In this document: piece after piece, positions 1 to 64,000 of the stretch
How the letters are laid out: each line of letters starts with the position of its first letter
How positions within the stretch are numbered: the first letter of the stretch is position 1
Source of the DNA: Babesia bigemina
Lineage: Eukaryota
DNA length: 64,000 nt
Direction of reading: 5' to 3'
Assembly (NCBI RefSeq): GCF_000981445.1
Contig: NC_027218.1
Span: forward strand, 2,542,001-2,606,000
Notes under the pieces: generated by a model
Database searches by the model: none
The model's input: the letters and a program-made list of their open reading frames with translations, nothing else
Told to the model about the DNA's origin: nothing
Position numbers and translations under genes: made by a program

Positions 1-486
1 ATCCCACAATGGTATGATGCGCTGACAGCGGGGTACAATCTAAAGGACGGCAACTTATCCGTTGCCGTTCCATCCAGGGCCACCATAAGTAAGAAAGGAA
101 CCATAAACCATACATTTGTCGGACAACCGCTTAACACGGTAACTAACCGCCCGTATCAGATACTGGTTCGCATCCTCGGCCATGGCCATGCGGGTGGCAG
201 TTATGCCTGTGAATTGTTTACCAACCCGGACGATCTAGACTATCCAGGGAATGCTGGTGCGTGCTTCGATTTACTTGTAGAAGTATTGTTTAGAGTTTAT
301 CAACAAATATGATTACTGTATAAGCAATGCCTCGATGGCGAAAGCAGAAGCGCCTGGGCCGAGTGTTATTACGGCAAAGGTGTCGGCTGCTCAGATTGGC
401 GATGCAACCATAACCAATGTTCCAAGCAAAAAAGCAATAGAATGGCTAACCAACACTGCGTTCAAAAGTACCAACCCAACACCTAA
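1..486 (+). pseudogene. 3' fragment of a ves1/VESA-like gene, interrupted
   Basis: Frame 1 reads ...LFTNPDDLDYPGNAGACFDLLVEVLFRVYQQI*LLYKQC...WAECYYGKGVGCSDWRCN..., resembling the 'Y..DP..LLCQL....HQL.FL..QC....GW..C.YG' block of the ves-like genes in this window. In-frame TGA at 310-312; ends at TAA 484-486 with no TM tail. Confidence 0.6.
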
Positions 487-1152
487 CCCATAGTTCTGTC
501 GACACGTTGAGATATTCTCACTTTGTCATGTTTAGTTGCGCGTTACTTGTGAGACGTGTCTACGTCATCCTGCCCACCCAGTGCAATGTGAAGCTGTGTT
601 GTTGGCCATCAAGGTAGGCGATTGGCGATGGTCGTAGTCGGTTAGATGCTACGTTGTTGCGGAGCTACTAGTTGCAATGTCGGTAATGTGCGACACTACG
701 CAGTGGATGCCGTTGGCATTTTTCGTGGTCAGTAGACGGCGTAGTTATGAGAGGGATGGTAACAGCGTAAATGACAAGCAGATTAACCAAACACTATGCC
801 TATTTCACGGACTCATGATGAAACAAATATTATCGCATTTATGGGCGGCGGCAACGTTGTACGGTCCGTGATGGATGTAAGTGCCTGTGCAATTGTGATG
901 ACATTTGACCCGCATGCCACCGACAGGATACTGTCAACATGCGGTAACTAAGCGATACTTTAATGATAATAGCTGCACAACTGTGATTTAATTGACGGTG
1001 CTTTGGATGGCGGTCACCGGCTTGGTGATGGAGCCGATGGGAGACGGCCAGTATCCGAGACTGAGGTAAGCGGTTCATGAGAGGTTGGTGAGTGCGTTGC
1101 TTGAGTGATTGATATGTCTGCAGGTTGAGGGGACTGGGAGGGAGAGGGGAAG

Positions 1153-1719
1153 ATGTCGGGGGGGAGGACGTACAGGCCAGGTGATGCTTGTACGGAGTGT
1201 AATATTGGATGTCAAAAATCAGTAGTATGTAATTGCTGTCCCTGGTGTTGCGAGAAATGTAAGACTAGCAATTGCTATGAATGTTGGTTTGATCACTATA
1301 AGCGCACTAATGGCCTGGAGTCTTACAAGTGCGAAACATGGAAATGTGAGAAACAATGTAAAGGCAAAGAAAAGACATGTCAATGTACATGTTGTCAACA
1401 GAAATGTAGAAATCAACAAGTTGACTCCTGCAAAGCCCCCGCTCCACGCTCTCTCTCTGGTTCCTCCGATTCTCAGCTTCAAGCCGCCAGTCAAGCGCAG
1501 TTGTCCGATCCTCCCACTGAAGAAAGTCTCACTGGTGTCCCTGGTACAGAAGCCTCCACACCTTTTTCCCCTGATCCCCAAGTCATCGCCGCCGTCGTCG
1601 TTGCCCTCATCGTCGCCATCATCCTGCTCGACCTGTGCATCTTCCGCTTTCCGGTGGGCCGCAACATCCGCGATTTCCTCGTCCGCAAGATACCCTTCTG
1701 CATCGCGTTCTACAGCTGA
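1153..1719 (+). CDS. Small Cys-rich single-TM protein, copy A (188 aa)
   Basis: 20 Cys in the first 93 aa, S/P/T/Q linker, TM helix IAAVVVALIVAIILLDLCIF, tail RFPVGRNIRDFLVRKIPFCIAFYS. Paralogue of 7508-8065. Confidence 0.8.
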   Translation: MSGGRTYRPGDACTECNIGCQKSVVCNCCPWCCEKCKTSNCYECWFDHYKRTNGLESYKCETWKCEKQCKGKEKTCQCTCCQQKCRNQQVDSCKAPAPRSLSGSSDSQLQAASQAQLSDPPTEESLTGVPGTEASTPFSPDPQVIAAVVVALIVAIILLDLCIFRFPVGRNIRDFLVRKIPFCIAFYS

Positions 1720-2303
1720 TCTCAGCAATGTGTTAGCGCAATTTTCGTAATCCACATCCCACAGATCACCTAACTGGCAACTGACATCTAATGTTATAGA
1801 CAGTAATGATTGCGTTGATGATCAATCAAATGAGCAGCGAGGTGACCTAGCAACTGACCAAAGTGCTGACTTAGTAGCTGACATGGTGACTGCGCTATCT
1901 TCTGAACACTCATACAAAAAACTGCAAAACCTTTACATTTCATCGCTAAATCCTCCTGGTTAACGCCCATCTCCAATCATGCTCCACCTTCTCACTCCAG
2001 CAGGGCTGGCTTGGCTTGTCGCCTCCCCTCCTCAGGTGAGTGGTATGTCTATAGGATTCTTGTTATGGTTGATGGATTTTGCAATATGGTTTAGGTGTGT
2101 CATTGTCTTAGTATGATGCGTATTGTTTTCACTGTCTTACTTCATAGCCTTTCCACCCAGTCCACTTAGTTGTCTGCCATGCTGTATTAAGAGGAGTCAC
2201 CTTAGAGGTGTGGTCGCTCTAGTGTTTCCCAGTTCACGTGGTCCTGGAGACTGAAAGTGGCGGTTTGTAAGAGTGGATTAGAGGGTGATTGGCTGTGAAA
2301 AAG

Positions 2304-5300
2304 ATGGCGGCTAAGGTTAGAGTTCCTGAGTTCAAGACTCTAAAGGAGTGCTTAGAGTTCTTGGAGTGGTTGAAAAATGACAGGGGAATGCAAGGTCAGG
2401 TTGCCAATCGGCTGGAAAGACTTCTTAAAGACAGATATAAGGAAGCAAAACAGGGTGGCATAGAAAACGCACTATCGCGATTCGTCGGACACGCTTCTGA
2501 ATTTTATAAAAAATTGTGCACAAAAGCAAGCGCCACTTATAATAGTCATGTGAGCGCTACAACAGTCCTCAAGTCTCTCATCGTCTGTATCCCTAAATTG
2601 CTATCGGCGATATATTTTCTGCGGTACAAAGTTGACGCTAATTTCAAAGCACTTGGTGGCGGGGAATGGGCAGAGCAAGAGGTTGGTGTAGTTGCAATGT
2701 ACGCTAGAATTCCTGCGCTATTGGAATCTAACGCCACCAAAATCGATAAATATCTCATTACGAAACACGGCTCTACGCAGTATGGTGTCATACCGGGGGG
2801 ATTTGAGGCCATTGAGTTGAGAGCAGGTTTTAGGGGCGGCTATAACCCGGGTTCAGCTATGGCAAATGACCTGACGAAGATTTGTGAAAAAGAGAAGGCT
2901 CAGTTTTTTCGTGACGTTTTCGTCACTTCGGTGTTCGGCAATGATGGTGCCAACTCTGCGAACGTCGCCAACGCGGTTCGCCTGGTCGAGGATTTCGGTA
3001 GGATATTTGGAAACGTAACAAAGGATGACGATTTTAAAAGCCATTTGCAATCCAATCGTATGTGCATAGATTGGCAAGCATTAGAAGCACATTGTGCCAA
3101 ACTGAAAACGTCACTTGAAAAAATCTTCAAGACCAATGGATTTTCGTTTACCGGCTATGGGAGGACAGTCGGCGAGGTTAAGAAGGAAAATGTTGCTAAG
3201 AAGATGGCAACTTGGCTTAAAAAACATTTGATCGAAATAAGAACAAATTTGGCACACATCAAACCTTTTGACAACAGGAAATATAAGCTTGATGATAGAC
3301 GCTTACGGAAAGGTAACAAGCTGCCTGCCGAGTTTTCCCAAGCCTTTGTCGACTATTTCACCGAAAACTTTTTCCGGTACGGATTTACCTTTGGAAAGAA
3401 TAAATATGAAATGAGTGACACGCCGTATCAGGATTTGCTTGAAAGTTGGAATGCTGCATTGGTTGAGCTTAAGAGAATGACAGGCGATTTAGATCAGTTG
3501 AAGACGATTTTGGATGGCAATCAGTGTCCAGATAGAAATAGGAATAAGCAGCCAAAGTCTAAACCTGAACCTAACCCTGAGCTTGAGCCTGCGCTTCTAG
3601 ATGTGGATGACGATGAAAACGATCTTGAGTCTGAGTCTGACTTCGACGATCTTAATTCTGAATCTGAGGATGACGATATGCCTCCAACCAAAACCGAGGC
3701 CTCAAAGCTTTCCTCCACTACTAATGTAGACACAACACCTCAGAACAATAAATCTGAGGGAGCACAGAACCAGGGCAAGAAGGCGGAGGGAAATCAAAAT
3801 CAAGGAAATGATCACAGTGTAGCAAATACTTCTATTTCACCGGTTTCACAGGCGGTACGAACTCAGAGTTCAAGTGTTCAAAGTCCAGACTCCGGGTCAC
3901 CTGGTGCTACTGGTCCCAGTAGTGGTCCGGGCCCGGGTGGGCAGGCGGATGTTTCTGACGCTGGTCAACCAGGTGTCCAAAAGGCTCAGGCAAATGGAGA
4001 CGCCAATGGTACGGCGTCCAATACTCCAGGTGCTGGTCCAGGTGGCAGTGGAACTGGAGGGAATGGGAAGTCTGATAATGGTCAGCAAACTAATGAATAC
4101 CAGGAAGGTATAAATAGACTCAAAATACGACATGAGGAGAAGATGAAGGAAGCCCAAAAAAATATGGAACGCCTAGAAGATGCTATGCAGAAGTTGGCCG
4201 AAAAAAAGGCAGAGCGACAAAAAAAATTGGATGCTCAAGGCATGAACGCAGGATACCGGTCGTATTACGATCCTAAAGCTTCTGATAGACGTGCTCAGTA
4301 TTTCACGGATTTGCAGATGACTCCTGTAATAATGGATGGTGCAGACGTTTCCAATGAAGCGTTGCGCAACCCGGGGATTGAATGGGAGCGAAATCATAGA
4401 GATGAATGGAAATTGGCAGAACAATTCCGAAAGGAGGCTGAGAAAAGAGAAAAACAAAAATTTAGGAGAAACCTAAGAGACACCCAAGAAAAAGTATTAA
4501 ATCGACTTAAGGATTCATGGTTACACCAGGAGTTTCATGACGATGATATTGGCCACGTAGTACCTCATCGTTCTGCCGTGGACGACCGAACCATCATGAA
4601 CCCTCCGCCGCCTAATATTTCGTTCAAAATCAGCAAACCATTTAACGCGAAAACGATATACGACGAGCAAAGTCTTACATTGCCTCATCCCAACATTGAA
4701 TTAGAAATTGATAAAACATACGATAGAAGAAAGAAAATGAACACATACAATCAGAAGGTATTTTATACGGAAGGAGAAATTATTGAACCCAAGCCTCCGA
4801 CAATTTCACCACCAATCATCGAAACAGGACCTTTCGGCTCAAAGGTGGCCGACCCTAACGTCGACACGTCTAAAATGTTACCTGATGATTTAATACCGAA
4901 ATTGCCACCTGATACATTAGATGTTGAAATAATTCATCGATACATCCCACCACCAAATGACATTATTATTCCTGATATCCCTGATTATGTTCTTGCAGAT
5001 TCTGCTGGTTCTCAAGTGCTCAATGATCATACCGCGCCTACAGCGCCCACAGATAAAGAGTATGATGGCAAAGGTATTCATTCAAAGAATGAAATAAAAA
5101 CCGTAAACATTGGAGTGAATCCAGCTTTCGAAGTTATTGACGATGGTTTGGTAATTGGAAAAATAGATCCTCCATCTCAGCCCGTCGAAGCCGTCGACCT
5201 CCAAATCGACGTTCCCAAACCTACACTTCAGGACTCATCATATGACATAGACTTGGAATACGACCATCCACCTCTCCCCCAAATCGAACCAGTTGACCCA

Positions 5301-6143
5301 ATAGGATCGGTGACACCCGCCATCAAAATAAATTTAGCACCACCAGAAGCATTACCAGACTTACCGAACAACACTGCCGCTGCGTATGTATATAGTCCAT
5401 CTACTGTCGGAATGTGTATTTCATCCTGGACAACCTCGAAACCCACCGATCATCTTGACATCCCCGAGACGGAGCTGTCCCCATCGCAGGCGCCGCGCAC
5501 AGTTCGGGATATGCTTACTTGGCTGGCGGGGCTTAGGAACCCAAAGCATCATAAGACTCTGAAACTATGTATTAATAGGGCATTTAATGGCTTACATAAT
5601 GAGTCATCGGATCTTGCACTATCCATCAACCACACCAACATCAGACCCAATGATGTCTTCGACATACTCCAGCTTACCGCCATGTTTGCAGGTTCAGTGC
5701 TCACCGCCATTTCACCTACATGGAAAGCAAATGTGCCATCGAGAACTGTGAAGCCTCAGTCCTCCAATGAATCCCAAAAGCCTGATTGCTGCGCCCTCCT
5801 CTGCCAGCTGCGTGACTACGCGTACGCCTGCTGCCACCAGTTGGAGTTTCTGAAGGCGCAGTGTAATAGGGACAAACTAAGTGGTGGGTGGGGAAATTAT
5901 GAGTACGGCAGTGACATCAAGACGCCATCTCCCCTCCAGGCGTTCCTGACCGACGGCTGGGACTCCACCTTCAAGACTCACCCCTTCGACCCTTGCAACC
6001 TGTGCCACAAGAGCCGCGTCAGGATGGGATTTAAGAGAGAGGATTTGCCTGAGACATCACAACTGGGAAGTGTCATTTCTACCATCCTCACTCCCAGCTG
6101 CGGCGGTGAGGAGCGTGACGCTCTAGTAAACACAAAATTGTAA
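2304..6143 (+). CDS. Large ves/VESA-like variant protein, C-terminally truncated (possible pseudogene)
   Basis: N-terminus TLKECLEFLEWL shared with the two other large genes; low-complexity G/S/Q middle; PRTVRDML.W and LLCQLRDYAYAC.HQLEFLK.QC blocks. Similarity stops abruptly after PSCGGE (~6110). First ATG is at 2304; the track start at 2289 is TTG. Confidence 0.8.
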   Translation: MAAKVRVPEFKTLKECLEFLEWLKNDRGMQGQVANRLERLLKDRYKEAKQGGIENALSRFVGHASEFYKKLCTKASATYNSHVSATTVLKSLIVCIPKLLSAIYFLRYKVDANFKALGGGEWAEQEVGVVAMYARIPALLESNATKIDKYLITKHGSTQYGVIPGGFEAIELRAGFRGGYNPGSAMANDLTKICEKEKAQFFRDVFVTSVFGNDGANSANVANAVRLVEDFGRIFGNVTKDDDFKSHLQSNRMCIDWQALEAHCAKLKTSLEKIFKTNGFSFTGYGRTVGEVKKENVAKKMATWLKKHLIEIRTNLAHIKPFDNRKYKLDDRRLRKGNKLPAEFSQAFVDYFTENFFRYGFTFGKNKYEMSDTPYQDLLESWNAALVELKRMTGDLDQLKTILDGNQCPDRNRNKQPKSKPEPNPELEPALLDVDDDENDLESESDFDDLNSESEDDDMPPTKTEASKLSSTTNVDTTPQNNKSEGAQNQGKKAEGNQNQGNDHSVANTSISPVSQAVRTQSSSVQSPDSGSPGATGPSSGPGPGGQADVSDAGQPGVQKAQANGDANGTASNTPGAGPGGSGTGGNGKSDNGQQTNEYQEGINRLKIRHEEKMKEAQKNMERLEDAMQKLAEKKAERQKKLDAQGMNAGYRSYYDPKASDRRAQYFTDLQMTPVIMDGADVSNEALRNPGIEWERNHRDEWKLAEQFRKEAEKREKQKFRRNLRDTQEKVLNRLKDSWLHQEFHDDDIGHVVPHRSAVDDRTIMNPPPPNISFKISKPFNAKTIYDEQSLTLPHPNIELEIDKTYDRRKKMNTYNQKVFYTEGEIIEPKPPTISPPIIETGPFGSKVADPNVDTSKMLPDDLIPKLPPDTLDVEIIHRYIPPPNDIIIPDIPDYVLADSAGSQVLNDHTAPTAPTDKEYDGKGIHSKNEIKTVNIGVNPAFEVIDDGLVIGKIDPPSQPVEAVDLQIDVPKPTLQDSSYDIDLEYDHPPLPQIEPVDPIGSVTPAIKINLAPPEALPDLPNNTAAAYVYSPSTVGMCISSWTTSKPTDHLDIPETELSPSQAPRTVRDMLTWLAGLRNPKHHKTLKLCINRAFNGLHNESSDLALSINHTNIRPNDVFDILQLTAMFAGSVLTAISPTWKANVPSRTVKPQSSNESQKPDCCALLCQLRDYAYACCHQLEFLKAQCNRDKLSGGWGNYEYGSDIKTPSPLQAFLTDGWDSTFKTHPFDPCNLCHKSRVRMGFKREDLPETSQLGSVISTILTPSCGGEERDALVNTKL

Positions 6144-6407
6144 TTAAAGCTATATATGTGGGATGTTATTACCCTGTGATATATTGTGCTGCAGTGTTTA
6201 TTATGGGTATAGGGGTGTGATCCGTATTGCCATGATGTCCAGCAAAACTATGATGCTGGGATAGCATCCTCGTACGGCCAATAGTCACCTAGCGCGCCGT
6301 GTGCACCAACGTTTAGAGCAGCTGTGGTAGTTAGTAGAAGTCATTAGATTAACGTGGAATGTCACATGACTACACGAAGACTACGTGAGCTGCGTGAGGC
6401 TATGAGA

Positions 6408-6620
6408 CTATTGGTGTTTGGGCTTGGAATCACGGAATCCATCGCGTATTTGGTTTAATATCTCTCCAAGACTTACGTTGTATAGTCTACCCATGATGTA
6501 AAGGACCAAGACAAGGAGGGCCGAGAAACCAATGAAGCCGGCGAAAGCAATAGCAAGACCGATGCCCGCGCACGTAGCGCAACCCTTGCAATTATCTTGA
6601 CCACAAAACGACTTACCCAT
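6408..6620 (-). CDS. Small single-TM protein (70 aa), cassette terminal gene
   Basis: ATG in GGGAAGATG context; hydrophobic segment followed by GRLYNVSLGEILNQIRDGFRDSKPKHQ; intact paralogue at 52374-52547. Confidence 0.7.
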   Translation of the reverse strand: MGKSFCGQDNCKGCATCAGIGLAIAFAGFIGFSALLVLVLYIMGRLYNVSLGEILNQIRDGFRDSKPKHQ

Positions 6621-7145
6621 CTTCCCTCAACTTATACGGAAATAAACCCTGCACAGCAATGAACAACGCACTTCAAGCCTAAAACACTTTTGGCAAACTG
6701 ATGATATACAATGGAATTATCCTTTCCCCTACCATGCCATCCCCCTTTGCTGGGGCAACCGTAAATATAGACCTCACAACGCTGACATATCATGGACGTA
6801 CCCTCCCGCATGCATTCATAAGACATCTTGATTGTGATGTAACAATACAGCAACCAAAAATGTAGTATCCACGAGAAGCGCCAAGTCTACCAAACATCTG
6901 CTTTGTTCAACCCTGGTTATTCTGATAAGTGACCAGCTCCCCTGAATTCCTAGTTTGTTGTTTCCGATCAGTACAATTCAGCCGCTAAGCACGCCACTAT
7001 ACAACATCTCTCAACCACATGCCACTTGCTAACCTAACAGATGGCCCACCACGTCACATGGTGCATCCCTCATCAGGTAAAGGCCTGGACTACCACCAAA
7101 TCAGTTCAACTTTTCTCTTGAGATGAGGTCACTAACGCCAACAAA

Positions 7146-7397
7146 TTAACCAACAAGACGCCATCTCAGCGAATTTCCATTATCTAAAAACTTGATAGGT
7201 TGGTGAGGCTGTGGTATCGTAGAGGGATGGGCGATGCGTGAGGCGCAAAATTTGCATCCGTTCTCAAAATCATTATTGCAAGCACCATCCTCCGTCTGTC
7301 TACGAAGCATAAGCTACAAACCGTCATTCATCATGAAAAGGACGGCGACGGCGGCGATGATGTAAGGGGCGGGGGTTATGTCTACCTCGCTGCTCAT
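7146..7397 (-). pseudogene. MSSEV-type micro-TM ORF with premature TAG
   Basis: Reads MSSEVDITPAPYIIAAVAVLFMMNDGL*LMLRRQTEDGACNNDFENGCKFCASR...; the TAG at 7314-7316 aligns with TGG (Trp) in the 53135-53336 copy. Confidence 0.55.
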
Positions 7398-7507
7398 TTG
7401 ATTGATCATCAACGCAATCATTACTGTCTATAACATTAGATGTCAGTTGCCAGTTAGGTGATCTGTGGGATGTGGATTACGAAAATTGCGCTAACAAATT
7501 GCTGGTA

Positions 7508-8065
7508 TTAGCTGTAGAACGCGATGCAGAAGGGCATCTTGCGTACGAGGAAATCGCGAATGTTGCGGCCCACCGGAAAGCGGAAGATGCACAGGTCGAG
7601 CAGGATGATGGCGACGATGATGGCAACGATGACGGCGGCGATGGCTTGGGGGTCTGGGCGGAAAGGTGTGGAGGCTTTTGCATTAGGGTCTCCGGTTGAA
7701 GGCTGTTCACCGTGGAGAGCGTTGGTAACACCGGGGAGAGGGACGACACCGGAGGGAGCAGAAGACTCTGCACCGGTGGAAGGAAGAGAGACGGAGGCAG
7801 CAACTTCTGCACGTGTACGTTTTTCAAGACAACAGTTACATCCACAAATGTAAATGTCGCTACACGTTTTTCTTTGGGAGGCACATCCCCTGGGATGGCA
7901 ATAACTGCTGCCTTGGTGATTTCGGAAATGCATTAAACATCCGTAGCATAGGCCACCCTTACATTTTGTGCAACACCAGCGACAGCAATTACAAAACTGA
8001 AACGTTTTACATCCATAAACACACTCTCCGCATGAAGTACCGTACCTGTACGTCCTCCCTCCCAT
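7508..8065 (-). CDS. Small Cys-rich single-TM protein, copy B
   Basis: ATG at 8065 (MGGRTY). First 11 Cys spaced as in copy A; near-identical TM and tail. Confidence 0.8.
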   Translation of the reverse strand: MGGRTYRYGTSCGECVYGCKTFQFCNCCRWCCTKCKGGLCYGCLMHFRNHQGSSYCHPRGCASQRKTCSDIYICGCNCCLEKRTRAEVAASVSLPSTGAESSAPSGVVPLPGVTNALHGEQPSTGDPNAKASTPFRPDPQAIAAVIVAIIVAIILLDLCIFRFPVGRNIRDFLVRKMPFCIAFYS

Positions 8066-8089
8066 CTTACCCTTCCCCTCCCACTCCAC

Positions 8090-8345
8090 TCAAACAGCAA
8101 GCATATCAATAACCTAAGCAACGCACTCACCTACTAAAACACGTACCACTGCCGCGCCCAGTCCCCTCAGCCTGCAAACATGTCAATCACCTAGCAACGC
8201 ACTCACCAACTGCAACACGTACCACTGCCGCTCCCAGTCCCCTCAACCTGCGAACATATAAATCACTTAAGCAACGCACTCACCAACCACTCATGAACAC
8301 GCACCTAGCAACGCACTCACCAACCACTCATGAACACGCACGTCA
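8090..8345 (-). repeat. Tandem ~76 bp intron/exon-like units in the leader of Cys-rich gene B
   Basis: On the minus strand, gtgagtgcgttgct...tgcag (35-36 nt, GT-AG) alternates with a 41-nt G-rich unit; there is also a ~35-37 bp direct duplication at ~8270-8341. Confidence 0.75.
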
Positions 8346-9046
8346 GCAAGGACACTGACCATCTACCATCGGCGCCACGGTAGCAGCCAGATGATGACCA
8401 TCCAGTGCACCGCCACTCACATCACAACTATGCAGCTATCACAACTGAAGTACAACCAAGATAAAGCATGTTGATACCATCCTGGCCGTGGCATGCAGGT
8501 CAACCTGTGCCAGTGGAGCAGTCACTCCAACCATCACAGACCGTTCAACGTTGGCAGTGCCTAGGACTGCTGTAACATTTCTGTCATAATGAGTGCCTAA
8601 GTGAACCACATTACTTAGTTATCGTGTTTCTCATTTGCACTATTACCATCAATGTCACAACCTCGCCGTCCATTGGCCATCACGTCACAGTCCCGGTGAC
8701 ACTGAATAGAGGCGCACGCGATGATACCATGTCAACCACTCATAACATACGATATAAGTGACTTAATGTGGTCCTATTCAGTGGCCTACGTTGATGACCA
8801 ATCACCCAGTTTTACAGCACTGGCCACGTGAGATGCCGTAGACATCTCTCACAGGTAACTCACAACTCAGCTTACCGGACTCAGTCATATTTCAAGTGGA
8901 CTGCACTAGCCAGGCTATGCCTGGAAGCAGTCAGGCTTTTCTCACATCACGGTGCCATAGATTCTGCGGTAACACAACTAACCACTAGTGCTGTAATGCG
9001 ATCCATCACAAGGCAAGTAATGACTAGATGAATGAGGTAATGATCA

Positions 9047-12000
9047 TTAAATAACAAGTTGACCAATAGGGTCCTCGTCGAAGTAGTCGACGTCTTTGTA
9101 AAGTGATAACATCTTCCGTCCTTTAGTGAGTAAGGCCTTGACGTCGATGTGGTGGGAAGCCTTGGTGCGAATAAGGTGTGATCGGATGTGGAGCACGTCC
9201 AGGCGGTACAGCATCGTGTTGGCGAAGATGAGTAATGCTGTGGACCACAGTGCGACGAGAGTGAAGATGAACGGCTCCCGGATGTTGTAGAGGAAATCGT
9301 CCATGGCAGTCATGAGTGATGCGATAGGCTTGCCGGTGATCACATCCTTAAGCTCACAAATGACATCTGAACATGTGAGTGACACCTGCGATCCCACCTC
9401 CGGCGGCGTGAACCCGTGAGTGTAGAGGAGGGGCAGGACATCTGGGCATGAGTGGAGGGATGAACACTTGATACTAACGTGCTTCTTGAGCTCGTAGTGC
9501 AATTTTTCAAGTGACTCCAACAGTCTGTCCGGCAGGTACACCGTCCAGCTGAGGTAGGTGTGGGCGAAGGCATGAGAGTACAGGGCGTAGGCCCGGTAGG
9601 TGATGGGCGAGCAGTGTGGAGGGCAGTTCTTATGGTCATCGCTGCATCCAAGCAGCATGGACAGGGTACGGGGATGTTCCTTGTCGTGGTTGTGGTTGTG
9701 GTTGTTTTTGGATATGACGTTGAGAGACTCGGAACCACGGATGCCCTTGACAGCTTGAAGGTCAGAGTTCTTGAGATGGTCCCAGTCGGGGCAGTCGGCA
9801 TGTGACCTGGTGAGAGATGATCCCAGTGACAACAATTCATTTGAATACACATCATGAAGTGAATTACCGAAATGATGGAAGAACGACACAAGCTCCCCTG
9901 TCGTACGCGGTGTCCTCTTGGTGAGGCAGACAAGATATCTGCATAGCTTCTCGAGTGGGTCGTGATTCTGATAACACGCCCCAGTCAAAAAGTTGTAGAT
10001 GTAAAATCCGTGCTTCGAATCATTACGAAAATTCTTTGCGACGAAACCCATTTTAATGCGGCTCCTTCGGCATACATCATTCCTCTGATACCAGTAGGTG
10101 GAGAGATCTGACTGGTCAGTGAGAAAACCTTGCAGCGGGGATGGATTACAGCCGTGACCTTGTAATTTCATGGGGTCTAATGGATCTTCGGTGCACTGCC
10201 GCGAATAAGATGCCTTTACATTTTTACCGTACTGGCAGTCACGCCATCCACCCTGGTGGGACTCCCTCCGGCACTGAGTGCGCAAAAACGATAACTGATG
10301 ATAAGTGGCGTAGACGTAGCTCAGCAATTGGCATAGAAGCGTGTAGGGGTCTTCAGAGTAGTACATCAGTGGAGCGCCGTAGCGTTCATAATGCAACTTG
10401 TTAAGGTCAATGGGCACAGGCTCTTGGATACCTGCCAGCACGGAGCTCGCGTGGCCACAGGTCTCGGACAAAGCTTCGGTGACATCCTCCGATGAAATAG
10501 ATTCTGGGGAAACATCTATTGATTCAGAACCCTCAAACGAATTCGCAAGGTGATTGATTAAATCGGCATATCCCAGGGCATGCGGCAAATCGCTGATCCA
10601 GCACAGCATCTCACGAAGAGTTCGGGGCGGCGGTATACTGTGATCAGTGCTAGGAACCTTTTTTGTGACCAACTCTGGGGAATACAGCTGACATATCGGT
10701 TCATCAATCATTACCCCTGGATGAGCTTCGATTTCTACCGGAGTGAGGGATTTCCGCGGAGGCTTTGTCTTGGGATCAGCAATGGGATCGCCTGTTGGTT
10801 CCGACGGCACAAAGGTCTCGAAAGCACTGTCTTGTGGAATGTAGACTGTTGGGATATGACTTGGTGTCTGTACAATTGGGGTGCCGAAAAAGTCGGTTGA
10901 ATTTTCCATGGGTAGGACGTCAAGCTGCCCAGTGAGAGGAGGGATGACCTCCGGGAGTATCACGGGCGTACGTTCCGTGGTACGTTTCTGTTTTGTCAGA
11001 TCAATGCCTTCAGGCTCAGAAGCAATGGCAGGAACGGAGAGTGGGTACGGCAGCGGCGGTAAGGGCGATATTTGCTTGGCCTCTTTTAATGGTTTGCCGG
11101 CCGGAATGCCAATGGCGGGGAGTAACGGAAGGGGCTTAGGTGGAATATTTGGAATGGGAATTATATCACCAGTGACTGCAAAGTCGTTTGAACGAATATA
11201 TTTCTGTGCCTCCTGCATTCTCTTCAACTCAGAGTTAGCATTATTTTTCACAACTCTACCTACCATGTCTGCAGGTTGTGGGAATTCGATTTTATCACCT
11301 GACACGAACACGGCACCTTCATCCAAACGCTTAGCCGATTGCGTAATATCTCTTTGAATACCTGTAAGCATGTCACTTTTCTGCATCTCTTGCCATTGTG
11401 CCTGCGCAGATATCTCTTTCTGCAATATATGGTCAGATTCCTCCGGAATCTCTTCGCCGCTTAATTCGAAGGCCAATGAATCGTCAAAACCGTGTAGCAC
11501 CTCTCCTTGAACGTCTAATGCCGCCAGTGGGTAACCACCTGCCATCAACGGCTTCTTAATATCGTCCTTATCTACACTCACAGCTTTTGTGATTTCTACG
11601 GAAATAGGTGGAGATGGGCGAGAGATGTCGACATTACCAACACGCATGTGACTTCTACTGTACAAACGATCCCTTATCGTACTCATTTTATTGTGTGATG
11701 CATTCATATTTTGTATGTCATTGAAAGACTGTAGCTTTAGATCAGGGGCTACGCTGACTGTGATCCCCGTTAACGCATCGAGATCATATGGAGGAAATTG
11801 TTGTGACTTAGGTTTAATAATGTTGCCACCAAGAACCGGTGTGGGTACATCAATCGCATCCACCTGTACGTCACCGCTTCTCAATGGATCGATGGGGTGA
11901 TGTTGAGGACCAGGGTGGCGACTGTTAGAATGAGCTGGTAGTACGGCATTAGGATTGTCAGGCCTTGTTTGGCGTCTGGGAGGATGCGGCATTTGTGAAT

Positions 12001-14359
12001 TTTGTTTTTGTATATTTCTCTCTACAGTCTTTTGAATGTCTTCATCACGCAATTTTTCGTTGACTTTGTCCCATACGGGGTCGGTTGTTTTAGGGTCATT
12101 AAAGTCATACTTCGGTACGCAGTACTCGGGGCCATCAGGCCATAGACTCATAAGTGACTTGCCTTCAGGGCACTTTTTCTGAATCTGAGAATTACCAGCC
12201 CCCTGATCCTTCCCTGCCGTCCCCGGTGAACTTACAGCTCCGCCAACCCCGCCGCCGCCACCTGAACCAGCACCCGAACCAGTGGTTGTCGTAGTAGTAG
12301 CGGTGGTGGGAGCTTGCGGTGTACCTCGACCATTTTGTTGAGTGGTGCTAGAACTAGGCCCCGTACCACCACTGGAACCGGGGACACCACCGTTACCAGC
12401 ACCGGGAGCAGAGGCACCAGGTGTACCAGACCTCTCAGGTTGAACACTTGAAAGCTGAGTGGTAAGATTCTGTGGAGAGGTAGCAGGCTGTTGAGTTTTA
12501 AGACCACCGCCCTGCGTATCATTACCCCGCCCATTACCACCCGGTTGAACAGCTCCAGGAAGACCATGGCCACTACCGGTGCTAGGGACACCACCCGGAG
12601 CAGGGACAACAGATGACTGAGGGCGTGAACTTGTATCACTGGGAGTCTGAGGTTTCGGAGCTGGAGAGGCGGCAGCCTTTTGACCCGGAGCACCACCGCC
12701 ATTTGAACTCCCACTCCCGCCACCTGACTGACCAGGGGAGCCAGTGCCTGCAGGATGACCGGTGGGAGAGGCTGGAGATGGATGCACTGGTTGCGGTGAA
12801 GAAGGCTGTTGCGGTGACACTGTATTTTTTAGTGTAGATGTTGTAGACGTGGTACTATCAGGCCCTTTATTTCCTCTCCCACCTTGAGGCCCTGCCGGCC
12901 CTGGAGCTCCTGCACTACCGATAGGCGGAGATGGAGAAGTTGTGGTAGTTGATGAAGTTGGAGGCTTTCCTCCACTTTGACCTCTATTTTGATTTTGAGA
13001 TGCATTATTACTGCTTTTTGGGTTCTGCTGTCCATTCCCTGTAGTGCCTTGATTTGGAGCTCCGTTGGCTTTTTTACCCTGAGGTGACTTAGCTTTTGTT
13101 GTAGTGGATTTAGTTTCAGTTGGAGGCGACGATTTATTCTCCGGTATAACTTGTTTGGGGGAGTTGGGGAGCTTGGCAGACGGAACCGCTGGTTCTGGTG
13201 GAGGCCTCACTGGGCACGAAACTCTATACTCACCTTCCAAAATTTTTTTAAGTTTGGCCAAACCATCACCCTCTTTCTTAAGCTCACCAATGACAGTGTT
13301 CCAATCGTTTTTCAAAGTTTCCACATCCTTGCTCTGAGCTGTGTAACGATGATCGCTAAAAAACGTGAATCCGTAGGGGAAAAGATTGTGGGTGAAATAT
13401 CCCCCCAGATCCCCGTAATACGGTTTAATTCCCTCCAAGGTTCTCTTCACGTTGTCGAGATTTATCCGAAACCAATTTGCCGTTTCTTTTGCAAATATCG
13501 CTTCGTTAAGCTTTCTAGATTCTGGCGACTGTCCGGTGTGGTCAAAGCGTTTCTTGGTGAACATCCTCCCAAATTGTCTTTGAAGATGTGCGCAATGCTT
13601 TATTAAGTCCTGCCAACATATAGGTTTGCCGGGTGATTCTACATTGTTTCTAAAACTTTCATCTTTTTGTTTTACAATCCCGCAAAACGTCCCCACCAAT
13701 GCAACGGCGTTACCAGCGTTAACCTTATGTATGCCAGCAGTGGACAACGTAGAAGTGACAAAGATATCGCTGAAAAAATTGTGCATGTTGCGATATTTGT
13801 TCAAAATGTTCTCAAGGCCCACAGCCATGTTATAACCCTGGTAGTAACCACTGGCTTTGTTGTATTTTATGTCTCCATACGCGAAGCCTCCGGGCATCAT
13901 ACCGCCGTATTTTGTTTCGTTGGATTGTGCTTGGAGATACTTGTCAAGATCACCGCCATAGTCACCCGCCCAAGACGCCGATCCACCAGGCCAGTCGTGT
14001 TTCCACCCGCCGCCGCCGAGTTTATCGAAAGTCGGATTTACGCAGTACCATAGATAATACATAGCGGCGAGGAATTTGGGGAGACATTCCAACAGAGTGT
14101 TGACAATGTCATTGGGGTTTTGGTTGCGATATTTGCCCGCGTCCGGATTGTAGCATAATCTCGTATAAAAAGCCGACACGTTATTGAGAAAGTGATTTAA
14201 TGACTGTTTTATGTCATGTTCTGTGTTTTTACCCTTATAATAATTCTTAATACGCCCGTGCAGCACAGTTGCCACCTGGGCCCGCATATTAGCATCCTGC
14301 CTCAACCACTCCAGGAACTGGAGACACTCCTTAAGAGTGTTCAGTTGTATATTCGCCAT
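9047..14359 (-). CDS. Large ves/VESA-like variant surface protein (1770 aa)
   Basis: LNTLKECLQFLEWL start; P/S/G-rich middle; RTPRTTGELVSFFH; CSPITYRAYALY; C-terminal TM and HIRSHLIR...LLTKGRKMLSLY tail typical of Babesia ves-family proteins. Confidence 0.85.
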   Translation of the reverse strand: MANIQLNTLKECLQFLEWLRQDANMRAQVATVLHGRIKNYYKGKNTEHDIKQSLNHFLNNVSAFYTRLCYNPDAGKYRNQNPNDIVNTLLECLPKFLAAMYYLWYCVNPTFDKLGGGGWKHDWPGGSASWAGDYGGDLDKYLQAQSNETKYGGMMPGGFAYGDIKYNKASGYYQGYNMAVGLENILNKYRNMHNFFSDIFVTSTLSTAGIHKVNAGNAVALVGTFCGIVKQKDESFRNNVESPGKPICWQDLIKHCAHLQRQFGRMFTKKRFDHTGQSPESRKLNEAIFAKETANWFRINLDNVKRTLEGIKPYYGDLGGYFTHNLFPYGFTFFSDHRYTAQSKDVETLKNDWNTVIGELKKEGDGLAKLKKILEGEYRVSCPVRPPPEPAVPSAKLPNSPKQVIPENKSSPPTETKSTTTKAKSPQGKKANGAPNQGTTGNGQQNPKSSNNASQNQNRGQSGGKPPTSSTTTTSPSPPIGSAGAPGPAGPQGGRGNKGPDSTTSTTSTLKNTVSPQQPSSPQPVHPSPASPTGHPAGTGSPGQSGGGSGSSNGGGAPGQKAAASPAPKPQTPSDTSSRPQSSVVPAPGGVPSTGSGHGLPGAVQPGGNGRGNDTQGGGLKTQQPATSPQNLTTQLSSVQPERSGTPGASAPGAGNGGVPGSSGGTGPSSSTTQQNGRGTPQAPTTATTTTTTGSGAGSGGGGGVGGAVSSPGTAGKDQGAGNSQIQKKCPEGKSLMSLWPDGPEYCVPKYDFNDPKTTDPVWDKVNEKLRDEDIQKTVERNIQKQNSQMPHPPRRQTRPDNPNAVLPAHSNSRHPGPQHHPIDPLRSGDVQVDAIDVPTPVLGGNIIKPKSQQFPPYDLDALTGITVSVAPDLKLQSFNDIQNMNASHNKMSTIRDRLYSRSHMRVGNVDISRPSPPISVEITKAVSVDKDDIKKPLMAGGYPLAALDVQGEVLHGFDDSLAFELSGEEIPEESDHILQKEISAQAQWQEMQKSDMLTGIQRDITQSAKRLDEGAVFVSGDKIEFPQPADMVGRVVKNNANSELKRMQEAQKYIRSNDFAVTGDIIPIPNIPPKPLPLLPAIGIPAGKPLKEAKQISPLPPLPYPLSVPAIASEPEGIDLTKQKRTTERTPVILPEVIPPLTGQLDVLPMENSTDFFGTPIVQTPSHIPTVYIPQDSAFETFVPSEPTGDPIADPKTKPPRKSLTPVEIEAHPGVMIDEPICQLYSPELVTKKVPSTDHSIPPPRTLREMLCWISDLPHALGYADLINHLANSFEGSESIDVSPESISSEDVTEALSETCGHASSVLAGIQEPVPIDLNKLHYERYGAPLMYYSEDPYTLLCQLLSYVYATYHQLSFLRTQCRRESHQGGWRDCQYGKNVKASYSRQCTEDPLDPMKLQGHGCNPSPLQGFLTDQSDLSTYWYQRNDVCRRSRIKMGFVAKNFRNDSKHGFYIYNFLTGACYQNHDPLEKLCRYLVCLTKRTPRTTGELVSFFHHFGNSLHDVYSNELLSLGSSLTRSHADCPDWDHLKNSDLQAVKGIRGSESLNVISKNNHNHNHDKEHPRTLSMLLGCSDDHKNCPPHCSPITYRAYALYSHAFAHTYLSWTVYLPDRLLESLEKLHYELKKHVSIKCSSLHSCPDVLPLLYTHGFTPPEVGSQVSLTCSDVICELKDVITGKPIASLMTAMDDFLYNIREPFIFTLVALWSTALLIFANTMLYRLDVLHIRSHLIRTKASHHIDVKALLTKGRKMLSLYKDVDYFDEDPIGQLVI

Positions 14360-15920
14360 TTCTATTACTTCAAACTACACGCTAAGCGCCTGCAAACTTC
14401 CATATCATGTGAACCAGGAAATACTCGTGTGAGCACACCGCTCAGGTGACGCTGTCTGGAAATACAGGATACTCAAACACGTGCGCGACATGTAAATGCT
14501 ACAAAGTGATTAGTTTATTAACTACATGACGCATTATATTACAACAGTAAAAGACTCATCGTGCCCTCTCAAAACCCACTAGACAGGGCGATTATATTAT
14601 AAACATCCCACCTACCTGTGTAGGCAAGATTGTGACAAGCCCAGGAGTCCGGAGACACCGGATCCTGACGCACGTTGACGTCTGGGACACAACTATCAGA
14701 TGGCATACCCATGAGTTGTCCGAGTGAAGGTCTGGGCAACAGTCGTGGCCCAGCATTGTGACGCCGCCAAGCCGTATCCTCCAGGCACTAGGGGAGCACC
14801 CAGGTATCCGTCATTAACCACTCCGGCAGGATATCACAACGGCGCGTTTCTCACCACAGAAACGCCACACCCAGCCAGTCATAGTTAGACTGATGAGCCT
14901 ACCCCACATATATGTCTACATTATGATTTGGATGTTGTAAACTTAACCATGGAGTAATGCGTCGTATTCGTTACCGTCACAACTACAACATGTCTCGAGA
15001 GCCACACTGCCATATTCTATAACGCTATACACTTTACTCATCCCCACCTATTGTGGGCTTTAAAACATCTACCTACCAACGCTTCGCCCTTCGATTAACC
15101 ACTTAGCTCCAATAATTGGCACTCGATCTCATGTATCATCATCGTCTCTATATAGTCACTATTAAAGCGCAAAACTACTTAAGTTTATGTAAGGTCTAGT
15201 GTCCCAGCCTTGATATCAGTCACCCGATGCAGCTGAGATTTGCCGAACGCCCTTCACCGACATCCAGAACTCATCCCCTTTCCAACACGATTATCATCGC
15301 ATTACTTATTAACATCTCAACATGAGCAATCATATGTTTTGTTGTTGCCCATCCCATCAATCTGTGGGCTGTTACCGAGTTGGGTTGCTCCTATAGTCGC
15401 AGTTTGCATTTACCAATGTGACTTACTGCAACATTACATAACATTTCATCAAGTCTATCGTGAGCACATGACGATGAGTTAAGGCAGTAGGCGTCTGTCT
15501 CGCAACCCATTGTTCGACGCAGCAAGGCGGCTAGTGGTGGTTGCTTGTTAACATTTGTGAAATGAGTGGCATCCATCGCTAAGCACCAGTTATTACTCGT
15601 TTCTACGTATTAAGGAAGTCGTCGGTTTTTGGAATTTTGATCATACATGGAAACGATAGTAGCCCACCTTCCCGGTTTACCACAGTAGAAAGTGTATAAC
15701 GAAGAAGTGAGATGTATTTTCATTTCAATCTAGTAACCAGCCATTATGTTTTACACAGAAGTTATAAAGACTAAAAAGTGCTATTGGATTTGCAACTACA
15801 GTAATTTCAACAAAAACCTATGATGCCAGTGAAGAGACAAACCAACATAACGACCAACATGAACTGACAATTAAAGTGTATAATTGCAAAACGAGTTACC
15901 AAAATGTGAGTTAAGCATTA

Positions 15921-18815
15921 CTAGGCGTAGTAGTTGTCAATCTGGATGGTGGAGAGAACAATACCCTTGATAGTGACACATCGGCACTCCAAGGGCGGCG
16001 TTTCGCGCAGCGCTTCTCCGGGTCCCATCTGCGAACCGTCGAACCGCAAGGTAACGAAGTGGTTGGAATGTGACGCTACTAACGAATTGCTGATGTTGTT
16101 TACGTTGGTCACGTCTCCGTTCACGTAAACTTGGTTAAAGCAATTGGGTGGGTCCAGGACGTAGGGTGCTGGGCAGTAGAATGCTGCCTCGCCCCCAGCC
16201 TGTAGGTCTATCCTGCAGCCGATTTCTTGTCCGTTCTCATCGTAGATTTTGGGTGTCTCAGGCTTGAACAACTCATCTGATTCATAGGTGACACCGCAGC
16301 CTTGCATGTAGGGGTCCGTGGTCTTGATGTTAACGTGTACTAGGCTCCACGCATATTGTTTTGGCGATTCTTCGACCTGCAAATTACGTTCTACAGAGGT
16401 GTTTGAGGTGGACGCATTGCCAGTGGTGGCGGACTCCCCAGATGGTTTAAGTGTTTTGCCGCAGACGAATGTCAACGGAGCGTGGTCCTTGTGGACAGAA
16501 TCTTTGGAGATCAGAATGGCGCTTCCAATAGTTTCTATTCTTAACGATTTATATGCCGTTAAGTGGGTGTAGTTGGTGATTCGTAAACTGCCCGAAGAAG
16601 TGGCCATCGAATCTGTGTATCTCATACGAAGAAGTCCAACTCCATCTCCTGCTGGCTCAATGGCATAATGAAATTCTGCAGTTTGTTCTGGGAGCCATAT
16701 CGTTGCCATATCGTCATCATCTGTTCCAAGGACGAAAGGGTCATATTGCAAAGACGCTGCGGAATCAATGCCACAATGTAGGTTCAAGGTTTCCCCAACG
16801 CGCATTGCAATAGACTCCTGGGGTATATCTTGTATCTTGACACATATTGGCGCTGTTGGTACCTCAACTAACGCTTGTGTATCCGGCCAAACTATCCATA
16901 TGAATGGGAGTGAGGTGTGAAGTGCGCTTTGGCTATTAATTCCGTAGGTATAGTGCTTTTGATGGTCATACTCTAAAATGATCCTGGAGGTTTCGTATCC
17001 ACGTTGATCAACACAGACACATGCATGGATTACGGGATTTTCGTTGCGAAATTCAAAATCCAATACCTTAAATCCTTGCATGGGATATGGTGTTACATTG
17101 CGAAGGGATCCAGGAAATGGCACAATTTGATTGGAGTAGAGATCATATGCCACGTTGTCACAGTTGTTTGGTAACAGCTCTTCATTTTGTCTGCAGCGAA
17201 TGCCAGCTCGCAAACTTCCCCACTTGAGACGAAACGCACACTCATAAATGCCCCCTATACCGTTCCCCATCGAACTAGTATAACAATAATCCTTGCTAAA
17301 ATTGTGATCGAAGAGATTTGTTTGTTCTCGGTCGCAACCCGTAATTGTGTACTGATGAGTAAACGCAAAGGATACATTCACGATTGCGCGAATCATATCA
17401 AAGAGAGCCATGTGTTTGTATATCAACGACCAATTAAAATGGAATGAATTTATACCTCTTATTAGAGCGAGAGGTTTGCCCGCATGGTACTTCAGCTTCA
17501 CCTCTCCCCGGAACATTTGTGAAACATCCAGATCGAGGGCATCTCCAGCAAGGGTTTCATGGTACAAGACTTCCTCGTAAGCATCAACATCATACTGTGA
17601 GCTCAGTTGTCGCAGCCTAAGCAAGTCCGTAGGAAAGAAGTCTGTCTTGAATGTAAACTTAGGAATATTATGAATTAATGAGGTAGCCGCACAATGAGCG
17701 CTACGAGAATCCCAATAGACACCCTTTACTGGGAACTTTATGGTCAACGTACTGCCAGGGTGTAGTACAACGGAACACCAAGGGCCAGTTACTGGGTGCC
17801 ATCGATTGAGGCATATCATGTTTGCGATGTCACAGACGTATTCGCTTTTCGCACGGATCTCAATGGTAGCCTTCACTTGATCTGTTTCGTGATCTTTACA
17901 CCAACATTTACCATTGAAAGGTGGCAGTGCTAATTGATTGAAATATTCGGCTATTATCCAGGGTTTGCTGTTGTAAAAATTCCAGTATGCGTATGGTTCA
18001 GGGGCATCCACAACCTCTCCATTATGGTCGATGAGTGATCTCATGCAATCAGAAGGTTCAATCCTGCCTTCGCAAACAAATCCGATAGGGAGTTTTGACA
18101 TAGGATCCGCCACACATGAACGAACACCGGTGATAGGGTCCACAGTGACCTCACTGTCCAAAGAAAAGAGTGGAGAGGGACGGCTGCCACACCCTTGAAG
18201 AGGCAGATGTCGATTCAACCGATTCAAAGTAAGAACACCCAAACCTCGAGCTGTATGAGCACTTTGATGAGTGAGCGGCGTGGAGTCATCCCATGGGAAC
18301 GTTAGCATCTGGGTTTGGCCATCGAAGCGGTGGCGGTTAAGGTGAAGATAAAGCTGTATTGCTTCAGTCAAAATAAAATCTTGAGGCCCGCAAATGAATA
18401 TCAGACGGTGTTCGGTAATGGCAATCAAATCGTTGGCTGACGTGTTTAAATGCAACTTCGTTTGAGAAACGTCTGGTTCGAACCATATTATTGGAGTGTG
18501 GGCTTCAGAGCGCACGACATCCGAAATGGCAACGGACTTGAACTTGCGATTTTCATTGACATAAGCGTTAAGATGAACGTCCTGATCAACGGTTTGTTGC
18601 GGATGCCAGATGTAATTCGTGTCATCTACGCTGCTCGGGCAGATGGCGGTTACTGGGCCAGAGTAGTCGATGTCCATTTGACACGTTACGAGAGCGTGTC
18701 TGGCAAGTAAATCATCCGGATATGCGAAATCACATATCAATGCATTGACACATTTAATCCAATTCAGAAGCATTGCGCATAGTGTCAACGTGCGCTTCAA
18801 GCGAGAGGGTCCCAT
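15921..18815 (-). CDS. Secreted multi-domain s48/45 (6-Cys)-like protein
   Basis: N-terminal hydrophobic signal (TLTLCAMLLNWIKCVNA); repeated Cys patterns, the last being GC...C...FYCP...PPNCFNQVY...CRC as in s48/45 domains; no C-terminal GPI/TM segment. First ATG is at 18815; 18851 is TTG. Confidence 0.7.
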   Translation of the reverse strand: MGPSRLKRTLTLCAMLLNWIKCVNALICDFAYPDDLLARHALVTCQMDIDYSGPVTAICPSSVDDTNYIWHPQQTVDQDVHLNAYVNENRKFKSVAISDVVRSEAHTPIIWFEPDVSQTKLHLNTSANDLIAITEHRLIFICGPQDFILTEAIQLYLHLNRHRFDGQTQMLTFPWDDSTPLTHQSAHTARGLGVLTLNRLNRHLPLQGCGSRPSPLFSLDSEVTVDPITGVRSCVADPMSKLPIGFVCEGRIEPSDCMRSLIDHNGEVVDAPEPYAYWNFYNSKPWIIAEYFNQLALPPFNGKCWCKDHETDQVKATIEIRAKSEYVCDIANMICLNRWHPVTGPWCSVVLHPGSTLTIKFPVKGVYWDSRSAHCAATSLIHNIPKFTFKTDFFPTDLLRLRQLSSQYDVDAYEEVLYHETLAGDALDLDVSQMFRGEVKLKYHAGKPLALIRGINSFHFNWSLIYKHMALFDMIRAIVNVSFAFTHQYTITGCDREQTNLFDHNFSKDYCYTSSMGNGIGGIYECAFRLKWGSLRAGIRCRQNEELLPNNCDNVAYDLYSNQIVPFPGSLRNVTPYPMQGFKVLDFEFRNENPVIHACVCVDQRGYETSRIILEYDHQKHYTYGINSQSALHTSLPFIWIVWPDTQALVEVPTAPICVKIQDIPQESIAMRVGETLNLHCGIDSAASLQYDPFVLGTDDDDMATIWLPEQTAEFHYAIEPAGDGVGLLRMRYTDSMATSSGSLRITNYTHLTAYKSLRIETIGSAILISKDSVHKDHAPLTFVCGKTLKPSGESATTGNASTSNTSVERNLQVEESPKQYAWSLVHVNIKTTDPYMQGCGVTYESDELFKPETPKIYDENGQEIGCRIDLQAGGEAAFYCPAPYVLDPPNCFNQVYVNGDVTNVNNISNSLVASHSNHFVTLRFDGSQMGPGEALRETPPLECRCVTIKGIVLSTIQIDNYYA

Positions 18816-19171
18816 GGTGATTGATGGCGTTGTCTGTTTCGGGGAGCACAATTCATATAATTGCAGCTGACTTCTTAAATATACAGTTCGAACTGATCAA
18901 ATGTAATAAAACTTTACCACATGTTGATAACGAGTAATTTTTGTGATTGCAAATTACGGTTTTTCCGAGGATAGTAGCAGCCGTCTGGTTAGCTGAGAAT
19001 TTTCCTCAGTAGTTGTAATCGCGAGAATTGATGAATAGACCAGACATATGTAACAACACAGTCCACACATTGAATGTTTTAAATATTTCGGTTCATAATT
19101 TACAACATACTGGTAACGGAAAGGTCATGGTATCAGTCCATCGGACGTATTTGTCGCGTACCGCTGGAGTG

Positions 19172-19384
19172 CTACCGTCACATTTGTGTATATCGGTATA
19201 GAGAAGCAATCAGCTGTCGTTAATACTGATATAATAATTAGTCTGTCCACCGTCGCTACTGCAGAATGCGCAGAGCCCCTTTCGACATACATAACCAATA
19301 ATTCAAAGACAGGCGATGCCTCGTGCGCTTTTCGTTTTCATAACCTGCGGCTACAGAGCCGGGTCCAGGCACGCAAAGAGGCAA
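19172..19384 (+). repeat. Inverted repeat, left arm (pairs with 21786-22000)
   Basis: Aligns by eye with the reverse complement of 21786-22000; the inner ~65 nt differ at a single position. Confidence 0.9.
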
Positions 19385-19462
19385 GCTATAGGTGCAGCCG
19401 ATCACCGCACGTTAGGCAAATAGGTTGGGCAGAGATTACATTAACGCAAGGGGTTTAAAGAG

Positions 19463-21316
19463 CTACAATTCCACGCAGTAGCGTTCAGCGTATTCTATAG
19501 AACTAAAACAGAAGTATCTCCCCTTCAAAAACTCAACTTGAAGTGCTTGGTATGCATTAGTTGCATCTCTTTTGATGTAACAGCAAGTGCACGCACTGCT
19601 GAATATACCCGTCATGTTTGTGATTACGCTTGTATATGTAGATTCATCGTACAATCCCAGGAATAGGAATAGCGCCATAAATGCCTGTATATGTTTGTGG
19701 GATGAGACTAACTGTAATTGACCAACCATAATGGTGAGCGCTGTGACCCTAGTAATGATGTCGCGACGCCTCATGCGATGTGGACCGAATGGATAAATTC
19801 CCATTATATGTTTGATGCAACCCCAATGCCGCTCGTTGGCCTTGGCTTCGGACTCGTATTGGAACCTGGCAAGTGCTTCACTTTGGCTCGATTTGGCAAT
19901 AGCGCGAATGTACTGTGCCTTCTTGGCATCACTCATCCATCTAGAGAAGTACCTTATCACAAAACGCTGATAAGGAACACCTCTGTCAAAAAGAGCCACC
20001 GATTTGATGGTCGCAAAACCGTATAGGAGACCGAAAATGTACCCGCCCTGTGAACCATGTGGATAGTGTTACGCATGTACACAATTCACGCAATATCAGT
20101 AACGCATCCAAGAAAACCGGTCGGAAGCAGCATTATCATATGGATTTGTACCGATTATTCCCAACTTGGGCAAATAAAATAAGCGCAGTAAGCATTCACT
20201 AAATCGTCTAGAGGAATGAACGTACCACATGGATGTGAGCGCTGACAGTTTTGTCCATAGCAGCGAAATCCACCACGAAAATCGTCAGACTTAGGAATAG
20301 AATGAGTTCGGGGGAGCCCATGGCATACCAATGCTCCACGCAATATGGCACTATTGCACCAATGAACCCTAACTGTATTCCCGAAGAACCGACCTGCTTG
20401 AGGCAGGGCACGAACACCACGCCAACCAGGTACCCACCGTAACCTGTAACGAGGTACCCTACCAGCGTACGGAGGAATCCCCACTCCTGAACATGAATCG
20501 TGTTCTGTTACCGCACGGGGCGACATGCATTGATACAGTCATTTCATGATGACGCAACTAACCGGCTCAATGACGTAAAATATGATGACCTGTGCCACAG
20601 AGTTATTCAATAGATGGAGCCATCCACCGTGCAGCGCGATTGCGGTAAACATCCGGAACCACTCGCCGTAGTGCCTTATATAGTTGGTATCTGCGCAACC
20701 CAGAATGTTCAGCGTGCGCCATTTGGGCCCGTAATACGCGGAAAATGAGGCATTGAGCTCAAGGGCACCTATGGACGGGTAACCGTTGTCCTCGCCGTTG
20801 GAGTAGAAGCTGATGCTGTCTGCCGCGCTGTTGGTATTGTGCTCACAGGCGCTGTACCCCAGCGGTGAGTAATATGGCGCGTTTATGTCCGTAAGACTGT
20901 AATCAACGCGCCCTATACACCTACCATGGAACGTTGTTTTGTTTATGACGAGGCTGCAAATTTAATACAGATGCGAACATTCATCATCACATATGTCCAC
21001 AGATGAAAAATCAACGACCCTATGAACAATAATCCACGATTGGCACATTTGACAACACAGGTGCATCGAAAACCAACCTGAACAAAAATACTACGATATA
21101 GATAACAAGGGAGCTCTTAAGTATGGCAAAACTCCCCGTTTTGGGGTCTCCAGATGGTTCCTTTCTAATGCAATGCCTAACACTCTTCGCAATGTTATCT
21201 AAGCGCGTATACAGCGCCTCCACACAGTTTGGCATGCAATTACTCCATCCCATTCTTGTACGGATCGCTGCTTGTTGGCGCCTCTGCTCCGTATCCCACG
21301 TTTGAGAATCCGCCAT
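19463..21316 (-). CDS. ROM4: Rhomboid protease, ROM4-type, multi-exon
   Basis: Exons read LGYSACEHN, DTNYIRHYGEWFRMFTAIALHGGWLHLLNN, VIEP|EWGFLRT, catalytic VGSSG and AHIHV|GGYIFG. GT-AG introns seen; exact 5' exon boundaries uncertain. Confidence 0.85.
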
Positions 21317-21785
21317 TATGCAATTGCACCGAGTCACAGATCGTTCGCAGATGTGCAATTCAACGGCAGTCACCGCATCACGCGATTATCGCGACATAAT
21401 TCCTGGGATGTGAATCAACATTTACCCACGCTCAACGGTAGTGACATTTTTACACGGTTCGATGGCTCATCAGCGATGCTGAAATCACGTTTCTAGCATA
21501 CGCGATCGATTCAACGTACGGGCTACGCGTTGATTCTATCCCACGTCTAAAGATCCATATTTGACTCAGGGTAAAATGCGCAAAAGTTTTTTGTGCTTCG
21601 CCGTATGTCGTTGCATTTGGGTATTGACAGATAATTCTTCTAATCTCGTAATTATATCTACGTTGTTATGCAACATTTATACTAGTTCCGCACCCGAAGA
21701 TACCAACGTAGGATAGTTATCTTGTGTAGGGGTCCGCCACGTCTACTTCCCAGCCTCCGTGTTTCCATCTGCCTATTGCGCGGGT

Positions 21786-22000
21786 TTGCCTCTTTGCGTG
21801 CCTGGACCCGGCTCTGTAGCCGCAAGTTATGAAAACGAAAAGCGCACGAGACATCGCCTGTCCGTAAATTATTGGCAATGTATATGTCGGAAGGGACTCT
21901 GCGCAATCTGCAGTAACGGCGGTTGACAGGCTAATAATTGCCCTAGCCTCAACGACGCAACATTGTTTTCCTACACCGATCTACACGACTGCGACGGTAG
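21786..22000 (-). repeat. Inverted repeat, right arm (pairs with 19172-19384)
   Basis: Reverse complement contains ctcgtgcgcttttcgttttcataacttgcggctacagagccgggtccaggcacgcaaagaggcaa, matching 19320-19384. Confidence 0.9.
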
Positions 22001-22919
22001 ATTTTGTGCTTGATGCTTATGCTGATCCTTACAAGTATGAGACATCCCACAAAGGCCTAGAGGTTAACTATCTCCAACCTCGAGGTGTACACCGTTACTT
22101 GTGAACCCCTTTCATTGGTCGTCTCACAGTGTTGTTACGCAACCTATATTTACGGCGTAAACGATTTATAATCCTGCGCAGGTTGTTCCACAAATCAGCT
22201 TCAATCTAACTCCAAGAATACGTGCTGTATAACTACGCTGCAGGAACCGCTGAAGGTGCTTATTTCGAATTCAACAATTGATTAGCACCATTTCCTTTCG
22301 CAATGGATTGCCAAGACATCATTATTATCCACGGGGCCCGTCCCCGTGTGACGTGCCGCTGCGAAGAACCCGTTCGACATTGCCATGGCGGAACTATCCA
22401 CCTTTGGATTCCTTCGGACACGTATTCCATATCCGTTGACGATTCTACAATAAGGGTGGCTGTACCCTTGGACCACGGACAGCGACTTCTTTGCCGACAT
22501 AAGATAGTGCACTTGACGGACACCAACGTATGCCGGAGCCAAGAAAACAACCGTCCTCAAAACGAGACCATACACGTGAAGATTTGTTGCTCTTAAGTCT
22601 AGGCATCGTGCTGCGCGATCCACGACGTGTAAAGTGGCGGAAGGAGAATGCCTCGAAAGTATCCGCGATCCGGTAGCAGAACACCCAACGACTCCCGTGA
22701 GCCACCAAAATGAAGTGACCACGAAATTGACGAAATACAGCCACGGAATAGATAACCTAGCAACACACACGCGCGCACAAACGACAGAAATGATAAATGT
22801 AGAGCGTAACAAAATCACCTCGGCAAGCTGCCCATCCAGCGAACCGACCGACCACACGAAACCTGCACACCACGATATGAAAATAAGGCGCCCAATTAGA
22901 TTACAACCACACAAGTTGT

Positions 22920-23486
22920 TCAGAGAGAAAGCGATGGTCTGTGGTCCGCGAACGTCTCCCGGTCGGCCTTGGTCACGAGCGGCTGCGGCCTCAGAATTGG
23001 GAACTTGAGCTTCGTGTTGTGAAGCTGGGTGGTGCGAACCTTGCGGCAGTCGGCATCGGCGATTTCGCGGGCGCGAATGATCTGGATGCAGCTGGCGCGC
23101 GCCTTGTCACGGCCGGCCATCTCACCGTACATCTGGGAAATGGCGCCCGTCAGGGTGGTGTCGCGGTACTCCTTGTACATGTTGTGGATTCCGGTGCGGC
23201 ACTCGTAGCGCAACAGCACACCGTAATTCTTCACCTTGGTGGGCTTGGGCTCCAGGAGCACGTTGCAGGCCAGAATCTCACCGCCGGAACGCTTAGCCTT
23301 CTGCAGCTTGCGCATAAAGTACCAGAAGCGGCCCTTCGCGAGCACGGCGTTCTTCGCGAAGATGTTCATACGGTAAATCAGAGGGTTGGGGTTCTTCTTC
23401 GAAGGCGCCGCCCTGCCAACCACGTGGTAGTGGGTGAGGTTCTGGCTAAGGGAGGGCTTCCTCTTCGCGTCGCTACGCTTCACCAT
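22920..23486 (-). CDS. RPL18A: 60S ribosomal protein L18a (eL20)
   Basis: [45 protein letters not shown] motifs. Confidence 0.97.
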
Positions 23487-24281
23487 CGTGCCGCAACGCT
23501 GATGGGGAAAATGGCTGTATCCGATATAAAACGACTCTCACGCAATATGCGCCGATATTATAATGCCACGGTCGCGACGTAGCAGCGGCCAACGAGGCTA
23601 AAACCGGCCGCACAGCGCCCACCCCACCATCCAGAGGCCCGGGCCACGCGCGCCCCCTCCGTAGATACAACTATAGCACCCCTCTAGGGCAAATAATCGG
23701 CACAATGGCTTCAATTGCAATACAATTTGGCCGTACCGGCCGTTTTTGGACTGGTTCCGCGGTGCCCTCCGTGGGATGACCCATGGCGGCCATAGGTCAA
23801 TCGCCCCGAAAGACAACACACCTGGTGTGATTGTTACACCGTTAGATACGATGCGATCTAGAATATGTGTAGAACGTCTGGTGACCTATCTGCGTTATCC
23901 TCGCAATGAAGACAGCACGTTAACGGCGCTGCAGTGATTATGTGCTCAACGGTACGGAAATCACAAAGCTTTGCTGCTGCGGCAACACACACCGAGAGCA
24001 GCTGTTATACGCCATTTTTTGGCTGTTATGTGTCGCGAAAGTCAAATACGGCGCCTCCGCGCTGGGCGAGTCTTCCACGATACACGTCGCCGCAAATACA
24101 CACATATTCGCCGGCCACGCATAACACCTTATAATTCACGAAACAGACAGATTACGCGTCTTCGGCCGCGTGAGGGCGTCATCGCATCGGCCGATGCTGT
24201 TGGGCTCTTGTGTGGGCCTCGCGCCACTTCACAAAATCCAGTACCGGTTGAAGTGACTACCGTTCCAATACGCATACCAAA

Positions 24282-24892
24282 ATGGCACCCATCCAACGTC
24301 TTTTTGCCAGCGCCCTCGCGAGGAATTCGCACCTCACCAGCCCGCTCGGAGCGCGCTTCTTGTCCCAGGTGCCCAGCTTCCAGAGATTCGACGCTAGGCA
24401 GCAGACCAGGCCCACCGCCGCGGAGCTCCCCAAATCCCTGTACATCCACCAGAATGGCATCCAGAATGCGCTGCTCACGAACTTCGCAAACAGGGTAAGT
24501 GCGCGTCCACTGCCGTGAAGGCCCAGACAGGGGTGATTCAAGTAACCGCCTCTGCTGTGGCCCGTGTCTGTCCATAATATGGTTCTATATTTCACATTTA
24601 ATGTGGTGTAATGCATTTGCAGGGCAACATGGCGAGTCTCGCGCCATTCAACAACAAGTTCGGCGCCAGGTACGACGGAGGCATCGCCACGCTCGGTGCC
24701 GCTGTCGCGCTGATGTCCGTCGGAGGTGTCGCCCAGGGTATCGGCAACCTGTTCGCAGCCTTGGTTTCCGGCACTGCCCGCAACCCATCCATCAAGGAGG
24801 ACCTGTTCACCTACACCCTCATCGGTATGGGTTTCCTCGAGTTCCTTGGCATCGTTTGTGTCCTCATGAGCGCCATCATGATGTACTCGTAA
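24282..24892 (+). CDS. ATP9: Mitochondrial ATP synthase F0 subunit c with presequence; exons 24282-24494 and 24623-24892
   Basis: GGVAQGIGNLF..LVSGTARNP...LFTY.LIGMGFLE motif; the gtaagt...ttgcag intron keeps the frame. Confidence 0.95.
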
Positions 24893-25976
24893 ACATTTCG
24901 CTAAATTCCTTCGCATGACTCTAAATACACCATTCTGCAATCTGGTTCATAGCAAAGTGTCGACCTTGGTGGCCGGTAATTTGAATGCCGCGACTCACCG
25001 GCAAGGTTCACGGCAGTTAGTATGAGGGGCGGCTGTGAACGGCTCTGCACCGTATGTGGCAGTGTTCTTACAAATACATCTGGCAAACGAAGTGTGGGCG
25101 GCAACGACGCAAGTCGAGAGAAGCCGAACCGAGAAAAATGGCACTGTAAACCACGAAACGGGAAGTTGGTGTGATGTAATACGATAGAAACTGCTGACGT
25201 GACCCTTTTGACATGTTTATATCTCGTGAGTATTACAAACGTGATCACTACTGCCCAAGGCACGTTATGCGATGAGCAGGCGCCAACCGCGACGCAACAA
25301 ACATAGTACAGCCTAATATACCCACGTTTGACGAGTAACCAACGTGAGTTACGGCCTTTTAGGTGCCAATTATGTGACCGAAGCACTGTAGGCTTGTCAA
25401 CCAACGTCGCAGACGGCATAACGCAACCAAATCGTCGTAATAAATACATAGGCGCGTTTACCTGCTAACTAAATCAAATATGGCACCCTATAGTGGTACA
25501 GTATTACGCACTGAACACTACTAAACGGTACCAGTGGATGCCACCGACGGCTACCGCTACGCGAAACGGAATGATCGTGATCTCTTCCAAAAACTTTGCA
25601 TCCTAAATGGCTCGCAGTATAATTCTGATGCGAAAGTATTGCACTGTTAATCTTAGAAGTGTGCTCTGAGGTGTTTTGAAGCCACACATCACCGACAGCA
25701 GCCACGGCAGCCTGCGCGCGACCGGAGCTCGCCGGCAGATGGAGGAGCGCCCTGGTTGCGGTCCTCTGCTCTAACAATGTCACCAATGTAGTCCCCTTCG
25801 AATTGGCCATATCATCGCTCTATGTGTGCAATTTCACGAGATACTGCAGCGCTGTTGAACCTTGGCGGACTTAGACACGGCAGTCAAGCGATGGAGAAGG
25901 TCGCACAGCTGCGTTATCTGATCACATAGAACACCCAGGAGCGTCCCGCGTTGTTGGCGACCCGAATGCACCGACG

Positions 25977-26606
25977 ATGAGCAGGAAGCAGGAGGTCGTG
26001 CCGTCAACGCACAACTCCCTCGACGTGCTGCCGGAAATCTTCAGGAACGAGGAGTCGTCGCTGCTCATACAGACGTACCCGCTGGAGATGGTGAAGCGAG
26101 CTGTTGGCGAGATCGCCGTGTGCCTCTCCGCCTTCACGCACTACGCAAGGGAGTACCGCGACGCGCTTGCATTCGCCCCGGGCGACACCAAGAAGCTCTT
26201 CAAGCAGAAGCTGCTCATGGACTACTACGCACTCTGCTACCTGGCCGGCTCGAAGAACTACTACCTGTACAACACGCACCGGATGAACCTGATAAAGGAG
26301 CTCGCCGTCACGTACAACGGGCTGTACGACGTCATCCCCATGAACGTCATCGAGCGCCTGTCGGACCAGGAGGCGACGTTCCTCAGGGACACGTGCAACT
26401 CCATCATCAAGGCACCCCTGCCGGTGCGTCCGAAGAGCTACAGCATCATCGCGATCCTCAAGGACATCGTCACCGACGACATCGCAGACAGGAACAACCC
26501 CAACATGCGCTACTACCCCAAGGGCGCGAAGCTCACCGTACCGACTGACATGGCCGAGCTGCTCGTGCAGTCGAACTGGATCAAGGTCATCAAAACCAAC
26601 CTTTAA
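25977..26606 (+). CDS. GINS complex subunit (Sld5/Psf1-type)
   Basis: NE...LL..YP.E.V start, Y...R...I and P......LS..E..F helical domain, C-terminal KG......AE.LV..N.I beta domain; strong GC3 coding bias. Confidence 0.6.
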   Translation: MSRKQEVVPSTHNSLDVLPEIFRNEESSLLIQTYPLEMVKRAVGEIAVCLSAFTHYAREYRDALAFAPGDTKKLFKQKLLMDYYALCYLAGSKNYYLYNTHRMNLIKELAVTYNGLYDVIPMNVIERLSDQEATFLRDTCNSIIKAPLPVRPKSYSIIAILKDIVTDDIADRNNPNMRYYPKGAKLTVPTDMAELLVQSNWIKVIKTNL

Positions 26607-26924
26607 CGCGCCCGCCGTGCGTGCCCGACTATCCCATCGTTGAAATACAAACAGATCGATTCCCCAAATGAGGGAGCCCGCTTGCACCCATCGGCGGTGT
26701 GCTAATGCGGGTTTGCAGCACGCGTAACAGACTGTATTTGAATGATTCCGGGCTAGTCGGCGCGCGGCCGCCTAGCACATTAACGCTAAGTATATCGTGG
26801 GTAAGCATTAAGCAAGTTACGATTGGGCGAGAGCCCCTTGCTACACAGCGCTCAGTTTTTTTTACATGAAACGCGACATGTACTACGTTTGACGAGGCCC
26901 GCTAGGGGCCGTTTCGACGCGCCA

Positions 26925-27466
26925 TTAGGCGACTACAGGGAGGTGGCTATGATGACAGTTGTGGCACCCGCTCTCTCGAGACGCGAAGTGGTTGGAGGAC
27001 ACCAGCAGAGCACAACCCGTGAGTGACAGCGCTGTGTCGTACCAGCCCTCCACGAGCTGGTGGCCGCACACCACCAACACAATGCCGCAGAGGCCCTGCG
27101 CGAGGTAACGACGCCTCTTGCTTTTGCGATAGTTGACAAACACGGACAGCAGCCCGAGGGGGATGACGCACGCTATCTCGACCTACGACCCATGGAATGG
27201 AAATTGGCGCTCCAAACGAACCACGTGGACAACGTTCTCGTAGGCGTGGAAATTTTGGAACATGTCAAGCAGACGGAAGAGTGTTATCAGTGCTGGTAGC
27301 ACGATGCAGTCTATCAGGCAGAGTAACGCGGCGTAGTTTAGCAGAAATAACCCCGCGCGGCGCAGCCTGAGCGTTAACAGCGAACCAGGAGGCCAACCTA
27401 CCGCAACTTCATCCATCCGTACGAACCGACGCGCAGATTCCACGGATCCAACTCCGAGGCCTCCAT
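26925..27466 (-). CDS. MerC-domain membrane protein, 3 exons
   Basis: LLCLIDCIVLP resembles MerC TM1 (LCxxxCxxLP); two short GT-AG introns join the frames; four hydrophobic segments; C-terminal CHNCHHSH. Confidence 0.7.
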
Positions 27467-28005
27467 ACCGCCGTCGGCCACATCCAAAAATGACACTGAA
27501 CCCACGAACGTCAGAGCATGTGCCGCCAAAAGGGGCGCGGCGCACTCGTACACGTCGCCGCGGTGACCGAGGAAACTACACACCGGAACTCAAAGGCGCG
27601 GCAATACCGCCCCTAATTTAACCGAAACCGAAGCCTTCGGCTCGGGAAGCGGCGGATTTAGGAAAGTGTGTTAGCCCCGCGCCGCAAAAAGCAGTCGCCG
27701 CTCATACCACCTCCGGCTGAGGTGGCGCCATACGCGGCGTGACGGCGTCAAAAAAACGCACACCTGGCATTTAACGAACACTATCCCGCAACTCACTCGA
27801 CTTGGTACACGAGCGCGCGCTTATTTCGGGCGCGTTGAATTTATGCGGCGAGGCTGCGTGAGGCAACGCGGATTCCGCGCCCAGCCCAGCTATGGGGTGG
27901 GAGCTCATTGCTTGTACTTCATTTAACATCGCACCGGGCTCATACTCCGAACCCCCAACAGTCATATTTTAAAGCATTAAGCGAACCGAAGCGCCGGAGA
28001 ACACG

Positions 28006-30540
28006 ATGGCCAAGGAAGCGAAGAAGACAAAGAAGCAAGGTACGTAGTCCAGCCACATGGCCCGTGATGTCGCTTTTTGCTACTTCTGAGCGTATGACGA
28101 AGTTACACCGATATTGACTGAGGCCAAACACACGGCCTAGCAAAATTTTGGGCCGCGTTTAACACCACGTGCAGAAATTGCCGCTGTGGAAGGCAGCAAC
28201 GCCACCACGTCGTCCGAGTCCACGAAGGCTGTGAAGGGCAAGAAGGCCGACAAGAAGCGGTCGTGGTTCTCCTTCGGAACGAAGAAGGACTCCAGCAGCT
28301 CGGAAGACGAAAACCCCAAGGAGGCCATGGTGCAGAAGCCGGTTGCCGCCCAAGGCTCAGACGGGTCTGATTCCGAATCGGACACTGAGTTCGTCGTCTT
28401 GCCCAAGGGGAAGTCGGCGAAATCAGCCGCAAAGAAAAGCAACGCTAGCGCTGGTGCCGACCAAAAGAAGGGCAAAGATGTGGAAAAGTCAACCGACGCT
28501 AGTGGTGCTAAGAAGGCGTCCGCCAAGAAAGCTGCACCGAAGAAGGACGTGATCGTGGAAGAGAAGCCGGTCGACAGTTCGGAGGACGACAGTGATGACA
28601 CCGATTCAAGCGAAGAAATCGTGCCTGCCAAGGTTGCGCCTAAGGCTGAGAAGCCCAGCCCAGCCAAGCAGGACGACTCCGACGAGGATGACAGCGATGA
28701 CGAGGACAGTGACGACAGCGACTCTGAGGATGAAGAGTCCGAAGAATCGTCGGAGGAAGACGAAAAGAGCGCCAAAGTCGACCAAAAGGCCCTGAAAAAG
28801 GCCGAGGAAGACTCGGAGGATTCCGATGACTCCGATGAATCGTCAGATGAAGAAGCATTGCCTGCGAAGACATCCCCTAAGATGGAGAAGAAACAGGAAC
28901 AGAAGCCGGCCGGTGACGACAGTGATGACGACAGCGACGATGACAGCGATGACGAGGATGACGACAGTGACGATGAGGACAGTGATGACGATGACAGCGA
29001 CGATTCTGAGGACGTAGTGATGGCCCCTGCCAAAACTACGGGCGGAAAAGAGAAGAAGGCCAAGGAAGAGCAGAGCAACAAGATGGACGTCGACGGCGAA
29101 AGCGACGACAGCGATGAAGACGAGGATTCTTCGGATGAGGACAGTGATGACGAAGACGAGGACGATGAGGATTCCGAAGAGTCTTCAGAGGAGGAGGAAG
29201 AAGAAGAGAAGAAGAAAGCTGAAGCTGAAGAAAATGAAGACGGAGCAGATGGCGACGACGAGGAGGAGAGCGACGACTCTTCTGACGACGAAATGGTCAA
29301 GCCAACCCCCCCTCCCGCTGCCAAGGCGCAGAAAGAGTCGAAGAAGCCCGCCAAAAATGCCGAGAAAGAAAGTGGTTAGTTGAATTAACCATAGCGTTCA
29401 TGCTGGTGTTAAATGCGTGTTGCATGGTTGTGAAACGCAGCCGATGAACTCTGTGTTGTGTTATTGTCAAAGTCGGGGCCGCAATGATTAAAACTTTCCG
29501 AATGACTACGTGATTAAACTATCGAGTGAAGCGATGAGCGACCCCATGCTATACAACACGTTGACTGTGTGCCGGTATTGTTTCTATTCCAGGTTTCGGT
29601 ATAAACCAGCCCCATGGTGGCCCGATATCTAAACCCGTGGCACCGTCCGCGAATGCGTTTTTTGAGCTTCGTTATGATGTGCTATTGCTGTTTTCACTGT
29701 TCTTATGTTGTTGCAGACTCAGCCGCCGGCAAGGCCAAGGGTGGAAGAAACGAGATTTACTGCGGTGGCCTGCCCTTCCAGATTACTGAGGAGGAGGTCA
29801 AGGAGCTCTTCGAGTCTGACTGCGGCCCCATCGTCCGCATCAACATCTTGCAACGCAAGGGAATTGCCTTCATCACGTTTGCCAGCGATGAAGCCGCCCA
29901 GAAGGCCGTCGAGTACAACGACACCACCTACCAGGGAAGGACTCTGAAAATCAACATCACGGCAGACCGTCCCAAGCCTGCACGCCAGCCGGGCTTCGGC
30001 GAGCAGGATGACGTCCCCCAAAGCGGAACGGAAGTCTGCATCCGCAACCTCAGCTACAACTCAACTGAGGAGGGCCTGCGGGAGCTGTTCTCTGAGTGCG
30101 GTGAGGTGGTGCGCTGCGTCATCCCCAAGTTCGAGGACACCGGCAAGAGCATGGGACGCTGCTTCATTGGGTTTGCCAGCGAGGAGGCTGCGGCTAAAGC
30201 CGTAGAGTACGACAACACTGAGATCGACGGCAGGACTGTCAGCATCCAGTACGCCCGCCCGAGGGCCCCCAGAGGAGACTTCCGCGGTGGTCGCGGCGGC
30301 TTTGGAGGAGGCCGTGGCCGTGGGAACATGGGAGGCCGCGGAGGGAACCGTGGCGGTCGTGGAGGATTTGGTGGGAACCGTGGCCGTGGCGGCTTCGGCG
30401 GCAGGGGTGGATTCGGAGGCAACCGCGGTCGCGGAGGCTTCGGCGGTGGCTCTGGAGATTTCAAGCGCAGGAACGATGGCGGCAGCATCGAGATCGACCC
30501 TAAGAAACCCAAGTCGATTGTCTTCAACGACTCGGATTAA
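28006..30540 (+). CDS. Nucleolin/Nsr1/Gar2-like protein; exons 28006-28039, 28175-29374, 29717-30540
   Basis: Acidic D/E/S tracts alternating with K-rich stretches, two RRMs (IYCGGLP...KGIAFITF; VCIRNLS...MGRCFIGF) and an RGG/GAR tail; splice phases are consistent. Confidence 0.92.
28058..28126 (+). ncRNA. Box C/D snoRNA, U24/snR24-like, in nucleolin intron 1
   Basis: C box GTGATGT 28064-70, D' CTGA 28086-89, C' ATGACGA 28094-100, D CTGA 28118-21, terminal tggcc/ggcca stem. The D' guide TTTGCTACT is complementary to the conserved LSU rRNA sequence AGUAGCAAA. Confidence 0.8.
29475..29545 (+). ncRNA. Candidate box C/D snoRNA in nucleolin intron 2
   Basis: Terminal stem GGGGCCGC/GCGACCCC encloses ATGATT (C-like), ATGA (D'-like), GTGATT (C'-like) and ATGA (D-like); the boxes are non-canonical. 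Confidence 0.5.
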
Positions 30541-30888
30541 GCCACTCCCGTACCAGGAAGAAGGAGCCTACTGTGGAAATTTTGAAAGCACGATAATTCA
30601 CAAAACTGCAACACACTGGTTAATGCTGATTTAGGCAAATTTGAACTGACATTGTATTCCATTCTCAACCGTATGCGCGACTAAAGAGCCTTAGCCTGGA
30701 AGGCGCTGCACTAGTCCGTTGTATGTTGGCATACGTTGCTTGCACTATTGACGTGGAATCCTGACACACATCCATCAGAGAAACTCTGCCGATGGCGGTA
30801 GATTGCATTTTCATACGTATAGGACCCTTTTTGACGCAATGTGTAAACACCGCGTGCCACGCCTTGCAATGACAATGACGACAAAGCA

Positions 30889-32037
30889 ATGCTAATGGGC
30901 GATGCAGAGAATCTAAGTCTGGTTCTGCCACAACGCCTGGATGCGGTGGGAGTTTGGGACGGGACGCAGGCCACTGTCTTCCAGCACCGTGGCCCCGTAT
31001 TCCACAAATTAGCAACGGCCAGGCGCAAAGGCGCTCTTGTGCTCACGACAGAGGAGACCGTATATGCCCTGCTGAGGACGAAATTCGCCCTATTCCATAA
31101 GGACACGCTGGAAAGGGTGACTGCGGAAGAGTTACTTCGAGGAATAGTTGCTTCTAGAGAATTCGAACGGCTCCTTAGGGTACACGTCTACCTCGCAGTT
31201 GTCGCACAGGGTACAGCGGTTGAAAGAATATCAAAGAATGCTGATATTGCCAGCCTAGACTGCTCAGCGCCATGCGTCCATGGTGACGAACAGCGACAAA
31301 ATCAAGCAGCAGCACATGCATCGCACCGTACAATTGATCCGTCATCGCACGGCGGAACAGCGCTCGACCCGGATGAGGCAATAACCGCCACCATTTCAAA
31401 CAATACTCGAGACGGTGGCGACGATAATGAACACAACGGTGGCAATTGCGCATCGCCATCTGACCCTGCTGCGTTACAGGCGGAACCCTTGACTGGCTCC
31501 TCTACCCGTTTGCCAAATCCGACAAATGGGAAGCCTTGGCCAGATATAGAGACACTGAATGACGCGTTGCAAAGAATAGAACTCGATGGCGCGAAATGCA
31601 TGCCGCACGAACTGTTGCAAAAGTTCAGGGATATATGCGGAACAATATACCCGGTGGAGCCTGTAACCATCGACGCCCCAATCTTCGCTATTGAGGGGGC
31701 ACCAGTCTACGCGGTTACCGCCGATACAATGTGCTCAAAACTGCTTGGGAGCAGCGCGACAGGCATCAAGTGCAACTACGGGCATTCCGACGACGGAGCT
31801 TGCCTCGATGCAACCAGCAATCACGGAACAAAAACCTTCAGCGAAACCGAGGCTGCTGAAAAGGGTATGGGCCAAATATCGCAGTGCAAAGCACGTCAGG
31901 CAGGTGTTCCAAACGGCAATGACAGCTGCACTATGGATGGTGCGGGCCCGGTAGGAGCCAATGGGAGATGCGTAGTGGCGGTGTCGAACTTCGACACCGT
32001 GTACTTCCTCGACGTAAAAAACAATATAACATATTAA
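30889..32037 (+). CDS. Probable tRNA-splicing endonuclease subunit Sen54-like protein
   Basis: N-terminal W......V....G.......G.LVLTTEETVY.L...V.VYL.....G..V.R pattern resembles the Sen54 N-terminal domain; the remainder is low complexity. Confidence 0.5.
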   Translation: MLMGDAENLSLVLPQRLDAVGVWDGTQATVFQHRGPVFHKLATARRKGALVLTTEETVYALLRTKFALFHKDTLERVTAEELLRGIVASREFERLLRVHVYLAVVAQGTAVERISKNADIASLDCSAPCVHGDEQRQNQAAAHASHRTIDPSSHGGTALDPDEAITATISNNTRDGGDDNEHNGGNCASPSDPAALQAEPLTGSSTRLPNPTNGKPWPDIETLNDALQRIELDGAKCMPHELLQKFRDICGTIYPVEPVTIDAPIFAIEGAPVYAVTADTMCSKLLGSSATGIKCNYGHSDDGACLDATSNHGTKTFSETEAAEKGMGQISQCKARQAGVPNGNDSCTMDGAGPVGANGRCVVAVSNFDTVYFLDVKNNITY

Positions 32038-32062
32038 AGTTATGTTGCGATCAGTTGTGACT

Positions 32063-32938
32063 TCATTGGCCAGGGGTCGGCGGGGTGCCCGAAGTGCCGG
32101 AACCATCGGAGTCGGACAGCCCAGGAAAGCCGGCGGTTTTACGGCGCAGCTTGCTCCCGTCGACCCTACCCTGCTTAGCGTCAATTTCCATGCTTACCAT
32201 CTCGTCCACCAGCTGCTTCGGCAACTTTCTAAACGCGACCTCGGTCCAAAGCCCGCTGTAGAAGCGGTGCTCGTGGTCGTTGGCGCCGAGTTGGGGGATG
32301 AGCGGAGCCATGCCCGACTGGTAGTCGGCAGCGCGGTTGAACTCCGACTCTTCTTCCGGCACTGAGGGATCGCGATAGAAAACTTTCTCCGTCATCGGCG
32401 GTTTACCTTTGAACTCGCCTCTGGTGGTCGTCGGGTGGCGCGCAACGCTGGCGCAAAGTTCGGCGACTTCACCCTCTTCGTCGATGGGGACTCCGAAGTA
32501 TTCCATAACGTGTGCAACCTTGTTAGACGCGTCTGATAGGTAGGGGATTATCCCTCCATCCCCCAGTCGCTGCGAAAGGGGTCGGCCGAAAACGGCCGAC
32601 AGCGCATGCCGCTGGATGCCCAAAGCGTGCTCCAACCCACCGGGTTCGCGCAATGCATCCAGGTCGCGACGACGTCCATAGAAGTACTGGTCGCGGCGAA
32701 TGCGCTTCATGCGATCGCAGTGACGGTTCTTGCCGTAGAGGGGCGCACGAAGGGCCGGCAACGCTCCTAAGATGGGGGTGCCAGACGCACCCCGGAACGC
32801 GTAGCCAATGGAGCACTGACTGACTAAAACAGCCACCCCTGCGATAACCCAACGCAGCACATATAAGAGCACCATGGGGACGGAGTGATGTGGTGCAGAG
32901 GGCGGCAACAACGGCCAATGACTCGAAGCGATGGACAC
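32063..32938 (-). CDS. Hypothetical protein with signal peptide and basic transit-like segment (possibly apicoplast-targeted)
   Basis: 291-codon ORF; hydrophobic MVLLYVLRWVIAGVAVLVSQCSIG (alternative ATG at 32875) followed by an Arg-rich, acid-poor stretch. Confidence 0.65.
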   Translation of the reverse strand: MSIASSHWPLLPPSAPHHSVPMVLLYVLRWVIAGVAVLVSQCSIGYAFRGASGTPILGALPALRAPLYGKNRHCDRMKRIRRDQYFYGRRRDLDALREPGGLEHALGIQRHALSAVFGRPLSQRLGDGGIIPYLSDASNKVAHVMEYFGVPIDEEGEVAELCASVARHPTTTRGEFKGKPPMTEKVFYRDPSVPEEESEFNRAADYQSGMAPLIPQLGANDHEHRFYSGLWTEVAFRKLPKQLVDEMVSMEIDAKQGRVDGSKLRRKTAGFPGLSDSDGSGTSGTPPTPGQ

Positions 32939-32965
32939 CGCTGGTCGCCGCAGAGTGCAACAAAC

Positions 32966-33559
32966 TCACACGTACTTAAAGTTTTTCACCTCCGCAAGCG
33001 ATTCTTGGAACGACGCAGTGGGCACCAGCTCATACTTAGCATCAACCACGTTCGCCTGCTGCACCCGCGACTTGCCCCGAAGGCCAATGTAGCGCAGCTC
33101 GATGGGCTCCTCCCCGGAGAAGTGCAAAGCCAGGTCTGAGACGTCCTTAAACTTGGTGAACGACAGCTTGTGCAAGAATGAGCCATGCGCGTCGGGCGGA
33201 AGGTCCAGCTCCTGGGTAGGAGTCACGTCCTCCACGTCGCTGAAGTCGAAGTGCTGCCTGTTGGCGTACAGGCGCACGTGCAGCACTTGAGTTGTGTCGT
33301 TAACCACCAAAAGTTGTGCGACGTCGCTGGGGTTGTAAAATCGGAGTGTGAAGAGCAGCTCGTTGTCGGAAGCCGGGTCGCTCCGCAAAGTCTCCTCGGA
33401 AAGACGGCTGTTGTACGGTTTGAAGACCAAGTTGCCGCTCTCGGGGCTCGCGTCGCTGTTGAATACCCTCACCCCGTCCAAGTCAATCTGGCTGCGCAAA
33501 CAGGCCGCACTGGTGCCAAGCTCATGTTCCGCCTTGCAGCCGCAACCAGAGAAATGCAT
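32966..33559 (-). CDS. PITH-domain protein
   Basis: L.SQIDLD.V...N, LRSD...D.ELL..L.F, L.AN....DFSD, KF.DV..L.L.F, LRYIGLRG motifs. Confidence 0.88.
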   Translation of the reverse strand: MHFSGCGCKAEHELGTSAACLRSQIDLDGVRVFNSDASPESGNLVFKPYNSRLSEETLRSDPASDNELLFTLRFYNPSDVAQLLVVNDTTQVLHVRLYANRQHFDFSDVEDVTPTQELDLPPDAHGSFLHKLSFTKFKDVSDLALHFSGEEPIELRYIGLRGKSRVQQANVVDAKYELVPTASFQESLAEVKNFKYV

Positions 33560-34334
33560 CTTCGCCTAAAAAGAACTCACATCCGCGCAGGAAGATGAGA
33601 CACCGCATCTGTTACAATGTTATAGTTCACCCGCGTCGATCCAGAGAACATGTGCAGACAATATCCCGCCGCAACGGCGTGAGCATCGAAGGGTGTGCCT
33701 TGCGGCAGCGAGACAGCCGCAGATCGGCCGGTGACTTGGTCAAGGAGCCAGCAATGTCAAATAAGTCGACAGTAGGGACGTAAAATAAGCCGAATGTGCC
33801 AGACAGCGCCGGAAGTTACCAGCAGCACGCGCAAGCACGGGCACGCCACCTCCGATGTTATGGTGTGACGGTGTAAGTACCGCGGTACAGATCCATTTAT
33901 ATTACTTGTGAAATCAACACATTTATACAATACTTTTGTACACCAATTGATGATTCAGCGCTCAGGGTAGCGCTGTGTGAGATATCACACTGGAATCACG
34001 AGGCAACCAACACAGTACCCTTTAGTGCACAAGGAGTGGAATTGGAGATCAAATGGGACATCGGAAAATCGTGTATGACCAAGCCGGATCATATTCTGAT
34101 GCGTGGAATCGCCCATAGCGCCGAGAACCGCAACAGCGCAACAACGTCATCACATGCTACACAGCAAATCCCGTGCTGAAAGAGGGCTGCGTGAGATGCG
34201 CCCTCTGCAGCCTATGTACAAGATGCTGATGTGTAGGTAAACCGAGGGCGGGAGACTTCGGTCGGTAGTGCTATCCCTCAACACCGCCAAAGCGCCAGCC
34301 GAGTAAAGGGATATCGCGCACAAGCCTTGGCGCC

Positions 34335-35984
34335 ATGGCGGGCCACCTAACGTGCAGTATAAAGGCGTTTGTGGCGTTCCTGTATGCCGTGTACTTCGTG
34401 TACCTCCTGACTCCCCTGATAACACGGTTGGCGCCATTCGACAGTGCTGGGATCACGCAGCTCATACGAAGTGGTCTCTGCACCAGCAGTTTCACGCAAG
34501 ATTGGGCTGGGAGCGTTTGGAGCTGTAAAGACACGAGAGGTGCGAGGGACGGTTTCGTACATGTAGAGGACGTTTCATTCTTCACGAATGGCGGGGCCGC
34601 CGGGGCGACGCTGGTGAGAACCACCAAAACAAAGGATGGCGTTACCGTGGATGAAATACCCAGCGTCACTCACGCCGCATACGAACTCCTCCGCATATGT
34701 CAGAAGGTTGAGCGGCCACTAAAGCGGCAGTCGGAGACACAAATGCATGGCCTCAACCTGCTCAAGGACGTATGCCCCTTTTTGGCGGCTCATATCGCTA
34801 GAAACATGCCGGACAAAACACTCGTCAGCGACACGGATGACACCTGGGAGCTTGTTCGCGTCTTGCTGTCAACGGTCGGCAATGTTAAGGGAGTGGCCGT
34901 GACTAAGTTCCTGTCGCGGTTGGAGGTGGCCCACGACAAGGAACACACATCGCCTAAACAAAGGGCCGGCGACCAACACATCATCAACATTATGCGTCCA
35001 GTCGTGACGTACTTGGCGGAAAATGCGGAGCACCGCCTTCCTGCGGAAAAGATAACCTCCAGTAAACTGATAAAAACACAGTCGCCACTCTCCCATGTGG
35101 CGCAGTACGCGATTCCGACGTTTTTGGCACCCGCCCTCGGAGGGGCGAAAGAAAGCGTCATTAGGCTGTTTACCACATTCCCGGAGGCAGCCGCCATGTT
35201 CATATTCGCAATACAGCGTAAACTAGCGAGTTACCCGCGCCTGGCGGCGGCGACCGTGGAGGACAGGTTGGTCCTGCTGGGGATATTTATTGCTAGTTTG
35301 CAAGTCATGACAACAACCACGTTTGACTCGCTTGACGCTTTCGCGAACATAGCTTCCAAAACGGGCGTGGACTGGACGAGCAGGGCCCCCCTCGACGAGT
35401 TTTGGGATCTCGTCGCTAAAGACAAGCGGTCGAGAGCCCTTGTGTTTAATATGCTCAGAAGAGCAGAAGCGTTAACGGTAGATCCGGAATTTTTCGGCGC
35501 GATGACCTACAACGTGGAGATTGCCGCCAGGGTCACGGATCATGTATTGGCCACCTATGGCTTGAAGGCCAACACACCACTCGAACGGTCAAGTCTGATC
35601 GAGAATGTAGTCTACCACATGGTACAGATGTGCAGGTTCTGCGTGGTCGACGCGGACAACACGGGCAACCTGTCACTGCAGGAATTCATCGGTACACTAA
35701 TGGGCGAGGAGGACGCGAAGGTCTTCAGAGAACACGTGAGCCAGGTGTCCGACCAACAATACAACTTGTTTGTTCGCTACAACTTTGATTTCATCAACGG
35801 ACGGGTTAAAATGGCCAAGTTGCACAACAGGAAAGCCCTAGAAGCAATCAACGAGAAGTACAACGAGGTACTAGACACCTTCATGGTCGTCGACACCGAC
35901 GCGTCGGGGGAGGTGTCCTTGGAAGAGTTTATCCAGCACGCGTATGTTACCACCCCGCTAACAGCACTCGACATGACCCGATGA
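34335..35984 (+). CDS. EF-hand calcium-binding protein with N-terminal signal/TM segment
   Basis: Canonical loops DADNTGNLSLQEF and DTDASGEVSLEEF; hydrophobic N-terminus. Confidence 0.8.
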   Translation: MAGHLTCSIKAFVAFLYAVYFVYLLTPLITRLAPFDSAGITQLIRSGLCTSSFTQDWAGSVWSCKDTRGARDGFVHVEDVSFFTNGGAAGATLVRTTKTKDGVTVDEIPSVTHAAYELLRICQKVERPLKRQSETQMHGLNLLKDVCPFLAAHIARNMPDKTLVSDTDDTWELVRVLLSTVGNVKGVAVTKFLSRLEVAHDKEHTSPKQRAGDQHIINIMRPVVTYLAENAEHRLPAEKITSSKLIKTQSPLSHVAQYAIPTFLAPALGGAKESVIRLFTTFPEAAAMFIFAIQRKLASYPRLAAATVEDRLVLLGIFIASLQVMTTTTFDSLDAFANIASKTGVDWTSRAPLDEFWDLVAKDKRSRALVFNMLRRAEALTVDPEFFGAMTYNVEIAARVTDHVLATYGLKANTPLERSSLIENVVYHMVQMCRFCVVDADNTGNLSLQEFIGTLMGEEDAKVFREHVSQVSDQQYNLFVRYNFDFINGRVKMAKLHNRKALEAINEKYNEVLDTFMVVDTDASGEVSLEEFIQHAYVTTPLTALDMTR

Positions 35985-36409
35985 TTGGCGCGAGAACACA
36001 CACTAGGGCATGGCCGCGGGGACGGTGCAGGCACGCCCCGCCGGCGAAAGTCGCGATGTACTCTAGAGAAAAGGGACACATGTCACATTATAGTAAGATA
36101 CATGTAACAACGAAGTGGTTCACGTCGATTTATACTGCCTAAAACTGTTGACGCGGGAGCGTAGCGGAGCCTTGCACATCGCGCCTACACATTCAATTGA
36201 GCTGCTGGCTCAACCAGCGATTACATAGCCTAAGAATCCGGATTCTACAAGCATATAAAAGCACAAAACATCCGCAACGTGGACAATGTCGGATGCTAGG
36301 CCACATCGTCCTAACGCGCCACGAGGATAATAGGAACTATAAAGGACGTGAATTACGCTGATGTCAATCTCCGAGGCAGCCCTAGTGGCTCACCTGGTCT
36401 TTTGACAGT

Positions 36410-36730
36410 ATGGTGGATTCATCTTCCGCTAATTTAGCCAGCGGCTCCAATGTGTCTTCAACCAGGTCCGCCAAGACACAGGGCAGCGTGAAGGCGCAAC
36501 GGCAGCAAGATAATTCAGATGAGCTGCAGTTCGTCAAGCAACATCAAGGGATCAATCGCACCAGAGTAAACACGACGGACGTAGACGTCATATTGGAAGA
36601 AAACGCCAAGCTGATACAGCAGCTGCGGCATCCTCATCTGACGAAGGATAGCTATCGTTACGTACAAACCTTCGCGCAGCTACAGCGCAATTTGGTATTT
36701 ATCGCAAGGCTGGCTGACCAGCCCAGGTAG
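36410..36730 (+). CDS. SSXT/SNH-domain (SS18/GIF-like) small protein
   Basis: V..ILEENAKLIQQ...LQRNLVFIARLADQ matches the SS18 N-terminal motif; an upstream exon is possible. Confidence 0.7.
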   Translation: MVDSSSANLASGSNVSSTRSAKTQGSVKAQRQQDNSDELQFVKQHQGINRTRVNTTDVDVILEENAKLIQQLRHPHLTKDSYRYVQTFAQLQRNLVFIARLADQPR

Positions 36731-37106
36731 CTCAGCCTGAGGTCAGAGACGTGTAGTGACCGGTGTTTGAATGCCAAACATCGATCCATGTATATAATTT
36801 CAATTTGTGTCAGAATCCTGTAACACGCAGGATGATAACAATTGAACTGCTGATTGTTAAGTTTACTACTTTAAAATGTGTAAAATCAGGGTAACAATTT
36901 GATGAGACGCATGCAGTTTTTGGCCAACCCTCGATCTAAGCGGGGGACAATGTGCCTATACGCATGCTTTGGACACCACCAGTTCTCCACATTTATGCTT
37001 TCTGCGCATCTGCCTATTTATGATTTGGGTGGAATGCGCCAAACCAGTCACCGGAAAGGTCGAAGCATTGACCAGTTGAAACAGCAGATTACGTACAAAA
37101 GTGGTA

Positions 37107-38970
37107 TCAGACTATAATATTAAGGGCGAGGTCTATGCGGCATTTCCCCGCAGGTTGCGATATAATATCAAGAGCTGATAATGCGTAGCACGTGTGGTAA
37201 AGGTCGACGGCCTTGTCGGGCTTGTCGCGGAAGCCGCCGGAGGGGCACTGCGAAATGCAGAGAATGTAGGCTCGCAACATCAAGAAGCTCAGGTTGAAGG
37301 GTTTGTCAGCGGAGTCATTCAACAACGCAAGCGTGCCGCCGATCCAGAACGCATAGCACACGTCAACTAGCTTGTGAGGTCGCCCTTGGAACCCCAGCTG
37401 GGGGGTTTGGCGCATATGGCACCACCGACGCAGCCGTGCAACATCTATGCAGTCCAATCGACCCAACAGCTTGAGTGCAGCAGTACCACAGTATACGTAA
37501 CCCGCGTGGGATTCCAAGAGCGGCTCGCCAGAAATGCCACCGTCGTACCCTTGGCATGCAGCGACGCGAGCCGCGACGCCCTCGGACAGTTCGTCGTCTA
37601 ATATGTCCGCCATTACAGCGGATGCGATGGCGCAATAAAGGCCGCGCACGTCGCGCTCGCCGCCACGGTGGACGGTGAAGCTGCCGTCGGACTGTTTCAT
37701 GGCGAACAGGAACGAGCGCAACTTCCCCGTGTCCAACAATGGAATCGCATTCAGCATCTTCAGGCAACATATTGCGGCGTAGGTAGTGGCCAAGTGGCCG
37801 ATCTGACCTCTCCCTCCGCCAAAGCCGCCGCCATTTTTATCCCAGCAGCCAAACAAACTGTTGATGGCACGTTCGCGGTACGGCGATATGTCAACCCCAA
37901 GTATACGCAGGCTGTGCAGCGACCAGTAAACAATCCACGGCTGCGCACAGTTGAGGTGCTCAAGTGGCACCGTGCGGGTAGGACCACATAGGGTAAGGTG
38001 CTTGGTTATATACCTAATGTGCACCTCACGCTGCAATGGCGAGCTTTCGCACGCCACAGTACCGATTCTTCGCAAAAACAAGGCACCGTGCTTCGTCGAA
38101 TCCAGGCGCACGGTTCCGTCGGTGATGCTGAAGTCGCTGAGGATGGACAATACCAGCCGCGCAGGGCGGTAACGCAACAGCGGTTCTACGGCGATGCTCA
38201 GGCATGGAGTGCCGTCGTAAGGTGGAGGCTCGGATACAACGTCGCCTTCAAGATGTTGCATTAAATAGCGAGCGAAAACAGATGAATACAACGCCATGCA
38301 ATCACGCTCTACGAGGAACTGCGCTTGGATAGATTCCGACATTTCAGCGCTCAAACGTCGGGCCTCCTGGGCGTCGCACCCCCGGCACACGTAGGTCATG
38401 TAACTCGCCAGTAGCTCGCCTCCATCCTTGCAAATAATCGTAGATTCGTCTGCAAAATAATAAGTTAGGCAGATGCAAACAAAGCAGAATGCAAAAGTAC
38501 TTTGTAAAAATAAACTAGATTGTATATACCATATGAATACGGTGTTGTTTGTGAATGCATTATTTCTACATTGTCACAAGCAATCGTACAAAATTATATT
38601 AGACATGCGCACCTACTGCCCATATGGGCAATATCGGTTCACTGGCGAGGCACCTTGTCAGAACCATAATACACAGCACCAATGTTGAAAGACGAGATAT
38701 ATCAAATCACATAACATCGGGGATATAGCGACTGTGGAGAGATGCATAATCCAGGTGCGGGCAGCAGTGCATTAAAAGCATCTTAGGATTAACTAACCTT
38801 CCGATAATACAATCGTGCCATCAGTAGACACCTAAGAGATGTGAAACTGGCCTAATGTAACCTACCTCACGTGAAGGGGCACCGATTGCGTCGATGCTGG
38901 CGCAGCAGGATTCCAGGCCAGACACAACGTCGCGGGCACGACGGATCATACGATCCTGGATAGAATCCAT
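37107..38970 (-). CDS. Protein farnesyltransferase beta subunit; 5' exons inferred
   Basis: QPWIVYWSLHSL, GGFGGG.GQIGHLATTYAA, ERDVRGLYCA, ESHAGYVYCG, GFQGRPHKLVDVCYAFW, DLYHTCYALS. Probable first exon MDSIQDRM...SRE|gtaggt from 38970. Confidence 0.9.
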
Positions 38971-39445
38971 CTTTAAATTCTCATCAAATCACATCTTCAT
39001 CCTTAATGGTCTACGTGAGAGGTCAGACAACAGCGTGGGCGCGGTGCGTCCCACTACGTCAGGTCACGTGGTCAATGATGACTTACACTGAATATCAGGC
39101 GTGATTGTCACACACCTGGCAGGTATACTGAGATATGGCACTAATGTGTAAACTAATAGTCGGTATGTGCGGCCGTTATCGCAGTGTAATTTGGTGATGA
39201 TAAGCGCTCATTCTGAATTCAGGCGGCAGGCCCTAAGGGGCACGTATGCGCATTACGCGCGGTGTTTGTCGTTTATCTACATACAGACTCTTGCATCAGT
39301 GACTATTCCGGATGGTGGTTGCCGATGTCGCAGCAAGGGCCTCGGCGCAAGAAGTAACTTGCCTGTGCACCTGCAAAAAATGCGCAACTCAGCGTGCCAC
39401 CGCCAGTTACACACAGAAAGGTACCGTACATACCATTAGTGATGC

Positions 39446-41659
39446 ATGGTTGACATGAACTATACCGATACAGCAAGCTTCAAAGCCCGCATGTGGCCGC
39501 CGCACCTATACCCGGCCATCAACCATGCAACCACAGTACGACAGCGATGCAGCCAAACAACTAAACGTTCTGCTTCGATAGCTCCCACGCGATGTAAGCA
39601 CCCAACAAATGCCGCAATGCGGCGAAAGTCGTTCGCTTGCTCTAAGGACGAACAGGTCCTGCGCCGCATCAACGACATAATCGGATTCGTAGACACCATG
39701 GACACGACCAAAAAAGATATAACCAGTGACGACAGGAGCACTTGTGATTCGCAAACTGGCATTTCAGACCAGGTGCCGGCGTCGAATCTCGTAAAATTGC
39801 TCTCCTCAAGGCTGCATGAGTTAAGCAAACTGAACCAGAGCAGACGGACAGCAAAATCGAGATTGGCGAACCCCGTTGATAATGGCATCAAGGCTACGGG
39901 GCATGTTGCAATGTCTGGTGTTGCCAGCAATACTGCGTTAAGTCATTGGGGTGCGGGTGGAAGCGCATTGGCTGGCGGAAAATGCCACGACGGGAACCAC
40001 CGTAGGGAGTATCACGGGGCAAATATGGCATGGCCCTACCGCGCTGCAACTTTGTACAAGCGACCCGTAATCAACATATCGTCCGCAAAAGCAGATGCGG
40101 CGATCTTAAAAGAGGCTGCAAAAAGACTGAGGTGGGACACATGTGAAGTTGGAGCAGGTGGCGACATATTCTGGTTCTCCACTTGCTTCACGGAGCGCAT
40201 GCTCAAAGATCAAAGCAAGGCGCTATTTGGAATAACCTATAAGAAGGTCATCGTCAACAGATTTGCAAACATACAGGCAGCAACGCGAAAGTCGTTGTTT
40301 GCATGCCTAACAGACATCTACGTCAGGTACACGGAAGACGACCCCTGTCTTTACAGTTTGGCAACATGCCCAAAGACATATCTCTTTCCCAAATGCAACA
40401 GAAAGGTCTTGAGTGAGATGCGGAGTGGCATCCCGATGATACTCAAGCCGTCCACGGGCTCTATGGGAAACGGTATCAAGGTCGTCACCTGCCCAGAGCG
40501 GATACCGCAGACCATAGCAAGGGGCGACAACTACATTTGCCAGGTATACATCGCGCGGCCGATGCTGCTAAATGGCAGGAAATTTGATTTTAGGCTATAC
40601 ATGGTTATCACTAACATAGGGGGAGGGTTTCACGCGCTGCTCTCCACGCTGGGACTCGCCCGCGTATGCATCCACCCGTACCAGCTGCCAGACAGCAACA
40701 ACTGCAATGATAAGTTCATGCACCTCACGAACTACTCGATTAACCGGCACCACGCGCGGTTCCAGAGAAGCGCCGACGTTGATGACAACGCGGGGCACAA
40801 GCGCACAATGAGGTCGGTGCTTGACACCCTCAGCACGACCCACGGCATCAATAGCAACGAAATATGGGCGAAAATGGTAACACTGAGCGAAGCGGCTGTG
40901 TCTATACTCTATCCAACTGTGCAAATAAATTCGGACCCCAGCGACGCCTACAGCTTCCAAATCATGGGCCTGGATGTGCTCCTCGACGAAGATGGTAAAA
41001 TGTGGCTTTTGGAGATTAACGCTAACCCGAGCCTACAGTACATGTACCACGAGAACGACACCGTAAAATACGATGTGGTGGATCAACACGTCAAAGTGTC
41101 GCTCGTGGAGGAGTGTCTAAAGCTGGCGCACAGGCTCCGCTGCGGAAGCACAAACAAAGAAGAGATGCAAGCATGGATCGAGCTTCGCGTGCGCATACCG
41201 CCGGAAATAGGCGATGTTACTGCACTGTTCGCGGAATACAAAAGCAAGTATAAGGAGGAAGACATACAGTGTGACGATTGGTTACGCTTCTGCAAAGATA
41301 ACGGTCTGGTCGCAGCCATGCAAGATTCCATTCAGAGCGAGCACGGAAACAAGGCGAGCAACGGCAAAATCGACCTGCAAGAGACAAAAAAGATCATGAA
41401 AAACATATTCCTGCGCACGCACACACGCCGAAGCTTGAACGGGTTTCCCGAGTTCCTCAGTCACATGGAAGCGATCGCGACGTTTATTTACAAGAAAATG
41501 AAATACAAAGATCCCGAGCAGCTGGTAGCGGAGGTCGAGACAGAAGTGCAATCAGCAGATTCGCAAAACCGTAGACGCGACCACCACAACATACGTCCAG
41601 CGGCTTGCCTCCGCAAACTAGTAGATCACATGCAATTCTATACCGACTTTAGAGTCTAG
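39446..41659 (+). CDS. Tubulin-tyrosine-ligase family protein (TTLL, polyglutamylase-like)
   Basis: ILKPSTGSMGNGI, ICQVYIARPMLLNGRKFDFRLY, HLTNYSIN, FQIMGLDVLLD, WLLEINANPS. True start codon uncertain. Confidence 0.9.
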   Translation: MVDMNYTDTASFKARMWPPHLYPAINHATTVRQRCSQTTKRSASIAPTRCKHPTNAAMRRKSFACSKDEQVLRRINDIIGFVDTMDTTKKDITSDDRSTCDSQTGISDQVPASNLVKLLSSRLHELSKLNQSRRTAKSRLANPVDNGIKATGHVAMSGVASNTALSHWGAGGSALAGGKCHDGNHRREYHGANMAWPYRAATLYKRPVINISSAKADAAILKEAAKRLRWDTCEVGAGGDIFWFSTCFTERMLKDQSKALFGITYKKVIVNRFANIQAATRKSLFACLTDIYVRYTEDDPCLYSLATCPKTYLFPKCNRKVLSEMRSGIPMILKPSTGSMGNGIKVVTCPERIPQTIARGDNYICQVYIARPMLLNGRKFDFRLYMVITNIGGGFHALLSTLGLARVCIHPYQLPDSNNCNDKFMHLTNYSINRHHARFQRSADVDDNAGHKRTMRSVLDTLSTTHGINSNEIWAKMVTLSEAAVSILYPTVQINSDPSDAYSFQIMGLDVLLDEDGKMWLLEINANPSLQYMYHENDTVKYDVVDQHVKVSLVEECLKLAHRLRCGSTNKEEMQAWIELRVRIPPEIGDVTALFAEYKSKYKEEDIQCDDWLRFCKDNGLVAAMQDSIQSEHGNKASNGKIDLQETKKIMKNIFLRTHTRRSLNGFPEFLSHMEAIATFIYKKMKYKDPEQLVAEVETEVQSADSQNRRRDHHNIRPAACLRKLVDHMQFYTDFRV

Positions 41660-41660
41660 G

Positions 41661-43892
41661 ATGAGTGTGACGCCTGATATTTCTGACGCCCTAGAAGGCG
41701 TCTCGGAAGAAGACGCACGCCTCATTGTCCATCTGACGTGGCTCTATGGAGGATATTCCATGAGGAGCAGGAAAAAGCCGTCCACGCCTACACGAGATAC
41801 TGGTGAAAGCGAACTCTCGCCTAAGGTCGCACGGAGCAAGACAAAAGCGTCACCTGTGAAGACCGAACGCCGCACGACGAGCAAATCAACACGTCCGAAG
41901 CAAGACGAAAAGAACGCAAACGGAAATAAGCCGGAGAAACAACAGACTGGTCGTATAGATGATGCTAAAATCGCAGATGTGGAAGAATCGTTTGCCTTGG
42001 GAGATGTAGACAATAAAACAAAGGATGTAGACACCTCACTCAATGGACTACGGAACGGTTGGCAAAATGGCCCCGACTCACAAAGCACGGAGGCCACAGA
42101 GGCTTCATCTGGATCTGGAGCGGATCTGTTAAATGACGAGTATTACTACGACTACTTTGTGAGGGAAAAGGACACAATGATATTAGACCGTAGAAGGCCA
42201 CGGTGGGCAAACGGGCTTACTCTCAAGGATAAGATAAACAGGTTTTTCGAATCAGGCGTAGCCACTCGCACAGAAGTTTGCGATGGAACGCCGACAACGC
42301 TATCTATTTGTAACCAATTCGAGCTCTCTAACCACGAGGCCATGGTTGCAGATGTGGACCGTGTACATTACTATCGCGCTGCCATCTTCTGGTCCGGATA
42401 CAATACCAGCGATAACTCTGAGGCGGAAACAACGACTTCTGCGCTCGTACAGACGGATTTCGAAGTGGATGGGCGGAAGCATTCGGATCATTTCGAGGCT
42501 GGGTCAGGAGAATCCGGCCAAGAGGATGCAAACTCGCCGCATCCCACCACGCGATGTAATTCCGGCGAATTATATCCAAACAATCCCCTGAAAAGTTATT
42601 GCGCGGACAAAAGGGTTCTGGAAATTGGAACGGGCCCCATGTGCGTCCTTGCAATGAATGCGCTGAATGCAGGCGCCAAATTTGTGGACGCCCTAGAGGT
42701 GTCAACCAGCGCTGCGAGGCTCGCTTCGAAACTCATGGCAGCGTACGGGGTCTCTGACAAAATAAGGGTGTTCAATTGCCATTCGAAAAACTTCTTTTTC
42801 GACACTGCCTCTTTCTTCGGGCTGAAGCGGGAGGAATACGCGGGGATGACAGAAATCGATCTCCCAGCCAACCCACCGTATGACATGATCATAAGCGAGA
42901 TCCTGGGTGACTTCTGTTCGCAGGAAGGTGTGGCTGACGTGTTCTTGGACATGCAGCGACGCATATTATTCAACAAACCCGAATACCTAAGCAAGGTTAA
43001 AAGCATACCCACCGCAGCCGCGACAATGTTCGTACCTTGCGTGTTCCCAGACGCAGATAATGTAGTAAACAAGGCAAGCCTTCACGATGAGATGACTATT
43101 TTTAGTCCCACGCTGAAGATGCTGCAAAGCGTGGGACTTCGCATTGACAACCTGCCGCTGTGTGAGCCATGGCAGGTGCTCGAGCAACTGCGATTCGAGG
43201 AGTGGATGCAGCCACAAATGTGTCAGCACTTCGAATCATCCTTTACCATCAGCAGCTCTGGGCCCATGTGCGGATTCCTTATCGGAATCGATGTGGAAAT
43301 CAGGCCCAACGAACACTTCGGCACGAAGTTCGGGCACTGCGAATCCTGGTATTCTAACATACTCCTGTACGACAAGGAGTACATGGTCTACTCCGGTGAT
43401 GTAGTTCTAACAAGAAGCATCGCAAACCTCACCAATTACGTGGCGGCCAATTGTCTCGGCGATAAAATTGACGTCTCGAGACCGTCTTACTCCGTAAGGT
43501 CCTACATTCTCAGCCCAGTGAACTCCTCTGACTGGGATGTAGAAGACGACGAGGTGTTCAACTACACTGCACCGTTCGGGTCGAGGCGCATGAAATGCCC
43601 TTGCATCTCCGACGCCGTGCCGGAACCCGTCACCAAGGTTCCCGTGAACTCGCTTGCACAACTAAGCCGAGACGTTGTCAACAGCGAGTGCGCAGAGCCG
43701 GAGGACTGGCTCAGCAACTACCAGTGGGTGCGCATCGGGGACAATCTCTACAAAATTAGGATTCGTCCACATGCAATAACCATAGACTACGTTGAGCAAA
43801 CGTCGGCCAGCTTTAGCCAGGTGCCATCAGGCAAGCGGAAGTTGCCCACGGACCCTCCGAGGCGATACAAACTGGTGAAGCCTAAGCCGTGA
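41661..43892 (+). CDS. SAM-dependent protein arginine methyltransferase-like protein
   Basis: HEAMVAD..R...YRAAI, VLEIGTG motif I, AGAKFVDALE, YDMIISEILGD (double-E loop-like). Confidence 0.8.
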   Translation: MSVTPDISDALEGVSEEDARLIVHLTWLYGGYSMRSRKKPSTPTRDTGESELSPKVARSKTKASPVKTERRTTSKSTRPKQDEKNANGNKPEKQQTGRIDDAKIADVEESFALGDVDNKTKDVDTSLNGLRNGWQNGPDSQSTEATEASSGSGADLLNDEYYYDYFVREKDTMILDRRRPRWANGLTLKDKINRFFESGVATRTEVCDGTPTTLSICNQFELSNHEAMVADVDRVHYYRAAIFWSGYNTSDNSEAETTTSALVQTDFEVDGRKHSDHFEAGSGESGQEDANSPHPTTRCNSGELYPNNPLKSYCADKRVLEIGTGPMCVLAMNALNAGAKFVDALEVSTSAARLASKLMAAYGVSDKIRVFNCHSKNFFFDTASFFGLKREEYAGMTEIDLPANPPYDMIISEILGDFCSQEGVADVFLDMQRRILFNKPEYLSKVKSIPTAAATMFVPCVFPDADNVVNKASLHDEMTIFSPTLKMLQSVGLRIDNLPLCEPWQVLEQLRFEEWMQPQMCQHFESSFTISSSGPMCGFLIGIDVEIRPNEHFGTKFGHCESWYSNILLYDKEYMVYSGDVVLTRSIANLTNYVAANCLGDKIDVSRPSYSVRSYILSPVNSSDWDVEDDEVFNYTAPFGSRRMKCPCISDAVPEPVTKVPVNSLAQLSRDVVNSECAEPEDWLSNYQWVRIGDNLYKIRIRPHAITIDYVEQTSASFSQVPSGKRKLPTDPPRRYKLVKPKP

Positions 43893-44201
43893 TAGAGGTG
43901 TGCTGAAACTCAGCAGACCTGCCGCCCCCAATAGTCTGCGCACTCGCAACCATTGAACTCCAGAGGGTCAGAAACAGTGCCATATTTAGAATGAAGCTCA
44001 AGTTTAGCAACAACGATTCAAACGTGTGGCGTATGTGGCGTCATGACGACACAAAGCTAATTCCTACATCTCATTCGTTTCAATGACACCTATCGTCTTC
44101 ATGCGATTTCTTCACAACTCCACGTAGCGCTGGGGCGTCCTTATCTGCCTCTCATCGTGTGAGGTGTCAATGGTGAGCGTGTGCCTGTAGTGATGGATCC
44201 G

Positions 44202-44696
44202 TCAAACGGTACACCGTCGTCTCGCTATTCCTGGTGCCAGAAAGGCGCGCCAAATAAAAACCACCAGATGCAACACCAACAACAATGGTGTTCTTAGCTG
44301 GAGATATGCACTTGCTGGCGTCGCAAGCAAAACAAATGCAATGATTCATCCCTAACCAAAGCAACACTCAGAATACGATAATATATTAGGTTGTCAATTG
44401 TTGGCTCCACTACCTGCGGATGGTGTGGATAACCGTCAAAACCACGAAAATCATAAAAGTAGCTGCGTGGTTGTGATAGTTGATCAGAGCCTCGGCGTAA
44501 GGAGTGGCAGGATCAAATCCACCCATCTGTGTTCTCCACCTCTGCGGCGCATCCGCCCTGCACAAAATGGCTGTGTTATCAAATCTCGAACTTACCGGGC
44601 CGGGAAATGCTTGATAGACGGGATTTGAAGCCTGCTGCGTATGCTCTGCAGCAAGCTCTTGCGGCTGCCACCGTTGCTGGCGCCGCCGTCCGACAT
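44202..44696 (-). CDS. Possible small spliced membrane protein
   Basis: ATG 44696 (MSDGGASNGG...), gtaagt donor and tgcag acceptor give an open second exon (…ATFMIFVVLTVIHTIR); possible last exon TPLLLVLHLVVFIWRAF. No recognised homology. Confidence 0.35.
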
Positions 44697-45987
44697 CGTA
44701 ATTAATAGTAATTGGGAAATGTTACGCCCCGTGAAAGTTGTACTTTCATAGGGTTTGAAGCGCAGGGGCTCGTTGTTCGACGACGCGACGAGTGGGGACG
44801 CACATTAGCAAACAGGGGTCTTAAGGACTGTGAAGTGTATAATTTCCTGTGAAATGTAATTAAACAAATGTGCGCTAGGCGTCGGGCGGATTTCGCTACT
44901 GCTTAGCGTCGGTGTTACGATGTTTCATACCGAGCCTATGATGTCGTCGATATAGGCGTCTTGGTTTTTTACTGATAATGGGTTCTGTGGACTGGTAAAA
45001 ACATGCTATGTCGATATATATGGCAATACACGGACAGTTGTGCGTTTGCTGGTGCCGTCATAATGTTACAACGATAACAGCCTTGTGTCCATAAACTGAA
45101 GAGAGATATGCGATACCCCTCGTGGCAAAAAATACGCGCTTACACAAGTTTTACAGTCGATTGGTATGTGTGTGCTGCTGGCATTGGTTTGTCGCATAAG
45201 TATCTAAAACGCTCTCAGCGGTTGCAGCATAGGAACGCAGTCCTACAAAATATACCAATACGGCCAGATAATCCGTGTTACAGTTCACGAAAAGTACAAC
45301 TAGGTTGTCTCGACTTTGTTACTAAAATCCATTCTATGCGGGCGAAAATGGAAAGCGAAGGAAACCTATGAAGCCAGTGACAATCTACGCCAATGCAATC
45401 TATCTTTCACCGTAGAGGTCGCAATGAGCGATTATGGGCGGAAATTTTGTATTTAGTGTTAATAATGAATATATCAATGTATAAGCAGAACACATTTGCT
45501 AATAGACGATGGCAAAAATAGGCCATTCTTCACTCCCTGACTTGTTCGTAGAGAACGACAGCGCCTGCGTATGAGCCAGTTTTCCTCGACGCGCATTAAA
45601 TCTAGAAACGTGGCTGGCGATATAATAGTAGAATTCCGTAGGTAAGAAGGCTGGGAATACCGTCTGAGTTCCCGATGGTTGTCTGGCGGTGGAACATAGT
45701 GAATTGCAAAACCACATTATGATCAGCAGTACATGCCTACATGGAGAGAACGCATAAATAACTAATTCACAGCGATGTGTGAACCTATTAACGCAGTCGG
45801 CGCGACAATACTGGCCAAACTTTTGTGCCATCATCCGCTAAACCAAATGACAAATAAGGAGTAACATTTGCAACTCTAACCTGAAATCATCGAATTATAC
45901 AGGGTGTATAGCTTAGTGTATGTACCTCAATTGCCAAAGACCGCCAATGTGCGCCCATTTTTAAGAACGTGGTACGATAGTCACAAA

Positions 45988-47013
45988 ATGAAATGTGCTT
46001 CGTGCCTTGTAGAGCATCCAGCTCTCAGGCGGTCGGTTAATAGGCTGCCATATTGTAAGAAATGCTTTGTGGAGGCTTTTGAAGACGAAGTATACCAAGT
46101 GATCCAAGAACAAAAACTCATTGAGGATGGAGATGTTGTTTGCATCGGAGTTTCGGGAGGCAAGGACTCGTCGGTACTAGCACATGTTCTCGCCACTTTA
46201 AAGGAACGGTATAAACGAAATTGGACATTGGTGCTGCTTGCTGCGGACGAGGGAATTAGGGGATACCGTGATGATTCACTTAATGTAGTGATGAACATGA
46301 AAAATCCCAACTACAAAGAGCTGATGATTTTGAACTTCAAAGATAGGTTCGGATTTACGATGGACGAGATAGTGTCGCTCATTGGGCAGAAGAACAACTG
46401 CACAGTATGCGGAACCTTTCGTAGGCAAATTCTAGAAATCGGCGCAAGGCTGCTTGGTGCCAACAAGCTCTGCACGGGACACAACCTCGACGATAACGCG
46501 GAGACTACGCTTCTCAACTTTTGCAGGAACGATCTATTTAAACTGGCCAAGAGCCTAAATGAAAGATCAAATGCATCTATCGCAGCGCGTCAGCCTGACG
46601 AACATAATGCAGAAACTCGGCCACACGAAGATTCGAAAACAGAGAGCAGCAACGGAACGGCATTTACGCGCATAAAGCCCATGATGTATTGCTACGAAAA
46701 GGAAATTGTAATGTACGCCAGATATCTGGGACTGGAGTACTTTTCTACGGAATGTTCCTATGCCCCGGAAGCATACAGAGGGTATATGAGAACGTTCATA
46801 AAACAACTGGAGGCCGTTGATCCACGAATTATACAGAACATAGCGCACTCTTCACAACATTTATATGCGCATTATCCAACCAACCGAGAACTAAAATCGT
46901 GCAAAAAATGTGGTATAGAGGGTTTAAATGATCTATGCAAAGCTTGCGTAACCGTTGAGAAGTTATCATCGCTTGCGAAAAAATCGCAAAGTAATTCGAA
47001 CATTTGGGCCTGA
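45988..47013 (+). CDS. CTU1: Cytoplasmic tRNA 2-thiolation protein 1 (Ncs6)
   Basis: N-terminal CxxC pairs, PP-loop SGGKDS, DEGIRGYRDDSL, NCTVCG.FRRQ, TGHNLDD.AET, YEKEIVMYA, C-terminal CxxC. Confidence 0.95.
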   Translation: MKCASCLVEHPALRRSVNRLPYCKKCFVEAFEDEVYQVIQEQKLIEDGDVVCIGVSGGKDSSVLAHVLATLKERYKRNWTLVLLAADEGIRGYRDDSLNVVMNMKNPNYKELMILNFKDRFGFTMDEIVSLIGQKNNCTVCGTFRRQILEIGARLLGANKLCTGHNLDDNAETTLLNFCRNDLFKLAKSLNERSNASIAARQPDEHNAETRPHEDSKTESSNGTAFTRIKPMMYCYEKEIVMYARYLGLEYFSTECSYAPEAYRGYMRTFIKQLEAVDPRIIQNIAHSSQHLYAHYPTNRELKSCKKCGIEGLNDLCKACVTVEKLSSLAKKSQSNSNIWA

Positions 47014-48266
47014 ATGTTATTACACCGTTAAAACTCGTGATAATTAAGTAGATGTTGTGACTATTTACGCTTCATGGTTTTGCGGCATAGTTTATTATGC
47101 GTGCATCATTGAAAACGTCCATCTCACACCCTACATGTGGCGAATGAGCATTAGTGTTACATTTTCAAATACGATAAGCACGGGTCAATACATGTTTGTA
47201 GGCCCTCGTTACACGTTTTACCCCTCCGATGGTAAACTTCGATGAATGTCTTAGTGGTGCATACACAACTAACCATAAACTGAGTTTTGACTTCATTAAT
47301 AACGTACAGAGTGGCTGAATATGCGCATAAACATTGCACAATAAGAATCCTTGCGTGTTAGCTCATTAATAAGTATGTTGGTAAATTCAGTTTATTGCAC
47401 AACATGAATCAGTACGTGGAAGAATGACCGAGACATGTACGTCACAGATGAACTTGAGTCTGCAAAAACGTAGTGCCATATAGCTGATAACGTTCGCACT
47501 AAGTGGTGTCACGTGTATTTGCAAGACAGGCTACGCAACTAAGGTTGTTACATGGAGATCGTTCAAACAACTCACAACGCTCTAGTTGCTTTAAAATTCG
47601 ATAAACAACCTGAAACCAGATAGTGTAACAACACTACAATCTATCCCCGTGTGTATTCGTAATTGTGCCCAGGCAGATGGCACCGGTGACGTTCGGCAAG
47701 CGGACTGCGTTTGACCAGCAGCCTACGCCGATGGTTGTTGGTGATGAGCCATTGTATAGTATTTTGTGTCTCTAGTGATAAACGTTTTGAGATGGCGCAC
47801 TATACATTTGGAAACCGAACGATTTTAAGTTCTGGGTGGTGCGAGTATGTGGTGGAATGCGACAATCACGGAATTTAGTATACTTTAATATACAACCTGT
47901 AAACCATCGTAACCTTGCTAACATTGATGTGTAATTGCAAATACTGCTAAAATTCCCAAGTTAAGTATGATTTATTTTGGAGGAAAATTGGATACTGCCA
48001 AGACATGCGTTGTGGATACTGCATGTCACCTTCACTTTGTGGATCTGGCTGCGATGGGCCAACATTGTCGCCATAACGTCTCCATTGCCTGTACGGCTCT
48101 CGCATAGACAGCTTTGCATATCTCATTTATAGACGCAGACATTGGAAGGCAACAGCACTAGTGTTGTGCTTACCCGCAATAAATACAGCTGTTTGTACAG
48201 CATATTGCAAATAGACACATATCCATACACACATATCAATAGTATATTTCAACGCATCAACACAGA

Positions 48267-49028
48267 ATGGTATACACTTCGTTGACTGAGGCTCCTCACA
48301 ACCTCAAGGAGGCTATCGACTGGTTGATGGCTGTGAAGGGAACTGATGGAGAGAACAACTTGAAGGCTCTGGGTAAAGCAGTTTACGATGTACTCGCAGA
48401 CAAGCCTATCGGAAAGGCGGAGCTGCCGGCACTCGAAAAAGTTAAGCCCATCGCCAAAAAGTTCCTGGAACACAAGGATCTTAAAGGCCAGTGGTTCGTA
48501 AGAATGCTGATGGATAGATACAATCGGCCTTTGAATAGATTCACCAACAGAGTCGTTAAATCCATGATATATATTACTGACAGCGATTACAAAGATGCCA
48601 TAAAGGGACAGCGTCTTACCGCTGGAAATATTGGAAAGAAAATAGGTGAAGTCGTGGATGGTTGTGGAAAGTTATTGGATGGCGTAAAAAACCACGACAA
48701 GTATAAATCTGCTTACAGTTCGGAGGCTACATGGGATGCGTCGTGCTCAAAAGACCCGGAAGCCTGCGCAGTGGTCCTCGTGGGAATTGCACCAGTGCTG
48801 TTCGTAGGCCTACGTTCTTTGTTTGATGCGGTCCCCGGTAGAATCTTCGGAGTTGCGAGGCCTAAGGCCAAAGGAAATTCAGAAAAAATATTGACTGCCG
48901 TTGGTTATGAGCTACCGCAAAGGCGCAGTGAAATTCTTGGTGCAGAGTTGCTCAACGCATTAGAAGGCGTAAGTACTGAAGTGTTGACCACAATATACGA
49001 CCTCGCTGGGTTCTGGGCTTTCTATTGA
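48267..49028 (+). CDS. Short ves-family protein (ves2/VESA-like, 253 aa)
   Basis: MVYTSLTEAPHNLKEAIDWL start, YKSAYSSEATWDASCSKDPEACAVVLVGIAP and the IYDLAGFWAFY end are characteristic of the short Babesia ves-related family. Confidence 0.8.
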   Translation: MVYTSLTEAPHNLKEAIDWLMAVKGTDGENNLKALGKAVYDVLADKPIGKAELPALEKVKPIAKKFLEHKDLKGQWFVRMLMDRYNRPLNRFTNRVVKSMIYITDSDYKDAIKGQRLTAGNIGKKIGEVVDGCGKLLDGVKNHDKYKSAYSSEATWDASCSKDPEACAVVLVGIAPVLFVGLRSLFDAVPGRIFGVARPKAKGNSEKILTAVGYELPQRRSEILGAELLNALEGVSTEVLTTIYDLAGFWAFY

Positions 49029-51316
49029 TGGACATTGGGCAGGAGAACTGTACAAGTAGATTGGCGAAACCAGATTTATCTTCCGTATTTCGAGTGAGTT
49101 GTCATCAGGCAAACCCCCGCAAGACCTAAATGAATGACATGTGGTCCACTCATGCAAATTATTCCAACTTCGTCAATTACATTGTTACCGTAGAATAAGG
49201 ACGAAACAGTTCTCAATGTCCCTGTAATCGGTTTCGTGCTGTGGTCTGGCGGGCTGTTGTTTGTACGTCACGCTCCACTGCCCGCATACACGACTCAGAT
49301 TCATGGAGTCACGCAATTTATGAATGACAACCTACACTGCTTTGTGTATTTTTATGTCGACGAGAGATCTCCACCGCATTGTCTTGGCTTCGCAGCGTAC
49401 TGGTTGCAGAGCTAATGGGTGCCTCTACCACGAAGCATATAACCGCTGATGCATGTGTACATAACGACGCAACATTTTTGCTATAGTCACGTTCCTGCGC
49501 TTCCGCTATGCTATCACGCCACGTTTATGCGGCCATTATGGTGATTTATGTTGTGTTCTTCAGGTCTTGGTCTTATGTACCATTTGCTGGTCGTGCCGCG
49601 CACGGCGCTGCTGCGTGGTGGACCCCGGTTTGAGATGCCTGTAACCCGCAGTTATCAGATACATACACAAAAGAAGTTGGCGGTATTTTCCTTGCAACTG
49701 CAGTATTCATCTTCTTGATCTGGCATAAGTATCCTGGTCAGTTACGCAGGCTATTTTATGAACTGCGTGCTGCCGTTGCCAAAGAGCCGGGGCATTCTGA
49801 TGCATCTACAAATCATCTTGTCGGTGGATGTATTGCCGTAGGTATTGATTTCCTCCGCCATCCCGTCAGAAAGGCTAGGGTACATTCACGTGGAGCATGC
49901 GTTACCTAAATTACAGCATCTGGCGTAAATGTAGTAGCTTTTATCGTCAAGCGGTCCTACTTCCAGCTCTATAAACGCGTGTTGGGGTATACTTTACCGG
50001 TTCCATGCATCTGCAACCTTTTACTCCCTCCCTCCACACCCCCTTATAACACCCTATAACTCTCAAAGGTTAAGAGGCTTTTTGTGGTGGCAAACACCGG
50101 TAACTGGACACATGCCCTCACATCACGTATTGTCTAATAAGACACGAGCTATGAGGTCCGTGCAGATAATTACACACTGCTTATCAGAGATTACCTTAAC
50201 TCAGAAAACGACCATTATGCCAAGTGCGACAACGGTTCGAATAACCGTGGTTACCGATTTTACAGGCACTGGAGAGCCATATCGTTGCTTTGTATCGCGT
50301 AAATTGGCAATTTATCGGTCATCTCTTGTTCCGCATAATTCACCAGAGGGTTCTCTGTCATCCGTGACCTACTGCGGCTCGTTGGGCTCTGTTGGTAGTC
50401 TGACGTGCTGTAACTGACTAATGTTATAGTTATGACGGTCTTCAAATAGCTCCAACCTGAACACTAGGTTCGGCGATACTCGTTCCAACTCCCCAGTTAA
50501 AGTCTGTTTAGGATCATTGCGTACTCTTCAAATGCTTGTTCCAGCTCACGTTGCTTACTTCATAATTCGATATGTTGGTGAGATGTGTGATTTATTGGTC
50601 CCAGCCTGTCGCTGAGGACGTTGTAGTGCTTTTAAATATCCGATGTACCTTAAACCCGTATATACTCTTCACAATGCCTGTCGTAGTTATATTACATATC
50701 CTCTGGGATTATATTTCGTATCGCTGTTGTAAAGGTACGTAACATGGCACCCGTTTTCCTGACTGCTGCATGAACTCTATATAACCGTATGGATAATAAG
50801 CGATCGTTGACCCATTTTAGCGTCGTTTCAATTCCTGCTTCGGTAACTGGCACACCTGCCGCTTTCTCAATATCTACCCATGCTGAAGCGCTCACTGAAT
50901 ATGGTTTCGATGCTTCTGGGGCTCCCCGCCTTATCCTCCGATGACCGTGATCTTGAGAGTCAGTCGATGTTGGTGTTTGAACTGTATATTTCCGAAATAG
51001 CTTTTTTCCTTCTTGTTCTATCTCTGTAAGACGATGCATTATCGTATTTCAAGATGTCCGATGCTACCTGTTCAATGCCTTTGAATTGCTCTTCGAGATT
51101 CGTCAAAGCGTTCTGCAGTTCGGCATACCTCTCCCGTGTTAGGTTTTTCCTTTTCAGGCCTCTAGTTAATGCACGATATGCATATAATCTTGCTTAATTT
51201 GGTGCAACGGCCATGCAAAGTGCCGATATGATTGACCTAATGCATGTGTTTATAGCACCCCTGTTGTCAAAACGGTTAGACTAAAAAATAATGTATTGAC
51301 TTTTGTGTCCCTAAGC

Positions 51317-51437
51317 GTTGCCGGCCATACTGCGTCGAAAATACCGGATCCCATCCGAACTCCGAAGTCAAGCGGCGCTAGGCCGGGTTAGTACTGGGGT
51401 GGGGGACCGCCCGGGAACCCCTTTCGGTGCCGGCAAC
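51317..51437 (+). rRNA. 5S rRNA
   Basis: 121 nt; terminal helix GTTGCCGG/CCGGCAAC, GGCCATAC, CCGGATCCCATCCGAACTCCGAAGTCAAGC, TTAGTACT, GGGGACC..CCGGGAA. Confidence 0.96.
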
Positions 51438-52373
51438 CTATTTAATCTATCATTTTACAAATGTTAAATAAGATTCTATTGCTATTATATGTGGAATAGG
51501 CTTATGCAAAACACTATGTAAATGTGGTATCAGCCACGAAACAAAGGAGGAGGTGCTCCCATATATGCGAGGGTACACGATGAGGGTGGTGGACTGGGTG
51601 CACTGTGGGGGATGGACTGACGAGTTATTGTCTTAGCATTAAACGCCGTTAATGACTATCATATTTACAGATATTCTGCCTTAAAACTTCATACCACCTA
51701 TATACGCACGCGGATGGAAGATACGCAGTTAAATTTGGTAAGGAGGGCACGATGGAAAAAACGTCAGAGCCCAAGTATGACCCAAAACAAATGGTTATAA
51801 AATATATATAACGTAAAACAGACGTCTAATGTGCTTTGGAAGGAACGTAAGTGCCCGAACTGGATTTCAACGCATCCTCACTATACCTGGCAAGCGGGAT
51901 TTTCAGCCTGTAGACAGAAGCACAAACCGTGACTGTGCAGGACACAAACATGCAACCGACGTCATTTTAAAACAAATGTTCAAGGTGAAAAGACGGTTGC
52001 AACTGAACTCACGTGGCTACTAACTGGACGGAAAAGCTGTATACAGAATACACCCAGGGCATTCTCAATTACGTTTTCATACCATATATAGTGGCGGATG
52101 TGCCCATTTTGTTAATTGTAGGGCATTCGTATTCGATGATATGAAACGTATTGACGTATGCTTACACAGGCTAAGGAAGCTCTGTTTACAGGATGTTGTC
52201 GTGGGTGGGTTTTGGAGCGCAGACATAGTGGCGCTGGATGCGTATTAAAGAACGTTGTGGCATGTTTTTCGCCATGCGACGCAGAAACATACATACAGTT
52301 GGACACTATTATATTGACATGGCAAGTGGCATTACTACAGAATTCTATTTGCACTGCGTGCCGCTAGAAGAGA

Positions 52374-52547
52374 TTATTGGAGTTTAGGCTTGGAATCACG
52401 GAACCCGTCACGTATTTGGCCGAATATTTCTCCGAGGCTTACGTTGTATATTTTACCCATGATGTAAAGGACCAAGAGAAAGACGGAGATGCCTAAAGCA
52501 AGGCCACCAATAACGGAGCCAACAGCGGCTTTCGCGTTATCATCCAT
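52374..52547 (-). CDS. Small single-TM protein (57 aa; below the ORF-track cutoff)
   Basis: MDDNAKAAVGSVIGGLALGISVFLLVLYIMGKIYNVSLGEIFGQIRDGFRDSKPKLQ*; clear paralogue of 6408-6620. Confidence 0.72.
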   Translation of the reverse strand: MDDNAKAAVGSVIGGLALGISVFLLVLYIMGKIYNVSLGEIFGQIRDGFRDSKPKLQ

Positions 52548-53134
52548 ATTTCTCTAACTTACATTACAGTCAACCATCCACAGTTGTTAACAACTTACCT
52601 CAATTCTTTAAAGCTCTTGACCAACTGAAGATACAGAATGCCCATACCCCCACCCCTATCTTGCCATCCGCCATTTGCTGGGGCAAACATAAATCCGGAT
52701 ATCCCAACGCTGACATGTTATGAACATACCCTCCCGCATGCATCAGTAAGACATTCCGATTGTGATGTAACGACGCTGCAACTAACGATACAGTGTCTAC
52801 GAGAAGCGCCAAGTCTGCCGGACATCTGCTTTGTTCAACCCTGGTTATTCCGATGTGACCAGCTCCCCTGAATTCCTAGTTTGTTGTTTCTTATCAGTAC
52901 AATGCAGCCACTTAGCACGCCACTATACAGCACCTCTCACTCACATGTCACTTGCTAACCTTAAAGATGGTCCAGCACGTCACATGGTGCATCACCCGTC
53001 AGGTGACGGTCTGGATTACCACCCGATAAGTTCCACTTTTTTCTTGAGATGAGATCACCAACACCAACATATTAATCAGCACTACGCCATCCCAGCAAAT
53101 CTCCGTTCCCTAACATCTTGCCGGTTAGGAGACG

Positions 53135-53336
53135 CTATACTAGAGTAGAGGGATAGGCGGTGCGTGAGGCGCAGGTTTTGCATCCGTTCTCAAACTCCTT
53201 ATTGCAAGCACCATCGTCTGCGTGTTTACGATGCATAAGCCACAAGCCATCAATCAATATGAAAATGATGGCGATGATGAGGGCGACGGCGGCGATGGCT
53301 TGGGGGGACGGGTGTTACGTTCACTGCACTGCTCAT
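53135..53336 (-). pseudogene. MSSAV-type micro-TM ORF with a +1 frameshift in a C6 run
   Basis: Removing one C gives MSSAVNVTPVPQAIAAVALIIAIIFILIDGLWLMHRKHADDGACNKEFENGCKTCASRTAYPSTLV*; homologous to 7146-7397. Confidence 0.55.
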
Positions 53337-53446
53337 GTGATTGCTCATCAACGCGATCATTACTGTCTAGACATTCAATGCCAGTTGCCAGTTAGGTGAT
53401 CGGTGGAATTTGGATTAACAATTTCTGCGCTAACAAATTGCTGAGA

Positions 53447-53614
53447 TCAGCTGTAGAACGCGATGCAGAACGGTATCTTGCGTACGAGGAAATCGCGGAT
53501 GTTGCGGCCCACCGGGAAGCGGAAGATGCACAGGTCGAGCAGGATGATGGCGACGATGATGGCAACGATGACGGCGGCGATGGCGGAGGGGGAAGTAGTT
53601 ACTTCACTGCTCAT
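53447..53614 (-). CDS. MSSEV micro-ORF consisting only of the TM and tail of the Cys-rich family (55 aa)
   Basis: MSSEVTTSPSAIAAVIVAIIVAIILLDLCIFRFPVGRNIRDFLVRKIPFCIAFYS; alternative ATG at 53626. Could instead be an alternative last exon. Confidence 0.6.
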   Translation of the reverse strand: MSSEVTTSPSAIAAVIVAIIVAIILLDLCIFRFPVGRNIRDFLVRKIPFCIAFYS

Positions 53615-53684
53615 GTAATTGATCATCAACGCGATGATTACTGTCTACAACATTAGATGTCAGTGGCCAGTCAGGTTTTTGTGA

Positions 53685-54164
53685 CTAGCTGCGCAGTAGA
53701 TACCGCACCCTGTGGAACGGCCTGATGCGGAAGTAGCTCATGACGCAGATGACTATGATGATGAGGACGACGGCGGCGATGATGATGGCAACTGTGAGAT
53801 TTGAAGACTTGGAGGGATTCGTGGTGTGAGCAGTACCGGGTCCGCCGGTGGAACGTGTTACGGTAGTAGAAGAGGAGACACGCTGTAGACTAGAAGAATA
53901 GTCGGAATCGGGGGTAAGGGACGTAGACCATCGACCGGTAGCTCTATGATAATAGAGGGGAGGGCGTTTCTTATCACAACAATAACACATACATGTCTTG
54001 GTATTACAACCATCACATTCCGAAGGATGGCAACTTTGCATTCCACTGCTGCGCTGCCAGTAGGTAGCGTTACATACAGAACACCTTGTACATTTTCCAC
54101 AGCATATGTAGCAACATCTACAATTATTTCCTGCACATTGTTTGCCACAGCTACACTTCGTCAT
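53685..54164 (-). CDS. Small Cys-rich single-TM protein, copy C (159 aa, different anchor)
   Basis: CxCCxxCCxxC core and CHP..C...TC.C.CC as in copy B; S/T linker; TM VAIIIAAVVLIIIVICVM; basic tail RIRPFHRVRYLLRS. Confidence 0.8.
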   Translation of the reverse strand: MTKCSCGKQCAGNNCRCCYICCGKCTRCSVCNATYWQRSSGMQSCHPSECDGCNTKTCMCYCCDKKRPPLYYHRATGRWSTSLTPDSDYSSSLQRVSSSTTVTRSTGGPGTAHTTNPSKSSNLTVAIIIAAVVLIIIVICVMSYFRIRPFHRVRYLLRS

Positions 54165-54184
54165 CTTCCCCTCCCAGTCCCACT

Positions 54185-54505
54185 CCCCTCAACCTGCAAA
54201 CATCAATCACTCAAGCAGCACCCACCAACTGCAACACGTGCCACTGCCGCGCCCAGTCCCCTCAACCTGCAAACATATCAATCACTTAACCAACGCACTC
54301 ACCAACTGCAACACGTACCACTGCCGCTCCCAGTCTCCTCAGCCTGCAAGCATATCAATCACCTATGCAAGCACTCACCAACTGCAACACTACCACTGCC
54401 GCTCCCAGTCCCCTCAGCCTGCAGACATATCAATCACTCAAGCAAGCACTCACCTAACTACTACAGGAACACGCAACTGAGCAAGCCACTCACCAACCTC
54501 TCATT
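54185..54505 (-). repeat. About four tandem ~75 bp intron/exon-like units in the leader of Cys-rich gene C
   Basis: Repeated gcactcaccaactgcaacacgtaccactgccgctcccagtcccctcaacctgcaaacatatcaatcac on the + strand. Confidence 0.85.
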
Positions 54506-55224
54506 AACACGCAATGCAGCAAGGACACTGGCCATCTACTATCGGCGCCACGGTAGCAGAAAGGCGACCGCCGTCTAAAGCAGGGTCAGTCACATCACAA
54601 CTATGCAGCTATCACAACTGAAGTACAACCAAGATAAAGCATGTTGATACCATCATGGCCGTGGCATGCAGGTCAACCGGTAGCAGTTGCGCAGTCGACT
54701 CTATCCATCACAGACCGTACAACGGTGCCACCGTCGCTTATGAATCTCATCACATTTGTGTCTTTATGATTGAATAAGTGAGGCACATTCCTTGGTAAAT
54801 CCGTTTATCATTTACGCCGTTACCATCAATGCCACCTAACTACGCCATCCACTGGCCATCACGTCACAATCCCCGTGACACTGAATAGAGACGCACGCGA
54901 TAATACCACGTCAACCACTTATACCATACGATAGAAGTCACCTAATGTTGTCGTATTCAGTCGCCTACGTTGACGACCAATCACCCAGTTTTACAGCACT
55001 GGCCAGGTGAGATGCCGTAGACATCTCTCACAGGTAACTCACAACTCGGCTTACCGGATTCAGTCATCTCTTAAGTAGGCTACATGGTTCTGGTTATGCC
55101 TGGAAGTAGTAACGTTTTTTCACACCATGGTGCTGTAGGTGCTGTGGTGACACAACTAACTACTAGTGCTGTAGTGCGATCTATCACATTGCAATTAATG
55201 ACTACATTAATGCGATAACTACTA

Positions 55225-58200
55225 TTAGAAACCAAGTTGGACAATAGGGTCCTCGTCGAAGTAGTCGACGTCTTTGTAGAGTGAGAGCATCTTCCGGCCT
55301 TTCGTGAGTAAGGCCTTGACATCCATGCGGTGAGAAGCCTTGGAGCGGATAAGGTGTGATCGGATGTGAAGCACGTCCAGGCGGTATAGCATTGTGTTGG
55401 CACAGATGAGTAATGCGAGAGACCAGAGTGCCACGAGGGTGAAGATGAATGGCTCCCGGATACCGTAGAGGAAATTGTCCATGGCAGTCATGAGTGATGC
55501 GATAGGCCCACCGTTGACAATTTCCTGCAACTTTTCGATGACATCTGAGCACTTGAGTTGTTGCTGCGATCCCACCTCCGGCGGCGTGAACCCGTGTAGG
55601 TAGAGGAGGGGCAGGGCATCGGGGCATAAGTGGAGGTATGAACACTTGATACTAACATGCTTCTTGAGAGCATAGTGCAGTTTTTGAAGTGACTCCCGCA
55701 GTCTGTCTGGTAAGTACACCGTCCAGCTGAGGTAGGTGTGGGCGAAGCGCTGGGAGTACAGGGCGTACGCCCGGTACGTGATGGGTGAGCAGTGTGGATG
55801 GCAGTTGTCAGGGTCACTGCCGCAGCCGACCAGTGTGGACAGGGTACGGGGATGGTCTTTGTCGTGGTTGTGATTGGAGATGGAGTTGAGAGACTCTGTA
55901 CCCCGGATGCCACGGACAGCTTGGAGGCCGATGCGATCAATATGATCCCAGTCAGGGCAGTCGAGATGTGGAGTGGAGAGGGATGAGCCCAGTGGAAGCA
56001 ATGACTTTGAAAACGCATCATGCATCTCATTCCCGAAATTGTGGAAGTACGATACGAGCTCCCCGGTGGTGCGTGGCGTCCGCCTGGTGAGGCAGATGAG
56101 GTAGGAGGACAGCGTCAGCAAGGGGTCCTCACCGCCGCAGCTGGGAGTGATGATGGAGGAAATGACACTGCCCTGTTGCGATGTCTTAGGCAAATCCCCT
56201 CTCTGAAATCCCATCCTGACCCTGCTCTTGAGGCACAGGTTGCACGGGTCGAAGAGGTGCGTCTTGAAGGTGGAGTCGTAGGCGTCGGTAAGAAAGGCCT
56301 GGAGGGGAGATGGCTTCTTGGGATCACTGCCATAGTTACAATTCTGCCAACCACCACTTAGTTTGTCCCTCTCACACTGCGACTTCAGGAACTCCAACTG
56401 GTGGTGGCAGGCGTAGGCGTAGTCACGCAGCTGGCAGAGGAGGCAGGCTGGGTCGGGGGAATAGTAATAAGCATATTTATCTTGATCTTTAAAAAATGTT
56501 TCATAAGCGTCAGAAGAGCCTTTATATCGAATCCTGAAAAGTACGTGTGCTGCGTAGAGACATGCCTCTGTCAGTTTATCGGCGACATGGGAAGCGTCCA
56601 GAGTGTAAGGTTCAAGGGTGACGTCGATGGCATCATTTTTAAAACGCTTCAAAAAACTGTAAACATGTTCTCTAATGATGCCAATATATCCATATGTATT
56701 CAAGCCGACAAACCAGTAGAGCATCTCTCGGACGGTTCTGGGCGGAGGCAGATGGTCGGACTCTGGGGGACGGGAGGCAGGTGGTGAGGTGGGAGAAGTG
56801 GAGGAAGGGGTAACATACCAAGGGTTTTGGCAGGTTTGTGTATTTAAATCATCCGGAGATTGGTCGGGGAATACGGCCATTGGAATATTAATGTCTGAGC
56901 GGTCTGCATCTCCCATAGAAAAATCATCCAGGCCGTCACGTGTGTGGTCGGCCTGTACTTTAATCATGGGAATGTTTTCAGGGTCATAATCATGAAGAGG
57001 CTGAGAAGGCGCGGTATTAAGTGTTTCGATAAATAAATCAACAGTTTCTTCTGCATCAGTGTGCGTTACTTTTGAGATCTCCAAACCATCATCAATAACT
57101 TCGTAGGCTGGATTCACGCCAATTAGCACGGATTTTACGTCATCCATGTGCTGGAAACTTTTGTCATCATCGTCTTCATCTGTGGGTCTTGTCGGCTTGG
57201 TGATATCAAATAACACTGGAGACGCAGCTGAATTATATTCATCCTGACTAATGTTGGGGGGGTTGATGTCATAGGACCGTGGAATATAGGCTCTAATAAT
57301 GTCTAATGTGGGCAACTGTTTTGGATCTGGGACATTAACCAACTTGTTAGACCCATCCGGGATACTGTAGATGTTCTTCGAGTCAACAGCTCTAATATCG
57401 ATGATAGGTGGAGGGTATGTATTAAAACCGTGAACTGCACGTTGTATAATGTTCTCAGGAGCACATATCTTAGTATTGAAAGGAATTTTTACAACTTCTC
57501 CAAGGGTATCATCCTGGAGATTTTTACGCATTTCTTCCGTTTCCTCTTCTTTTCGCAATACATCGTCCATGTTTTCGCTCCATAATGTATCCTGATGTTG
57601 CCGCTTTGCTCCGGCTTCTAACGCCTTTTTAAGTTCTAGATCCTCAGCTTTTTGCTTTTCGTATAATTTCTGGTGGACATCCTGGATCTCTGCAATATGT
57701 TGCTGTTTAAACACATCAGAGTCACTTGTTATTGGTTCCCCTCCAACACCGAGCACAACTGGTTCATCTTCATCAGAGGCGACTGCACCACCAAGACCGA
57801 ACTCAGTTGGATCATGAAGAACGACCAACGGTGCGTCTTTAGAGTTATCTGTGTCACTCGTCGGAGGCTTAGTGATCTCAATCGATAGATTTGGCGGAAC
57901 AGATTTCATGTTTTTCTGTAAAACCTTACGATATGCCTCCTCCAAGTTTTCAGATATTTTTTGCGGTCCGTATATCACATCAATCTCTGGAGGAGGAAAC
58001 GAATGTATTTGAGGACTTCTTGGTGAATTTATAACAGTTTGTGCATCAGTTGCAGCAAACGTTTGTCCCTGACCACCTCCACCGCCACCCGAACCAGCGG
58101 AAGTCGTAGTAGTAGCGGCTGTAGAAGTATGCGATGTACTTTGATCATTCTGTTGAGTGGTGCCAGAAGTGGTCGCCTGGTCACTCGTTCCCTGACTACC

Positions 58201-60603
58201 ACCGGGAGCAGGGGCACTGGATGACGGAGGTGTTGGAGGGTGAACACCTGGAGACTGAGGTGAAGCAGGGGATTGAACAGCTGTAGTCGGAGGTTGTCCA
58301 GGAGGTGCAGAGATACCAGGCTGCGTACCTGCATTACCACCGCCATTTGCACCCTGCCCCTTAGCACCTGGTTTACCAGGCACAGAAGCAGACCCCTGAC
58401 CACCACCGGTACCAGAGGCACCAGTTGACTGAGTGACTTGGCTCGTGCCACTTGGAGCCTGACGTTGTCCAGGAGGTGAAGTGACAACAGTCTGTTGAGT
58501 TGTAAGAGTACCGCCCGGTGAACCCTTACCCTTACCACCTTTTGGATCAGCGTCAGTAGAAGACCCCTGACCCGGAACAGAGGCACCAGATGACGCAGCA
58601 CCTGAACGTTGAACACCAGGAGCCTGAGATTGGACAGATGATGAAGCGGAATCAGGCTGTTGACCTTTATGATCACCGCCCTGTGAACCCTGATCCTGTC
58701 CACCTTGTGTACCAAACCCAGATGAATCCGCCGGCCCACTCTTGCCCTGACCCTGACCCGGAGAAGAGGCATTAGATGACGGAGAGCGTGGGGGTGAAAC
58801 ACTTGGCAACTGATGTTGTCCAGGCTGTGAAGATCCACCAGACTTTTGACCCGGACCACCACCGCCATCTGAACCCTTACTCGTAACACCTGGCTTACTA
58901 GGGGAGCCAGGGGCCGCAGGAGCACTGGGGAGAGAGGCTTGAGGGGGAGACGATGATTGTTGAGATGAAGTCTTTTGAGATGTAACAGTACTTTTAGGTG
59001 TAGATGTTGTAGACGTGGTACTACCGGGCCCTTTCTGGCCTTTCCCACCTTGAGTTCCTGTCGGCCCTGACGCTCCTGCACTGCCTGAAGACAGAGATGA
59101 AGAAGATGTTTCAACTGATGAAGTTGTAGGCTTCCCGTCGCTTCGACCACTATTTTGATTCCGAGACGTTCCCTCTTGGTTTACCACCGGCTTGGTCGCT
59201 TCAGTCTTGGTGGCCACAGGTTTCGCAGCTTCAGTTTTAGTGGCAACCGGCTTCGCCGCCTCGGCTTTGGTGACCACAGGCCTGGCGGTCTGTGGAGTTT
59301 TGGCAGCACTTTTCGGCGCAGACTTTACGCCTCCCTCAACAGATGGAGTTACTACATTAGGTTTCGTTGCCTTCGTCTTCGTGACCGCAGGACAATCGTC
59401 TCCATTCAAAAGTTTAATTAGCTTTTTTAGTCCACCGCTTGCCTCATCGTCTTTACTAAGCATCTCTATCACTTCACGCCACCTTTGCAGCAGAGCTTTT
59501 GAATTATTACCATTCCATAGGTGGTGGTTGGCTTCAAACACGAAGCCGTAGGGGAAAAGATTGTTGGTGAAATATGCTCCGAGATTGCGGCTATTTGGTG
59601 CGTTGACGGCGGCGTCTTTCGTGTTAATGCGCTCCAATTTGCTTCGCACCGTCCCGAGATTTTCTCTCAACCAATTCGCTGTTGTTTCTGCAAACTTTTC
59701 CGCATTAATGTGCTTAGGGTTTATGGACTGACCGGTGTGATCAAAGAAGCGCCTGGTGAACAATTTGTCAATTTTTCCTCTAAGCGCGGTGCAATGTTTT
59801 TTTAATTCGGGCCAATTGATGCATGTCTCTGGTTTTTGCACAACTTTTATTAATTTAGAACCATCAGAGTCATTTTCAACAACCTGACAAAACGCTTTCA
59901 CCAATGCAAGTACATTAGCAGTGTTCGCCTTATGGTTTCCGGAAGCAGGAACAACTGATGTTGCGAAGATATCACGGAAAAGATTGTACTTACTAGAATT
60001 TTTGTCCAAAAGGGATTTAAGATCCAAAGCCATATGCAAACCCTGGTAGTAGCCGGTGTAATATTCAGCGTATTTCACTTCGTTTTCACCGAAGCCTCCG
60101 GGTATAGTCCCGCCGTAATCATTGGGGTTTGTAGATCTGAGATATTTTTGCAAGTCGCCACCATAGTGACCCGTATACCAATGCTTCTCATACCCAGGAT
60201 AATCATTCTTCCACCCTCCGCCACCAAGATTATCGAAAGTCGCATTAACATCGTACCAAAGATAGTACATCGCGGCAAGGAATTTGGGAATACACTCGAG
60301 GAGAGCGTCAACTACTTGATCAACATTGGGGTCACGGGGCATTGAGTTATTGTTGCTATGTAACTGCGTAGGAACGTGCGCTTTTACTAATCTTTTGTAA
60401 AAGTGATCCGTGGTGGTCATAAAAGTAGACAATGAGGACTTAATTTTACGGTAGTCTAGATCCTTATAATATGGTTTAAGACGCTCATGAAGTTTGTTGG
60501 CTACCTGGTCAAGTTTACGCTTCCCCTCCCTCTCATACAACCAGTTCAGGAAAATCAAACATTCCTTAAGGCTGGTAAGTTTGATTCCAACAGCAGAGGC
60601 CAT
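55225..60603 (-). CDS. Large ves/VESA-like variant surface protein (~1790 aa)
   Basis: LTSLKECLIFLNWL start (ATG 60603), G/S/Q/P-rich middle, conserved C-terminal block, TM and HIRSHLIR...LLTKGRKMLSLYKDVDYFDEDP tail nearly identical to 9047-14359. Confidence 0.85.
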   Translation of the reverse strand: MASAVGIKLTSLKECLIFLNWLYEREGKRKLDQVANKLHERLKPYYKDLDYRKIKSSLSTFMTTTDHFYKRLVKAHVPTQLHSNNNSMPRDPNVDQVVDALLECIPKFLAAMYYLWYDVNATFDNLGGGGWKNDYPGYEKHWYTGHYGGDLQKYLRSTNPNDYGGTIPGGFGENEVKYAEYYTGYYQGLHMALDLKSLLDKNSSKYNLFRDIFATSVVPASGNHKANTANVLALVKAFCQVVENDSDGSKLIKVVQKPETCINWPELKKHCTALRGKIDKLFTRRFFDHTGQSINPKHINAEKFAETTANWLRENLGTVRSKLERINTKDAAVNAPNSRNLGAYFTNNLFPYGFVFEANHHLWNGNNSKALLQRWREVIEMLSKDDEASGGLKKLIKLLNGDDCPAVTKTKATKPNVVTPSVEGGVKSAPKSAAKTPQTARPVVTKAEAAKPVATKTEAAKPVATKTEATKPVVNQEGTSRNQNSGRSDGKPTTSSVETSSSSLSSGSAGASGPTGTQGGKGQKGPGSTTSTTSTPKSTVTSQKTSSQQSSSPPQASLPSAPAAPGSPSKPGVTSKGSDGGGGPGQKSGGSSQPGQHQLPSVSPPRSPSSNASSPGQGQGKSGPADSSGFGTQGGQDQGSQGGDHKGQQPDSASSSVQSQAPGVQRSGAASSGASVPGQGSSTDADPKGGKGKGSPGGTLTTQQTVVTSPPGQRQAPSGTSQVTQSTGASGTGGGQGSASVPGKPGAKGQGANGGGNAGTQPGISAPPGQPPTTAVQSPASPQSPGVHPPTPPSSSAPAPGGSQGTSDQATTSGTTQQNDQSTSHTSTAATTTTSAGSGGGGGGQGQTFAATDAQTVINSPRSPQIHSFPPPEIDVIYGPQKISENLEEAYRKVLQKNMKSVPPNLSIEITKPPTSDTDNSKDAPLVVLHDPTEFGLGGAVASDEDEPVVLGVGGEPITSDSDVFKQQHIAEIQDVHQKLYEKQKAEDLELKKALEAGAKRQHQDTLWSENMDDVLRKEEETEEMRKNLQDDTLGEVVKIPFNTKICAPENIIQRAVHGFNTYPPPIIDIRAVDSKNIYSIPDGSNKLVNVPDPKQLPTLDIIRAYIPRSYDINPPNISQDEYNSAASPVLFDITKPTRPTDEDDDDKSFQHMDDVKSVLIGVNPAYEVIDDGLEISKVTHTDAEETVDLFIETLNTAPSQPLHDYDPENIPMIKVQADHTRDGLDDFSMGDADRSDINIPMAVFPDQSPDDLNTQTCQNPWYVTPSSTSPTSPPASRPPESDHLPPPRTVREMLYWFVGLNTYGYIGIIREHVYSFLKRFKNDAIDVTLEPYTLDASHVADKLTEACLYAAHVLFRIRYKGSSDAYETFFKDQDKYAYYYSPDPACLLCQLRDYAYACHHQLEFLKSQCERDKLSGGWQNCNYGSDPKKPSPLQAFLTDAYDSTFKTHLFDPCNLCLKSRVRMGFQRGDLPKTSQQGSVISSIITPSCGGEDPLLTLSSYLICLTRRTPRTTGELVSYFHNFGNEMHDAFSKSLLPLGSSLSTPHLDCPDWDHIDRIGLQAVRGIRGTESLNSISNHNHDKDHPRTLSTLVGCGSDPDNCHPHCSPITYRAYALYSQRFAHTYLSWTVYLPDRLRESLQKLHYALKKHVSIKCSYLHLCPDALPLLYLHGFTPPEVGSQQQLKCSDVIEKLQEIVNGGPIASLMTAMDNFLYGIREPFIFTLVALWSLALLICANTMLYRLDVLHIRSHLIRSKASHRMDVKALLTKGRKMLSLYKDVDYFDEDPIVQLGF
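59180..59290 (-). repeat. 30-bp coding tandem repeat (TK[A/T]EA[A/T]KPV[A/V] x3)
   Basis: TKAEAAKPVA TKTEAAKPVA TKTEATKPVV in the translation. Confidence 0.8.
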
Positions 60604-62267
60604 TATGCAATACACTAATACAAATACAACACGGTATCAAACCACGCTTCCAACGCAACGTGATATCAGCTTACAGATTGTAGGCCCGAGAGCTTTACAA
60701 AGCGAATCAAAGGTCACCTATCATGCTACTTACATACCCATCGTGCAGATACAATGTAATTGATCACGTTTGAAAATATTAAAATAATGATTTTTTTAAA
60801 GTGAATCCGCCTAGGAATACTAGACGAACAATCAAGTGCGCTACGTGCAAACGCTACACAGTGAACTGCCAGCGACAACGGCGTGAGTCACGATACCAAC
60901 AACACGCCTGCATTCCCCCTCAACAGACGAAGGACGAAACTCGCACCCCTTCCACCTACCTGAGGAGGAGGTATGACGATAAGCTCATATATTTGGCAAC
61001 ACCTTAGGCTGACTGGCGGGGGGTGGATCGCAGGGTAGAGCACGGAGCACTCCATGAGGGTTCCGGGTGGAAGATATGATGCATATCCTCACCCCGCATT
61101 GTCACGCCTCTGCAGCGTCTCACATCGGCGTTTTGCGGACATCAGGGCACCCACCATGCATCGTGCCGCTGTCGCCCGGATAGACGCCAGTGCCTCATTT
61201 TAGCATCTCCCCAATGACCACCAGAGATTGCGAACATCACCCCACTTTGCCATGGCCTAACGAGGTGCAGATTATAAATCGCTGCATCAATCTGCGCACG
61301 GAGCTCTCGCTTTTCGATTTAACATCTGTGCGTAGTATTGCCACAGCGACAACCTCGCCCGCCGTTCCCCCTCAGTCACCTTCCATCAGCATTGCACGAT
61401 AATACAGATAACACTGCCAACTTCAGCTGACGAGCTAGCTCAATCATTAATCACGCCATTCACAGGCGGCAGCCTAGTATTCAATACCGTCCTGATGTTA
61501 ACACAGCAATTTGCGTGCTGAAAACTCCTCACATCTCTACCCTACTGCTGTCGTACTCCTTATTGAGCTGAGGGTTGCAAAGAGTGTTTCACCTGCTTTC
61601 GCCACTCAATGCATTTTCCAAATCTTGGTCATATTCATCTGATTCTGAGCTTCTCACTATGAAGCATTGTCTGATATCTTCCTACCATGCCATCTGTCCG
61701 TGAACTAGTGGCTTAGTCCGATGGTGCCGAGGATTCAACGCTTTGCCGTTGTTGTAATGCCTCACTGCGACATTACATATGATTTCATTATGCGCATTGT
61801 ATATACAATGATCGGGTAACGATACTTTTTTAGGATATTCCGCCAGTTGACTGACGTGGCTTGACAGTGACTGCCGGTAATTGCTAAACAATAGTGGACT
61901 ACTGAAACTCATCGCTGGAATTCACCAAGTGCTCATTGTTATGTGCTAACGGCATTGCCGACCTTACAAATTGTGGGCAAATATGCTGACTGCTATATCC
62001 CACATCACTCAATTATGTAGTGAGAAAGGAAGAGTGATAACTTGGAAATATGTGATAACGTTTCGCCCTCATATCAGCCCTTATCAGCGTCTGCACTACT
62101 TATACACGACATAGACAACAGCGGACAAAGCGGCAAAAGCAGCACAGAATTTACCACATCCTGCCATAAGCTAATGCTGTCTCTGGAGACACAAACCAAC
62201 ATAACGACCAACATGTACTGACAATTAAAGTGTGCCATTGCCAAATGGGTTACCAAATCCTAGCTAC

Positions 62268-64000
62268 TCATTCCTTGGAGTAATAGTTCTCAATCTGTAT
62301 GGTAGACAGGACGATACCCTTAACGGTCACGCAGCGGCACTCCAAGGGCGGCATTTCGCGCAGCGTTTCTCCTGGTCCCATTTGCGAACCGTCGAACCGC
62401 AAAATAACGAAGTGGTTGGACTGTGACGCTACTAACGAATTGCTGATGTTGTTTAGGTTGGTCACGTCTCCGTCCACGTAAACTTGGTTGAAGCAATCCG
62501 GTGGATCCAGGACGTAGGGTGCTGGGCAGTAGAATGCCGCTTCCTTAGCAGCGTGGAGGTCTATATTGCAACCGATTTCTTGTCCGTTCTCAGCGTAGAT
62601 TGTGGGTGTCTCAGGCTTGAACAATCCAGCAGACTCGTATGTAACGCCGCAGCCTTGCATGTATGGGTCGGTGGTCTCCACTAGCACTTGAACAACATTC
62701 CACGTGTATCCTGTCGACAGTCCCATTATATTGTTAATGGGTTGCAGCGAACGGTCTGAACTGATCGCACTACCAGCAATTTCAGTAACGTCAGATTGTT
62801 CGGGTTTCTTACCGCATACGAACGTCATGGGCACGTATTGTCTTTTCATGACATCTTTTGATACCAATACAGCGCCTCTACTCAATTTAATCTTCAATTC
62901 ATTGACGCCCGCAGCTGTAGGCACCGATGCGACGTTCAAGTCCCCCGGATTGCTAGCAATGGAAAAGCTATGTGGCACTCTAACGAGCTCGTCTCCGTAA
63001 GGCGTATTCTTGATGGTGTAATGAAAAAGCGTAGATTGCTTTGGAAACCAAGACGTTTGTACATCATTATCATTCCCTACGTCCTCTTCGTCTATGATTA
63101 TGTCATCAGTACCAGCACAATACAAGACCAAATATGCCCCTGCATATACTGGAATGGAACTCGATGTTACGTCGTATAGCATAAGTCGATCTCGTGAGGT
63201 GGATCCCTCACTTGATAATCCAACCTCTTGCCAAGGTAGCAACATATAAGGAAGCACCACGTTGCGTCCGTCCTTATGGCGTACTCTATAATAACGATAA
63301 TCATCATAGTATGATTCCAAAGTAAGCCTGCTTTTTTCGAACCCACGTTGGTCGACACATATGCAGGCATAGGTTACGGCTCCATCGTCTAAATCAAGCG
63401 CGAAAACCTGGAATCCTCGAATAGTGAACGGCCCTGAACTTCGCACAGAATCGGGTAATAGCGCAATTTCATTGGAATGGAGATCGTATAATTCGGATGC
63501 GCAATTACTTGGCAAAAGCTCTTCGTCGGGCCTACAGCGGATCCCAGCATCCCAAACGCCAAGTCGCGAACGTTGAATGCATTGGTACGTTTCCCCAATA
63601 CCGTTTCCCATATATTTCGCTGAGCAATGTTTGAAGCTGATAACCGGATCAAACAAACTAGGCACCTCCCGGTCGCAACCAACGATACAGTACTCATGGG
63701 TAAAGGCGAAAGAGACATTGATGATCGCGCGTATCGGACCTAAGTTATATTTGTCTGTCGGTCTCAATAACCAATGAAACAAAAATGAGTTCACCCCTCT
63801 TCTTAAGGTGAGTGGTTTGTCTGCGTGGTACTTTAGCGTTACTACTCCCTGGGGTATCTGTGAAATATCTAGTTCAAGAGCATCACCAGCTAGGGCTCTA
63901 TTATACAATACCACATCGTAAATAGAAGCCTGATAGGTGTTTATATTTTGTTGCAGAAAATCCAAGTTCTGTGGTCGGAATTCAGTTTTGAACAAATACC
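62268..64000 (-). CDS. s48/45 (6-Cys)-like protein, 5' part outside the window
   Basis: Collinear paralogue of 15921-18815 (LAGDALELDISQ, RAIINVSFAFTH, CICVDQRG, TTDPYMQGCGVTYE, PPLECRCVTVKGIVLSTIQI). Confidence 0.75.
   Translation of the reverse strand, partial: YLFKTEFRPQNLDFLQQNINTYQASIYDVVLYNRALAGDALELDISQIPQGVVTLKYHADKPLTLRRGVNSFLFHWLLRPTDKYNLGPIRAIINVSFAFTHEYCIVGCDREVPSLFDPVISFKHCSAKYMGNGIGETYQCIQRSRLGVWDAGIRCRPDEELLPSNCASELYDLHSNEIALLPDSVRSSGPFTIRGFQVFALDLDDGAVTYACICVDQRGFEKSRLTLESYYDDYRYYRVRHKDGRNVVLPYMLLPWQEVGLSSEGSTSRDRLMLYDVTSSSIPVYAGAYLVLYCAGTDDIIIDEEDVGNDNDVQTSWFPKQSTLFHYTIKNTPYGDELVRVPHSFSIASNPGDLNVASVPTAAGVNELKIKLSRGAVLVSKDVMKRQYVPMTFVCGKKPEQSDVTEIAGSAISSDRSLQPINNIMGLSTGYTWNVVQVLVETTDPYMQGCGVTYESAGLFKPETPTIYAENGQEIGCNIDLHAAKEAAFYCPAPYVLDPPDCFNQVYVDGDVTNLNNISNSLVASQSNHFVILRFDGSQMGPGETLREMPPLECRCVTVKGIVLSTIQIENYYSKE

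What the first reader, a model, noticed from the sequence alone, without database searches (positions are those of the whole stretch)
53135..53685. Train of closely spaced 'MSS(E/A)V' micro-TM modules after the Cys-rich gene: polycistron or interchangeable anchor exons
Seen: 70 nt after gene C's stop, a 55-aa ORF supplies exactly the anchor used by genes A and B; 110 nt later a second TM module follows. Each module is preceded by the same leader (…ctgacatctaatgtt(a/g)tagacagtaat(c/g)at(c/t)gcgttgatgatcaat..catgagcag). That leader contains branch-point-like CTGAC/CTAAT and closely spaced AG acceptors. The same leader follows gene B (7397-7450) and gene A (1780-1850, where the ORF stops at MSSEVT*). 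The spacing looks too short for separate promoters. Inference: either alternative last exons that swap the TM/tail on one Cys-rich head, or micro-proteins made from a shared transcript.
Basis: partly seen in the sequence, partly recalled or inferred. Interest (0 to 1): 0.78.

Follow-up and report, generated by a model that had tools for sequence, protein, structure and literature searches.

The report
Spare membrane-anchor cassettes in Babesia
In the cattle parasite Babesia bigemina, genes of an unnamed family of small cysteine-rich membrane proteins are trailed by short tandem copies of their own membrane anchor; only one of the four copies in this stretch is intact, and the anchors are likely swapped between genes by DNA recombination rather than by splicing.

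Summary
The repeat is real: four copies of one leader plus ATG-AGC-AG (none in shuffles). But only module 1 (53614-53447, 55 aa) is intact. Module 2's TM is out of frame with its ATG, B's copy stops at 27 aa, A's at 6 aa. Genes A, B and C belong to an unnamed family found only in Babesia bigemina (about 59 records): variable Cys-rich head, Pro/Ser stalk, and one of two near-invariant TM/tail classes, lying beside ves1-type genes. Locus B is collinear with locus C except that B's head joins directly to the module-1-type anchor, and several database members have chimeric anchors, so anchor exchange is best explained at DNA level. Exon swapping is poorly supported: the one donor site that family gene models use lies after C's own TM and would add a second TM, not replace it. 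Module 1 has nine intact relatives and looks conserved as protein, so a headless micro-protein remains open. No RNA data were available. The family itself, unnamed in the papers searched, is the more interesting result.

The parts
53685..54164 (-). Gene C: Cys-rich head, Ser/Thr stalk, TM and short tail of class C (159 aa)
54178..54493 (-). 75-76-nt tandem repeat upstream of gene C; each unit holds a 33-36-nt GT..AG intron-like element (likely 5' UTR introns, untested)
53615..53684 (-). Leader 1 (70 nt), with branch-point-like motifs, AG at 53645 and an in-frame ATG at 53626
53645..53708 (-). Candidate 64-nt in-frame GT-AG intron that would remove gene C's stop and join module 1 as a second TM (prediction only)
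53447..53614 (-). Module 1: intact 55-aa ORF, MSSEV + class-A TM + invariant tail
53337..53446 (-). Spacer and leader 2 (110 nt), about 86% identical to the spacers after genes A and B
53135..53336 (-). Module 2, broken: ATG frame gives 28 hydrophilic aa (53336-53250); TM-like frame 53314-53135 has no start; the frames part near the C-run at about 53309-53300
7508..8065 (-). Gene B: Cys-rich head joined directly to the class-A TM and tail (185 aa)
7314..7397 (-). Module after gene B, broken: shortened TM, stop after 27 aa; paralogue of module 2
1153..1719 (+). Gene A: Cys-rich head with class-A TM and tail (188 aa)
1830..1850 (+). Module after gene A, truncated: 6 codons; similarity to B and C ends here
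55225..60603 (-). ves1-type gene directly upstream of gene C (1792 aa; ves1b-like by inference)
   Evidence: degenerate form of the ves1 motif quoted in PMC6630957; no Pfam hit
9047..14359 (-). ves1-type gene directly upstream of gene B (1770 aa)
52374..52547 (-). Separate small TM ORF (57 aa) closing the cassette; paralogue at 6620-6408 (70 aa)

Best explanation
The train is a tandem array of anchor cassettes (leader, MSSEV, transmembrane segment, tail) behind genes of an unnamed Babesia bigemina family of Cys-rich single-TM proteins, and the cassettes likely act as DNA-level donors, so that recombination within the repetitive TM-coding sequence joins a head to a different anchor. Shown: two anchor classes on the same head scaffold; locus B equals locus C minus the 211 nt between the start of C's TM (53795) and the start of module 1's TM (53584); chimeric anchors in database members; 1 intact and 3 broken modules here. 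Inferred: unequal crossover and gene conversion build, shuffle and homogenise the train; downstream copies decay; module 1 is kept intact by conversion, selection or both. Inferred, untested: the full-length proteins are variant membrane antigens of the blood stage that travel in a cassette with ves1b-like genes.
For: B and C are collinear upstream (8072-9930 with 54244-56096, 82%) and downstream (6343-7645 with 52308-53584, 77.5%), and the downstream block begins at the first TM codon of B and of module 1. A and B are 93% identical over 313 nt from stalk end to MSSEV while their heads match at 178 of 268 aligned positions; their non-coding spacers (107 of 110) are as alike as their coding anchors (127 of 132), as expected from conversion. 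Class A: 34 head-type and 10 module-type records; class C: 20 records (both counts include window genes, the two database models of A and B were dropped, 4 records carry both classes). Chimeras by inspection: P0005 (class-C-like start, class-A end), P0059 (class-C TM, class-A tail end), P0061 (class-A-like start, class-C body). P0064's tail aligns with the class-A tail (shuffle p 0.0095). The TM codes a 12-bp tandem repeat. A head gene with the class-A anchor is followed, by consecutive accession numbers on one contig, by two intact modules with the same tail (CDR71722-71724), where a swap at RNA level would change little. Module 2's downstream frame shows no constraint between B and C (pN/pS 0.82, one nonsense change). 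Module ATGs have a pyrimidine at -3 in 4 of 4 copies against a purine in 14 of 16 annotated genes and 3 of 3 family genes (the four are paralogues, not independent).
Against: Only three loci could be read as DNA; direction (deletion in B or insertion in C) is unknown and no recombination event was observed. Module 1 looks constrained as protein: 1-2 amino-acid against 3 silent changes versus A and B (pN/pS 0.11-0.22), and its anchor is better conserved than its spacer (4-5 of 132 against 15-16 of 109 differences, p 0.002-0.008), which a purely silent donor does not need. The MSSEV leader peptide is not part of head-type stalks (0 of 34) and 3 of its 4 differences among window copies are silent (rough p 0.01-0.03, post hoc). 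Two of the three other class-C tails tested against the class-A tail did not align better than shuffles (P0063 p 0.13, P0054 p 0.67). The chimeras and the tandem order rest on ab initio gene models, not DNA.
Confidence: 0.55

Rival explanations
1. Module 1 is a real micro-gene: a headless 55-65-aa single-TM protein with the family's invariant tail, made from its own short transcript (promoter inside gene C) or by re-initiation on gene C's mRNA; it would share the anchor's partners and act as decoy, spacer or oligomer partner. Compatible with DNA-level shuffling.
For: 10 module-type records with intact anchor, 5 of them stand-alone models of 61-68 aa; tail as conserved as in head genes (mean 0.1 against 0.24 differences in the last 29 aa); Met kept in 10 of 10 (partly by how they were picked) with a second in-frame Met four codons before in the 8 records that show that position; silent-change bias; initiator-like TCACAAA 70 nt before the ATG (motif from PMC4148916); short gaps occur between real genes here; charge pattern (0 basic residues before the TM, 5 after) gives the same predicted orientation as full-length members.
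Against: Weak start context. The initiator motif occurs 2.3 times per kb per strand and in only 1 of 4 leaders; no ATGGGG/CCCCAT within 300 nt of any module. No copy of the family's upstream region precedes the modules. 3 of 4 window modules are broken, and databases only record intact ones.
Confidence: 0.35
2. Optional splicing of a 64-nt intron (53708-53645) removes gene C's stop and fuses module 1 in frame, giving a two-TM isoform; intron retention gives the one-TM form (as in Toxoplasma myosin B/C or Plasmodium MAEBL, PMC6381282 passages).
For: Canonical GT and AG in frame, branch-point-like motifs, no stop between AG and ATG in 4 of 4 copies; 3 database models (P0011, P0012, P0017) use this junction and a fourth (P0048) a nearby one; weak module start context fits an internal exon; the family has intron-like units in its 5' region.
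Against: The models are ab initio predictions (PMC4066756 methods passage). The sequence that would be intron is conserved as a protein end: exactly VRYLLRS-stop in 10 of 16 unfused class-C records, YLLR-type in 13 of 16. A second TM would put the invariant basic tail on the opposite side of the membrane (inference from charges and hydropathy). It adds an anchor and swaps nothing, and it does not explain modules behind class-A genes. The donor is buried in a predicted hairpin (z -3.1 for this stretch, 1 of 4 stretches folded).
Confidence: 0.2
3. One reading: the modules are alternative last exons that replace the TM and tail on one head.
For: Acceptor-like leader repeated before each module; a consensus-like in-phase donor exists at 54077.
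Against: That donor lies at codon 30, inside the head; the other two donors before the TM are non-consensus. Modules behind A and B and module 2 cannot supply a TM plus tail. None of the 4 fused database models drops the first TM (P0048 starts within it).
Confidence: 0.05

Closest known systems
[quoted passage not shown]
   Same: No signal peptide, variable Cys/Lys-rich N-terminal region, low-complexity stalk, single C-terminal TM and short conserved tail; multigene family shuffled by gene conversion; sits at ves loci. B. bigemina VESA lacks a CKRD (PMC4066756, PMC6630957 passages).
   Different: One tenth the size; no detectable homology to the neighbouring ves1-type protein (hhalign probability 1%) or to any B. 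bovis protein; trailing anchor cassettes are not described for ves1 in the passages read.
smORF (B. bovis) and ves2 (B. bigemina): small satellite families beside ves1
   Same: Small, species-restricted, multicopy, next to ves1 loci (PMC4066756 passages).
   Different: Those have a signal peptide and no TM; this family has a TM and no clear signal peptide.
Giardia variant-specific surface proteins (VSP)
   Same: Works like: variable CxxC-rich N-terminal part on a near-invariant hydrophobic C-terminal segment (PMC3656445 passages); heads here have 5-7 CxxC in 95 aa.
   Different: No homology found, no CRGKA end, much smaller, tail 26 aa; surface location and switching untested.
Alternatively spliced anchors in Apicomplexa (MAEBL, myosin B/C)
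   Same: A short optional intron at the C-terminus could change the membrane anchor.
   Different: Those are shown by transcripts; here only predicted, and the product would gain a second TM.

Membership tests
VESA1 / ves1 | Homologous conserved C-terminal domain with TM | tested here: not met
   Profile of 14 members against the neighbouring ves1-type protein: probability 1%, 1 aligned column; no ves1-sized protein among 26 HMM hits
VESA1 / ves1 | P(K/R)TIREILYW-type motif and size near or above 100 kDa | tested here: not met
   Absent from the alignment; intact members about 130-200 aa; a degenerate motif is present in the neighbouring large ORFs
VESA1 / ves1 | No signal peptide, single C-terminal TM, short conserved tail | tested here: met
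   Hydropathy only: 15 of 18 heads have N-terminal 10-residue hydropathy under 1.6, 3 reach 1.8-2.4; no SignalP available
VESA1 / ves1 | Homology of the head to the B. bovis CKRD | tested here: inconclusive
   Composition similar (Cys 19-21%, Lys 5-16% of first 95 aa); no B. bovis hit; no direct comparison with a CKRD sequence was made; head model low confidence
VESA1 / ves1 | Display on the infected red-cell surface, with switching | not testable with these tools
   Needs localisation and clonal expression data
smORF | Signal peptide, no TM, B. bovis homology | tested here: not met
   TM present; hits only in B. bigemina
ves2 | Homology to ves1 N-terminus; no TM | tested here: not met
mtm / mfs / tpr-related | Eight or more TM segments | tested here: not met
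   One TM, two in the predicted fusion
Giardia VSP | Multiple CxxC on a conserved hydrophobic C-terminal segment | tested here: met
   (analogy)
Giardia VSP | CRGKA end or sequence homology to VSP motifs 1 and 2 | tested here: not met
Alternative last exon | Donor before the first TM and an intact downstream exon | tested here: inconclusive
   Intact exon only for module 1; no convincing donor in the stalk; not met for A, B and module 2
Alternative last exon | Junction reads | not testable with these tools
   No RNA holder listed

The most novel reading that the evidence does not exclude
B. bigemina, whose VESA proteins lack the Cys/Lys-rich domain, carries that kind of variable domain as a separate, so far unnamed family of about 55-60 mini-antigens that ride in a cassette with ves1b; their membrane anchors are exchanged from a downstream train of cassettes, and the intact cassettes are themselves translated as headless 55-65-aa anchor proteins that tune or decoy whatever binds the invariant tail.
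Probability: 0.2. Interest if true: 0.8.

Novelty: new variant of a known kind. Interest (0 to 1): 0.52.

Why it matters
B. bigemina antigenic variation is described through ves1a, ves1b and ves2. A further family of about 55-60 variable Cys-rich membrane proteins beside the ves1b-like genes, poorly annotated (the database models of genes A and B are mis-spliced, gene C and module 1 are not in the collection as such), would add an overlooked candidate variant antigen and a possible stand-in for the missing CKRD. Its invariant tail gives one antibody or primer target that tests the whole family and the micro-protein idea at once. The splicing or polycistron mechanism that gave the first score is not supported by anything seen here.

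Tried and rejected
No RNA holder listed for 52800-55300, so no read-level test; no whole genome held; a scan of metagenome contigs for the invariant tail found 0 loci. Published tables: 1 of 31 family records looked up is listed in the blood-versus-kinete table of PMC9806345; the table is filtered at 1 read per million and comes from another strain, so the 30 blanks, which include all module-type records, are uninformative. 0 of 9 chromosomal family ids covered by prefix searches are in the proteome table of PMC4066756 (unplaced-contig genes do not appear in it at all; supplementary file 1 could not be searched). 0 of 6 ids in the supplements of PMC9531838. Pfam: no significant family for A, B, C or module 1. 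Rfam: nothing at 52000-55300. Folding: full-length model pLDDT 56, no Foldseek match; head model pLDDT 59, single match Z 2.1, rmsd 3.4, 66 aligned (CBP TAZ2), not meaningful; ESM Atlas no usable hit. An attempt to derive real introns from six annotated genes of the window, to score the candidate splice sites, gave unstable parses and was dropped. A suspected degenerate second leader after A's MSSEVT was not significant (p 0.09). Leader RNA structure: z -3.1 for C's stretch but 0.1, -0.6 and -0.3 for the other three, so no shared structure. A sequencing error as cause of module 2's frameshift is unlikely but not excluded: the reference assembly was capillary-sequenced and Illumina-corrected. 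Earlier scan findings: none relevant. No complex prediction was run.

Full report
Setting. All named relatives of the genes in question are Babesia bigemina gene models; two of them (P0032, P0036) are mis-spliced models of genes B and A. The window holds three large ves1-type ORFs (55225-60603, 9047-14359, 2304-6143), recognised by a degenerate form of the ves1 motif quoted in PMC6630957 (passages); Pfam does not name them, and 'ves1b-like' is my inference.

Observation. The leader plus ATG occurs 4 times, against none in 100 shuffles. Gaps from the preceding stop are 70, 110, 110 and 110 nt. Module 1 is an intact 55-aa ORF whose last 44 residues differ from A and B at 2 and 1 positions. The other three are broken. 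Module 2's ATG frame gives 28 hydrophilic residues, its TM lies in another frame without a start, and no AG in its leader reaches the TM without a stop; the frame after its TM shows pN/pS 0.82 and a nonsense change against B's copy. B's copy has a shorter TM and ends at 27 aa; A's ends at 6 aa, exactly where similarity to B and C stops.

The family. Module 1 finds 4 short (of 26 candidates) and 36 longer (of 1,263) proteins; C's C-terminus finds 13 more (of 17); cluster look-ups add three. A profile of 14 members against 1.84 billion representatives gives 26 hits, all B. bigemina. In total 59 stored records carry one of the two tails (includes module 1 and the models of A and B, and some may be the same gene twice). 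Intact members have a head of about 95 aa with 19-21% Cys on a fixed scaffold (16 invariant Cys among 14 aligned heads and 1 in the anchor), a Pro/Ser stalk, one TM and a basic tail, and mostly no signal-peptide-like stretch. Class A anchors (34 head-type records) are nearly invariant (mean 0.68 differences in 44 aa); class C anchors (20 records) end in exactly VRYLLRS-stop in 10 of 16 unfused records. Of 40 chromosomal ids, 23 are on chromosome 3, where PMC4066756 (section 21) reports lineage-specific ves1b insertions; by gene number, members lie next to 156-209-kDa proteins in that paper's proteome table and near one named ves1b. One head-type member (BBBOND_0005760, P0047) has 29, 21 and 32 reads in blood stages and 0, 0, 0 in kinetes, listed only as 'protein of unknown function': the family is transcribed in blood, at least once.

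How the train likely works. Loci B and C are paralogous cassettes: ves1-type 3' end, upstream region, Cys gene, modules, small TM ORF. Alignment resumes downstream at the first TM codon of B and of module 1; C has 211 extra nt there (its own TM, tail, leader and MSSEV). One crossover between two TM-coding segments, which are built of a 12-bp repeat, converts one layout into the other. Stored models show anchors that begin in one class and end in the other (P0005, P0059, P0061), and P0064's tail is intermediate (p 0.0095; two other class-C tails tested were not significant). A and B share coding anchor and non-coding spacer at the same 96-97% identity while their heads match at about two thirds of positions, the mark of conversion. 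On one contig a class-A head gene is followed by two intact modules (consecutive accessions). These are sequence facts; recombination as their cause is inferred.

Is module 1 expressed? Unknown. For a micro-protein: 10 intact module-type records, tails as conserved as in head genes, pN/pS 0.11-0.22 against A and B, anchor better conserved than the adjoining spacer (p 0.002-0.008), 3 of 4 differences in MSSEV silent, and MSSEV absent from 34 of 34 head-type stalks. Against: pyrimidine at -3 in 4 of 4 module starts versus purine in 14 of 16 annotated genes, no copy of the family's upstream region, ascertainment towards intact copies, and conversion from functional genes could keep it intact. The gap argument cuts both ways: B. 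bovis median UTRs are 152 and 116 nt (PMC4148916 passages), yet annotated same-strand genes here lie 90 and 1 nt apart with very different read counts.

Splicing. A 64-nt GT-AG intron (53708-53645) would fuse module 1 in frame behind C's own TM; 3 database models use this junction, but the annotation was ab initio (PMC4066756 passage). It would add a TM, likely flip the invariant tail across the membrane, and discard a conserved protein end. A true swap needs a donor before C's TM; 3 of 9 in-phase GT sites lie there and none is convincing. I could not score the sites against real introns.

Comparison. It works like a variant antigen with a fixed anchor (VESA1, Giardia VSP) and sits like smORF or ves2, but fails membership in each. 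B. bigemina VESA lacks the CKRD; the head is CKRD-like in composition only, homology untested directly. Fold searches on low-confidence models gave nothing.

Literature. Seven searches found no paper naming the family or the modules; gene-id searches returned one table entry. The library lacks most subscription papers, and supplementary file 1 of PMC4066756 could not be searched, so this is not proof of absence. Seen: PMC4066756 (passages, section 21, rows of supplement 3, two legend passages of supplement 2); PMC9806345 (abstract, passages, rows of supplement 1); PMC4148916 (passages, section 6 part 1 of 2); PMC6630957, PMC10463595, PMC5660447, PMC6381282, PMC3656445, PMC9477259 (passages only); PMC9531838 (supplement search only).

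Verdict. Real repeat, mostly decayed; anchor exchange likely in DNA (0.55); module 1 possibly a micro-protein (0.35, compatible with the first); optional two-TM splice form 0.2; exon swap 0.05. Interest 0.52, carried mainly by the unnamed family.

Noticed in passing
window 54178-54493 (-), 8078-8361 (-), 1088-1123 (+): Upstream of genes C, B and A lie 4, 2 (plus one degenerate) and 1 copies of a 33-36-nt GT..AG intron-like element, in C and B as 75-76-nt tandem units: likely 5' UTR introns amplified in variable number. Database models translate these units in several frames, which explains the 'RGLGAAVVEG' starts of many mis-predicted members.
   Followed up: partly
window 52547-52374 (-) and 6620-6408 (-): A separate small TM ORF (57 and 70 aa) closes both cassettes; last 33 codons show pN/pS 0.23, good start context, and B's copy has a short Cys-rich N-terminus. 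Probably a second unannotated micro-gene family; no homologue search left.
   Followed up: partly
window 53708-53688 (-) and class-A tails: Both tail classes keep an Rx(x)L pattern about a dozen residues after the TM; class C reads VRYL, the same four letters listed as PEXEL-like motif for B. bovis mtm and SBP3 in PMC9477259. The pattern is common by chance and is missing in P0063 and P0064.
   Followed up: no
window 51317-51438 (+): 5S rRNA gene (Rfam RF00001, 108 bits) about 0.9 kb beyond the cassette.
   Followed up: yes
window 15921-18815 (-) and 62268-64000 (-): A 6-cys (s48/45) gene lies just upstream of both ves1-type genes, so the duplicated unit may run from the 6-cys gene to the small TM ORF.
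   Followed up: partly
window 2304-6143 (+) and 1-312 (+): Two ves1-type ORFs flanking gene A end before the C-terminal TM domain seen in the other two; the first abuts the end of B's cassette in opposite orientation, suggesting a rearrangement junction near 6140-6340.
   Followed up: no
window 39446-41659 and 41661-43892 (+): Two annotated housekeeping genes 1 nt apart on the same strand with very different blood-stage read counts: a promoter inside a coding sequence, or a mis-called start.
   Followed up: partly
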